From NCBI GenBank assembly GCA_964035545.1, contig OZ037765.1, positions 22,691,504-22,755,503 on the forward strand: 64,000 nucleotides of DNA, read 5' to 3'. The DNA is from Bugula neritina (taxonomy: Eukaryota > Animalia > Bryozoa). The notes under the pieces were generated by a model that worked only from the letters and a program-made list of their open reading frames with translations, was not told where the DNA came from and did no database searches. The position numbers and the translations under genes were made by a program. Below are positions 1 to 64,000 of this stretch, one piece after another; position 1 is the first letter of the stretch, and each line of letters opens with the position of its first letter.

Positions 1-133
1 TTAGCGTTGATAATCCACGAGGACAAAGTGCTTCGCTGCTAATATTTTGAACGCAAGCAGTATTGCTGGAATACTACAACTGATGCTGACAGGTGCTCAT
101 AAGTAAGAGACTAAGAAGTTATCTACAGGAAAC

Positions 134-3100
134 ATGGCAGCTGGACTTCAGCATCAGCAAAGTTTGGACAGTGTTTTGTCGTCATCAGAATCAGAGTGTA
201 GATGGATAAGTGACCAGAAACTGTTAGACAAACAGTCCACATCCTCTTCCCCAGGTATGTATGAGGTTTATTGTTTATATTTAGTAACCAGTGGCTAACA
301 AGCAAAGCAATGTTCAAATACATGCATTAGTGAGATGCAACCCTGAACTGTGTTTATAGCAATTTGGCTCAGGATTTCTATAAATCTAGTATTATACTTA
401 TATATTATACTATATTATAGTATTATCTTGAAATAAATTTGTTTGCATATGAACTTCCATCTATTAATAAAATATGTTGTGCTAAAATATAGCATTTTAA
501 AAAACGCATGTTATCGAAATGTGGCACACCAAAATGTTGTATTAACATCGGTATAGACCTAATATAAGCCTAATTATGTTCATATATATAGCTTTATTAA
601 AAAACCTGCTAACTGACTTTTGGTATAAACAACAAAACTATACATTTCTTCTGTTTTAAGTTTCAAAAACATCTACATACTAGAAGCTTACTTTTACATT
701 ATTAGTAGTAATTGTGTTGTAGTATTCATGAAAAGCTTATATTTCATTACATACATTGTATGGAAATAGATGGTGTATTATGTACTTATAATATACAGTC
801 TAGGAATGAATTCAAAACAAATAAATAATTATAAATGCACGTCAACATCAGTTGTCAAAAACTAATTGTAAAAATAGATAATCAAAATGTGAGCAAAGCG
901 CTCTTTGAATGCAGGTTATAAATTTCTTAGCATTGCCTGCATATTATTTATGGTATTATAGAAAGGGTATTGGTTGTCCAAAAAATTATTTCTATCTGCA
1001 GTAAAAAATTAATAACCATTTTGTAAAAATAACGGTTACTTCAAATTGTTGAGAATATAGGTCTGTGCATACACAACAAATGAGTGATTATGAGTTGTTT
1101 AGGCTAAACTGTATCCATGTTGTATAAAATTTGGTTAAAGTTAAGAGCAATCAACAAATAGTAGCTAATAGTTTCAATAATACAACTGTGCAGCCATTGA
1201 ACTGGTAGTCTCAATGTTTCCATCAAACATATTAAAAAAAGATCTTTATGGAATTGATGTAACAGAATAATTTTAAAAAGCAACTTTGGAACTATCAAAT
1301 CTGTCTTTGTGTTGTTACATCAAAGCACACACAGCATATTCCAGGTATTGCACAATAGGAGATTTACTAGTAGCAATAACTTGGCTATAAACACTGTAGT
1401 TATCATTCTATCATGCCAAAAAGAAGACATGTTGTAATTACATCAAGATTTATTTGGTATTCTAGGTAAGCATTTACTTAGATAAGTAGATCAATACTTG
1501 CAAAGTAAAATAATTCCCACGGCTAAATTTTAAAATATTTAGTAAATGAATTAGTCCCAGGGATAAGCTTTTACGACACATGTAGTAATAAACTATGATA
1601 TTTAAGTTTAAAAAGCTGTATATAAAATACACTTGCTAGAGGCTCTATTGCATGTATTTTTCTTTTGTAATTGTTAATATTCATAATTATGAATGAATGT
1701 GATTTCTATGAGTTTTTGCGTTTCTTGATAATGAGTGGTAATAAATAAATTCATTTGTAAATTTTAAAGGTTTTACCCTTGATAAATGGAGCCTACTTAT
1801 AAATTAATTCAAATTTTAAATTAGAAACTGTAATTAAAATGCAATGGATTAATTGGTTCCTTTATAAAAAGTATTTTTACTATTTAGATAATACTGTGTT
1901 ATTACTAGTGTATCATGTTTAACTACTCAACCCAGTTGTCCGTATCAACTATATCTGCAGTGCTATGGACCCATAGAGCATGGTCTTTATTACCTTTCTT
2001 TTTTCACCAATTATATGTAAATTTACTTTCACTTTTGACTAAACAAAACTAATAGCTAGCATAGCAAAAGGTCTACATCTAGAGTTAGCTAACTAATATA
2101 ATATAATTCATGATTGTTTTTGAGTTCAGTTAGTTGTAATAATTATCAAGTTTTCAAAACAGCATTAAAAGTTATTCTATTCTCAAGCAAGTAGCCTATA
2201 ATATGTATGTTAGTAGTTATTGCATTGTGATAAACAGCAAAACTTTACAAACAACTGATCCACTTGTTGCTACTGATTTTAGTAAACTGCAGCTGAAAAT
2301 CCTAACATGTCCTTCACGAAGTCATTGGGAACTTGAATAGTTTCAGTTCCGTTATTTCAGACTTCCAAATATATACAATGGTATACTTTACAAAAGTTAA
2401 ATGTTTTTGGGCAATAAATCACCTATAGATTAAAATATAAAATGACTATAACGCTCATCAAATGGTTAATAAATTTCAGGCCATTATCTATGGTCAAGGC
2501 AGAGCATTAACTATAATACCTACTAAATGGTTATAGGAAATTTACTATATTAAAACTACTAAAAGAGTCTAACTACTGCAGTTGACTTATATGCATTATT
2601 GATTGTTTATCTAGCAATTTACTCAATCATGCCAAATAATCTTAATAACTGGGGATATTTCATACTAGTTGTACCAAATCACAGACTCAAAGTTTTATTA
2701 CAGTCTTCTAAAAGAAGACATGCTCTTTAGATAATCCCACTAAAGTATTGAATTTTGATATAAAAAACTGGATAACTGTTTGCTAAGAAACTTAATAAGA
2801 TTGAGATCAGCATTAGTTATTTAACTGTTTTTTCTTCAAAATCAAATCATTTAGCAGCAACTTTTTAAGTTGACTTAATTTATTAAAGCTTAATGCCTAG
2901 AATAATGACTATGATGGTATGATTGCACATATTGCAGTGTAAGCATGATTACTGTACATTAATATATTAGCATAATAGTTATAATTATACAATATATTAG
3001 TAGCTATAATATAATTATGTATATTAAATAATGTAAGTTAGATATTACCAGGAAGTAATTTGTCTACAGCCGTTACCTATGTGTGGTGAAAGTTCATATG

Positions 3101-5070
3101 CACCACCCACCAACAAAACCTCAACACTTGCTGAGCAATTATTCAATGCACCACCAGGTTGGTTGGTTGGTCCCATAAGCTTCTTACGCAGACCATGCAG
3201 CTATATTTTTAACATAGTCAATAATTTTGCAAAAATTGAAAACATTCGTAATATTGTGCATTATTGTATGCCAGAAGTTGGAGCAAATAACATTAATTGG
3301 GGAGATATATCCTTCCTTATTTTAATTATTTTGTGATATTCAGCATATATTATCTTAGGGCTTAGTACATATATTCAGAATTCTTCTTTTAACTTTCCTC
3401 TTCATAAGGTATAGTAATATATTCTAAAAAATAGCTTATTCTTTTTTAAAATAAAGGACTATAGATTCTTATTTAATAAGCACATAAATAAGTAAAGACA
3501 AATACTTTGTAAAAAAAATTTTTCAACACTGAATTTAGGAAACGATAGAAAATATTTTAGCTGTACAATAAGAGTTTGATACTTTAACAAGAAAATAACT
3601 TTGACCTGCAGTAACACCACCATAAATATATAGATATAGTGAACTTTTAACAAGTTTATTCACTTTTACTAACTTTCATTATAGTCTAACTCTAAGCAAA
3701 TGAATGCTGTAGGACTACCCTACGATTAAAGTATTATTTCTAACTTTTTATTTTTTTTCACAGCAACTACAATAATGCTTAGTGAAGACATAATAATGAA
3801 GCTTGAAATTTATAGTTTAAAATTTCAGAGGGAGTAAGCAGTAACTCTTCAGATATGAAAGTGCCTAAGAGGCAGCGGACAGCGTTCACCAACACTCAGC
3901 TTCTAGAACTAGAGAAAGAGTTCCACTACAACAAATATTTGTGCAGATCTCGAAGAATAGAAATTGCCAAGTCTCTAAATCTAACGGAAAGACAGGTAGC
4001 TTACGAAACACAGTGTATATAATGCTACAGGGTATCATTTGCGGTCATTAATTCCGTAAATGGGATTTCCTTTTAAATCAATCTTAACTTACTTCCTTAG
4101 TGAGAAATTGATGGCAAGTAATTAACTGATTGTCACCATCACCACCAAGAAAAGATTTCACTCTATATGATGGTTTTCCTTGCCTATCACACCCACTTTT
4201 AATATTTTATTAAGCTTTAACTATCAAATAGACTAATATGCAATATTTTGATAACATATTTAAAATTATATATCTCTAGTCCTACCGAAAGCGCCTGTAC
4301 AAACTTTTATTTCGGTGCTCAATTCGAAGAAAAGTTACACAGGATGCCATTAGTTTTTGTTAACATAACACCTGCTTTACAGACACATTGTTTTATATGT
4401 CGGGATGTCAAAATAATTGTAAATATATATGCATATACTTTTTGGCATGCAATTTAACATTGTTTTGGTATTTATTTATATCCAAAAACTTTATTTTTAG
4501 TTTAACGTCGAGGCATAACTTTTAAGGCAGAGAGATACCCTGGTAAAATGTTTAAAGCTTTATATTGTGTGTATCATTTATTATTAGGTGAAAATTTGGT
4601 TTCAAAATCGGCGAATGAAGTTTAAGAAAGTTAATGCAGGGGGTTACGATGGCTCTTCCGATATGATGATGAAAGAAGATGGCTTCCATGCAGTGAGTCC
4701 AGATGCGGTCATGTTTCCTCATAATGTGGATCCATGCACCTCCATGGTTGAGCTTCCAAAGCCGTTGAACCTGGCTACAAAAGTAGATCTGCCGTATCCA
4801 TGCTATGCACCACCAGCCTCTGCTGTCCACACCTCCGCATCCAACGCCATGGGCATGAATGACTTTATGAGAAACTTTCATTACCAACCATCATATTACA
4901 GTCAATTGTCTACATCAGCTCTGGAGAGTCTTGGACAGCACCGGCAGCATACTGATAACATTCATACGTCCTCGTCAATGGCTGCTCAATATCAGCCTAA
5001 ATACTCCAACAACAATAGCATGCAGTATCAGCCAACACACTACGGCACACAGTATTACACACCTACCTAA
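134..5070 (+). CDS. Anterior Hox-class homeodomain transcription factor (Hox2/proboscipedia-like, with some Hox3-like residues), ~256 aa
   Basis: Model join(134..254,3829..3995,4588..5070) with GT-AG introns and consistent phases (1,0). Homeodomain reads [43 protein letters not shown]|[14 protein letters not shown], with an intron between Q44 and V45. [18 protein letters not shown] and RRIEIA are Hox2-like; [13 protein letters not shown] is Hox3-like. Exon 1 (MAAGLQHQ...ECRWISDQK...) is less certain than exons 2-3. Confidence 0.85.
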
Positions 5071-6202
5071 GTGCCTGTGACCTCATCATGTCAGGACCTC
5101 CGACATATTGAACTCATCAGCTAGTGGGCTGTTAACCAGTCTCACTGGTCAGCAAAAAAGAAAAGGTCAAAAATAATACTCCAAGACAAAGGGCTTCTCC
5201 ACATGCATATCACAGTACCCCGGTACAGTATGCATTTCTGCCCAGCAACCTCAAGCTAAATTATATCAAATTTATTATGCAAATATATTGTAAATATTAT
5301 TGATATAAAACATTTTATTTTTTAAATTTATTCTTTGATGTGATTATTACAAATCTTTCTATATTTTTCTATCATTTATATTAATTGCGTAATACTTAAA
5401 GGTATGCTATATTTTATATTACAATGAACAGAGACATTGCTAAGTGAAACGAATGTACTCGAAAATGGTGATACTGCTGGAGCACATTCGCCAAGCAATG
5501 AATGAGCTATAACTTTTGGAACTATAGTAATTCACATAGTAAAGCAGCTATGCCTCATGCACCAATGATGCATGTTGCACCAGTTAAACTCTCCTAACAT
5601 CTCACCATGCAGCTTAAGGCCACACAGCAGTATCTGTGTTCTTCCAGGTTAAGTTATATAATTCACTACCACCCTAGATTAAATCACTCTATAATCCTTT
5701 GTTCGGAAATCTTAGCTCTTAATGCTTCAGTAGAAGAGAATAGATGAGTGAAGAGATACCCCTGGTGCAACTGTATTTGCGGTGAGGAACGTGCATTACA
5801 ACCCACCAACTTTATACCCAATATTTAGTTGTCTAACAGATTCGAGTCTTACTTTGTCATTTGACATCCTGTACTGTGATAGTCTCAGAAGACACTTTTT
5901 CAATCTTTACTGATATTAGACAAATTTTAATAGTGCATGATGTCAGACAAAAGTTTTATTTAAATATTTTCATAATAAACTTTTAGAGCAGATGAAATAT
6001 GAACAATTATTTATCTAACCATTGGGTTAATGTTTAATGATGTTAAATGCCAATAATTCATGAAATATCAATTGGCATGTAGAACTATTAAAAACTCAAA
6101 GTGCTTCAAGTCTAGAGCATATCACCTGACTATCACAAAACAAAGACCCAAAACTCATATTTGTGATTTACATTTTGGCGATAATGTTGGATGCAGCGAG
6201 TG

Positions 6203-9200
6203 CTAAGTGCTTGATTGTTCAGTAGTATGAATCCGACGACGAATACTTGTATCATCTCTCGTCATATCTTGTGAATCTATTGGGGTTACACCCAACCCTG
6301 AATCTTCTGTAACACTACCAATATCAATAGTCTTACGCTCTGGTGATTGCAGACTAGTGTGAAACCCTTTTGGTGCCAACTCATTGCCATGGTTATCTTC
6401 ACTGCGAACTAGTACATCCTCATTGGGAGGCCGGCCAGGTGAGCTCGAGTCAGAATGTGATTTTAACCTGGGATCAATCTTTGATCTGAGGGCATACCAA
6501 GAAGAACTGGTAATAATAAACAGAATGTACCAAATGCAGGGGATTAGAATCACTGCTGTCGTTAGAGGCCAGTTATACATGTAATACTTGAGTCCTCTGA
6601 ATTGAGCTTTCAACACTAGTTGAGCGTTATATATTTGTAGTTGTGGATTGTCGATGTTTATAGATATGAGAGAAGTTTTCTTGTACGGACTCTCTTGGTA
6701 GTTTGTAAACAGTTGCACTTTGCGCAGTTGTTTCTGATCAGAGAAGTCTAGAAGGTAGAGCGGGGCGTAGAACAACGTGTCCAGTATTTTTAGTAGCCAT
6801 GACCGATATTTCAGCATCAGCAGACGGCTACTTGAGGTCAGCAGTGCATTTTTCTAAAAAACAGAATCAACACATTTCTATACAACTAATCTAATATATA
6901 TTACACTAAACATACTGGAGATTACTACCTGTCTATGTGCCATTTGTAATGCAAAGTAAATACAACATCATGTGAGGGAACCAAAAATACCACAAATTTC
7001 TCCAGCAACGCTAAACTACTGGCCGTGGTATGCATTAAACTAAATAATCAAGTTAATAGAATAATTTGAATTTATTTATTGGAAGATTAAGGGTTGGCCT
7101 GACAATTAATTATGCAAAGACAAGTGACTATTTATGAACAATGAATAAGGGTAAATGAATTTAAATATCAATATATATGTAAAATAGACATAAACATGCA
7201 TAGAACACAACGGAGTTTCCATATATTATTTATTCCTATTGTGGTAGAGCTACATAGTCCGGTCCTGTAAGAGTTTTAGAGGAACAGCCTATCCTGGTGG
7301 TATTACTAAAGATAGTCACAAATATAGTTGGGATTTTGTAGCATTGAAAGAGACCGGACTAGGTTACTATAGTTCAACTAGAGAGGGAAAACACCAGCTT
7401 AAGTTTGTAAGCACACCATAGGATTTGGGTTCTACTACCAAAAACTTTTAGCAACGTCACTAGTTCAGTAAAATGTTTATGGCACTGGATTAAAAATTGT
7501 TATAAAATAAAAAATAAATACAAAATGTTATATTTCAATGGTTTAGAGCACATTTTCTGGAATAGAAGTGCTAAAAGAGAAAGTTGCTGGAAGCAGCACT
7601 GAGTTGGTGGTCACTGAGTGCATTGGTTAGGGAGGGGTTGGACAAATTCTGCACTAAGTCACCCCCGACGCAGTGCTGCTTCTAGCAGTATTCGCTAAAA
7701 GAGGCTGGCTGGACCAAGCTCGTAACATATAACCAATGCTAGAACGTATCGTGTAAGTCAGTCTGCAAGAACAACAAATCTCTGGCCCATGAGCCAAGTG
7801 CACAGCTGGCTTATACTATCAGAAAACGCTAGAGGCAGCACAAAGTTTGGAGTTACACAGTGCAGTGATTAGGAGTTTGAATAATGAGAGGTAGACAATG
7901 TGCTCAGCAACCCCAAACTTTGTGCTGCATCTATCAATCTCCTGCTTATAAAACTGCCAACTAGGAACATACATTATCATAAAAGAGAGCAGAAACCATG
8001 AATGTTCCAGCCATCTGGTTCACATCAGAGTCGGGCATGTCCAGCTCCAGCTCAACGTTGTAGGATTGGCCAGGCCTAAGGAAGTGCTGCAGATCACCAA
8101 ATACAACCTCAGTTTGTAAACCTTCCACTACTACTTTCATAGTAGATCCATCCACATCTACCCTGTCCTGTTCAAACAGATTTATTATCAACTTTCAGGG
8201 AGCATTCTATTATCTTTTATCTGTCCAAATCTAGTAGTGCAGCATTTTCAAATTTATTATAGTTGAATAACAAAATGCAAATATTTTTTAAACCATGAAC
8301 TGACAAATATAATATTTATAGTATTATAATAACCGTAACATAATCTTTATAACAGAAATACAAATGGAGAAGTCAGCATAAATAAATAATAAACTGTGGT
8401 TAGCTAGATGTAGATGTGCTAGGCTTGAGATTACAATTCCCCATTTGTGATGTCACAGAGAGCACTAACCACAGTTGCTCAATCATAATGAAAAATTGCG
8501 CTCAAAATTTGTACTATTGGAATTTTCTACTAAAAAGAAACTAGGTACTAAACTTTAAAAATATAATACCCAACAGTTGTAACATGACAGCACACAAATT
8601 CACTTTTTAATCTAATTACCTATAAATCTGCTACTCTATCCTTACATGATAGTAATAATGGTAAGAAATATGAAGTCTGTTCAGGACAAATGGCTCGTGA
8701 GTCAATGCAGTTTTTTATAGTTTAATGAGCTGACAAACTTATACTACACAAATGGAATGTGCAGTAGGTAAAAGTGTGTGAAGACAGAAATGTGACGAAA
8801 AGTGACGCCCAGTAACACAAGCCTTCAGTGGTTACAGCAAAGCAGCCCACTTGTGTTTCCTGCACAAAATCCAACTTCTGCAAACTTAAAAACCACTTTT
8901 GATAAAGTCATAAAATCCCCAGAGTTGAAAATACTACACCTTAAAATATGGAAGAAATTAAATTATGCACAAGATATTTTTTATGGTTTACAAAGAGTAA
9001 ATAAAAATATATCACATTCTCACAATGCACTTTTATTAAATTACCAGATAATAAAGATTCAAAATCTTAGCTAGTGGATTTACACAAATAAAAACAAGTT
9101 TTCTTTAACAATACTTGGGAATGGTCACACAATCAGCATTAAAAGATATGACAACCTCAGTAGATTGACGTTATGATGCAACACACTTTATATATCATTC

Positions 9201-12200
9201 ACCTCATTACCGTATTTTGAAAGCAACGGCTGATCTTAGTTTAACAGCACTTAGCCTAGGGCCACACGGTGCGTATTTTCGCATGCGAAAATTGAAACCA
9301 CAAGTAGCAAAGGCGTCCACTGTAGCGTCAGTGATGCGTGATAAATAAAGCTTTCATTTTTAAATCGCACTCGCTTTCAATAAAACGCAATTTACTGGAA
9401 TTTAGCACTAAAATAACGAAATTGGGCTCGCTTAATCACTACCAGCCAATTAGGTGACGACGACAGAGACGATTCGCACTTGCGTTGAAAATGCAGAGCG
9501 ACAAGTGCGAACGTTTTCTCAACTCGCACAGTGGACACCTTTGCTACTTGTGATTTCAATTTTCGCATGCGAAAATACGCACAGTGTGGCCCTAGGCTTA
9601 GGCTAGAAATACAACGACTACTACTATTTAAATCATGTTATGTGAAACACCATGTCATCTGGAAAATTGGCAAGATTGCAATTTATTTATGTAGAACATT
9701 TGAACAGATGAGTATTAATGCTTTATATAACTTTTAATAAAATAAAATTTTCATTTCGGTGTTGTGTCATCATGCCAATGATTCAAGCATCTATCAAGCA
9801 CCAGCTCACATATGTCATGATACAGCATGACACCATTCCACTACTGAAGCAATAAAGCACTACGCAATCGACAGGAAGCATTCTGCTCTACTGCCCAAGA
9901 TCTCTACTGATTGTCAACTTCACTTTCACTGAATCAAAACTTTCACTGAATCACATAAAAAACTGTAGTCTCCAAAGATTTTGAAACGAAATTCCATAAA
10001 CGATTGCACTTAAACTACCTGCACATTAAAAGAACTGGTGAATCAATTATGGAGTATATGCTAATATTGATACTTTTATGCTTGCGAAATTAAAAGGTGA
10101 TGCAATGAATTTCAGCAACCAGAGTTGATGATTGCAACCTACTTTGTCAAGACAGAAAAAAGGATTGAAGTTTGAAACTAAAATTAAATCAATATTATAT
10201 AATATTTTCTAAAAAACGTGATGAAACCTAATCTAAAAATGGAATTAAATTAGAAAACTAAAAAAGAAAATCCCCAGGATATTAGCATACATTAAGTAAC
10301 AGCAAAAAACCTGATTAAAAAGAAACAAAAAAGCGCAGATTAATTTAAATGCCAGTACAAATCAAATCACATTAATTCTACATTTTCATGCAAATTAATT
10401 TTTTGTGTAATTAAGTTGAGTAATGGCAGATTACTCAACTTTTTTAAAGCAAGGAAAAGAGCATATGCAATCATTTCCATTAAAAACTGGACATTGATCA
10501 AATTTCAGTAAAATATTCCATAGCCCTTCATACTCCCACAAACCATTAATCTTCGCAGATATTCATCAAATCCCCCCTCAATATAGGAAAGTTGTTTAGC
10601 TCAGCTATTGAAGGAAAAAAGTAGTCAAAGGTAAGCAAGAATAAACTACAGAACTTTGTTCACATATGAAAAAATGGACATTAACAGTTCACCTAACAAT
10701 TCGAATAACCATTCGTCTACTGACTGTATACTTTAATGAAAGTTCTATTGGTGTATATTACTAGGAGCCACAGGAGGATCTTGCAAGACTGGAATATGCT
10801 TCCAGTTTTAATTTTGTCATTAACTAAGTATGTTAAATTATCTTACAAGACAAGAAAATCGCCTATACACCCAGAATCATGAAACTTACATCCTGTCATT
10901 ATGTATTGATGCAAAAAAAGTTATATAATAGTAGTAATAACTATCATAAATGTTATATATAAAGCAAATTATTAAAATACATCAATTTTAAATTTTACTT
11001 ACACTTGAAATAGACCAGAAAAGACACACTCGAAGTATAGAGTACAGCATGTGATGAAAAGTAATTTAAATTTACTTCCAAGAAACTTCACTGATTATTT
11101 GTTTAGATATTTATAAGCGATATAATTGGAAGCCAAGCCTGCCATACAGCTAGTTCGCCATAAATCACTCGATTCACTATCACGTGGTATAAAAGACAGC
11201 CTGCAGTAAAATGTTTACTGTATGTAATTAGTCTAATTCCTAGTTTATATTTAAGTAAATATCTATTGTCAATAATAACTAAATGTATTTTACTCAGACT
11301 TTTGTAACAGGTCAAAGAGTTGTTGTAGATTATCAAACCAAATAAATGAAACTCTTAGTTGTGTATTCAAAGCTGGCAAAAAATTACTTACAAAATTATA
11401 TTAATATGAAACTAGGTTACGATTATTTAGAATGCTAGAATACAAGTATCAAAGTACAACCATAGCAACTTGTGAAAAAATATTTATTAGATCAAACTGT
11501 AATTAATATTCATCAAGATCTTCAGTTGGAATAATGAGGAAGCTAGAGAAAGGCAGTACACGGTCATGCACTATATTGCAAAGTTTCTTGTACAGTTTTA
11601 CATAATATGAAAAGTACAGTATGTTTTGATCTATAATACACAGAAACAATAATATATGGTGATGCCATCGTTGTTATAGCTTTCCTTTGGTTGCAGAATT
11701 GTGCTGTAGAAAATAATAGGTTTTACAATTTTAAAATGATAAGCTAATAATTGTACAAGTTTGCTTATATATGATAAAACTCTTTTCCAACATACTACTG
11801 TATTACTTATAACCGATGCAATGCTCAGTAACATTTTAGCTTTTTTATATCTTGTACAATGTTGGCACCAAGTTAACAGAAATGGCCATGGCTACCTATG
11901 CTTCCAAAACATTTTTTATAAACCAAGGTTATAGTTTGCGTAACAACTTTGCATTGAATCTTCCTATTCATTATTTCTATTATTCTTTTAAAAACAGCAT
12001 ACGCTAACTTATGAATAAGAAAAGCTAGTAATAAAATAAATGAAAACATAAGTTATTATAGCAAATGGAGACATGGAAAAAATAGGAGTTGTCATAGCCT
12101 AGTAAATCAAGTAAACAGAAGATAACTCAAAATCAAATGAGTTTTACAAATTTAGGCGTTTCTTAAATCATAAGAATACAACACGAAGAGTTACTTACAA

Positions 12201-15200
12201 GTTGATCAACTGCTGAGATGTTTTTTTACAGCTGCAATGTGTATGAGAACCTAGTGCTAAATTTTTTTAAGGCTATGGCCTTCTTTTGCCTCAACCCATG
12301 CTAGCAACTGAAGAACTTTAAAGTAGAAAAAGAGTGATTTCAACTGAAAGTGTATTTCAAATTCACCAGTGACTCTTGTGGGATTGAAAATATCAATCTA
12401 GTACAATGTATGTAAAACTAGACCAGCACACCTATCCACTAGAATTACAGTTCAACCACAATACTCGTGTAATAATGCTGCACATTACATATTAATAATA
12501 CTATTGGAGTATTAGAGTATAATAATACTGTACGTAATACATGTATCTAATAAAATTAGAGTTTAACAACCCGACTTTCAATACAATACGTAAAATATAG
12601 CAGAAAACAATCATTGTAGTAAAGTTAAATACCCAACAGGGTCACTCAATGTCAATACAAGAGACAATCACCGGCTTTCCATGTACCGATCTCAGATCGA
12701 TCTCAGGGAGATCGATCCATGGAAAGACGTCAAAGATCGATCTCAGTCGTTCTGAGCTGGTCGGTCTGTAGAGCTCGAACTCAGATCGATCTCAAGGTAA
12801 TAAGACCATGGAAAGACGAAAGATCGATCCGAGAAGTAGAAAAATGACTGCTCGCTAAAATGTCGTCTGCTAATAAAAATGATAACTTATTGTTAATTAC
12901 TAAGCAAAGTACTTAATAATTAAGATAGCCACCTTTTCAAGTGGCAAAATTTTGACTTTCAGTAAAATGATTAAGAAAACTTGATTATGTAAAATTATAG
13001 ACGGTAGAAGATACAAAAAGTGAGAGCATTTAAATTGAATTTAAACGACTAGTATAACGCACTGTCATTAGTTATTTGCTGCGTAATTTTAAGCCTAAAA
13101 GTCCCATAAGTTTATGAATAAGCTGCACAACAGCTATTAATTTTATATAAGCTGTCAAGCTAAAATATTAAAATTAATTATCTTAAATTGGCCAAATTAC
13201 TCCATACTAAAAGCTTTACTGCGTAGAGTTTATAGCTGACGTTAAATTTTAGACTATGAAAATTTTGTTTTTCACCAGCAGTAACTTTTATCACTCAGGT
13301 GGGTGAAAAAATTATACTATTAGTCTTCACCTAAGAGGAGGCAACTCCGAGAGATCGATCTGACACTCTCATGGAAAAACGATCGATCTGAGCACATTAC
13401 TCAGATCGATCTCAGCGAGATCGATCTGAGATCGGTACATGGAAAGCCCGTGAATCACCGGCTTTCCATGGATCGATCTCAGATCGATCTCGGCGAGATC
13501 GATCTGAGAAATGTGCTCAGATCGATCGTTTTTCCATGAGAGTGTCAGATCGATCTCGCGAAGTTGTCTCCTCTTAAGTGAAGGATACTTTAAAATTATA
13601 ATTTGTTCACCTATTTGAGTGATTAAAGCTACTACTGTTGAAAACAAGATGGTAGTAGTCTAAAATTTAATCCCAGCTATAAACTATACGCAGCAAAGCT
13701 TTCAGTGTATGGTAATTTGGCCAGTTTAAAATAATTAATTTTAATTTTTTAGCTTGGCAGTTTATATAAAATTAATGGATGTCTTGCAGATTATTAATAA
13801 ACTTACAGGACTGTTAGGCTTAAAATTACAAAGAAAATAGCTAATGAAACTAAGTTTTGAAAGTCATTTAAACTCAATTTAAATTTTCCCATTTTTTTAC
13901 CTTCTACTGCATATAATCGAGTTTTCCTAATCATTGTACTGAAAGTCAAAGTTTTGGCATCTGAAAAAGTGGCTATTATGATTATTTAATACTTTGTTTA
14001 GTAATTATCAATAAGTTATCATTTTTATTAGCAGACAACATTGTAGCGCGCAGTCTTTTTCTACTTCTCAGAACGATCTGGCTTCTTTCCATGGTCTTAT
14101 TGACATGAGATCGATCTGAGTTCAAGCTCCACAGACCGACCAGCTCAGATCGACGGAGATCGATCTTTGGCGTCTTTCCATGGATCGATCTCACTGAGAT
14201 CTATCTGAGATCGGTACGTGGAAAGCCGGTGAAGGCAATAGGACCATGGAAAGACGAAAAATCGATCCGAGAAGTAGAAAAATGACTGCTCGTTAAAATG
14301 TTGTCTGCTAATAAAAATGATAAATTATTGTTAATTACCAAGCAAAGTATTTAATAATTACGATAGCTACCTTTTCAGGTAGCAAAACTTTGACTTTCAT
14401 CAAAATGATTAAGAAAACTCAATTATGTAAAATTATAGACGGTAGAAGATAGGAAAAGTGGGAGCATTCAAGTTGAATTTAAATTACTAGTAAAACTTAC
14501 TTTTACTAGTTGTTTGCTGCGTAATTTTAAGCGTCATAGTCTCGTAAGTTTATGAATAATCTGCAAGACAGCTATTAATTTTATATAAGCTGTCAAGCTG
14601 AAATATTAAAATCAATTATCTTAAATTGGCCAAATTACTTCATACTAAAAGCTTTACTGTGCAGAGTTTATAGCTGGCGTTAAATTTTAGACTATGGAAT
14701 TTTTTGATTTTCAACAGCAGTAGCTTTTATCACTCAGATGGGCGAAAAAATTATACTATTAAAGTGCTCTTCACTTAAGAGGAGGCAACTCCCCGAGATC
14801 GATATGACCCTCTCATGGAAAAACAATCAATCTGAGCACATGTCTCAGATCGATCCATGGAAAGCCCGCGACTGTCTACAATTATTCTTAAACACTCTAT
14901 CATAATGTAATTGAGGTTACAGTAAGCTATGTCAAGAATGGATATTTTTATATCTGTAATTCTAGTAGTTTTACAAAATGTTGTTTCAAACATATTTTTT
15001 AATTAGTTCAACATTCACATATAAAGTAAGTTTGTTCAGGAAAGAAGCATCTGATTAAAACAAACTTATGAAGAGACATACCTTAACAACTTGACTCTTT
15101 TGAAAGTAAAGTTGGCGTACAAGTGATGTTTGTGGGATATACACATAGTAGAATGTTCCATATATGAATGCTGCTATTATACTGACAAGTGTAATCAATA

Positions 15201-18200
15201 TTATTATTATAGTAGCATTCCATGTTATTACAGTTGCTCGGTCTTTTGTGAACCATCCACGCAAGTTCTTGTAATACTGTGATAACGTACCACCACCTTC
15301 ATCAGGTAAGGTCTATAATAACAATATACAGTACATACACATGATAACTAAGAATGTGTTCCCATAATTGAAAGTGTTATAAACAATAATTTAAAACTAT
15401 TAGGTAGACCACAACATATATATGATAACTGTTATTTTGAGATTAACAAAATTTAACTAACGAATTGATTCAAGCAAGTATCTAGAGCTGCAGAATAAAA
15501 TTTACACAATTTCGTTTTTATATATTAAACCATGTTGGAAATTAAAAGCTAAATTAACACAATTAGTTGGTAGCTAAGGATATTTTTAGAAAAAACTTGT
15601 TCACAATAGACCCTTTTCCAATATCTCTATTACTCAGTTTGTAATTAAGAGTTGTGTCTCCATAGCAGGTATATACTTTAACCTTATTACATAGCACTGG
15701 TCTTATTAATAATTTAAAGTTTGACTGCTACATAAAATCCAAACTATGCTATAAGCTAGTTCTTTCAGAAAAAAAAATATTTTGGTAGTAGCAAACATAT
15801 TAGTATCTCAAAAATATATTCAATAGTATTTCTTCAAAGTAAATTTTTAAAAAATGAACTTGAAAGAATTTTTGTGGTCATTTGTTTATTGAGAAGTGCT
15901 GCAGTGGGAGCCAGGATATAAATTTCATCAATTCTTCAGTGTGCTAACAGTCACCAATCTGAATAACCGAAGCTTGCTTAAAGAATTCCTGACACACTTT
16001 ACTTATATAGCATGAAAATATTCATCTATGTCTTAGCTATTATTTTAACACTCTTTTAGGGTTTCAGGTTTAAACAATTTTGTTTTATAACAATTTTAGT
16101 GCATGCATGTCCAAAAAACTTTGAGAATTTTTTTCGCCTTTCTGTGACGTATTACACCGCAGTTGCGAGAAATAGATGGAAATGCCGCCTGTAAGACATT
16201 CGGAAAATAAGTATAGGCTATATTTTCCGTTGCATGTAACCTTAGTTTTAGCATTTTTAATTTATCGGACGTCTGTCTAGCCCCCCAATTAGTGTTTTTT
16301 TGTGGAATTTAGGTTTTATTTCATAAACAAATTTCGCGGCAATAAATACATAGCTACCAACTTTAACTTACCGTGTCCGAGTCTGTGCAGTGTAATTGTG
16401 ATAAAGTTAAACCTAATACAGAAATAACATAAATACGATATCAATATGAACATATCTGGCTCTGACGAAGAATACTTAGAGCACAGTGAGAATCGCAATA
16501 AGTATGACTATGACAATCACACTCACGCTGTCACTGAGATTTCTGAAGTAATGCCTAACGGGCTAATGGGCTATCAGTTTGAGCCGTTTACGTATCAAGA
16601 TGAAAATGGAGATGATAGTCATGACAAGGATTTTAATTTTACTGATGAGCAACAGGTGATAATATTTATAATTTTACAGTACCAGTACGATTTAATTTTA
16701 TAAACTATAGTGTTACTAATAGTAGTACTAATACCGTAATACTAATAGTAATACTAATAGTAATACTTTAACTTTAAGTTTATAAGTATAAGCTAGTATA
16801 AGTTATAAATTATTATAATTATAATATTGAATTTTCATTTTGTAATCGTAATGCCAATGCTCAATGCCAATGCTCGTATTGATCCTGGCTTAATTAGTTA
16901 ATATAGCTGAGTTTTGTGCTACTAAAGCTTTAGAGCAAGCATGATATCAAATTACAAGCTAAATATTTGATGATTGCTATCAGTTTATATAATATTATTA
17001 ATAATAAAGTGATAATCATTAAATTTAATGATTACAAATTCCAGTCAAGTAATTAAATATTTGATCAATACTAATTTTGTTATTACTACTACCAATACAA
17101 GTATTAGTATTAATTATTTGTAGTTAGATTTACCTGATAATTTAAGTCAAGGGAAAGACTGTATTTTTATAAATGCATAATAATGATAATTATTATTCAC
17201 TTTTATTGTAATTGTGGTTATACCGATCCTTAACAAAATAAGTTAATCACATACATAATCATATCAAACTTGCATTCACGATGATAGTATTTAGTATTTT
17301 ATTTCTAAGCCCCCTATTTCTCTGAATTTCTGCTTTTATAGTATAACATATAGTACTAACAACAATAAAATATTTTAAAATTCCTGAAAATTAGTTTATT
17401 TCATAGCAAAAATTATGAGTTTGTTTTAATATAAAAAATCTAATTAATTTTTAACTATAAATATAAAAATAGTTTGAACAGTAATGCAAACTTGGAATAT
17501 TTTAAAACCCATGATTTTAAAGTATTTTCAAACTTCAGCCTCATTGGACTCAATTTTCAATACAAAGAAAAATACAGGAAACAAATTTAGACACAGTAAT
17601 TAATGGACTTAATGTGGATGATACTGGTAATAACGTTTTTAGAAAAGCTTGTTTGTTTTGTAGAAAAATATAAGGCCAGCCACGGAGTGGTGCACTTGCC
17701 ACCGCTGCCAAAATCAGCCTACAGTGGAACAGTCTGTTTGTTGCCGTGATCATGCTGCAAACCTTCGATTAGATAGCAGCATGGAATGTATAACACAGCA
17801 CCCGGGAGTACAGCAATTGACGCAACCAGCTGTATTAGAAGTTGCATACAGCAGCTACCTGAGATATCATGGTTAGTCAATTGCTACTGTATATTAGTAA
17901 CTGTCATTGTTAGTTTTTCTAGATAGTCTTACTTGATTATTTAGCCAATCATTTATTTTGGTAGATGATTTGTTTGATGAGAAGGCCCATTCTCTCAACA
18001 CTAAAAATAGGTTCTGCAGCTACCGGTTTTTGGTGTTCTGGCTGTTTCCAGATGTTAAAAAAGGTGAGAGACGCCCTTTACCAGCTTGCTTATATGATTG
18101 GGTGCAAGCTACATTCCCCCCAACTGATGATGAGGAAGAATTTGCTGAATGGATGTTCAGCAAATTCGTGTACAATGAAGATTTATGAACATTAACACTC

Positions 18201-20980
18201 TGGTGATTTTTAGTAGCAGTCAGTTGCTACTGCCTCTTGTAGTGTGTACAGCTTACTATGAGAATAAACCTCATTATTTGCAATCTCCCTGACCTTTGAA
18301 ATTAATTTACCGTTGAGTTTGAGTTGCAATAATGGTGAATATACTTCAATATGGTGACTATTTTTGCGCTGAACTTTTCAAGTGACTCTAAGATCATATT
18401 CTACAATGCTTGAATTTTGATTCAACAAATAGAATTTACTTCACTACTTAGTTATGTAGAGCAATCAGGTATTGCAATATTCCTAGTACACTAGAATACC
18501 TTATGCAATGTAATATAATATAATATAACAATATTGTTTTTATGAAACTTTGTGACATAGTATAACTTTTTACATATTTTTACCAATATATTGTTTTATT
18601 TATTGCTATTTATTGTTTTCACATTGCTATTTATGGCTCTAATAAAGTACCAACAAAACCAAATATACAGCTGCTCTACAGTGAAAACGAATATCTACAT
18701 TTCAATGGAAACTGAGACTACAAGTAGATATATTGTCCAAATTTATTTTTGACACACCTTGAGGTGGAAAATTAAAAATATTATTTCCATTACACAAAAA
18801 TATTTGTTTTTTTGTTGCATTAGAACATGCATTTTAAATAAAAATAAATATGGAGAAAAGCTATGAATTCAGTTTTTGAGCTAAGTGAACAATACTATTT
18901 CGCCATATTTCTATATACCAGCATTGAACAGCTTTGCTTCTAATCTTTTTCTGCATCCTTTTAGGTGTTTGCACATATTTATTGTGTCCTATTCCTTTCT
19001 GTAGGCCCTTCTTTTCTGGCTTAAGATTGAGAGCTGGTTTTTTAGTTTGACTTGGCAAAGCTCTAAAATATTATTATATATGAAGGTAAATGGAAAAGTA
19101 TTATTGAAACAGCTGCAGAAAATCTCAATTGCTATCTATATCATATTTCAATTTCATTGCTCAAGATCGCATTTTCAATATTATAATCCTTACAGAAAAC
19201 CAGGGTCTGATCTTTTTAACCAACGAGCTTCTTTAGGTGTGATAGTGGCCGCCTGCTGACTTTGTTTCGGAGGAGTTAATGGAGTGCATCCAGTTGCACC
19301 CTCAGTTTCCACTAAATGAATAGTTGGGACTGCTGTTTTCTCTAAATGCAATCTAAAGAGTAAATCAAAGACAATGAATTTTTATTCTTTCAATAAGCTA
19401 AGTGAACAATATTTACCATTAATTTTTACTGGTATTGATGATGGGCACCATTACCAGTATCATACTCATAGCATGAGTATCAGTGCGTATGAATCATAAT
19501 ATTAATGGTATGTATCCAAGTGACTATGACACATTCTGATAATCATAAGTCTTTCATATTATCGCCATTATAAATGAATTTCCTTACAATAATGGTTATC
19601 GTGTAAATCATAAATGCAAACTTGTACTTGCAAGTTTATGTCATAGTCACATGAAATTGAATCAACACGGTCATGACAATCTTATTGACTTATACCAACT
19701 TGTAGTAATACTTAATAGTTATAGTTATACTTATTGTTGAAAATCAACATTAAAAAAACTATCATTATCGTCTAATTCTATCACAATCACTAAGTCAGTA
19801 TCACTATGAGTTTGAGTGAGTTATTCACTTACATGTTAATGAGTTTTGCTTTATACATGCCCATATTTGTAAATTGTTCATCACCAAAATGCTGAAAACA
19901 CAAACGAGAGTTGTTATCAGGCAGAAAGTTTTTTCTTTTTGTATTGACAAACTTGGTCTATTTTTCACCACACACAGTATCAGCAGGCCATTTAAACATG
20001 TGTTTTTCCTTGTACGAACACATTGCAGCTTCACACACTCTTCTTTTGCATTTGCCTTTAGAACTTGAAGCCATTCGTGTAGTCATGTCGACAGTAAGTG
20101 CAAGTGTAACTAGTAATATAGGTAGTAAGTTTGTTCATTAGAGTCCAATGGCAATATGAATATGAAATCGAATTTATATAGATAGCAAGCGACTACTACT
20201 AGTAGTAGTACTACTAGGCACAGGTTATATTGGTAATATCCGGTTACGGTAATGATAATCTATTTGGAAGCGTAATAATTTACATAATTGAATATGCAAT
20301 TATTTGTCATGTTTTATAGAAAAGTTTGCCACTCGTTGGATTTAGCTAATTTCTTTTTTAACAATATCGTGTTATCACCGTACTTAGCCACCCGTTCTAA
20401 TTACATCGTGAGGGTGAGGCTATTTCATTTTTCCGATGCTCAAAATTTCTAACGGAAGTAACTTTAGCTCCTAATATCAATAATAAAATGGTATCATTTG
20501 TTTTTTTCATTGAGCATTAGTTGTACTCTGTGTTTTAAAATTTATGTCAGTGTAGTGATTTATCTGTGTGTTGCAGTGGCTAAAAATAACACGCTGCGAA
20601 AGTATGCAATTATTACTATTAGTTATATAGTAACTAGGACTCGAAGCAGACCGGAAACCGGCGTAATACGTGTGCACTGAGAGCTTAGAAATTCGAAAGT
20701 TTTTTGGACATGCATGCACTAAACTTGTTATAAAATGAAATAGTATAGCCATCCACCCTTAAAGGGATGCTTAATTGATAGCTAAGATATAGATGAATAT
20801 TTTTATGCTATATAAGTAAAGTGTGTCAGGGATTCTTTAAGGTATGTACCTGCTAAAGAGGCACAACTCTCAATTATAAATTGAATACTAGAGACATTAG
20901 AAAAAATATTGCTAACAATTCAATTGCTTCAGTTGTGAAAGTTGCCTCATACCAACCTGTAGAGTGGAGTCTGATGACAT
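6203..20980 (-). CDS. BSCL2: Seipin (lipid-droplet biogenesis ER membrane protein), ~366 aa
   Basis: Model complement(join(20957..20980,15082..15312,7973..8167,6203..6853)), all introns phase 0 GT-AG. TM1 is followed by FIYGTFYYVYIP. Luminal motifs are GQSYNVELELDMPDSDVNQMAGTFMV, SSRLLMLKYRSWLLKILDTL and IYNAQLVLKAQFRGLKYYMYNWP, then TM2. The 8-codon first exon (MSSDSTLQ) is the least certain part. Confidence 0.9.
7255..7361. mobile_element. Small MITE-like element in seipin intron
   Basis: 10-bp terminal inverted repeats tagtccggtc ... gaccggacta around a non-coding interior. Confidence 0.35.
7583..7933. repeat. Two related ~105-bp fold-back (hairpin) elements, ~7583-7686 and ~7830-7933
   Basis: gctggaagcagcactgagttgg... 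pairs with ...ccgacgcagtgctgcttctagc, and tagaggcagcacaaagtttgg... pairs with ...ccaaactttgtgctgcatcta. Both start with a similar gaRgcagcac motif. Confidence 0.55.
9254..9597. mobile_element. PIF/Harbinger-type (Tourist-like) MITE, 344 bp
   Basis: ~70-bp near-perfect TIRs (gcctagggccacacggtgcgtattttcgcatgcgaaaattgaaa...), flanked by TTA on both sides (9251-9253, 9598-9600). Confidence 0.8.
12669..14870. mobile_element. Cluster of three copies of a ~780-bp non-autonomous TIR element (CAC...GTG ends, GATC-rich subterminal repeats; CACTA/EnSpm-like)
   Basis: Copy 1 is 12669-13452 (caccggctttccatg ... catggaaagcccgtg), flanked by AAT/AAT. Copy 2 is inverted at 13456-14231. Copy 3 is 5'-truncated at 14232-14870. 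Many agatcgatct motifs lie near the ends. Confidence 0.8.
16446..18188 (+). CDS. KolX / P2X7 cytoplasmic-ballast-like Cys-rich protein (transposon accessory gene), ~232 aa
   Basis: Model join(16446..16655,17539..17595,17664..17871,17965..18188) is open throughout. Motifs are GYQFEP, WCTCHRC..PT.EQSVCC, CITQHP, NRFCSYRFLVFW, KGERRPLPAC and VQATFP, typical of P2RX7-C-terminal-like proteins. Exon 2 boundaries are tentative. Confidence 0.75.
18861..20086 (-). pseudogene. THAP zinc-finger transposase remnant
   Basis: Exons are 19833..20086, 19194..19352 and ~18918..19062. They read CEAAMC...FKWP...EK*TKFV...LCFQHF...F and LEKTAVPTI. The conserved THAP Trp codon is TAG at 19958-19960, and no intact DDE domain is visible downstream. 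Confidence 0.75.
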
Positions 20981-23591
20981 CACTTGCAGGGTTTTGTCTA
21001 ATGACAGAATATATTATCACCTGAAAAAAATAAGTGACAATAATATCTGTGAGATATCTGGCAGCAACTTATCATGTAAATAGTGATGGAAAACTAAGTA
21101 ATTCAATAGTGTTAAACTATTATTAATAAAAAGTCTCAGATATCTACTGTAAAGTTAGAAATAAAAAGCAAACTTGCGTCATAAATTAATTTCACTTATT
21201 ATAAAGACCTTGACATAATATTTAAAATAAATATAATAATTATTATTATAATATGAGAATTTTGATAATCATTATATTATTATTAGCAATACTCAGACTG
21301 ATAATGGCACTCTCAATCTGATAGCAAGACAAATACTAATAGTAATAAAAATCATTACATGTGAAAATAATTATTATAGTTATAACTATAAGTTACAGCA
21401 ATACCTATAGGCTATACTTTATACTTATACTAGAACTAAAAGTAAAAGTAATACTAAATATAATACTAACAGTAATAGGCATAGTTATACCAATTAAAGT
21501 ATATTAATATACTAATAGTAATATACTAATAGTAATATACTAATAGATAATAGTTATAGTAATTATAGTTATAAAGTTATATTGCTAATATTACTATTAC
21601 ACTCACCAAATTAATAAATTATAGTGATAGTCATAGTTATAACTTATACTTATAGTTATAGTAATACTAATAGTACTAATGCCTACTAATACTCTTAGTC
21701 TTACTGTACAACTAAAACTAAAAGTGTTACACTTGTGACTTACACTTAGTCTTAGTCTTACTCGTACTCTTACAGTTACAGGTAATGTAACACTTACTCA
21801 TACGAAGCAACCCTTACTGTTGGCAATTAATCAACTTTAATAGTTACACGTAGTCTTACTCTTACTATTAGTAATACTGTATTATTATTATTATTACTAG
21901 TATTAATATTACTATTACTATTAGTATTAGTAAGAGTAAGACTAACACTAACAGTAACACTAACACTAACAGTATGAGTAACTCAAACTGTAAGTCCAAC
22001 AGTAAGTGTAACTGAAAATAAAAAGAATAAATGAGCATAAATTAAAATGATACCGTAGAACTAGACAGCAGTATGCAAAAGCAGCATTTTAAATATCAGC
22101 CGTTCAAAGGCTGGCTTAAAAGTAATCATTCATGAGTGACTTGCAACCATCAGTTTGAGTTTTGCGACTGAGCGACCAGTTGTGTACAAAGGGTTAAAGG
22201 TTAATAAATAATTATTATTATCACTCCGACACTGGTACGATACGGTACGCCGTACGGACCGACAAATTTAGTGTGAACTTTAACCCTTTGGCAAATTGAA
22301 ACGCTATGTGTAAAAAAAGGTGGAGTTTTCATTTGCGTAGTGGGATTTTCCAGAACTTTTAGCACGAATTTCAACTTGCATCATAGGAAATTAGAGGCCC
22401 AACTAATAACCTTCGCATAAAAGCTAAGTTATTTTGCTAAACTTAGCTACGATTTACTGTCGAGTGTTTACTCATACTGATTGCAAATTTTCTTCTATTT
22501 CAGTATTTAGTTTTACAACTTGTTGTTTTGTGCAAGAATTAAAAGCTGTGCTGTATGAGCAAGTCTGTTTAAGAATTGATTAAAAATCTTGTTAACAAGT
22601 TGTGTAGTGAACGGCGTTTCTTACTTTCTGAGGTAAAACTCACTAAAAGTAAAACTCCAATTACTTGAAGTTGAATAATAATTAACTCCTAAGTATTCAT
22701 TTTGAATATTGCTTACTGTTGCGGTCCTTGATTTTTAAAGTACTTTGCTAAAAAATATTCTAAAAACTAGTTATTTTAATTCATCAAAAATTATCAAAGG
22801 CATCAAATTCAATGAATTTATTCACTGTGAATAATTGTGTCAATTATTTATAATACGCCTACAAATTCTTAAAAAAAGTTACAAAGGTTTCCAGTTTTTA
22901 ACCTTGTAGATATGACACGACTCTACACAATAAGTTGGTTTACTTGAAGCTGCATGTATAGTTTAGTCTGACAAGAATGACTGCATAATTAAACTAGTTT
23001 AAAAATCTGACTTGAGAGAGTGTTTAATAAAAATAATATGATACATGTACTGCAATATTAGTAATTAAACTAAATCAAGTCATACTGTTGTAAAGGAAAT
23101 TTGTTGTGAACTAATAAAGAGGCATACAATGAAAAGTTGTTAAAAGCCGCCATAAAATATGAAACAAAAACAGTGTCCTAGTCTGTAGCCCATGGCATTG
23201 ATTCAACTAGCTAGGAAGACGAGGAAAATTAGTCTACTGCAGCCAAATATAAGAGTAATATAAGAATTGTTAGATAAGACCTCGAATTATAATAAAGTTT
23301 CTACTAGTAAACAAAAGCAAAGCAAAACAATAGCATAAAAATTGAAATTCTGATGCAGGAAGCAATGATGATACCATATGATGTGATGTCAAAATGAAGC
23401 ATTGAGTTCACTACCTTGCAGTGTCATTCACAAAGACACATCGCAACGTCATATCACGACGACACATCGCAATAACACACTGAAAGGACATGTCATAATA
23501 ACGTATCTAAAATGGAAAAACTGCATACATTAGTTATTAGTATATAAAACAGAGATTTTACGAATGTGTGTCACTTTCTGCATCGACTAAT

Positions 23592-26500
23592 CTAGGAGTC
23601 ATAATCCCTCTGAATACCATTAAACCTTGGAAACAGGTAAAGTTTTCTCATATGAGTGAGAGTATCCCAGACTACAACCAACTGTCCTCCACTCTCTAGA
23701 TTTCTATCTATACACAATTTTCTCACTTTAGTCTGTACCTGAACAAAGAGGAAAATCTCACTATTTATACCTCACTATACTATTTATATTCTCCCTCTAC
23801 CCGAACAGGACGGAGCGGAGATAGGTGAGAAAAAAAAATCAAATTATATTCTGAATGACCAACGCCTAACACAAAAACATCTTTACTATGACTCATAAAA
23901 ATGGTGAACATTTTTAAACGAATTATCCATAAAGTCACATATAAAACTTGGTGTTGACAAAAAGAAAGCAGACACAATCTAACCGGCAAGTAAAAGTTAT
24001 ATCACATGACTGATAATAGAGACGGGTAACACCTCTATTATTAATACATTATTACAAAAACAAATTAAAAGTTAGATAATTGAAGAGAGTTAATCATAAA
24101 ATCAATCCTTTGCAAGCAGCAGATATTACTTTGAGCCATTTTCAATTTGATGGACACTTCACTTTTTCATGTCTATAATTCTAATAAAAGGTAACCAAAT
24201 TATTAATGTTAGACTTACCTGCTTGAATAGAGTGTGAAGATCATGGTGACAGGCATGTTTATACATAGAAGATACAAGAGCTCTAATCATTAGAGATCCA
24301 TACCCAGGGTGAATCTTTGATATGAATGCTACAAAAAAACACAGAGTATCGTATGGCATATTCCAAACAGTATATAACTGTACATTACACACAGTATAGT
24401 ACTGTATATTACGCACAATATAATATTGTACTGGATTTTAACGCTCTAGTAGTTATATCGTGTCATTATTATAATTGACTTAGCGTAACTTTCTAAATAC
24501 TGATTAGCTGTTGTAATTATAACTAAGCTCTTAGCGTAATGATTTTGAATTGCCTTCCTATTTTTATTGTTTGTTTTTAAGTTACTGTAATAGTTTTTGG
24601 AGTTATGTTATGTTGAGATATATAAATAAGTATGTGAGCCGAAGCTCGTCCGAAGTCGGAGCCGAAGGCACGATGTCGGAAGGACTCTGTCCGAGATCGG
24701 GCAGAGTCCTTCCGACATCGTGCCTTCGGCTCTGAACTTCGTACGAGCTTCGGACCCCCACCAGTGGCAGGAATTTTTGCAGTATATAAGTGCGAGTTTT
24801 TCCAGTCTAAATCAGTACTGCACTGGAGCTGATACATGAAGGAACCAATAAAGACTACTAATTACAATTTATCAAAGACTCTTTATTCAAGAATAATAAT
24901 TGGCATGCAGACTACTTAGTCTATTTTCATACAACCCGCAAAATCATAACAATATTGTATTGTGTTACTTACACTCCATGCTAGATTTCACTACCAGCAG
25001 GTCATCATAATTCAGTCTAGTCATAGCCTTAGCATCTTTGTCTCCGGGAACTTTAGCAAGTTGAAGTGAGATACTTTGCGTCTCTTTCTTTTGAGGTTCC
25101 CCGATATCAAATCTGTCTACACCTCTTTCACCGTAATCACTCCTCTCTGTAACATAGATTGCACAACTTTTTGTTTACTTGAAATAATGAGTAGTCAATA
25201 ATGTCTAATATGAAAAAATTAGACTACTAAAAATTGAATATAAGTTACCTAACATACTTTGAATGCCAACTATCAGAACAGGCAACTATAGGGTAACCAC
25301 AAATAATCTTTAAAATATTACCTCCACTACACACTTCCAGTATAACAACCTTTGGTTTGCCAGCCATTCCTGTGAAGTTCAAAGGGGTCAGAAGGTCATA
25401 CACATCTGTTAGTTTGACTCGTTTCAGGTCTGTACCACATATGTGGTTGTCCAGCCCTCCATGAGTCATTATAACCAACACATGACACCCCAGATCTTTG
25501 TGTTCCTCCTTTTCTACCTCAGATTTCACAGCAGACAGCATTTCCTACAAATTACCAGAAAGCAAAATATTGAAGAAAGAAGTCATATATTCTAGTCCTA
25601 TTTCTATATCCTGAATTCATTTCAATAAACCACTATTAATGCTGATAGTAATAATAATACTGTTTTGATTTGTTTACTTTAGAAACTTGGTATGCTAGCT
25701 AATGTTTATTCAAAATGTTAAACAACGCAGTTTAGTGTTGTTGGATTAACTTTCCTTAAGTTGAGACCTCAAAATGTAGAAAATAGTAAACCCCAAAACA
25801 TTACTTTGATATTATATAGCCAGATATTTTGATGTACTTTTTAACCTCTAGCAGAGAGAGTCACACTTAATTTAAGTAAAGCAGCAGCAAAAAATACCTC
25901 TGCCTTCAGGTCTGTGTGTGTCACAACATCAAACTTAAGAGTTTTCAACATGGCAGACATATTCTCAACGTCCACATCTGAACCTTTCCTACACAAATCT
26001 GGTCTCTTAACAAAGTTCATGTTGTTTATTATCAGAGCTCTTCCTCTCTTTCTAGTCATATTAAACACCTATATAACAGAGAAATACTTGTAACTTCTGA
26101 ACTGTGCGCTAAAACTACACATAGTAAAAGAAACTCACGCAAGAGAACCCTTGATGGAAAAGATTTTTGTAAAATCGGGCTAAGGACTTATTCAGATGAG
26201 ACACAGGAGCAATTACGACTGGATGCTCTTCTTAAAATTAGCAATGGCATTTCTTGTGGGGTTCGAACCCATGACTTGGTGTTTACTAAGCAAGCACGCC
26301 ATGGTCTAGGGGTCTAAACTACAGATAGTAAAATTAGGGAATACTACCATTAGATAGGATCACCTTATCAGTGTTTGAGAACAGCTGTTTTATTTTTGGG
26401 TTAATTGTTGGATTTAGTCTAAGTCTTATAAACTTCATTTCTTCAACTTCCTTTTCATCAGGGTACAGATTGTCATCATTATCAGAGAGATCACTCAGAT

Positions 26501-29500
26501 CATCATTGGCTGCTCCAGTGGTAGTTGCAAGATCTGATTGGCTACTGTTGCTAACTACAAAATACAAATTCATACACATTATTACTTAGTTACAAAGGAT
26601 AAAAAAGAAATATTATGTAATAAAGGTCAGCAGGTTGGTAGTTAGCTGTAATGCAGGCATTTTTGTGGTAAAATCAGTAATTATTTGGATTGATTACTTA
26701 ACCAGTTCCAAGTTGTTTTTTTAGCAGCATTTAAAGAACACATGCTTGCAAAAACAGGTCATTTTGTATTTACCAGAACTAGTTGAGATTTCTTCAGCCC
26801 TGCGGGTATTCAGTTTATCCACAAATTCCTCCAACCTATCAGCTTCTCTATCAGACAGTGTTTCACCTGAAACAGCGAAATATTTCAGTTGAGTGCCGTG
26901 CAATTGTCCTTATTATTCTGAATATATTATTAAGAAATTAGGAGAATTAACTTAACTACTCTCTATAAAACAGACATGCAGTAAATTGCAGTCATGGATT
27001 TATTCTACAGACACTGCAACACAATGTAAGCAAACATACATGGGTAAAGCAAAGCACTGGGTATCTCCTCATCACCACACAGAGTTTTTGAAGATCCGCT
27101 ACACAGCCTGGCCTTTTTTGGCAGAATTTTTAAAGAACGGAGGCACCACTGAGGCCGTGACACTTTCTTAGGACAAGGAAGTCCTAGCAGCAAGCAGTGA
27201 GCACAGTAGCATGTAGGAACTGGTCTACTTGCTTTCCAGATTTCTAGAACATGTCTGAGGATGTTGTTGCTGGTGGTGATAAGTCTCTCCCACATTCTGC
27301 TGACCTTGGCAGCATTAGATGACACATAGAGCAACACCTTTCTAGATTTGTAGTCATGAACCAGCTGTGTGCAGATTTCATCTTGATAGACATTGGCTCC
27401 ATTTCTCTTCACTTTAATAACAGCAGGGTCATCTGGAAACATCTCCAACAAGCCAACAGTCATCTGGTGGAAGACATAGTGTGGCAGAGCTAGACCATTG
27501 AATTGTGTCTCAATGCAGAGGAACAGGTTTTTAGGTGAAGAGTAGGAAATGTTGTAGAAATTTCTAGCAAACTGAGGTACAATAAACCATGGCTCTTCAA
27601 ACTCGACATGTATTGGACCATACAGCAAACGGAATGTTTTAAGTAAGCAGACTGCGACTTCAACATCCTGAAAGCTGTTAAATAGTGTTTCTTTCTCAAT
27701 CAAATAAAAAAGAAGACATTCCATCATCAAGCCAGTGTCAGTAAAACGACTAACCGAATCCTCGAAGTCCTGCTTCTCAACACCCATTCCAGTCTTTGAA
27801 TAGTATGGCTGGAACTTGTCAACTCTACTCTGCCATATGTCGGGATCATGATGATACAGGACACATAGAAGTTTAGTGACTTCTGTAATCTTGTGGAATA
27901 TGTATGGCTGGAGAGAATTGATATCTTTATACCACAAGACTTTGCCACAGTCATGCATGTATGTGAGAATTATGTCCAGCTGACTTGATTCAATGTGCTG
28001 AAGTTCTGTCTGTACGACTTTCAGTATTTCATCAAAAGTGCTGAACACAGAGGGGATAGAGAGAACTTTTTCATTCACTTCCTCCCAGACTGAAGGCAGA
28101 TCTTTGACAAAATGTTTACTGTTTTGAAGAAGAGAATCTTTGATCAGGTCATAAACTTCATACTTGTCATCTTTCCCCACGCCATAAATGCCCTCCTCAA
28201 GAAAAACTTTGCCAGCTGATTCACTGAAATGTTTGATTTGAGCGAATTCTCCACCCAATGCCTTCTCTTCCCTAATAATCTCTTCACACAGCTGATTCGA
28301 AGTTTCCAGAAAGTTCTTGCGAATCCTCTGAAATTCTGCATCTTGAAACTTATCTTTATGAGTAAAGATAAGTTTTGATGAACCCAGATTTGGATTAGAG
28401 AGATAGAGGTGAGACATGTAATCAAAAGCCAATCTTCTAACAGCCTCTCTGTGTGTAGATTCCTTTGAAATTTTGCTATACTGTTCCATGTTGACTACAA
28501 TGACTGGAATGCAATTCTGTCTTAGTGTTAGTTGATAGGTTATATGGTAGACCTCCTGGCCTCCCATATCAATGAGACGGAGTACTGTACCATCCACCTC
28601 AACCTCCTCAACATTAAACACCTTTGTTGTCTCATCTATCACAGCATTTGGATCTCTGTTGGTCAACACTCTTCTTCTGTCAGCATTCTGTAATGTTCTG
28701 ATTAGACTTGTTTTCCCAGCCATCGTATTACCCAGCACAGCTATTGTGGCAAATGGAATGTTTTTACCAGCACCTTTAGCCAAGTCTGTGTAATATTGTC
28801 TCACAGCATCTACTCCTCTCTTGCATACTTCTAGTGGAGGGGATGTGAGAGCATTACAACCTTTCACCACCAGGTTAAAAAGTTGAGTTAATTGGAATAT
28901 TTTAGAATCTAAGGATGCCAGAGAGTGATTGCTGGATATATTCAGTTCTCGCAGACTACTCAATGTGTACACTGAAGGTGGTAAACTGGTGAAGTTATTG
29001 TATGATATGTGAAGTGTTTCTAACTTCTGTAGACTTTGTATGCTGAAAAATATGAAATATAATTGGAGTTGTATAAATGGTTTCACACAAAAATAAATAT
29101 TAAAATTCCATCAATTACATTATAATAAACTGCTACAATGCATATACGTACATAGCTGAGCAATGCATAATAAAATAATCATAATTCATAATTAGGAGTT
29201 ATACTTCCAGTTACTGAGTACAGCATAGCATGTAAATAAGAGAATGCATTACATAACAGTAACAGTAGAACTAAATTTTATTGGTGCAGCATTAGAATAC
29301 ATCTCAGTATAGCAACCCTGTGAGATCATGTATTAAATAAACACGGTTGAAATTGATTGTTTTGGTAGTTGTTTTCCAGTCAAAACATTACTAAAAAAAT
29401 TTAATATTATTCAACATTATATTATATAATATTTAGATGAGTTTTAGTATAACTCATTTATTAAAGAAATAATTTATTAAAGACACGAGTTTCTATCAGA

Positions 29501-32500
29501 ATACACCTACTACTAGGTTTCGTACTGTTTATATTATGACTCATTACCTACTAGCAACTCAGATTCCACTCGTAAATACTCTAACTGTAAATTCAGCAGA
29601 CTACAGTAGTTTTCTTATGACAAGGAATCTAGTCGACTGAGTCAAGTAAAAAAAAAGGCAGATAACCCTGTAACATATCATAGTACTGCACCTGTTTGAT
29701 AGAGTTTTTAATAGAGTTACATTATAACAGAAACATTTTGAACTATAATATAACACGCACCTGTTTGGTAGAGTCACCAGTTCACAGTCCCTCATGTCCA
29801 ACTCTTTCAGTGATACTAAGGATGTGAATGTATTGTCAGGTAGACCTTCAGGTAGCTTAATATCTGATATATCCAACACCTCAAGATTCTTCAGTAAGGA
29901 TATGCTGTAATGTAGCATAGTGCATACACATATGAAATTGTGCATATTATCATACTTTATAGGAATATAATTATTTGATACAACGTATTAAACACTATGT
30001 GGGGCACACATGCACTACACAAGATACTTCAAGTATTAAAAATTTGTACTATAGGTCACTGTATACTGCAATATAATAATTTATTTATGGCCTGTAATAT
30101 TTGTTACAGTACAATACTGCACTATATTATGATACACACCTGTTTGGTAGTGTTGGTAAGTTACAGTGACCTATGTTCAACTCTCTCAGTAATAGTAAGG
30201 ATGTGAATATATTGTCAGGTAGACCTTCGGATAAGTGATTCCCCAATAGACCCAATACCTCCAGATTTTTCAGTAAAGATATACTGTAACATAACATGTA
30301 TATGGAAATAAAATCATGTATAATTTTCAAGTAAGAATATAGCGACGGCATGCAACTGACTGAACTTCTAATCAAATCTATTTATACGGGCAATATTTTG
30401 AGCATTTTCATCCATCTTAATGTCACGCACACATAGACTGCACAATATTTCTCAGAGATGGTTAAAAAAACATGGGAAATGAAAAAAACCGGTGGCTGAA
30501 AAAGTCAGACGAACTTCAGAATTTTGCAAATCAAAACATGAATATATAGAGTTCTTCGCTGTGAATAAGAAGCTATATGGACTGTTTAACAAGGAGATAA
30601 GAACTATAAGGTGCAAGGACAAAGAAAGGATCAAGAAGGTTGATTGTCAAAAATTAGACTTTATTAAAACAAATTTAATGGAATAAACATATATCTTACT
30701 CATTTTTGGAGGAACTGACATGCAAAGTACACATGTATTGTAAAATCTACTCCAACTATATTGTTCTAGCAATTATGTAGGTTATGAATTACTACTGTAT
30801 AGTAAGCATTGTCTTGCCTTATTCTATAACATACATATGTAATTGTATTCATACTTGTTTGGTAGAGTTTTCAGTTTACAGTACCACATGTTTAACTTTC
30901 TCAATGACAGTAAGGATGTGAATATATTGTCAGGTAGACCTTCGGATAGGTCATTGCCATATATATTCAATACCTCAAGATCCTTCAGTGAAGATAGGCT
31001 GTAATATAACATAAAGGTATATTACAATGATTTAAATAAATATAATCATTTGATACTATACATGTAATAAATGCTGATAGCAAAATGTGTACAATTCAAG
31101 TCACTTCAAATATATGAAAGTACATTATAAGCTTCCACGCAGTTATATTAACAACACTTATAACTTATATTTGTTACAGTATTATTATGGAGTCCAGGGC
31201 GGTCCAACAGTTGGCTCCAGGGCCGGATGCAGCCCCAGACTAAATCTATGTGGACTCTAGGGATCTAGAAAATAAAATTATTTTGCCTGAGTGTGTATAT
31301 ATAAATTGGAGTGGAAAATCCACTATTTAGATTTTTTATTCATATGCATGAAATAAAAGATGGGACTTCATTGTGTAATTATTCATAGAAATTTGAAATA
31401 AAGTATATTGGAAAATGCTGATGTCATGGCCCTAGCTAAAGCTAAATTTTAAATTAAAGGGGCCCTTGCCACTGAACTAATCCATTTCAGTGACCCTCGT
31501 TCTGAAAAGGCTGGACACCCTTGTTCTACAATTTAATACAATACACACCTGTTTGGTAAAGTTACCAGTTTACAGTTTTCCATGTCCAACTTTTTTAGAG
31601 ATAATAATGATGCGAATATATTGTCAAGCGGTTTCCAGCAGAGGTCATTTCCCGATATATCCAATACTTCAAGATTCTTCAGCGAAGATATGCTGTAATA
31701 CAACATAAAAATTAATACTTTTAGAGCTTTATAGTATATATTTATCATTCTACACTATAATATAACACACGCCTGTTTGGTAGAGTTAAGAGTTGACAAT
31801 CCTGCATGTGCAACTCTATCAATGATGGTAAAGATGTGAATATATTGTCAGGTAGACCTTCAGATAGGTTATTCTCTGATATATTCAATATCGCAAGATT
31901 CTCCAGAGAGAAGATGCTGCAACCAACATATAACATACAGGTATAAAATAATTGTAATCAATTTAATTACCAAATATTATTTTGGTTGAAGGAGATTAAT
32001 CAACTTGAAATTAAATTGATCGTAAATTAAAATACAATGAATCAGATAAATAACACATTTGTTACTAAAGCTAGTGTTATTGTGAAGGGAGATGACATTA
32101 CATTCCATCTAATACTAATAGCACCTTCTATGATTATAGCTTTATATTACAACTGGTCAAGTCAAGACCAGTTCTGTTCCTGCTATCGGTAAGTATACAT
32201 GTAAACTGGTACCACCCGTGGCATGCCCTCCCCTGTTTTAATTTGAGAGGCTTTAAGGGTGCTGAGACACCCTTGGATTGATGTTGCTTGTAGACAATAG
32301 AGCAAGACACAGATTGATAGAAAACCAACAATTTAGTTACTTTCCAACAGAAAAAATCCAGCCACAACCCACATAGATTCATCACACCTCTGTGGTAAAT
32401 AAGGTCACACATGCTTCTCCTGCTAATTAGCAACCAATACCCATACCAAACCAACAAAACTGTGTGATGTACATTTTGGGACTTTCTGCTTTTTATCGCT

Positions 32501-32832
32501 CTCAACATGCTTTTGTTTATTAGTTTATTACTTTGTTAACTTTCTTGAGTACATTTTATCTGTTATATCTTTGGTTACAAAGTTTTGCTTTGCAATATAA
32601 CAACATTATACCTGGCCCAGTCAGCTTTACTGTCTACTTCATATAGTCTTAGATGTGTCAGGTGGGGAAACAGAGTGTTGATATTTGGAGGAATGTCGTA
32701 CTTCAGTATAACATGAGTAACTGTATGATGTCTACTTATATCATTGATCTCTTCTATAGTGTAGTGCCTAGTGTCATTCTCCATCCACTCACCCTCGTCA
32801 GCTTCATCTATACTGGACGTGTTGAACCACAT
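23592..32832 (-). CDS. LRR-Roc-COR-caspase fusion protein (ROCO GTPase with C-terminal C14 caspase domain), ~1350 aa
   Basis: Model complement(join(32612..32832,31773..31916,31549..31692,30855..30998,30140..30283,29761..29904,27040..29042,26774..26866,26364..26554,25898..26068,25322..25544,24973..25146,24219..24328,23592..23738)). Every junction is phase-compatible and the frame is open (4053 nt). Roc motifs: GNTMAGKTSL, DMGGQEVY, THKD. COR: LPSVW...LTYMHDCGKVLWY. Caspase p20: RGRALIINN, RKGSDVD, IMTHG, GKPKVVILEVCSG. Caspase p10: DLLVVKSS, GSLMIRAL, TLTHMRKLYLFP. The start codon and any upstream exons are uncertain. Confidence 0.85.
24639..24753. repeat. 115-bp GC-rich near-perfect hairpin in a caspase-domain intron
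   Basis: ccgaagctcgtccgaagtcggagccgaaggcacgatgtcggaaggactctg pairs with cagagtccttccgacatcgtgccttcggctctgaacttcgtacgagcttcgg. Confidence 0.85.
26143..26230. repeat. Dispersed repeat, second copy at ~53626-53708
   Basis: cgggctaaggacttattcagatgagacacaggagcaattacgactggatgctc here versus cgggctaagaacttattcatttgtggcacaggagcaattatgactggatgctc at 53.7 kb. Confidence 0.7.
26245..26322 (-). mobile_element. tRNA-derived (SINE-head-like) fragment
   Basis: The minus strand has a B-box/T-arm gggttcgaaccc, but I could not fold a complete cloverleaf. Confidence 0.35.
29761..31916 (-). repeat. Five tandem 144-nt LRR exons (two LRR units each, phase 2-2)
   Basis: Exons at 31773-31916, 31549-31692, 30855-30998, 30140-30283 and 29761-29904 each encode SIxxLxNLxVLxIxxNxLxEGLPDNIFTSLxxLxxLxMxxCxLxTLPN. 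Flanking intron sequence is also similar between copies. Confidence 0.9.
31195..31523. mobile_element. Degenerate hAT-like MITE in an LRR intron
   Basis: Ends cagggcggtccaac ... gctggacacccttg resemble CAGGGGTGTCCAA-type TIRs. The 8-bp TSD is not preserved. Confidence 0.5.
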
Positions 32833-35800
32833 CCTGAACTTCTCTACAAAATAATATGTACCAGTTTAAAAATAACAATTTTGATAACCTATAACAGAAT
32901 TTTTAACACTATATACAGTATTAGCTTTATCTATGATGGAAGTGGTAAACTATAACATAATAGTAATAATTTTCTAAAAGTTATGCTACTTTTTATGTTG
33001 TAAATACTTAAGAATAAATTGTTGAACAAATTGAAATCCTGTGACATATTTGAGTGTATTTTCAGATTTTATCCACTTTGTCAAACTATGTATAACCTAG
33101 CAGCATGACTCAACCTTGTAACTGGTGCAGCAGTAGCATACTACAGCAGCTGAGAGGGTAGCCATGTTGTTCATAATTCTGTACAGAATGTGTTGTATTA
33201 CAAAATATTAGGCAAAACAATAATAATATATATTACAATATAGGTCAGTGTGATAATATAACACAAAATAATATAATATAGATGGGTAGAACAACTATAT
33301 TGCAATATAATATAGGCAAGTACAATAATATAACATTATATAATACATTATAATGTATGTCAGTATAATGATTTTATTATAATGTCGGTCACTATGATAT
33401 AACATAACAAGCACTAACAAATATGTAATACAACCAATAGCTGTAGTCAGAACACAACTCTAAGGAAAGTATCTATATTTCCTATTCCACAGATATTTAC
33501 TAGAGCTAGACCCTATTGAAAAACAAGCAATTCAACAGCTAGCTCGCTGATACTAAACCACAACACCCTATGATGCCTTTCTTTAAGACTTTTATCTTGT
33601 GTCATACACACATAACATAAAAATTAATAGATTGGTTAGAAGTGACAACGGTACTAAGTGGTGTTAATCACGCTCACTGTCGTGATCTTTGCTGCCTTTT
33701 GATTGGCTGGTTCAGCCGAATATTGGGGAGAAATTGACCATGCTCAATTGTGAAAATCGGGCGAAAATTCAGCAAAAAGCAAAATCGGCCAATAAATCTT
33801 GTGACCTAACAAATTTGGCCGACAGTTTTTCGGCAGATTTTGTTGCAAAATCAGCCTACGTACATGCAGCTTGAAAGATAGTACTTTTAGCAGAAGCATA
33901 GAGCTATCTATGTAAAGCTGTAAAACATTCATAGCCAAGAAATGTAGCACCAAAGCTTCAATATACAATTACCAGAACATACAAATACAACTAAGCGATT
34001 GCATCAAACATAACATACATGACTAGTCATAAAAGTGTCTTCAAGTTTCTTTTTTCCAAAGTTTACTATGAGGAAATGTTTTTAAAAAAATTACTGAAAC
34101 ACAAATACATGTGCTACTACCAAAATATATCTCTCCTAGAATAAGAATTTCATAGCATAGTTTGGATTTTAAGCAGCAGTAAAATTTTGAGATGTTAATG
34201 AACTATTTCTATATGATTAGGTCAAAGGCTATACCTGCTAATGGAATACAACTCCTAATTATAAAATAAGTATAAGGGACATGGGAAACCAGTCTCTAAA
34301 AGTATCAGATCAAGGTTCACTCATATAATTTCTATAGTTACTGGTTGAAGTATTTTTATATTTTACTAACTTATCACGGATTTCTCTGGAGGTGGAGTTG
34401 GAGGTGAAGTTTGAGGTTGAGGCACAGATTTATGTTGACTCATCTTGTGATCACTAGTTAGAGCTAAAATCATATTCAATAGTCTTAATTTTAACCTTTA
34501 AAATACATATTGATGAGCGTATTCCAAAGTAGTTATAAAAATATGCAAAGGCAAGTATCACTTAAAAGGCTGTGCTGTTGAAAAATGTATTGCAATAATA
34601 AAGAGGAGAGAATATAGCAATTCAAAAAATGCTGTTAAGTAGAGTAGATTGTAACCAACAAAAGGTTATCAATCAAAATCCACTGTATTTCACAAACGTG
34701 TCTTTTTTAATTTGTCAATAATTGTGAGTATCTCCAAGACGCTCACGTTGCAAACATAAATTTTTAACCCTGTTTTCTGTGACAAATCAGCCTACTATTG
34801 CCTTGTGTGGAATAGAGTAATCTCTATTAAATAAACTTTGCTGATTAACAAACTAATTCTTGTTGGTTATTGAAGATATGCAGTAATAGCAAATATAGTT
34901 ATGACATTAACTCCAAAGTTTTTTCTTCACTGATGGCAGCAGTAAAATAAATCTAGAATAAAACTAGAAACCCATTTGTAATAATGGAAGACATGAAGAA
35001 GAGCACGAGAGGTTCTAGCAGCAAAATCAGAGGCTACAAGAGGTGCACTGTTGAAGGTGGCTGCAGTAATAGGACCCATGACTCAAGAAACAACAGCAAT
35101 GCTCAATTAAAAGTAATTTCCACAGTTACTCCTACCCACATTCGAGGGTATATATTTTGAGGCTGGCCAATTAAAAAGTCATTGAAGAAAAGGGAAATTT
35201 TGATTTAGTTGGTTAGATTTTCCAGCACAAATTGGTAGACCAGTTGAGGCATCAAAACATGCCTAAGCTGTTGTTAGACTATACAAGACCTGTCAGACAA
35301 ATCAAGTTGACTTCTATAAGCCATTACTGCTTTCACAACTTTCAGAGTATCCATGGCAACATCTAGCTTCAAACCTGGTCCACTATACAAACTATCACCA
35401 CTTACTCATTGTACATTATTACACCCAGTATGTTGAAATCTTCAAGCTCACTTCTTTTACCAACAGCGCTATGATCATAATGAAATCTATTTTTTGCTGC
35501 CACAGTGTCCCAGAATGCTGACAAGCAACAATCAATCTCAGTAAGCTGCACAAGAGTTTCAAGAGTTTGCTTTGGACTGTCATTTCTCCCAAGTGGTTAG
35601 ATCGTGATTAGCTAGTGTGAAATTGAAGGCAGTGTACACGCCAAAGATCTATTGCCATATCATAGCACGCCATTAAAAATGGAAACTCAACTGCCAAGCT
35701 ATTTATGGTGAGAAAATTTTGAACAATAGTATTTACCATACTGTCTATTCTGGTACCAGCAACACTTGGCTCAGACATTATTGCGAAGAGGGAGCACAGC

Positions 35801-38800
35801 TACAAACAAAACATGAAATTCAACCAATTTACCACTGTCCGAGAAATCCCGCAAGACTTTCCTCAAATAAAAATGTGTTTGTAAAAGACATAAAATGGAA
35901 CTAACAGTCACCAACTCACTTCCTTACAAATCACAGAGCATCTAGTTATCGAAAGGTGATACTGATAGCATACAATACAACAGGCATTCTCTGTGTCTAA
36001 CGGGTCTATCAATCGAATGTGATCAGAATAAACCAATTAACGACTGGCAGAGTCCGTAGTTCGCCTCAACACCGGGTAATTCTACCTGATCTGATATATG
36101 TGGCTTCTAATTTTTGTTAATTTTTCAAACAAAATAAGTTTCGGTTTTAAAAGTTCTCGTGACAATTTTAATTCAAATCAGCATATACTAATAGCAATAA
36201 TTAATACATACTAATAATTTATTTAAAGATAAATAATGTGTTTGGTACGGTTGATAATTTTTGTAATTTACTTAGAGTTAGTTGACTTTTTTAATTTGAA
36301 AACTCCGTGAATAGCATTCATAAACGGATCCAGTGTTATTACTATTATACTGTCAATGATAATGTAAATTTTAGACGTGCTTCATGCTTGCTGCAAAGTC
36401 AAATCAAATTTATAATTTTGAGTGTTTTCAAGTGTTCTATGTCTTCAAAGGTATTCGAAGGTATTAAGTTTACTTTTAGACTTGTTTAACTTTAAGTTTC
36501 ACTTTCAGGTTGCAATCAGAAAACTTGTCGCAGGAGGGCGCTCTGCCGACCCTCTTGCACCTACCCAAGCAATCTGCTAGGCGGGCTAACTGTTTTACCT
36601 TTTTCTCCCAGAGTACATGTTGATAATTTTTACCCATACACCTCTGTCATCTGTGACTGACAGACATAATCTGACTGAAGACTGCAAAGCGTAACTTTAT
36701 TTTGGATATGCTCACGAGAAGTTAGCGAAACAAAGATAAAATGGTATGGCTATAGCAGTTAGTAGTTTACAATAACCGATAGCTAAATTATCCGCCACTA
36801 GCCGATAATGTGTGATAAAAAAACTTTTATATTGGGAACTGAGGCTTGCGCAGAAAATTGCAGACCACCATTGGTCTCCTCATAAGCTTCAGCTCTTTAG
36901 TAAGTGTCGAGACTAGTAACTGCTTATCACTTTTTTTGTAAAACTTGCAGATTCTGCGCTAAACAGTTTTTTAACTTGTCGCATCTGAAACAACTCTTCA
37001 AGGTTTGTATAAGTGAAAAGATCCAAGCCAATGGTGCTAGTTAGTCAGTGACTGGCCGTGTCTTTTCGATTCTAGGTAGGGCTGTTATTTTCAAAGCATA
37101 ATTTTAATTTTTTTGTAGACTAAGTAATCTATTGTTACCATGGTATTGTGAGTTTCTTTTTAGAATGAAATAATATTTAAATAGACAAGAATTTTATCAA
37201 CGTTAGTAATAGTTATACCAAGTCTAATAGTAATACTAATAGTAATAGTAATACTAATAGTAATAGTATTCTCATTCTGTATTACTATTACTATTAGTAA
37301 TATTAATACTAATAAGTAATAGTTATAGTAATGGCTAGCAAACGCAGCTGTACTCTAGTAGTAGTAGTAGTATTAATACGTCTACTAGTAGACACTCGCA
37401 GTTTGAGAGTCAGAGTGAGCCGCACTGGCAGTAAACGAGTGTCAGTGGAAAACAGAAGTAATTCATAACAAAACAAAATTATATTGATATTGATATTATA
37501 ATTTGTGGTTGCAATTGCTTATTTCTTTTTTTTATATTTATATTTATACTTTTTGCAAATGATGAAATTGTTATACTAGTTACTATTAATTTTACCTAAA
37601 GTTAGTATCTGTACAGGTACCCGTACTACTACTAAACTTACCTGAGTAGTTGGTTAAAATAAAGCCCAAAGCGTGACAGTGGAACTAATTAAAAATTGAA
37701 AAATTAAAAAGATCATCATGTTCATATTCATATGTTCATTTGTTGTTTTCAATTTTATTTAGTTATTTATTAACTTTGCCTTTAAATCAAAATGTTAATT
37801 GTAGATATTCCTGTTTAATCACAATGTCAATATAAGTATGAATATCAATATGACAGGTTCACAATCATATTCATAGTAACAGTGCATTATTTATGCCAAC
37901 TAAACTGTTTTGATTTTTACTAAAACTCAATAATTATATATCATATGTGCCATATGACTAATCTGAAATGCATATAGTAATTATTACATTTCACCCTAAT
38001 TGGTTATTACATTAACTAGTATTAGTATAACTATATCAGACAGATTTTGTTTTTATTGTATTTGTATATAAATGAGTTGAGAAATTTTGACATCGTGTTG
38101 TGATTACTTTATGGTTTGTTATTGTTTATGCTTTATTAGTTATGCGATAACACCAAGTGGTATGATTTAATTTTTATTACAGAGTTTTATCTAACTGATA
38201 TCAAAAGTGTTGTTTTTTCCAAATAAATGTTGTATGTAAAGTTTTAGTTTTATATACTTCAACAGTAAATTTCCTTAATTCAAAGTATACTAATAATGGT
38301 TTTTAAATTTTCTGCAAATAGTATTTTGAATATTTTAAACTTATTTTTTAACTTGTTGCTATCACAATTAGTGTTATATGTGCAAATGCTTTTGCTTTAA
38401 AATCAACTGTGTCTGTAACCAAAGCACGTAGATAGTGGTATAAATTTTTTATTTGATCACAAATTAATTATATAGATGGAATGATTTTATTGTAAAACTG
38501 TTTTATTTTTCTGTATTGTCTATTTTATGTTTAAGGTATGTAATTTATTACATTTGATTAGAATATGGCATGTAATAAATTCTCTTGGGCTTTAGTTTTG
38601 AAGAAATTTACAAAATCTTTATTTAAGAAACGGTGCTTTATCTACAGATGCCTGTTGAAACTGTGTGTTAGCAGTGTTTCTATCTGAAGATAGTATGATA
38701 AGTAATAAAATATTTTGAATATTCAATGTTGTGAGTGCTTACTATTATTTTCTAAAGCTGTTGTGTGAACATTAGTTACAAATTATAGCACTCGATGTTC

Positions 38801-39569
38801 TTTAACAAAAAAATCTATTTTTATATCTTCACTACCACTCCACTACTATATACATGGCATTGTGAACTCGTAGAACATGTTTAAGTTGTTGTTTACATAT
38901 TACAATATGGTTTCAAATCATAGAAGATATTGTAAAATTTCTCTGTTGATTTTATTTATCTTCACACTGAGATTATTCATTAGCAATCTATTGTACACCA
39001 GCTTTACACAAATTCTTATCATATACCAAAAGAAGTTATGCCCATCTTTAGCTAATAAAACTGTTAATAGTGTTTAAAGTGATAGCTCCTGGCACTATTA
39101 CATGGTAATCTTCTATTATGTAATTAGAAAAGAACTTGCCCCCAGCAAAAGCCGAACTTGCATAGTATAGTTATAATCTGTTTAACATCCATTAGCACAA
39201 TAATTAATATAAATATTATTAATACATCTGTTTAAGGTTTTAGCTGAACGTTGAATAGCTTGCTGTAACTTGCAAATGTACTAAAAATAACAGTACAAGC
39301 TAAGAAACATTGAGTCAGCTCTTTTATATTTTGCAACGGTAAATAAGACAGTTACTGCACATAAAAATTGAACTACAATATTACTAGAGAGTTAACTATA
39401 TAGTATTGAATAATAATAATTTCAACCATGATGAGTTTATGCTTGACCTGAGTAAACTAAGTTACTAAGGTGTTCTGCTTGTAGATGTGTCTGGTACATT
39501 GATCTAGGGGAGTAATGGCCGGTCAACTTTGATGCATCTATTGTGAAGTATTGCATTAGCAAGGTACTG

Positions 39570-41375
39570 ATGGCAAATGAGAGCACCCAGGTGGTTCATC
39601 ATGGCCATTATTTTACTAAGAAGAACTGTCACAAGCTAACTTACTGTCACCATTGTACAGATATATTGTGGGGAATCATTGGTCATGGACTTGCATGCAA
39701 AGGTTAGCTTGTAAACTCCACAATTAATACCGAGTCGCTTCTTTAAAGCACAAGATTCGATCACAGTATAAATATATTCATCGATATCTTTTTAATTTTC
39801 CTGAAACAGTTTTGTTATGGAGTAATTTGCTGGGTTTACTTTCATTTTAAAATAGTTCAAGTTACAATAGCAGTTTTGCTATTTAATTTTGAATTATTTA
39901 TAACTATTTGTACTTGAAAAAGTAAGGAGAAAGATGCTGTAGTATAATTTGATTTGTATATTAATTGCATGCTATGTCATGTCAGGGCATTTTGCGTAGG
40001 TGGTCTGCGCTTGTCTGCTTAAAATTTTAAGTTAGTTTTATATACAAATAGTATTTAATTAGTTTCTGCACTTCATAAGCCAACAGCTCAACAATCAATA
40101 CTCAACCCAGCCAATATTTTTAAGTCCTATAAAAGCCATTTTAATTATATGGCAGCCTACACTTACCTGAATGCCAATATTGTAAAACACTGTTTGCTTG
40201 AAAATGTCAATTGGTTTTTAGATTATGAGGTTTAAAAATAGCTGCAGTATATATACTGTTACTTGTAGTTATAAATTATTGTATTTTGTAGTATGTAGAT
40301 ACGTCATACATGAAAGGTGTTTGAAGCAAGTATCAACCCCATGTACCAGCTACCTCACCGACCACATAAAGGTGCATATACTCTTTCACTTGTATTTCTC
40401 GTACCTTCAATAATACACCACAATGCTTACGTATTGCGTCTCTCAAATGCTCAGTTTCACACAGTGTTATGTGCGCAGTAGAACTAGCTACAGCTCATTG
40501 CCCAGTTGCAGGTCTGGATATGCCTACTTAGTAACAGACAGTTCCCTGGGGTACCAGTCTAGTTTACATAATCTACTATTAACAGGAACATCAACACTGA
40601 GTTTATACATTCAGCTTGTTTATCATCTTGTATACTTATATTAAACAATATACAACAGTGTTGTGTATGTTCTGTATATACAGCTGGCTATTCACCTCCC
40701 TGCTTCATACACTATGCCTCAAACAATCAGCCTGCAATACTCACTGTATGCTATGCGTATATCCAATTAAACTATACAATGTTTATTATAATTACTGTAA
40801 TCAACTGGGAAAACTAAGTTGCTACTTGCAAATAGGTTTGTCATACGCAGCTGCTTAATCGTGACACTTTTCTCTAGATAACTCATGCTCAGCATACTCG
40901 ATCATGCCATATGCATGTCTTAGAAAGGTATTGATGCCGATTACAAACATGTGAGAGAAAGCTAGCACTTTCTTCTAGATTGCATGTCATTCACTAGCTC
41001 TGTTATACTATGCAGTTTGCAATGAGTTACTTCCTAGTGTTGGACTTAGGAGATCGCTGATGTAGCCCTTGAAATATGTCCATGTGTCTTTAGAACCCAA
41101 GTGCGCACTGCTGGTCAGATAGAAAGACATACAAGAAGAAATTCTGTAATGTGTGTCGCAGGAAACTAGAGGATTCCCAGGCATTCCGATGCGAAGGTAG
41201 ACCATTTATTTGCTTCTAGTTTTTTTGGTAAGAATTATCTGCCACAAAAAAGAGTTAAAAGAGATCGGAAAAGGAAGTGTATAACCTATACCTCTGAATA
41301 AATGCTCATACTTGTAGAGTACATGTGATTGAACCACTACAGAGGTCTAAGTGTTGAATATCTAGATGCCTTATC

Positions 41376-41411
<36 letters not shown>

Positions 41412-44400
41412 TCTATAATTAAAAAATGAATCAATTTTGGATATAAAAATAAACTTATATATTCATTTTATCGATAAAATGAATATATAAGTTTATTTTT
41501 ATATCCAAAATTGTATCAGTACCAAATATATATATATATATATATATGAATTCTTGAAAATGATAAAATAACTAAAAATAGGAAGTGTGTATATGAAATT
41601 AGATAATTGTAATCAACGCACTTGCTCCTGAGGTCTAGTTGAGCCAATTAGCTGTATTTAATAAAATAATTGTGATACGAATTATTTTCTGCAGGTTTTG
41701 TGCATTTTAGCAAATTTCTACATATTGAGTCATCCAGCTGCGGTCCTTATATCTAGCAACTAATGGAAACTCATTAAACAATTGCAAGCTGTTGCAGACT
41801 CTACTTGTTAGAATATTGACTGTCAGAACGCCATTCAACTCGAAGCAATAGATGCTATACAGCATTGATTTCTAGCTACAAGAATAAACTATAATAAATT
41901 TTGGCCTGTTCAGATCAATTTGCAGCAACGTCTGACTATAATGCATTCATTTATTTGCTGACTAGCTGACTGACTCACTCACTCACTCACTAACTGACTC
42001 ACTCACTCACTCACTCACTAACTGGCTGACTGACTCACTAACTGGCTGACTGACCCACTAGCTGACTGACTAACTGACTCACTCACTCACTAACTGACTC
42101 ACTCACTCACTCACTAACTGGCTGACTGACTCACTAACTGGCTGACTGACTCACTAGCTGACTGACTCACTAACTGACTGACTTAAGTGACTGACTTGAC
42201 TGGTTGACTGACTGAGTCACTAGCTGAGTGACTCACTAGCTGACTGACTGACTCACTAGCTGACTGATGGTACAAAGTCTTCAAAACAAAAAATATAAGT
42301 TTGTTATTTTTTCACCAAGTTATGGTTTTGTATTAAAAGATGCACTGTTATCTAACATAAAACCCGTGAGATTTTCCAGTAGCCCCTATAGTGTATGGGG
42401 TAGCACACTGGCTTGCAAGTTAGAAGTCAAGGTTCAACTCCCTGTAGAGGCAGAAGTTTTTACATAGGACATCTTGTCTGTACCTTGTTCCATAGTATAT
42501 AGTTTATAGCTAGCCTAGTTTATGTATTTTTATTTAGAGTTGTTCTTTGATTGATAATACTAGGACGTATAGGTATATAGAGATAGATATTGATATCAAT
42601 CAGTTCCCAGTTGATTCATTCCACTCTTGCTGTGTCATGTTGTTGTCCATCATTTCTGCAACAGTAATCTGTTCCTGGATCTTTGATTTATTAAAGAGCT
42701 CTGTACCAAGATTGTGTTTCACCTCTAGAAGTAAAGTAATAAAAATTGTATAAACATTCTAGAGTGACAAGTTTAAAGTATGTTCCAGTGTGTCGAAATA
42801 TACTAGGAAACATGAGTTTGGTGTCACAGTTTGCATAGTAACAGCTTACCCATACTTTCTCTGGTCTCTGTAGTTGTTATAATTCGATTTAGCAAACATT
42901 TAGCAGGCAGGCATGATTAGTAATGTTAGATATTGATTTTTAGTTAGTTTAGTGTTAGTTTAGTGAACTTTGTGTCTAGCAGTCTAAATGGCCTGTGATT
43001 AGTGTTTTACTAAAGTGCAATTAGCTCTCCATTTATATAATTGGACCCATCAGTTTATTAAGTGTAAAACTTTAAATAACCCACTCATGGCCATATTGTC
43101 AGGCAGCAAGATGGCAGCAACCCTTAGGCAATGTAAAGTTACTCGGATTATCTCCAGAGTCATCGCTAAGCACACACATATCTTAACCTAGTTTTACTAT
43201 ACTTAAGAAGTAGTCAAACTCTATGCTATATTGTCTAATATGTTTATATCAGATATTCATTGAGATACTGACTTGTAGTTTGAATAGTTTTAATCTATGG
43301 AACTAATATGATACTATTATGCTGGCTGTTTTTAGGTCTATTTATAATACAAACCTGTGGATACTATTTATAGTCCAAGAACCCATGGAGTAGATGCAGT
43401 TTCAGGCTATTATTTTTATACGCTAGTTTTGGGAAGAAAGTCAACTTTGCCAGATAAAACCAGATATTATCTGTATTCTGCTGGCAGTTTTGGAAACAAG
43501 TAGCAAGTAATGGGCAAATTAGTGTTCTTCTGGTACCACATACAGCATTATTTGAAAATTAAAAGCTTATTAGTTAGAGTGTCTGAAAGTGAAGAAAATT
43601 GCAGTCTCCAGAGTATGCCATGGTTCATGTATGTTAACTGGGGACAGCGTGAGACTTGCATTGACATTTTAACTTCTTGAGTTATGTGGTCATGCTGCCT
43701 GGTATTTATTTTGTGGTAAATTGTTACACTATGTTTTGCAAGGTTAGGTAATTTATATGACTGGATTTTTCTAGTAAATTCCTGAAGTTATAATTGATAT
43801 CGAAGCAGTTTATTGATTGCTCACAAAGAATTTTCTTCAATGGAGTTGCTAAAAATATTTTTAATTTTCAATTTTTTCTTGTCATCTAAAAGAATCTGAA
43901 TTCGAGCTGGTCTTTTTATGTAACCTTTGCTAACCTAGCAGCAATACATGTTCTTGTCTGGTTGAAAATTTAAAAATAATTTTTGAATCACTCGAAATAT
44001 AGATCAAATAAGTTGCAATACTACTAAATAATATTTGTACTACTGCTTAGCAGTCACATGACCATGAAAACAGCATAGTATCAACTTGCAACTGTTGCTA
44101 TAGCTGCAATAGTTTATAGCAATAAACAGCTTTGTGTAGACATTAAAATAGTACTCAATGTATGTAACTTCAAGATGCAAGTAAATAATTAACTCAGGCT
44201 GCTCTGGGGTTGAAAGTATTTTCAGCGAAGACAACCCTGTTTGGCTGTTAAAAACTACTTTACTTGATGCCTACAATATGCTTATATGATTACATTTCAC
44301 ATTTAGTCATATGGGCTGCTCTCCGTGGCATTGTTATGGTAGAACACTATTGACTTGGTTTTTTCATCATCTTGCAGAAAAAATTTTGAAGCTCTAAAAT

Positions 44401-47400
44401 TTGTAGATATTGAAAATGCTGCAGCCCATTTTAGTAAACCATTGAGATGGAAAGTTAATGTTTATGTGACCGTCTATGTACCTTCTTTCTATTGAGATAT
44501 TGTATTTTAGTCTGCGAGTATTATACACACGTGGAGTGCAAAGACTTCGTAGTGAGCAACTGCAAGCAGTGTGCCACTTACACTCCCAATATAGATCAGG
44601 TTAGTTAAGTACTTCCTTCTACTGCTGTATGTTGTAACGTGATGATTGCATTTAGTATGTTATTTATCACAATAGAGCATAGCCTCAGTTCTGCATGCTC
44701 TGTACTGAAGGACTACTCTACTTCATTGCGTATCTAGAAAATGATGCTTTAGCTTAGGTTTTTCTAACAAGTTCTGACAAGAAACCTTTTGTTTTTGAGC
44801 AATTAATTTCTTACCCAGCAACTTTTTGCTAAAAAATAGCCTGATTTGCACCTACTTGCAGATAGCTGGTAGAATATAGTTTGCTGTTTGATCAATAATA
44901 TAAATATCTAGAGAGACTACTAGCAATGTCCTTGTAGGTTGTACTTGCTATCAAGGAACTTGTTACTAGTATAGATGCTTTAGTTCATAACCTGGTTATT
45001 GCAATACTTCAGAATACTGTTGTTCACTTACACCACTGGCGGGAAGGCAACTTACCGAGTAGCTCCAAGTGTTCAGTATGCAAGAAGACCTGCTGGTCGG
45101 GTGACTGTCTTACAGGGTACAGATGTGAATGGTGTGGAGTCACTGTAAGTCTGCTACACTACAGTTTTATTGTTCTTCTTTCCAACTCTAATGCAGTCCT
45201 TACTTTATACTGGAAGCACCATCAAGTGGTGTAGGCAACTCCTGATTTATCAGTATTTATACCCCTCTATAAAATGTTTCACTTTTTTAGCAAAACTGCT
45301 GCCGAGCTGCTGCTTAAAATACCTTGCGAGGCTCAATAATAACGTTTTCTTGACTACATAACCTCCAAAATTACCTGTAAATTCTTCACTTCAATAATTG
45401 TAGTAAAACATTTCCATGAAATATATATTGCAAGGTATAGTCTAAAGAAGATTGTAAATTTTCGAGCCGTTGCTATAACTATATATCCTTAAGCTCAGTA
45501 TCATTCATAAATAAACCAATATTTTGCATTTTCAATTAAATGTAACTGAAGAGTGAAGAGTAAAAGGCAGATAGCAGTGTTATCATTTAGAGTCAGTTTG
45601 GCTACATGCTGCCGCTGCTGCCTCCAATCTATCGGGCTGCAGCCCTGATATGGACATAATTAGCCTGGGCTGATGGGAAGCACACATGATTATAGATAAG
45701 GAGTCCAGTTAGCAATTATTACTGCGTAATTGTTATTAATTTATATATTTCAACAATGTGTTACATGGAAATCCATGTTAATGGCTGGGAGTTATTTTTA
45801 AAGGTTTGATTGCATTCCTGCATTACAACCGCATGCTTTGTGGTCAATGAAATGAGCGTTGCTTCATTACTGCTTTCCAATTAGCTACCTGGGGTTATGT
45901 GGACCCCTTCTCTTTCTTTATACACACAATTATGCATACTTAGCAGCAATGATTGTTGCATCAACATTTGCAAATTGTTAGGTATTTAGCTTAAGAGTTT
46001 TCAGGATATTACTGGTGGGACATAGCAGGTGTTTTCATGTTTTAGACTGAGCTCCATTTTTTCAGAAGCAGGAAGAAGGAATTTTTGTCACTTGCATACT
46101 TTGAATATTTTTAAATTAATGCGCTGTGATTTTGAATGGTCTTTGCATAAAAGGCTATTCATATTTATTTGCCTTTATTGTTACTCAATGTTTACTCAGC
46201 AAAATTCTGTCTTTCATTTTAATGTGCTTTACAAATGCTACAATTTCCTGCTTGTACCTTATTTCAGTAGATTGTAAATAAAAATTGCGTAGATTTGTAA
46301 AGTAAATCTGAAATGTAGTTAAGTCAGAAGTAGTAAACTAGAGCAGTTGCTATACCTTATAGCAGATATTTTTAACCTTGTTCTTTCATAGTCATTTGTA
46401 AGTTTCAACAGCTTCTTGAGCATCATACTTCTTAAAGAATCATTGGTTTTTATACCAACATTACCGCATAATATGTGAGCCTATATACTAGTCATACTAA
46501 AGCTACATACTAGTCATATTATAGCTATATACTAGTCATACTATAGCTATATACTAGTCATACTATAGCTATATACTAGTCATACTATAGCTATATACTA
46601 GTCATACTATAGCTATATACTAGTCATACTAAAGCTATATACTAGTCATACTATAGCTATATACTAGTCATATTATAGCTATATACTAGTCATACTATAG
46701 CTATATACTAGTCATACTATAGCTATATACTAGTCATACTATAGCTGTATACTAGTCATACTATAGCTATATACTAGTCATACTATAGCTATATACTAGT
46801 CATACTATGGCTATATACTAGTCATACTATAGCTATATACTAGTCATACTATAGCTATATACTAGTCATACTATAGCTATATACTAGTCATACTAAAGCT
46901 ATATACTAGTCATACTATAGCTATATACTAGTCATATTATAGCTATATACTAGTCATACTATAGCTATATACTAGTCATACTATAGCTATATACTAGTCA
47001 TACTATAGCTATATACTAGTCATACTATGGCTATATACTAGTCATACTATAGCTATATACTAGTCATACTATAGCTTTATACTAGTCATACTATAGCTAT
47101 ATACTAGTCATACTATAGCTACATACTAGTCATACTATAGCTACATACTAGTCATACTATAGCTATATACTAGTCATACTATGGCTATATACTAGTCATA
47201 CTATAGCTACATACTAGTCATACTATAGCTATATACTAGTCATACTATGGCTATATACTAGTCATATTATCTGCAGTGTGTGTTTAATGTAGGCTCATTC
47301 ATACTGCCAGAAGATGCTCTCCGCTGAATGCTCTTTTGGAGACTTGAAACAGATCTTCCTTCCACCATACTGTGTCACAGTGCCAAGACTCGACTTCACC

Positions 47401-48012
47401 ATAGAGACTGTGCTGAGCTTCACTAAAACCTCCGCTCCTGGTAGGCTGAGTGACTAGTGGTAGAGTTGTTGTGGTAACTTGTTTATTCTCCGTCAGTATC
47501 CCTCACAGCTGTTATAGATAAAGATGTTGAAGTAAATGTGTTATAGTAGTCATTGTTTACCTCTCCGCTTATTCTAAGACCAATCTATTTATTTTTCATG
47601 TCTTTTAAAATTTAAGACTCCCAGTTTAACTCAAGACAAATGTGAAAAGTTGAAAATGTGTAATAATGAAATGTTGAGGGTTGGTTGTAGCTAGGCTACA
47701 GGTGGGACTAGGCTTGTTGTCAGTCACACTGTATTCTGCAGCAAGGAGTATATCTGATGAGTGGTCTAGCGGTGACTCCAAACAAGACGAAGAGAATAAC
47801 CTGGTGGGTCAGTCTTCTCTTATGGTTGCTGCCGGGGCCTCCAATAGATCAAGTCCCTCTACTTCGTACAGCTCTCCCACTTCCCCACCCGTCACGAGTC
47901 CAACCACTCTACCAACTTATCCTTCCTCTAAGCTCAGCAAAGACAAAAATGACAAAGACGAAAAAAGTAAGCAGTCACTGGTTTGGACTTAACAACTATT
48001 GCAATATATATA

Positions 48013-48049
<37 letters not shown>

Positions 48050-51000
48050 AGCTGGTGATAGATGTATAAGGACTTTCATTTCAGCCACAGTCTGCACTAC
48101 GTTATGTGTTACTGAGCTGTAAACATTAAGTGGTTCAATAATGTTGCCATGATGAATATAATTATGTATTTAAACTGTTAGCAAAATCTTGTTATATGCA
48201 TGTTGACTGCAGGTAAAGTGTTTGTGTACGATGGTGATGTTGCCTACCGGGATGGACTATATCGAGTAGTCATAGCAGCTAAGAACGCTACAGTGGGAGT
48301 TATTCTAGTGAGTTGGTAAATGTATCATATAGCAACAGGCATTTTAGGATTAAATGTTTTTCTGCAATGCTCTGCGCAGGGGTTAAAGTGTTGGTCTAAA
48401 AATCAAAGGTTTTGGAAATACGTTATATTCTATGGCTTACTTTTGAAGCTGTACTGTGATTGCTGTCTATATATTATATATATATATTATATTATTATAT
48501 ATGATTATATGATTATATATATGGGTATCTATTATAGAGCAATAACTGGTGAATAAATTATTCTTCAAAAAATATACATTAGCAGCTAGTTTGTTTTGTG
48601 TTGTACTGAATATTTACTGTATCTAATAATCAAATCCACTACTTTTTGTATCAAACTTTATTGTTGGTTTCAGGAAGAAGTTCTTAGAGTGTTCTACATG
48701 CCACCTGAACCTCACAAATTCTATCTCTCTTTCATAACAAATAATGCAGGTAACTTTTTTGCTGCTTGTAGATAGGCACTTAGGCTATTTAGCTTTGGTA
48801 CTTGTTAGCTCACATTAAAGTATTGTACACCAATGATTATAGGGCAGTGCAGTTGTACCCATATCTGCATATAGATTGGTTTAACCTGACAATTGTATAC
48901 TTCTGCTTCAATGTATAGTGAATGTAGGATCTGGATACCAATTTATCTTTCTTTAATTAAGTCATGCTAGATATATAAATACTCGGCGATTGATTGTGGA
49001 AATTTTATTTAAAGAAACTTTTTTATTGCTATTGATTTACTTAAGCCAGGCAAGGACAAAAAATTTTTAGGTTGCTAGAAAATTTGGTGTAAAATGATTT
49101 TAATTTGTTAAATATGTCTCACTGCTGCTATGTAATTAAGAGGAAAATTATCCTGGAAATATTAAAATACTGTAACAAAACTATTTGTTCTGAAAAGAAA
49201 CTATAGAACTTATGTCCATACATTTTTTGCAAATTTTAGAGGAAATTAGACTTGATGAACGTTATCCAATTAGGCATCAGTTGGATACTAAAATTCAAAT
49301 ATTTGACACAATACCGAGTTTATATCTGAGAGGTAAAGAAAAGGAACGGGGAGAGCTCACGATATATATAGATAGTCTGCTGTAAGTAGAAAACTTGCCA
49401 ATCCCATCTTCTAGCTCGATAAAGAATAAAATGTTTTGACATGAACAATCTGCAGATATAACCTACAGTGCTAAAAAGCTAAAGACACATCAACTGTTAA
49501 TATTATGGTTAAAAAAAATGTTTCTTGTGATAACGTTGTGTTCAGCTACGGACAACTTATTTAATACTTTTGGATTAGGTTGTGTTGAAATTTGTTATAG
49601 ATTTGTTTTTGTACCAGAAATTTGATGAGGTTATTTGATGATGGGATCACAAAGGGCAACTTTCATTTATATTTATTTTTAGCAAATAATTTAGTGTTTT
49701 TTTTGCTTTTTTAACATTTTAACATAATGTAGCACATGGTTAATAACATGAAAATTTTTGATCAGTAACTATGTTTGATTAACACTTTTAAATCATTCAT
49801 CAGAAACCTTTGTAAGAATTCATGTTGTTGGTCAAAGTTTTTAAAGTTAAATTTTTTGTAGACTTTATAAAACCATTGAACTTTTATATGTTTTGCTACA
49901 TTATTTGTAATAATTTAGTTATTTTAGATCTTTGTAAATAATTTTATGCAGTAGTCCCTGAACTATAATAAGATAAATCTCAATGGCTATTGCAGACGCT
50001 CATTTGAAAAATGTTGTGTGTACATGCAAAACCACAAATAATTCATTTTCTATTGTTAAACTAAATGCTCTGTGTTTCCAGGCCCGTGCGAGCATCGGCC
50101 AGAACATCTGTAAGTAATTGTGAAGACATTGCAGTGACGAGGGAGACTCTGGTACACGACTGTATGAAGGCAGCTCTTACCAAGTTTGACTTGAACCCTG
50201 AAGATATTGATGACTACGTTATGATTACTGTACTGATGGACAAAGCAGTGATACACAGAAAACTCCAGCCTACTGAATGTCCATTTAGCATAATTCAAAC
50301 GCTTGCAAAGGTTTGTTATCAGTTGTCATACTTTTCATGATTTAAGTCACACATTCTCACCTTCTGGTTGCATAGGTTGTTACTAATTTAGATTGTACTT
50401 TGTAGATTAGGTTTTTTAGGAAAAAATTATTGTGCAATAATGCCAAGGGTCATCATTTTAAACATTGTCAACACTTTTGTTCGCTAGCAACGGCCATAAT
50501 TCCCCTGTTGTATATGGTAGAACTTGGCAAAATAAATGGCACAATTTTGCAATACCTTGTATAATTGGGTAGTCAAACATTTTTTATGAAACAACTGGAA
50601 AATGTATTGTAATACTCAAAGTAAACAACAGCTATGTATGTATATATTTATGAAGTGGTAGTTGGGATATTTTTTTTTTTCTAAACAACATTGAACACTA
50701 TAATTTATAACCCATGTTCACTTAGCAGCTTTATAGAATAAATATGTGCACTTGGCCACATTGAAATCATATTATCCATCACACCACTCTCACAAATGTA
50801 GATTACATAAGTTTACGAGTCCTAATTCTGTTATATGAAAAAAATTGTGCAAATGCATATACTCTTTGCTAAATGTATGTAAGACGGTAATAATTCTATT
50901 GGATGGATTGGATGTACTTTTAACTTCCAGGAATCTCTGTGTCGAGCAAGAATGACTAGGTTTTACATACAGCTCAAAAACGATCCACATGGCTCAATGA

Positions 51001-54000
51001 TTTCTTTATTTGTTGGAAATTTACCCACATATGTATCACAGCGTCAGTACAAGAAGATACTTTTAGACATCATTGGACCAGGTTAGTCCATAATATGCGT
51101 TTTCAAATTTGTATCTGTTAAGCTGTTATTACTTGTATGCATACGAATTGATTTAATTTGAAAATTGAAAAATGGCAACGTGATTGCATGCTACATGCAA
51201 CGTGTCCATAGGCAGTTTTAACTTTAAATATGCTGGTATATTGGTTCTATTACAATGAGCCAATTATTGAATAAACAAAGTTTCACTCAATCTCTATTTT
51301 AGTCTCGAAACTTCAAAACTGTTAAAACTACTTGCAGTTGAAAGTTAAGCACTTTAGTTACTTATATTTGCTAGAACTATTTGAGGCTTTGATGTTTTAA
51401 TATAATATAGGTGTCACAATACTCTATTTTTGTTTTCATTTAATAAAATTTCATCCAATGTGTTCTTACAGTGTTAGAATATAATAGGATTTAGATTGTT
51501 GCTGTAGCTATGCTGTACACGCACATATAATATTTATACAGAGAATTTATGGACTCTATTGGAGGTTATATACTACGAATACGGGTCTTTAGTAATCATC
51601 TACAACTCCCGGGAGACTGCTACTCGCGTGTTTAAGTTACTGCAGAACGCATCTTATGATGACAAATCACTCTACGTTATGCTCTTACCCAATATACAGG
51701 TAGTATTGTGATGTGATTATGCAGTATAATTACTAGCAAATTATACACATACACATATATGAGCAGGGAGATATAGAAGCATAGTTACCCGGCATGCAGT
51801 CTTTAGTATGCGCTATGTTCATTCAGCTGTAACATCAAATTTTATGGTCATTAAATTTTAACTTCAGTCTCCATAAGTTGATGTAAGAGTCATTTTCTGG
51901 GTCAACATTCAACACTGTATGACTTTTCACTAGTAAAAAAGTTAGCTACTAGTAGGTCGTGCAAGTTAATAAATGAGTATTTACAATGTGAAGCTGGATT
52001 GTTGTAAATTTTGTTTTCATATGAATAGATTCAAGTTACTATAAGTTATATTGTTTACATCACTTTCTAATCACGTCTTTAAGTATATATGTTATCTATA
52101 CGTAGTGTTACTTTTGTTCATAAATTATCAGATTACAAAATATTTTAACAACTAGTTGTGTTATTGGCATAAAACTATATATGATTTTATGTCTATGTAT
52201 TGCTGTTATTTGTATTAACACCTTTATTTTGTGTTGACTGCAGCCACATATGCTCTCTGATAAAGAGACACCACTTCTGGTGTTTGTGAACACTCGGAGT
52301 GGCGGTTGTCAGGGAGGACAACTTATTACAGGATTCCGGAAAGTTCTCAACCCTCATCAAGTATTTGATCTCAGTAATGGTGGACCATTGCCTGGGTGAG
52401 TCATGTGCTCATATAGTCAATATCACTTCTTTCATACTGTCTGCCATATTGACTGGCAGTTAAGCTTACTTTGAGATATGTCTAATAGCGAACTCCTAAA
52501 ACTGAAAGGATTTGTCTTCTTTTTGGGATTTTAAAACTTGGAAGCACAACAAAAGTATATAGCTTGAAATTATCATAAAGAATAAAATACATGTTAATTT
52601 TCAAAAAGTTTCTACAAAATTTGTTTAACACTTTTAATCAGCAGTTATGCTGAGTTAAAATGTTTATATGAGCCAATTTGAAATATTTGACAAAAATTTG
52701 CTCATCATTATTTATCTAACATTTTTTACATTAAACATCTGTGTTTTATGGGATTATGAATATTTTCCACTTGCTGTTCTGTGTACTTTGGCATCAAAAA
52801 GAAGACAACTCCGAATAGACAATAAAATAATAACGTTGAAACAAAATTGCCTAATTGCAGGCCACATGCAATCCCCCTCTCTCCCACCCACCCATTTTTA
52901 CCTGTCTGTATTGGTGAATTATATTGTAGAAATGATGTCATGTATAATAGCATTGTTTAACAAAAGGCTTGTGTAACAAAATAATTTCTTCAAGTACTCC
53001 CGCCTTTTTGCTACGGTTATTTAGTTATTATTAAAATAAAACCGTTACATTTCTAAGAAAGTATGGAGGCCTGGTGGTGAAATCATGAAACACTTATAAA
53101 TAGCCTTGTGTTAAATGTTGTTGAGCCTCTCTGCTCCATGCCTCTCTCTACTGCCAGCTTATAAACTTTAAATTATATGAAATACTTCATTCATCAACTG
53201 AACCCCGGTATCTAGTTAGTGGGGAGGGGGGGGGGGGGTAACCGGAACTTATTACACATTTGTTCTTTCTGTGATTATGGCTCAGTCTACTCTGCGTGCC
53301 TAGAGTTGTAAAGTTGTTGGCTGTAAAAATTGGAAAGTTATACATTTGTAAAACTTTCTAAGTTGCTTAGCAACTCACAAAACTTTTCACAACTAATAGG
53401 GGCCTAAGTGTGTTCTCTCACTCTCAACACCTTCTGAAACCGCGCTAGAGGGTTTTTTTTTCTTCACCTCGTGTTTTGTGTTTTTTTGAAGTTATTTGAA
53501 CTTCATTTTACGTAAACCACATAGCTTTTTGTTGCAAATTTAGACTTTAAACAGTTGCATAATAAAGTATGTGGCTATACTTGTCTTATATAAAACTCGC
53601 ACAAGTTTATAGTCGCCATCCCTGTGAGAGCCCCTGGTGAAAAAGTTTTTTAAGCGGGCTAAGAACTTATTCATTTGTGGCACAGGAGCAATTATGACTG
53701 GATGCTCATATGTTTCAGCTTGTATGTGTTCCGTAATATCAAGAATTACAAGATGCTTGTTTGTGGTGGTGATGGGACAATAGGCTGGGTTCTTCAATGT
53801 TTGGACAATGTTGGTCAAGATGCTGTGTGTGACGCCCCGCCAATTGCTATATTTCCCTTAGGAACTGGTTAGTAGAATATGTAACAACATAAGTTTTATT
53901 GAAAAATCGTTAGTAGGCAGACTGTAAAAATAATACATTTATTACAATCCAGGCTTAAATACTTATCTTTACTGACTGTTTATAGATTTTGTGACATTTA

Positions 54001-57000
54001 TTCTTGTATTATGTTAAGAAATTTATTTTTTTCAAGTTGATTTTGTTGTATTAAATTATGAGCTGTTCACTTGTTTGTTATATGGCTATCAGCATACAAT
54101 AAAGTGAACCTCTTCACCATTGTGTAAAGTTTTGTTTTGTGTTTATTGATTGTTTCCTGGGTTTGTAATCAGGTAACGACTTGGCTAGAGTTTTGAGGTG
54201 GGGTCCAGGTTTCACGGGTGGCACGGAAGATTTGACTGCACTGCTGAATGATATAATCGTGGCAGAAGATATTCAGTTAGACAGGTCAGAGAGAAACTGA
54301 AGCTTAGCTAGACTAGCAAATATAATTATATTATAGTAAAATATTTAACATTTTATACCATTCTAAGCTTCCTTCTTACATATATTATCTGATTCATGCT
54401 GACACTTTTCACACTTGACTGCTCACTAAATTGCTTCTTACTGAAACTTTTATCAGTTACTATTGAGTGTTCTTTTTGATAACTAAAACCAAAATTATCA
54501 TTGTTACTCTGGAGTGCTCGACAGGCCACCATTTATACTGGCTGTTGCTGCTCAGAGCTGCGTATAACCATGGTTCTACATTTGTTGTGGGTGGACAGGT
54601 GGACGGTGATCTTCTACTGTGATAAAGAGCCCGATGACCCGGCAGCTATTCTCGACAGCGATTGTCAGATAGCAGACACGAATGAAGAGAACACACAGAT
54701 GTATGTTATGAACAACTACATGGGTGTTGGTATTGACGCTGAACTATCCCTTAGCTTTCATAATGCCAGACAGAAAAACCCAGATAAATTCAACAGCAGG
54801 TTTGTACCTATCAGTCCTGTATTTTGCTGCATTTTCTTCAGTTCATGAAATCTGGCATTGTTTATTCTAGATCAGTTTTTTTATATTAGCACCTCAAGTT
54901 TTTTTCAAATGGCAGTTTCCTAGAGTTAAAATGAGTTTTCTCTTAATGTTTCTGTTTAGAAAGAAAAAAATTATTTTTTCATTTAAATAATCGACTGTTA
55001 AAACAATTTGAAACTTATAACGGAAAAACTCAATAATAATTCATATATTTTCAATTATTTGAATTTAGAGTTCCAGTATTTATGACTATACAAGTGTGTA
55101 TGCACTGGTGTTCTAGTTGTAGTCTTTACACATTGACTTTATTCTAGTTATCTGCCATTCTACTGCAGTTAAAATTTCATCTCAATTATGCTAGAGGCAG
55201 ATATGTTTTAATTTGTTTTGCTAACAAATGTATATTTATATTTATTGTTTTTTTACAGGATACATAATAAAGGTGTTTACTTTAAAGTTAGTTTGAAAAA
55301 GATGACCAATAGAGAGAATAGACTACTCAACAATATTGTTATTCTAGAAGTTGATGGGCGGGTTGTAGACCTTCCTCCATTAGAGGGCCTTATAGTTCTC
55401 AACATTCTTAGGTAAAGATTCTCCCGTTGTTGTAAAATTGCATATTCATGTTTTCTTGCTTACCATTTTATAACGAAAACTTACTAATGTATTATTATAT
55501 TTGGTTGTATAATTTGCCATATAGTTTGCTAAATTCTGAACAGTTTCTTTCATGTTGCAGAGCTGTTAATTTGAATTTATAGAAATGATTAAGGCTCACT
55601 CTATGTTTTATTTGTAATAGTTTTATGTAATGCACAGTATAGCTCACGTTGCATTACATAACTGTATTGTTACTATGGTGTATGTTAAACAGCTGGGGTT
55701 CTGGCTCACACCCCTGGGGTATTGAGAAGGATCCCGTGTTTAGTACCCCAAACCATTGGGACGGTCTGCTGGAGGTCGTTGGTGTGACTGGAGTGGTTCA
55801 TATGGGGAAGATTACAGGGGGACTGAGTAATGCTAAGCGCTTGGCTCAAGGAGCGCATGTGAGTCAGTCACGTGTAAATGTGCTGTTACCACTTCTTATA
55901 TCTTACTAGAGTTAACTCTTATTGCTTTAAATTTAATGAGTGACCAGCTGGTTGTATCAGGCATGATTAAAAGTTGAAACTAAAAGGTTCACAATCATAT
56001 TTTGAGCCATTTTTTAGTGATGAAATGCAAAGAAGGGAATGGTTTTATTTATCTGTGTAGCTTCTTCCAATTTAGATATAAAAGTGCACTGAAAAAGAAT
56101 TTATCTCAACAAGGCTGACTGTCTAAGTTGATGTGTTAGTAGCACCTCTGCTATCTGGAGTGAATATTTTAAGATAAGAGCTTAGCTGAGCTAGATTTTG
56201 TATGTAACACGATTTCCCAACATTTGGAAGAAACTAAAAAAGTTCAGTTATATTGTAGAAATAATAAATAAGCAAAACTAAGCAGATTTTTGTGTCTTTT
56301 ATCTGAAAAAATAGCCTCAAAAACATAGCTATAATTTTCTTCATTTTACTTTTGGATTTCATTCGTCAAACCCATTTTTTAGTAGGTCATGGTATATTAA
56401 TTCTGTGTTGTCTTTAAATATTTTTTTTTAAGTTTTGTTGCTCATCTTTTATATTTTCTTTCATTCAAAAATTCTTCCTTTCTGTTGCTATTGTCTCATA
56501 AAAAGTTAGTAGTTCCAAACAATTAAAGTTTCCGTTGCTTGTCTGTGAAAAAAATGCTTTCGACTTATTAAAACTTGGCATCAAATATCACCCTGCAAAG
56601 TTAATATAACTGTTGTTGTTTGATAGATAAAGTTGACTCTGTTAGACACGGTGCCTATACATATAGACGGCGAACCCTGGAATCAACCCAAAGGCTCCTG
56701 TACCATCATAAAGTCAGCCCTTAAGGTAATGTCGGCATCGTACTGGCTCTGCTGTCGTACAGTGTTTACTATGGTTTATATATACACTTACTTCTTATAT
56801 CTATATTCAGTATAACAAATTTTGAACATGTGCCTTTTACGTTAATACTACTGTATATATGCTAGTTACTAGAGGAATACTAGTAATATAATGTATGCAT
56901 TTATGTGCTCACAGGCAACTATGATGAAGAAGGCTAAGAATAAAGTTAAAAGAAGAGATACGGAGCCAAATCTATTATCAATGGATGACGGGGCCGCTGC

Positions 57001-57028
57001 TCTACCTCCCCCTCATACGGTTGATTGA
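39570..57028 (+). CDS. DGKQ: Diacylglycerol kinase theta (3x C1, RA-like region, RRM-like region, DAGKc/DAGKa)
   Basis: 21 phase-consistent exons: 39570..39702, 40292..40371, 41094..41196, 44511..44599, 45013..45144, 47293..47440, 47742..47966, 48213..48307, 48674..48749, 49240..49381, 50082..50310, 50931..51081, 51542..51699, 52244..52395, 53719..53867, 54173..54284, 54599..54799, 55259..55411, 55693..55858, 56627..56725, 56915..57028. Motifs: [78 protein letters not shown]. Confidence 0.95.
41432..41513. repeat. Perfect 82-bp spacerless palindrome flanked by (TA)n tracts
   Basis: The 41-bp arm caattttggatataaaaataaacttatatattcattttatc is immediately followed by its exact reverse complement. 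(TA)n tracts lie at ~41379-41408 and ~41527-41547. Confidence 0.9.
41957..42266. repeat. Compound (TGAC/TCAC/TAAC)n tetranucleotide repeat
   Basis: Directly visible ctgactgactcactcact... array. Confidence 0.9.
42379..42460 (+). mobile_element. tRNA-derived SINE-like fragment or tRNA pseudogene
   Basis: A-box-like tagtgtatgggg and B-box-like ggttcaactcc at tRNA-like spacing, followed by a T run. The stems are degenerate. Confidence 0.4.
46481..47270. repeat. 22-bp minisatellite (ctatatactagtcatactatag), ~36 copies
   Basis: Highly homogeneous tandem array in a DGKQ intron, ending ~20 nt before the acceptor at 47292. Confidence 0.95.
48018..48043. repeat. (GT)n microsatellite
   Basis: Directly visible. 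Confidence 0.9.
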
Positions 57029-57187
57029 TATTTAACTAGTTCAAATGATGTATCTTCTAAATATAGATACAGTGATATTTATAGAATTATTTTATAGCCT
57101 GTGTTCTGTTATTTTATCTTGGTGGCTGTGGTCTAAAATAGCCTACTTGTTTCCCTCCTACTTTTCTTCCCTGTTTCAAAGCAAATG

Positions 57188-57192
<5 letters not shown>

Positions 57193-57274
<82 letters not shown>
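57193..57274. repeat. (AT)n microsatellite downstream of the DGKQ stop codon
   Basis: Directly visible. Confidence 0.95.
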
Positions 57275-57279
<5 letters not shown>

Positions 57280-58878
57280 AGTATTATCTTAATATATTAT
57301 CTATTACTTGTACATTTAATGTATCTATTTTCTTTTTCGTGTCTAGTTAATTCATGCTGTAAATTACACAGTTTTATTTTTAAAACACTTGCCTTTGTAA
57401 TATCCTAGTAGCGATATGAAAGGCGTGCTGGACACCAGTAACATTCTCTAATATGCTGCACTACATAGTATTTTTATTTTCACATCTAGTCACCTGTTGC
57501 AGGCAATCACACACATGCTTTTAAACTCGCTGGTCGCTTTAGTTTAACTCATGTGTCGTTCTTTACACAAATTATCTGCATAATGTTGTATTACTTTTTA
57601 TTTTCTATTTCTTCCATGTTCTTATTATTTGTAGTTGTGCGTACTATTATCTTTATATAGTAGTTTATCTGTGTTACTGCTGCTAGATTTTTTAAGCTTG
57701 TTTAATGTTTTGGGTAACTATGTTGAAACTGTCCATTACAATTCATTTTTAATGACGTTTACTCTGTAGCTTATATCCATGTTTAAAATTGGTATTGTTG
57801 ACATATGCTAGTTAGAATTTTCAAGTTTTTAGGATCTTTTAAGCTATTAGAAAGTTGTAGAAAATGGCGGGCCATAAAATTTTTTAATCATGAAAAAATA
57901 TCCTGAATGTCTAGAATAATTCAACTGCCTGTAAATCATAATAATTTGTTATATGAGAAAATAAAAGCAGAAATATGTCAGACGTGCTGTGTTTTGATTT
58001 TAGCTCAAACAAAGCATGAAATGCTAGATTTGCGATACTTATTATGTTTTTATGGCAAAAGTGCATAAACTCTGTTACAATAACCCTTAAATTTAATATT
58101 TTTAAAAAAATTGGTGCATCAAATATGTAAGACATAATAAATGAACTAGAAATGGTAGTACTAATCATTTGAATGCATATAATACAAACTTTATAATAAA
58201 TATTATGCAGGAAGTTTTATTGCAGATTTTGAAGTTACATGAAGCTTATTTTAAGTTTCAGATTCTGCACATCTATACTGGAAATATTTTGTTACATTAT
58301 TGACAATTCAAGCTAATTCACTAGTCATATAATATTTCAAAGATAATTTGAAACAGAGCAAATAGTCTGCTCAAACAAAAAAAATAGCATCATACCGTAT
58401 GAGGAGTATAAGAATTTAGCAGGTGGATGTTTAAAAAACACTGCAAGTGATACATGATTGACTGCTAAGGTATATTGAGTGTTGTTACATCATTAAGGTT
58501 AAACGTGTAAATTTTATCAGCACTTACTAATCAGATATACTGGCTGATGTTATGCAGATATGGATCAACTGTCTTTTCGGAAGGTCCTTTACTAGGCCAG
58601 GTTATTGTAACGAGTAAAGATAAGGATAATTTATCATCTGTTTATCTCCCTATTTGAATAGATATGATTGTTTTGAAAACTTGCATTTGCAGATAGCAAA
58701 AAGTTTGGTGCTTGTAGAAGATAATTGTGAAGCCAATTGGGAAATACATTGATATATCCTCTGCAAAATAGACTACAATTTGTGGAGCACATGCTACTAC
58801 CAAGACGATAATAGAACCATACATAAGGCTACGTTTCAGATTAGTTGCTTAAGGGTCCAAGTAGCCTAGCAATTCAGG

Positions 58879-59513
58879 ATGGTGGCTGCTGCAAAGTTGC
58901 TTGTGACAGCAATATTAATACTTTTCATAGTTAATACGGTAATTATAACAAATCTGGTTTCAAATTTATGCTTAATTTGTCCAAGTTCTCTTAAAGCTGG
59001 CATTTCAGCAGCAAGCATCTTTGTTGAAATACAGTTTGTGTTTATATTAAATATGGATCAACATAAATAATGCGATATGTAACCACACCTACTACTAATT
59101 TAAAAGTTTTCATAGCAAAAGCATTTTCTATAAACTTAAACTTAGAGTTTTCATTTAACAAAAATAATAAGTTTAAAATTCGTAACTTTTCTGTATAGTA
59201 GAATAAAAATGTTAGTTTACTTAGTTTAGTTCAGATGTCTCTGCAAAGTAATTTATACTACTGCTTCATAGCAAGCTTTGAACAAAGCAGAGGAATATGA
59301 CTTGAGAGGAAAAATAAGAAAAATGATAACCGAAGATGGTGACATTCCGGAACTGACCCCTGGTGGCGGAGGACCCATGGAGCTTAAGATGGTGGCTGGG
59401 CTGGTGAGATTAGCCTTCCATGATTGTGTTGGGAAAAAGTGTGATGGCTGTATTAATAAGAAGAACCCAGAAAATGCAGGTTAGATGCTTCTAATAAACA
59501 GATCTAGCATTAT

Positions 59514-59589
<76 letters not shown>

Positions 59590-60467
59590 AGGACTGTGAA
59601 GGAAGTGGAATTGTTTTGTCGTATTGGTTTTCAAAACCTTTACTTGCCTAATATTTTTGAATTTTTCAACTATAAGCAGAGTCTTGGACTTGACTTAGAA
59701 CTTATCCTAGTCAGCATCTATTATTGCTACATCAAATAATGTCTGATTTATAATGTTAAACGATGAACCTGCCCATTAGGTCTTGAGTTCTACATTGAGA
59801 AGACTGAAAAGTTGTACCAGAAAGTCAAAAATACTGTAACACCCAAAATATCAAGAGCAGACTTCTGGGCCCTCGCCGCTTTAGAAGCCATTGACTTTGC
59901 AGTAGACCGTGCCACATGCAGAAGATGCAAGAGAGTAGGTCCAGTTATCAAGTAAGTATTCAGGTGTTTGGAGATTACAAACTTACTATACAATTCTATT
60001 ATTCCACAGTCATTTTTCTGCATTCAAAAAGTTTGGAATCTGCAAATTCTTAAAACTTGCTTTGTTACTCTAATCTAAACAGATTGGACTAACACCTAGA
60101 GACTTAAGACAATTGCTATTTAGAAACCAGGTCTTCAAATGACATTGATCATGTTTTACCCAGGATGCATTAGCTATGAAATGTCTACAGCTTTGTTATG
60201 AAATTACACAAATATCTATTATAACATCACAGGATGAAAACTGGCCGTAAAGACTGTGCAGGAAGCCCAAAAGGATCTCCCTGGACAAATGATTGGCACG
60301 AGTTCCCAGACCCTCTTGGGACAACTAAAGATACAACATCGTATTTTAAGAAAATGTTTGATTTTGGAGACATGGAGACTGTTGCTATTTTAGGTAAAAT
60401 TATCCTGTTCCCAAAGTGGTTTTAACTCTTTCACCAAGATTAGATACATTGTCATAAATGTACAGTG

Positions 60468-60566
<99 letters not shown>

Positions 60567-61736
60567 TATAATATATATATAGTATATATATAGTATATCT
60601 AGTATATATATAGTATATCTAGTATATATATATATGTATATGCTTATAAATGTTTTCATTTCAATGAAAATATTTATATAATTAGCTCATATATCTTATG
60701 CAGTAAAGCCTGTCATAATAAGCCGTAGCAACATAAAAAATGTGTACAATAGTCTGTGTCCTATAAAATAAAAGTCCTGTAACCTAAAATCCAAGCCAAC
60801 AGTTAAAAACTTGAGCTAGGATGTAGACAGCTTCTTTTGCACATAAACGACTAGGCTGTGATATCTCAAAATACTAATACTGTGTCAGTTTCAGTGTTAA
60901 TTTGTGTTATCATATAAAGGAAATGTAGTTCAGTTATATATTTCAGTCTAGCAAAATTATAAATTCATAGCCTGCGGTTTCAGTTTTAATAAGAGATTTT
61001 TTAAAAAAAACTTAATGGCTTAACTTGTCAGTTTTCATCTTTGACAAATTAAAATAAGTACTAAAATTTCAGGCGCTCATACCCTGGGCCAAGCTCACCC
61101 ATCAGCCTCAGGGTTCAGCCGGCCATGGGTACCGCAGAAGAACAGATTCAACAATGATTACTACAAGGCACTGTTGAAGAAGCAGTGGACTCAGGTCAGT
61201 GTGAGACGGAGACCTCGCCAGCCTCAAAAATGGCAATGGGTAAGAAGGCTATTTTACTGCATTCTAATAAATTGGAATGTTCATGATATATTGTGCATGC
61301 TTGTATATTAGGTCTGTAAATAGTTTAAAGCAATGACGTCAGTTAACAAGTAGTAATTTGAATACTTTATATGTGACAGAGATATAAGGTCTGTGCAGGT
61401 GTAACTACTTTAAAGATCCAATATCTAACTAACACCATTTATCTTGAATGCACACAGGAAAATAATGATGAGCGGAGAGGAACAATGATGCTAAACTGTG
61501 ACATGAGCATGCTCAAGAATTTGACAGATGTGTCAAAATACGGAGAGGTGAGAGGTTGTACCTATAAAACATGCAAGACTGTCACCCCAGGCGAGTCCAA
61601 CACAGCCGTGTGGGTGAAGAAGTTTGCGGCAGACAATGAACTGTTTATGGAGAAGTTTGGCAAAGCATTCCAGAAAATGATTCGTCACGGATATACCAAC
61701 CTTCAAGATGTTGACCCTTACAAGGGATTCGGTTAA
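58879..61736 (+). CDS. Secreted ascorbate-peroxidase-like heme peroxidase (non-animal peroxidase-catalase superfamily), ~348 aa
   Basis: Model join(58879..58938,59272..59479,59780..59951,60233..60393,61073..61239,61458..61736), phase-consistent. It has a hydrophobic N-terminus, distal motif [27 protein letters not shown], proximal GAHTLG, FNNDYY, LNCDM and FGKAFQKM. Confidence 0.9.
59518..59586. repeat. (AT)n microsatellite in a peroxidase intron
   Basis: Directly visible. Confidence 0.95.
60472..60640. repeat. (AT)n microsatellite with degenerate tail in a peroxidase intron
   Basis: Directly visible. Confidence 0.95.
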
Positions 61737-62580
61737 TTAATATTTCATGTCGCTAACATTTACTACAAAATAGCTTTAAAACCTACCCATCAACAATTAT
61801 ATTACTGTATTATTAATTTGACTCATTTTCAGCAAAAAAATAAATAAAATTTAAAGTACAACAGCCATTAGCACTATTGGTAATTTACTTGGAACAGCTG
61901 AAGTTCTAATTACAATGCACCGACAAAATTCATCTTGATTGAGATTTCAAAGTTTCTTTGGTACCAGCAGCAATATAACTTGCATGGTGAGTGAGCTTGC
62001 AAGATTAGAGCTAACTTTCTTGAACTTTGGTACGACAACAAAAGCATCATTGACATCAGATACTAACTTTTCCAGTATTCAAATAAGAGCATGCCATGCA
62101 TTTAATGATTAAATTTCAAGTAAGTTAAATTATTATCTAATCAAGGTTTTATTTAGCTCAACTGAATGCCCAAAGAATATTTCAATCAATATAACTTATG
62201 CCCTAAACAGATAACACTGATATATAGTAAAGTCATAACACAGCATTGCTGCCTATTGTTGAAACACAATATAGTCATTTTAACAGCCACAAGAAAAATA
62301 TATTCCATCAATATCAGTAATAACTTAATAAAAAAGCAAGTACAAGTCAGCCCAAAATCTTCACAAGATTATGAGATAAAATAACAACACAATAGTGGAT
62401 CTCATGTAATACTAAAGCCACAGGTTTTAAAGTCCATAATAATAGTACCATTAATTTAATGGTAGTATAAAAGTAATGAGATAGAAAATCAGTAGTTCCA
62501 CAGTGACAGCTTGTAAACGGCACTGCTAGACGCGAGTGTTGAGAAGATAATCCCCAACATCACACATTAATATTGTTCCA

Positions 62581-63751
62581 TCAGCAAGTTAGTCCTTTCC
62601 TCTTCACTACCTGCACATCCTTCATGTTCAGGTTAACAGATATCTTAGGAGCTTCAGGAGCCGGTTCGGTCATGACAAACCTGACAAACACCACAAGATG
62701 CATGCATAAAATTGATTGATGCGAGCCAACGCCAAAATTATATAATGTTTACGGCATCAAAATGAAATGAAACCTGCTGTACCAAATACTAGCACACTGG
62801 CTAATTTCATATCAAGTATTTTTAGTTCCAACACCGAAATACGATACAAATGTTATCTCTAATATATGATTACATGCATAAGTTTGAAAAAGAGAATTTC
62901 TTGCATTTAACCTGATTAATATTGACATCTCAACAAAGATTATATAAAGTGCTTTGTTTCACCCAACACAATTGTTTGCACTACACTTTGCGGAGTTGCC
63001 AACCCTTTGCGTACACAGCTCAAATTTACTAGATCTTGCTGATTACATACTACAAAGAAAAGCTGCAATACCTTTTAAAGTCATTGAGCTCTTTAGCAAA
63101 CTGATCATGCTCCTCAACCTCTTCATCATCCATGGGTAAGAATATATCATCCTCAAACTTTTCCTTCTTCCCAGATTTCTTCCTTCCCATCTGCTGCTCC
63201 TGTAGCACAACATTAGTTACTTGTAAACAAAACTCACTGAAGGAAAATATCTGAACAATAATATTGATTCATATTTACAGCAATAAAACATAACATAAAA
63301 CATATCTGAAGAACATGGTTCTGCATTTGATACAAATAAACAGCTGATTATACCTGATGAGACCGGATTGAATGATTCCTTTGACCACGGCCACACGTGA
63401 CATTGTATACATCACCATTGTGGGTGTGAGAGGACTGCTGGGATGGCGTAGACTCCTGACCTTCTGGTTGTAGTCTCTGAGAGTTTGGTGCACGTTTAGC
63501 AGGAGCCTGTAACATGTTATGACACAACTTTTACAGGAAGCACTAAACCTCTACAGATAAACACTGTGTGGTTATTCAACTATTCATAAGATTTCTTGAC
63601 CCACAATTTAATAAATTAATGCAGTACCTTGCTAATAGCGTGATTAAGTTTTCTATCATCAATACTGGTGGCTAGTGTAGGGGAGACGTTCTCAATCAGC
63701 CTTTTCCTTTTATCAGAGACATTCAGTTGCTTTTTTGTGTTTGCAGGATAT
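62581..63751 (-). CDS. FAM193: FAM193-family protein, 3' partial (gene continues beyond window)
   Basis: Exons 63628..63751, 63354..63506, 63072..63199 and 62581..62680 are phase-consistent. The C-terminus FEDDIFLPMDDEEVEEHDQFAKELNDFKRFVMTEPAPEAPKISVNLNMKDV matches the FAM193 C-terminal motif (DDVFLPKD...E...FKRFC). Confidence 0.7.
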
Positions 63752-64000
63752 CTGAATATTCATAGCATATTATATTGTAGATATTATATTGTAGCTACTA
63801 TATTGTAGATACTATATTGTAGATATTATGAAAGTAATGATATTATCGATAGCAAGATTTCAGAAACATAGTATATATTATGAACTATTTAGCATACCTA
63901 GTATTAACACTTATAGCAAATTTAGGACAAATTATCACAACAAATTCCATGATTGGATGCTACTAATAATTGGTAGTTATTATATAACTTTTATTGGAGT

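Follow-up and report, generated by a model that had tools for sequence, protein, structure and literature searches.

The minus strand of the window, the 64,000-nucleotide stretch of Bugula neritina DNA analyzed here, carries a real, spliced and transcribed gene in which leucine-rich repeats (LRRs), a Roc GTPase, a COR domain and a caspase are fused in one polypeptide. The gene is a member of an expanded bryozoan family that places at least two types of caspase on similar Roc-COR backbones. The concave face of its LRRs changes fast, while the rest of the protein is conserved. The architecture as such is anticipated computationally in bacteria and amphioxus. We propose, with moderate confidence, that the product is a cytosolic, adaptor-free, single-chain receptor-protease consisting of an LRR sensor, a Roc-COR switch and a caspase.

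The 14 minus-strand exons given in the initial annotation are recovered in place and splice in frame into a single stop-free ORF of 1,350 amino acids, which ends with a stop codon at 23594–23592 (Table 1). The spliced frame sequentially encodes LRRs, Roc, COR, a linker and the caspase. Every acceptor is AG, and every donor is GT except that of exon 2 (31773), which is GC. This donor is GT in L001, a sequence from a public metagenome that aligns collinearly with 19.5 kb of the window at 84–91% and is taken as another haplotype of the locus. L001 keeps all 14 exons, with GT-AG boundaries throughout and the 1,350-residue frame open. The GT donor in this haplotype, along with a pN/pS of 0.23 between the two haplotypes outside the LRRs, which reflects purifying selection, rules out that the gene is a pseudogene owing to its GC donor.

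The ATG at 32832, formerly taken as the start codon, is probably not the true one. It lies 11 nt after a phase-1 acceptor, and paralogues L047 and L048 have an acceptor of the same phase ahead of an Ile or Leu at the position of the Met. Exon 1 is thus probably internal and preceded by one more exon; comparison with L001, L047 and L048 gave no convincing candidate for an upstream coding exon. The modelled exons show neither a signal peptide nor a membrane segment. The window contains no second Roc or caspase gene, and the neighbours in it include a homeobox gene, seipin and a diacylglycerol kinase.

Table 1. Features of the LRR-Roc-COR-caspase gene (positions in the window)
Feature	Position	Strand	Details
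Exon 1, N-terminal cap domain	32612..32843	-	Phase-1 acceptor at 32843 common to paralogues
Exon 2, LRR cassette exon 1, 144 nt, phase 2-2, two repeats	31773..31916	-	GC donor
Exon 3, LRR cassette exon 2, 144 nt, phase 2-2	31549..31692	-	
Exon 4, LRR cassette exon 3, 144 nt, phase 2-2	30855..30998	-	
Exon 5, LRR cassette exon 4, 144 nt, phase 2-2	30140..30283	-	
Exon 6, LRR cassette exon 5, 144 nt, phase 2-2	29761..29904	-	
Exon 7, large, 2,003 nt: last LRRs and cap, Roc, COR, Cys-rich COR end	27040..29042	-	Pfam, fold match
Roc GTPase	about 28753-28109	-	P-loop Lys424 28714-28712, G3 Asp472 28570, G4 Asp544 28354
Exon 8, linker, 93 nt: helix after COR, kept in Watersipora fusion proteins	26774..26866	-	RNA joint in 4 runs
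Exon 9, linker, 191 nt: acidic stretch with [D/E]-x-S-D, then conserved basic segment before caspase	26364..26554	-	
Exon 10, caspase large subunit, first exon	25898..26068	-	Arg179-equivalent Arg1103 at 25990-25988; Pfam, RNA
Exon 11, caspase large subunit, second exon	25322..25544	-	His1161 (25463), Cys1205 (25331), Glu1203 (25337); Pfam, RNA
Exon 12, inter-subunit linker and beginning of small subunit	24973..25146	-	RNA joints
Exon 13, caspase small subunit	24219..24328	-	Arg341-equivalent Ile1271 at 24314-24312; RNA joints
Exon 14, last: small-subunit end and stop codon	23592..23738	-	RNA joint

Evidence for splicing comes from assembled contigs of four runs belonging to four studies. The runs are presumed to be RNA, and their contigs are spliced at canonical intron boundaries, as expected of RNA. 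Joints were assessed for exons 7–14. Joint 27040>26866, which skips 173 nt and bypasses the genomic stop, occurs in all four runs and bears out the predicted fusion through a phase-1 donor at 27040 and two small exons. The contigs also contain joints 26364>26068, 25898>25544, 25322>25146, 24973>24328 and 24219>23738. The path 27040->26866->26554->26068, named beforehand for checking, is therefore seen at its two ends, but its middle joint, 26774>26554, is not among the joints listed, and we infer it from the length and depth of one 372-nt contig. That contig (run X6, depth 68) covers exon 9 with seven differences, like haplotype L001. Its depth equals that of the 27040>26866 joint, and exons 9 and 8 flanked by 44 nt of exon 10 and about 42 nt of exon 7 would account for its length. 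Most RNA contigs are 85–95% alike to the gene, at a likeness threshold of 85%, so paralogues are expressed too and some of the joints are theirs.

RefSeq proteins of Watersipora subatra also contain LRRs, Roc-COR and a caspase in a single chain, and their sequence past the last COR cysteine matches exons 8 and 9. The RNA joints and the conserved linker exons rule out a separate caspase gene behind a transcript ending at the stop at 27005. An assembly chimera is ruled out by the independent assemblies L001 and L002 and by the Watersipora RefSeq fusions.

The switch module is located in the large exon, where a Pfam search, run exon by exon, identifies LRRs, Roc (E 4e-7) and a weak COR-A (E 0.012). 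The G1, G2, G3 and G4 motifs of Roc are near-invariant in 19 homologues; the P-loop is degenerate in Watersipora member P0089. The large exon was modelled with AlphaFold (pLDDT 87), and the model matches the fold of LRRK1, LRRK2 and the C. tepidum LRR-Roc-COR protein (Foldseek E 3e-21, about 1e-21). It also matches the Roc-COR structures 3dpu and 6hlu and the isolated COR 3dpt (E about 1e-9), and these matches indicate that the COR domain is real despite its poor detection by Pfam. The Cys-rich segment constitutes the end of COR and contains Cys927, Cys930 and Cys969, while the intron at 27040 (phase 1) interrupts the codon of a fourth conserved residue, Cys982. With its Roc motifs and a COR directly after Roc, the protein belongs by sequence and fold to the ROCO family; the NTPase is Roc rather than the NACHT or NB-ARC domain of NLR/STAND receptors. 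The motifs, the Pfam hit and the Roco fold together substantiate the initial assignment of a Roc with G1, G3 and G4 followed by COR.

The accompanying idea of GTP-switched dimerisation loses strength, as its direction may be inverted. The C. tepidum Roco protein dimerises when empty or GDP-bound, whereas its GTP-bound form is monomeric (PMC5714945), and the toxicity of human MASL1 is higher without GTP (PMC3995007). By analogy with these proteins, we favour the GTP form as the resting state of Roc-COR, opposite to the initial wording.

Peptidase_C14 is detected by Pfam in exons 10 and 11 (E 4e-10 and 9e-10). The caspase has p20 and p10 parts and the catalytic dyad of His1161, within a His-Gly motif, and Cys1205, as in C14A caspases, an assignment made by Pfam with the fold taken via the Watersipora homologue. 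That homologue resembles CED-3 and caspases-3, -6, -7, -8 and -9 in both sequence and fold. No CARD, DED or death domain was found by Pfam in exons 1, 2 and 7–14; exons 3–6 are LRR cassettes. Thus the caspase stands as described at the outset in its two subunits and dyad, but two of its three S1 residues are substituted.

In caspases, Arg179, Gln283 and Arg341 form the S1 pocket and fix Asp specificity (PMC2064784). The window copy keeps Arg179, replaces Gln283 by Glu and Arg341 by Ile, and has the motif EVCSG. The combination of QACxG with Arg179, Gln283 and Arg341 is present in Watersipora members and absent here. The two substitutions make Asp specificity of the window caspase doubtful, and the S1 pocket predicts weak or non-Asp specificity. 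Paracaspases and metacaspases have an acidic S1 pocket with Asp at 283 and Asp or Glu at 341, and lack Arg179 (PMC2064784). The window copy does not conform to this pocket either, having Glu at 283 only, Ile at 341, and Arg179. Position 283 is Glu in seven paralogous genes, His in three, and Gln in Watersipora, and position 341 is Arg in most paralogues and Ile in the window copy and L048. Across the family, the pocket variants seen are Gln, His or Glu at 283 and Arg or Ile at 341. Upstream of the caspase, the linkers of most bryozoan members checked share the short acidic [D/E]-x-S-D motif, a candidate site for processing or phosphorylation.

Comparison of the window with L001 separates the LRR face from the rest of the protein. 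By part, pN/pS is 0.16 for Roc, 0.20 for COR, 0.45 for the linker exons, 0.30 for p20 and 0.07 for p10. On the LRR concave face 33% of residues differ; the corresponding figures are 9% for other LRR positions (p 3e-5) and 6% for the protein beyond the LRRs (Fisher p 5e-9). At exposed positions of the LRR β-strands, pN/pS reaches 1.6–1.9. At the face, pN exceeds gene-wide pS only marginally (p 0.05 when the three positions that vary most are taken, 0.32 with all five), so relaxed constraint or gene conversion can account for part of the change. The exposed positions are also among those of highest entropy in 20 cassettes from seven loci. The cassettes are 144 nt long and of the same phase, and their number varies among paralogues.

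A search with the large exon recovers about 30 distinct relatives at 45–95% identity from JGI samples, and further relatives at 30–40% from other sources. Named family members come from Bugula neritina, including one labelled CASP8, and Watersipora. Caspase exons lie downstream in all ten paralogue or allele genes fetched with enough flank. Three seemingly intronless sequences of another organism (L005, L007 and L038; Roc-COR identity 33%) were rejected as fusion transcripts, as a stop and about 250 nt, probably an unspliced intron, precede their caspase.

The two halves of the protein do not diverge in parallel among paralogues. The His-type paralogues are 69–81% identical to the window gene in Roc-COR and 38–41% in the caspase, whereas L048 is 52% identical in Roc-COR and 80% in the caspase. 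This contrast suggests that the caspase module was replaced at least once in the family. Formal conflict between the Roc-COR and caspase trees is established on one side only. With the caspase data, the set nearest in Roc-COR is rejected as a clade (p 1e-8, for a group named after the identities had been seen), but the Roc-COR data do not reject a single His-type clade (p 0.33). One replacement therefore suffices, and the case rests on distances.

In the proposed mechanism, the LRR face would bind a variable ligand, which most likely derives from an invader. This would push the nucleotide cycle of Roc-COR towards a COR-mediated dimer, which, by analogy with the C. tepidum Roco protein, would be the GDP-bound or empty state and not the GTP state. 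The dimer would join two caspase domains, each flexibly tethered by the 95-residue linker, and activate them as in initiator caspases, with no adaptor. A model of the Watersipora fusion contains a low-confidence linker between the post-COR helix and the caspase (pLDDT under 50 at 750–779). Cleavage within the acidic linker may free the protease, and the outcome would most likely be cell death or processing of immune substrates. The single-chain sensor, switch and protease of the initial annotation remains the best reading, given an LRR face that diversifies while the rest is conserved, but it is weakened with regard to novelty, the direction of the GTP switch and cleavage after Asp.

Other readings differ in the product, the activity of the caspase or the nature of the input. 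It is highly improbable that the main product is a caspase-less, MFHAS1-like LRR-Roc-COR protein ending at 27005, with the fusion as a minor splice form. An AATAAA directly behind that stop, kept in L001, would suit such a product, but the hexamer comes cheap in AT-rich DNA, and the stop itself is lost in L001 (TAG>TGG). Moreover, the joint that bypasses it recurs in all four RNA studies while depth over the intron is low, and the linker exons are under purifying selection and conserved in the Watersipora fusions. A weak or inactive caspase, serving as a scaffold or a cFLIP-like partner of active members with sensing and switch unchanged, is rather unlikely. The S1 changes at Gln283 and Arg341 bear on the very pocket that fixes Asp specificity (PMC2064784), and L048 has both of them. 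However, every member seen retains the His-Gly and the Cys, the Glu form characterizes a whole clade (seven of the ten genes fetched), mostly with Arg341, and p10 changes least between haplotypes. Paracaspases and metacaspases, moreover, build a pocket of their own with an acidic residue at the same position.

The same biochemistry might instead respond to self, in colony allorecognition or as a cue for polypide regression or metamorphosis, rather than to a pathogen. Bryozoans are colonial and show allo-incompatibility (PMC8195603), and the strong haplotype differences at the LRR face would equally fit a self/non-self polymorphism. This reading is nonetheless unlikely, because a large, dispersed multigene family with a variable number of cassettes is a better fit to pathogen sensing, and the modelled exons lack a visible signal peptide or membrane segment. 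Returning to the receptor-protease, a wider and more tentative proposal, possible rather than probable, extends it to the whole family. The family would form an extensive receptor repertoire, free of adaptors, that combines shuffled hypervariable LRR cassettes with exchangeable caspases whose S1 pockets are rewired, some to non-Asp specificity, a GTPase-based counterpart of the inflammasome that arose independently of the amphioxus and bacterial fusions.

A receptor-protease of this kind would give Roco biology a direct and easily measured output, caspase activity. If the caspase reports the state of the dimer, a single natural protein would allow a test of the long dispute over GTP- versus GDP-dependent dimerisation of Roco proteins, which also bears on LRRK2. 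The gene further suggests an as yet uncharacterised pathway of innate immunity or death in a little-studied phylum, and natural caspases of altered specificity.

The initial annotation named no characterised animal protein with this architecture and left its novelty to be confirmed; the architecture is not unique. A profile search identifies the amphioxus (B. floridae) protein XP_002614028/C3XQ16, in which LRRs, Roc, COR-A and COR-B precede a caspase, and at least 11 further amphioxus models of this kind in several Branchiostoma genomes, with siblings that end in GT4, OTU or death domains. Amphioxus 'LRRs-caspase' proteins were proposed in 2008 by Zhang et al. as shortcuts from pathogen recognition to apoptosis, with the GTPase unnamed (PMC2575513), and for bacterial LRR-AP-GTPase-COR proteins Kaur et al. 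in 2021 listed at least 24 effectors, caspase included (PMC8195603). These reports and models, together with the Watersipora fusions, rule out a lack of precedent. In the literature searched, which included few subscription papers, neither an account of the bryozoan family nor an experimental study of any Roco-caspase was found, and the bryozoan expansion, module exchange and altered S1 pockets appear undescribed there. The ESM Atlas was uninformative, with no cluster of this architecture among the matches listed.

The amphioxus models have the same domain order as the bryozoan gene, and the proposal for the 'LRRs-caspase' proteins is likewise a direct link between pathogen recognition and apoptosis. 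However, their caspases carry the canonical QACRG, in contrast to EVCSG in the window copy, and directly follow COR without the bryozoan linker. The class of Zhang et al., likened here by its description as LRRs plus a caspase with QACXG, shares the architecture but not the motif. In a tree of Roc-COR domains, the bryozoan genes group in a clade of their own (support 100), and the amphioxus caspase carriers fall among non-caspase amphioxus Rocos, in one Roco clade with those bearing GT4, OTU and death-domain effectors. A topology that unites the bryozoan and amphioxus genes in one clade is not rejected (AU p 0.157). The different linkers and caspase motifs favour separate origins of the two fusions.

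The bacterial LRR-AP-GTPase(Roc)-COR proteins resemble the bryozoan family in their fast LRRs, a swappable C-terminal effector that may be a caspase, and several paralogues per genome (PMC8195603). They differ in being prokaryotic and described only computationally, whereas the bryozoan caspase is of the animal p20/p10 type. The ROCO LRR-GTPases of the brown alga Ectocarpus, proposed immune receptors, are an expanded family with LRR exon shuffling and, like the bryozoan gene, encode their LRRs on same-phase cassette exons (PMC4104024). Each Ectocarpus exon holds one 24-residue repeat and no caspase is reported, whereas each 144-nt bryozoan exon holds two repeats. Bacterial Roc-COR domains are far from the bryozoan ones on the tree.

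NLR inflammasomes and the Apaf-1 apoptosome combine sensor repeats, a nucleotide switch and a proximity-activated caspase. They employ a STAND ATPase, whereas the bryozoan protein has a Ras-like GTPase and holds the caspase within the same chain, with no CARD, DED or PYD found by Pfam in the exons searched. The nearest annotated animal Roco in features and structure is MFHAS1/MASL1 (TM 0.83, to an MFHAS1 cluster), which in vertebrates is a single gene without a protease. One fish MFHAS1 fragment is located near the amphioxus sequences on the Roc-COR tree, where branches are long.

The stop codon closely following the donor at the end of the large Roc-COR exon, which splicing bypasses in the LRR-Roc-COR-caspase fusion gene, is accompanied by a polyadenylation motif. 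In L001, a syntenic haplotype of the locus from a public metagenome, the AATAAA is conserved and the stop reads TGG. Together, the stop and AATAAA may mark a poly(A) site within the intron that would give rise to an isoform lacking the caspase.

Two introns of the gene contain repeats. The repeat in intron 9 is flanked by an 18-nt direct repeat and recurs as a second, partial copy at window positions 53626–53707; RNA contigs cover it at very high depth. It is probably a tRNA-derived SINE. The inverted repeat in intron 12 is composed of 39-nt arms plus outer arms of 18 nt, and lies within an insertion in the window relative to L001. The element looks like a MITE. Its score with the model of the mir-31 precursor, 44 bits where the family requires 51, is probably due to the hairpin. 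Downstream of the gene, between 21662 and 11231, several kilobases are inserted relative to L001; these insertions are a structural polymorphism.

Features of the window (positions in the 64,000-nt stretch)
Feature	Position	Strand	Location
Homeodomain gene, end	4588–5070	+	
Seipin gene	6203–6817	−	
Insertions relative to L001	20837–15981, 14871–12666		Downstream of fusion gene
Long, near-perfect inverted repeat	24639–24753		Intron 12 of fusion gene
Repeat with tRNA box-B-like motif	about 26112–26333		Intron 9 of fusion gene
Read-through stop, AATAAA immediately after	27007–26999		
Diacylglycerol kinase gene with RA domain	about 47700–55900	+	

Among Watersipora proteins, the family member XP_067948342.1 has a degenerate P-loop, no Pfam Roc match, and a canonical caspase pocket, and by its sequence may be a pseudo-GTPase. 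In XP_067945196.1, the N terminus reads MGxxxS, as is typical of N-myristoylation sites, and an acidic extension follows. This start suggests what the presumed missing first exon of the fusion gene could encode.

In four JGI contigs from another organism (L005, L007, L023, and L038), an almost intronless LRR-Roc-COR region is separated from a caspase ORF by a single gap of about 250 nt that contains a stop. The amphioxus LRR-Roc-COR proteins P0217, P0220, and P0108 end in a GT4 glycosyltransferase, an OTU deubiquitinase, a death domain or a caspase, in some cases combined, an animal parallel to the bacterial variable-effector Roco systems. The ENA proteins P0253, P0254, and P0256 show a further LRR-caspase architecture, which lacks Roc and joins LRRs with PF12534 and a caspase.

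Follow-up and report, generated by a model that had tools for sequence, protein, structure and literature searches.

LRR-pair cassette exons in a Roc–COR-like–caspase gene of Bugula neritina, a slowly changing member of a family probably diversifying at nine predicted exposed positions

In the 64,000-nucleotide stretch of Bugula neritina DNA analysed here (the window), five exons between positions 29761 and 31916 are most likely germline cassettes, each encoding a pair of leucine-rich repeats (LRRs), of a spliced LRR–Roc–COR-like–caspase gene whose family diversifies at nine exposed positions, with an inferred role in recognition and a slow rate of change at this particular locus. In the proposed mechanism, the five cassettes and three LRRs of the next exon would together form an N-terminal sensor arm. 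Across the family, cassettes would be gained and lost through unequal recombination between exon-plus-intron units; with each unit 144 nt long and in phase 2, such gain or loss would always preserve the reading frame. Nine positions lying on or just after two beta-strands would be driven to differ, with the framework conserved. The concave LRR face would then recognize variable ligands, and the Roc GTPase switch would couple this recognition to the caspase. The window locus itself would represent slow diversification, with old cassettes in stable number and transcripts that include them.

Cassette-exon LRR-ROCO genes acting as diversifying receptors were earlier proposed only for brown algae, and the present candidates belong to an animal and combine a two-LRR unit with a caspase. 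The literature searched yielded no account, for bryozoans or other animals, of an LRR–Roc–COR–caspase family or of cassette exons with LRRs. The arrangement suggests a one-chain family of sensor, switch and protease that may fill the role of NLRs in a phylum where immunity has received hardly any study. The nine residues and the loci that carry them also provide precise targets for work on ligand binding, allorecognition, symbiont control and isoform use.

The cassettes were located by scanning the window for their common exon end. The original prediction of five exons of exactly 144 nt, all of phase 2-2, was confirmed on the minus strand, where each exon received coordinates and splice ends:

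31773-31916, minus strand: cassette exon e1, 144 nt, two LRRs, AG before it, GC donor in the assembly (GT in L031, the orthologue or allele compared below)
31549-31692, minus strand: cassette exon e2, 144 nt, with an intron of 80 nt between it and e1 and the most diverged framework (CWKPLDNIFASL)
30855-30998, minus strand: cassette exon e3, 144 nt, final letters AA, not AG
30140-30283, minus strand: cassette exon e4, 144 nt
29761-29904, minus strand: cassette exon e5, 144 nt, splices to the large exon

A polypyrimidine tract and an AG precede all five cassettes, and the donor is GT in four of them and GC in e1. Each cassette consists of 1 nt, 47 codons and 2 nt, so that all flanking introns are in phase 2; the AA end of e3 in place of AG results in an Asn junction codon. 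Stop codons are absent from the cassette junctions across every pairing of exon end with exon start. The earlier claim that any subset of cassettes could be skipped in frame holds to this extent, as a potential of the reading frame; the contigs discussed below show inclusion.

The translation of every cassette contains two LRRs of 24 residues, which differ at the N/C position of LxxLxLxxN/C: Asn in the first, Cys in the second. The near-invariant framework and both sets of variable tetrads read in the translations as they had been listed before. GLPDNIFTSL is exact in three of the five cassettes, e5 and e2 carrying one- or three-residue variants, and TLPN is present in all five; the tetrads are NISE/DISG/NIYG/GLLG/DISD and HMQD/DMEN/NMWY/NIGH/DMRD. 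When the exons were scored singly against Pfam, LRR_8 reached 21-24.6 bits against a cut-off of 27, and LRR_1 reached 21.0 bits in e5 and 20.5 in e1 against a cut-off of 20.6.

At the nucleotide level, a repeat search of the window returned the five copies as one 204-nt repeat family with 67-78% identity, far above chance for AT-rich DNA. The intron flank common to the window cassettes extends for about 12 nt upstream and about 25 nt downstream, and the window introns match one another over just 17-43 nt. Moreover, the intron between e2 and e3 contains one further repetitive element, which lies outside the cassette unit:

31360-31498, strand unassigned (.): interspersed repeat

This element finds matches of 75-76% at no fewer than five non-cassette places in a 200-kb cluster of related genes. 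It also shows high contig depth and many loose contig ends.

The host gene of the cassettes is intact and transcribed. Its other parts are the following:

32612-32832, minus strand: exon 1, 221 nt, ATG at 32832, phase-2 end
27040-29042, minus strand: large exon, 2,003 nt, with three more LRRs, a Roc GTPase and a COR-like region
25841-26068 and 25245-25541, minus strand: caspase domain in two open frames, given as ORF bounds, not mapped exon bounds

No Pfam domain was found in exon 1, and no obvious signal peptide was seen when its acidic N-terminus was judged by eye; the gene product is apparently cytosolic. Copies of exon 1, 70-78% identical, stand at the head of each paralogue. In the large exon, the LRRs pass the Pfam thresholds (LRR_8 28.2 and LRR_4 27.1 bits), as does Roc (PF08477, 30.5 bits against a cut-off of 27). 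A phmmer search against solved structures aligned the LRR–Roc junction with LRRK2, LRRK1 and Chlorobium Roco chains, and the feature-space clusters nearest to the protein are the MFHAS1-like and ROCO (Roc/COR) families. COR had no Pfam match in the large-exon ORF, and the phmmer alignments to solved structures did not reach this region; a homologue that is 40% identical (P0032) has COR-A (PF16095). The large exon is followed by a GTATGT donor at 27039, which agrees with loose ends of contigs. The two ORFs that separate the large exon from the caspase yielded no Pfam domain, and the two caspase frames match Peptidase_C14 (PF00656) at 4.4e-10 and 2e-9. Caspase frames lie downstream of the Roc-COR exon likewise in L031 and in six paralogues. 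The window gene stands alone, about 10 Mb from the main cluster of its family.

Splicing was read from joints in assembled contigs, placed at 90% likeness, from three RNA-like runs (X1, X2 and X6) and one DNA run (X13). In the RNA-like runs, contigs fall on the exons, with none in the intron bins, and X13 covers everything. The joint of exon 1 to e1 (31916 to 32612, with GT..AG ends) is present in X1 and X6, and that of e5 to the large exon in X1, X2 and X6. In addition, e2, e3 and e4 are joined within a single RNA-like contig, and joints of e3 with e2 and e4 occur in contigs of X1 and X2. All of these joints are absent from X13. Since they are confined to the RNA-like runs and follow the germline order, the gene is spliced as modelled, with cassettes included. 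The RNA-like contigs carry sequence of the L031 type, and the DNA of X13 contains both types.

Apart from its germline diversification, the locus might supply an isoform repertoire, in which the symmetric cassettes would be alternatively spliced into up to 32 LRR arms. Every junction is in frame and without a stop, the GC donor of e1 is weak, and brown-alga ROCO genes are reported to splice their LRR exons alternatively (PMC11378527). One contig of X6 joins 29042 to 31549 with GT..AG ends, and would thereby skip e3-e5. The short side of this joint is only 21 letters, however, and its contig depth is 1349 against about 70-90, some 15 times that of the other X6 contigs of the gene and as expected for a word shared with paralogues, which leaves the joint ambiguous with paralogue transcripts. 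Furthermore, contigs of X1 and X2 include e2-e3-e4 and e3-e4 in full, and contigs are unable to give isoform ratios. The search for exon skipping thus found e2-e3-e4 and e5 with the large exon in germline order and a single ambiguous skip joint, and such a repertoire appears unlikely. The remaining odd joints were rejected as skipping; they have non-canonical ends, are 'goes back' joints or replace 29-35 letters, and were read as paralogue transcripts. It is very improbable that individual cells or zooids pick and mix cassettes, through regulated exon skipping or through somatic recombination or conversion among the hundreds of near-identical units. If this were true, every cell or colony would possess a receptor set of its own, an invertebrate counterpart of VLR or Dscam diversity with a built-in caspase.

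The window gene belongs to a large family of similar genes. With one 47-residue cassette as query, 678 candidate matches were obtained in the 216-Mb genome, and all 150 that were scored are full-length; a Roc-COR query found at least 79 exons, 77 of them without stops. The family was sampled in 200 kb of the main cluster and in 29 short paralogous loci. The 200-kb cluster contains seven paralogues in the order exon 1, cassettes, Roc-COR, caspase, whose neighbouring copies have 8, 7, 9, 2, 2, 4 and 4 cassettes; of the copies with two cassettes, one is truncated. All 36 cassettes of this cluster are 144 nt long, in phase 2 and bounded by AG..GT, and 82 of 85 in the short loci have the 144-nt, phase-2 form.

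The inter-cassette introns of the cluster fall into length classes of about 269, 332, 372, 446, 770 and 883 nt. Members of a class, whether they come from the same gene or from different ones, share 91-99.4% of their letters from end to end, which identifies exon plus intron as the unit of duplication. The earlier view that shared splice flanks reflect duplication of exon-plus-flank units is therefore borne out by the family introns; the flank common to the window cassettes is present but short. Two segmentally duplicated genes differ in having 8 and 9 cassettes. In the nine-copy gene, the first half of one cassette equals one neighbour (1 mismatch) and the second half the next (0 mismatches); this cassette looks chimeric, as from an unequal crossover inside the exon.

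Variation among cassettes is concentrated at a few positions. Across 78 unique cassettes, nine positions have an entropy of 1.3-3.2 bits, with up to 14 residues, and the others do not exceed 0.87 bits; in a 73-cassette set restricted to paralogues, the nine positions have 1.2-3.3 bits. The same 78 cassettes all carry two LxxLxLxxN/CxL cores; among them, L4, L7, L32, L35, L42 and P46 are invariant, and L10, L17 and C40 occur in 77. An AlphaFold2 model of a single cassette, built with 38 aligned cassettes and reaching a mean pLDDT of 70, has residues 9-11 and 34-36 in strands and residues 23-29 in a helix. Variable positions 11, 34 and 36 fall within the modelled strands, and 14, 16, 38, 39 and 41 in the loops right after them. 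In solved LRR proteins, such strands and the loops that follow form the concave face. The nine positions are thus predicted to be exposed and to lie on or next to beta-strands.

All tests of selection were counting methods rather than codon models. A parsimony count on a cassette tree, whose assumption is violated by recombination among cassettes, put omega at 1.77 for the nine codons (p=0.0008) and at 0.42 for the rest; in the same count, the nonsynonymous rate at the nine codons was 3.2 times the synonymous rate of other codons. Recent duplicates were compared in seven independent intragenic pairs, with the nine codons picked from the same cassettes, and here pN at the nine codons was 0.30 (30%). 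The corresponding values were 0.052 for pS of flanking cassettes, 3.45% for intron divergence and 0.026 for pN elsewhere. Within the same units, nonsynonymous divergence at the nine codons is therefore larger than that of synonymous sites by a factor of 5.8 and than that of introns by a factor of 8.7 (Fisher p=1e-21 against synonymous sites and p=7e-47 against introns). Because neutral drift is unable to exceed the neutral rate, the nine codons appear to have been driven apart.

This excess bears directly on relaxed constraint, by which the exposed x positions would simply drift neutrally, being unimportant for folding, and nothing adaptive or tied to recognition would be involved. Exposed LRR residues are generally the least constrained, and omega at the variable codons of the window locus is 1.1-1.6, not significantly above 1. 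The recent duplicates nevertheless lie beyond the neutral rate, and relaxed constraint alone is most improbable as an explanation. As far as these sequence comparisons reach, positive selection at the nine codons holds for the family and is not demonstrated for the window gene. A mechanism that targets the nine codons may be at work.

The closest sequences outside this genome are all gene calls on metagenome contigs, the best being L031, an orthologue or allele of the window gene on a 19.5-22-kb metagenome contig with a nucleotide divergence of about 9%. L031 and the window are colinear for 8.8 kb, where they are 90.7% identical, and both contain five cassettes; the variation in cassette number expected between haplotypes was accordingly not seen at this locus. 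Pooled intron divergence is 9.3%, that of the cassettes 3.5-9.7% and that of the large exon 4.9%. The dN/dS ratio is 0.62 for the cassettes, 0.14 for Roc, 0.20 for the COR-like region and 0.08 for exon 1.

For this comparison, the variable set was defined from paralogue cassettes alone, as codons 11, 14, 16, 34, 36, 38, 39, 41 and 43. Of the 33 amino-acid replacements that separate the window from L031, 17 fall on these nine codons (Fisher p=4.8e-6), and the outcome is alike when LRR x positions chosen a priori are used instead (p=1e-4). At the nine codons, pN is 0.157 against a pS of 0.10, for an omega of about 1.6 (p=0.09), and omega at the codons outside them is 0.38. The divergence of 9% spans the whole contig, flanks included, without a peak on the LRR exons, and it fits sibling lineages as well as balanced alleles.

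The same comparison bears on the kind of partner that the variable face might track. An endogenous or conspecific partner rather than microbes, as in colony allorecognition or in co-evolution with host proteins, would be in keeping with a probably colonial animal and with two locus types about 9% apart that both occur within DNA run X13. Divergence that covers the flanks too, and is not peaked on the LRR exons, speaks against it, and a partner of this kind seems distinctly unlikely. The preferred reading remains a concave face recognizing variable ligands, with a slow member of the family at the window locus.

The window locus differs from the cluster genes in several respects. Its five cassettes are mutually 70-81% identical, and each is nearer to cluster cassettes (78-89%) than to the others; against the family consensus they average 82%, compared with 89% for cluster cassettes. 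The exon-level phylogeny proposed earlier as a check did not group the five window cassettes as a clade, and the window introns retain remnants, at about 70%, of the family intron classes. A recent tandem origin of the five cassettes was rejected on this likeness, on their failure to form a clade and on introns common for only 17-43 nt. Among the five, dS is about 0.56, and omega is 1.1 at the variable codons and 0.27 elsewhere. Positive selection cannot be demonstrated from the window cassettes by themselves at such an omega, and the window-only test fails because this dS is near saturation.

These results separate the two parts of the claim that the cassettes form a recognition repertoire diversified by exon duplication or shuffling and by positive selection. 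For the family it stands, on copy numbers of 2-9, the chimera and omega, and for the window locus it does not. The site-wise dN/dS comparison proposed with that claim came out in the same way, with fast evolution of the nine codons in the family, and values of 1.1 among the window cassettes and 1.6 (p=0.09) against L031.

The distance of the window gene from its relatives might be explained by decay, which would make this copy a functionless outlier of the family. It is isolated, some 10 Mb away from the main cluster; the window cassettes depart furthest from the family consensus; and e1 has a GC donor. A decaying gene is hardly compatible, however, with exons that are all open, with the low dN/dS of the Roc and COR-like regions (0.14-0.20) and of exon 1 (0.08), with the exon number and order kept in L031 or with the existence of spliced RNA-like contigs, and decay is extremely improbable. 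Judged from its sequence, the window gene is an old, dispersed and conserved member that keeps the family pattern without recent turnover.

Among known systems, MFHAS1, LRRK1 and LRRK2 resemble the Bugula family in having an LRR–Roc junction that can be aligned (with LRRK2 and LRRK1) and in standing, as MFHAS1-like and ROCO families, next to it in feature space. Unlike the Bugula family, they are single- or few-copy genes without cassette arrays, reported hypervariable LRR faces or a caspase. A second parallel is found in plant and animal NLRs and in LRR genes of the ribonuclease-inhibitor type, which likewise show a cytosolic arrangement of sensor, switch and effector, diversifying selection on exposed residues and birth-and-death clusters. 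An exon that encodes a pair of LRRs is likewise found in the NLRP and ribonuclease-inhibitor genes of mammals. The Bugula protein differs from NLRs in that its switch is a Roc GTPase, not NACHT or NB-ARC, and its caspase lies within the chain and is not recruited by an adaptor.

The variable lymphocyte receptors (VLRs) share with the Bugula genes a near-invariant LRR framework, hypervariable x positions of LxxLxLxxNxL and many genomic copies of cassettes. VLR cassettes are intron-less donor pieces that are copied somatically into an incomplete gene, and the product is a secreted or membrane-bound receptor. The Bugula cassettes, in contrast, are spliced exons of complete germline genes whose exon 1 has no obvious signal peptide. 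Because they are ordinary exons and the transcripts follow the germline order, the Bugula system is not VLR-like in mechanism.

The LRR-ROCO genes of brown algae, with which the cassettes were first compared, have 72-bp exons of the same phase that encode one LRR each, and these exons are shuffled and alternatively spliced, with positive selection acting on the concave face (PMC3341825; PMC11378527). A brown-alga origin of the window DNA was rejected, since its G+C content of about 32% is unlike that of brown algae, and as a frame for the window gene, which lies in an animal genome, the brown-alga system does not fit. The similarities are nevertheless extensive (Zambounis et al. 2012; Teng et al. 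2024): in both, Roc-COR comes after an N-terminal LRR arm, the LRR exons share one length and one phase, clustered paralogues differ in exon number and positive selection falls on concave-face residues, and both are proposed as variable receptors. The Bugula unit, by contrast, is 144 nt long and contains two LRRs, one of the Asn type and one of the Cys type, where the algal exon has 72 bp and a single LRR; the Bugula genes are those of an animal, and their Roc-COR-like part is followed by a caspase. Moreover, alternative splicing of LRR exons is reported in the brown-alga genes, whereas the Bugula contigs contain joints of inclusion and one ambiguous skip. The resemblance between the two systems is probably convergent.

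Over the entire 18-kb region at 20837-38543, the window and L031, a colinear orthologue or allele carried on a metagenome contig, represent two sequence types about 9% apart. The L031 type is the sequence found in the RNA-like runs, and both types are present among the contigs of one DNA run, X13, in which the stretch 32396-32622 is matched by one type with 0 mismatches and by the other with 18 mismatches and 2 gaps. These two types could be deeply diverged haplotypes, or they could stem from pooling of samples or from sibling species. Among the contigs of the RNA-like runs, no transcripts of the window-type allele were seen. The following features belong to the cassette exons of the window gene and the introns between them:

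31771-31772, minus strand: splice donor of the first cassette exon, e1, GC in this assembly versus GT in L031
31360-31498, intron e2-e3: interspersed repeat
30492-30686, plus strand, intron e3-e4: open reading frame

The full length of the intron that follows e1 is 80 nt. The repeat in intron e2-e3 recurs at 75-76% identity at no fewer than five further non-cassette sites in the 200-kb cluster, and in the runs it shows high depth and numerous loose ends. Both ends of intron e3-e4 match the 269-nt intron class of the family at about 70%, while its middle (about 30444-30724) holds some 280 nt extra relative to that class, possibly an insertion, within which the open reading frame lies.

Elsewhere in the same genome, three further loci concern the family:

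G000:C1:34251959-34279763 (L036-L038): a single paralogue, seven cassettes across 23 kb
G000:C1:34351032-34352570 (L046): a family copy with exon 1 and two cassettes only
G000:C6:2.5-6.3 Mb, on a different contig: second large block, about 40 Roc-COR exons

Some inter-cassette introns of the seven-cassette paralogue reach 3 to 9 kb, which suggests large insertions, since those of neighbouring genes measure only 270-880 nt. In L046 no Roc-COR exon appears before the following gene, at a distance of about 40 kb; this copy is either a gene that has been truncated or a pair of cassettes left stranded. The Roc-COR exons of the C6 block, at 64-68% identity to that of the window gene, appear to form a distinct subfamily.

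The window gene also contains a caspase frame:

25245-25541, minus strand: caspase frame, His (in THGG) and Cys both kept

Its Cys is located in an unusual pentapeptide, EVCSG, as compared with QACxG.
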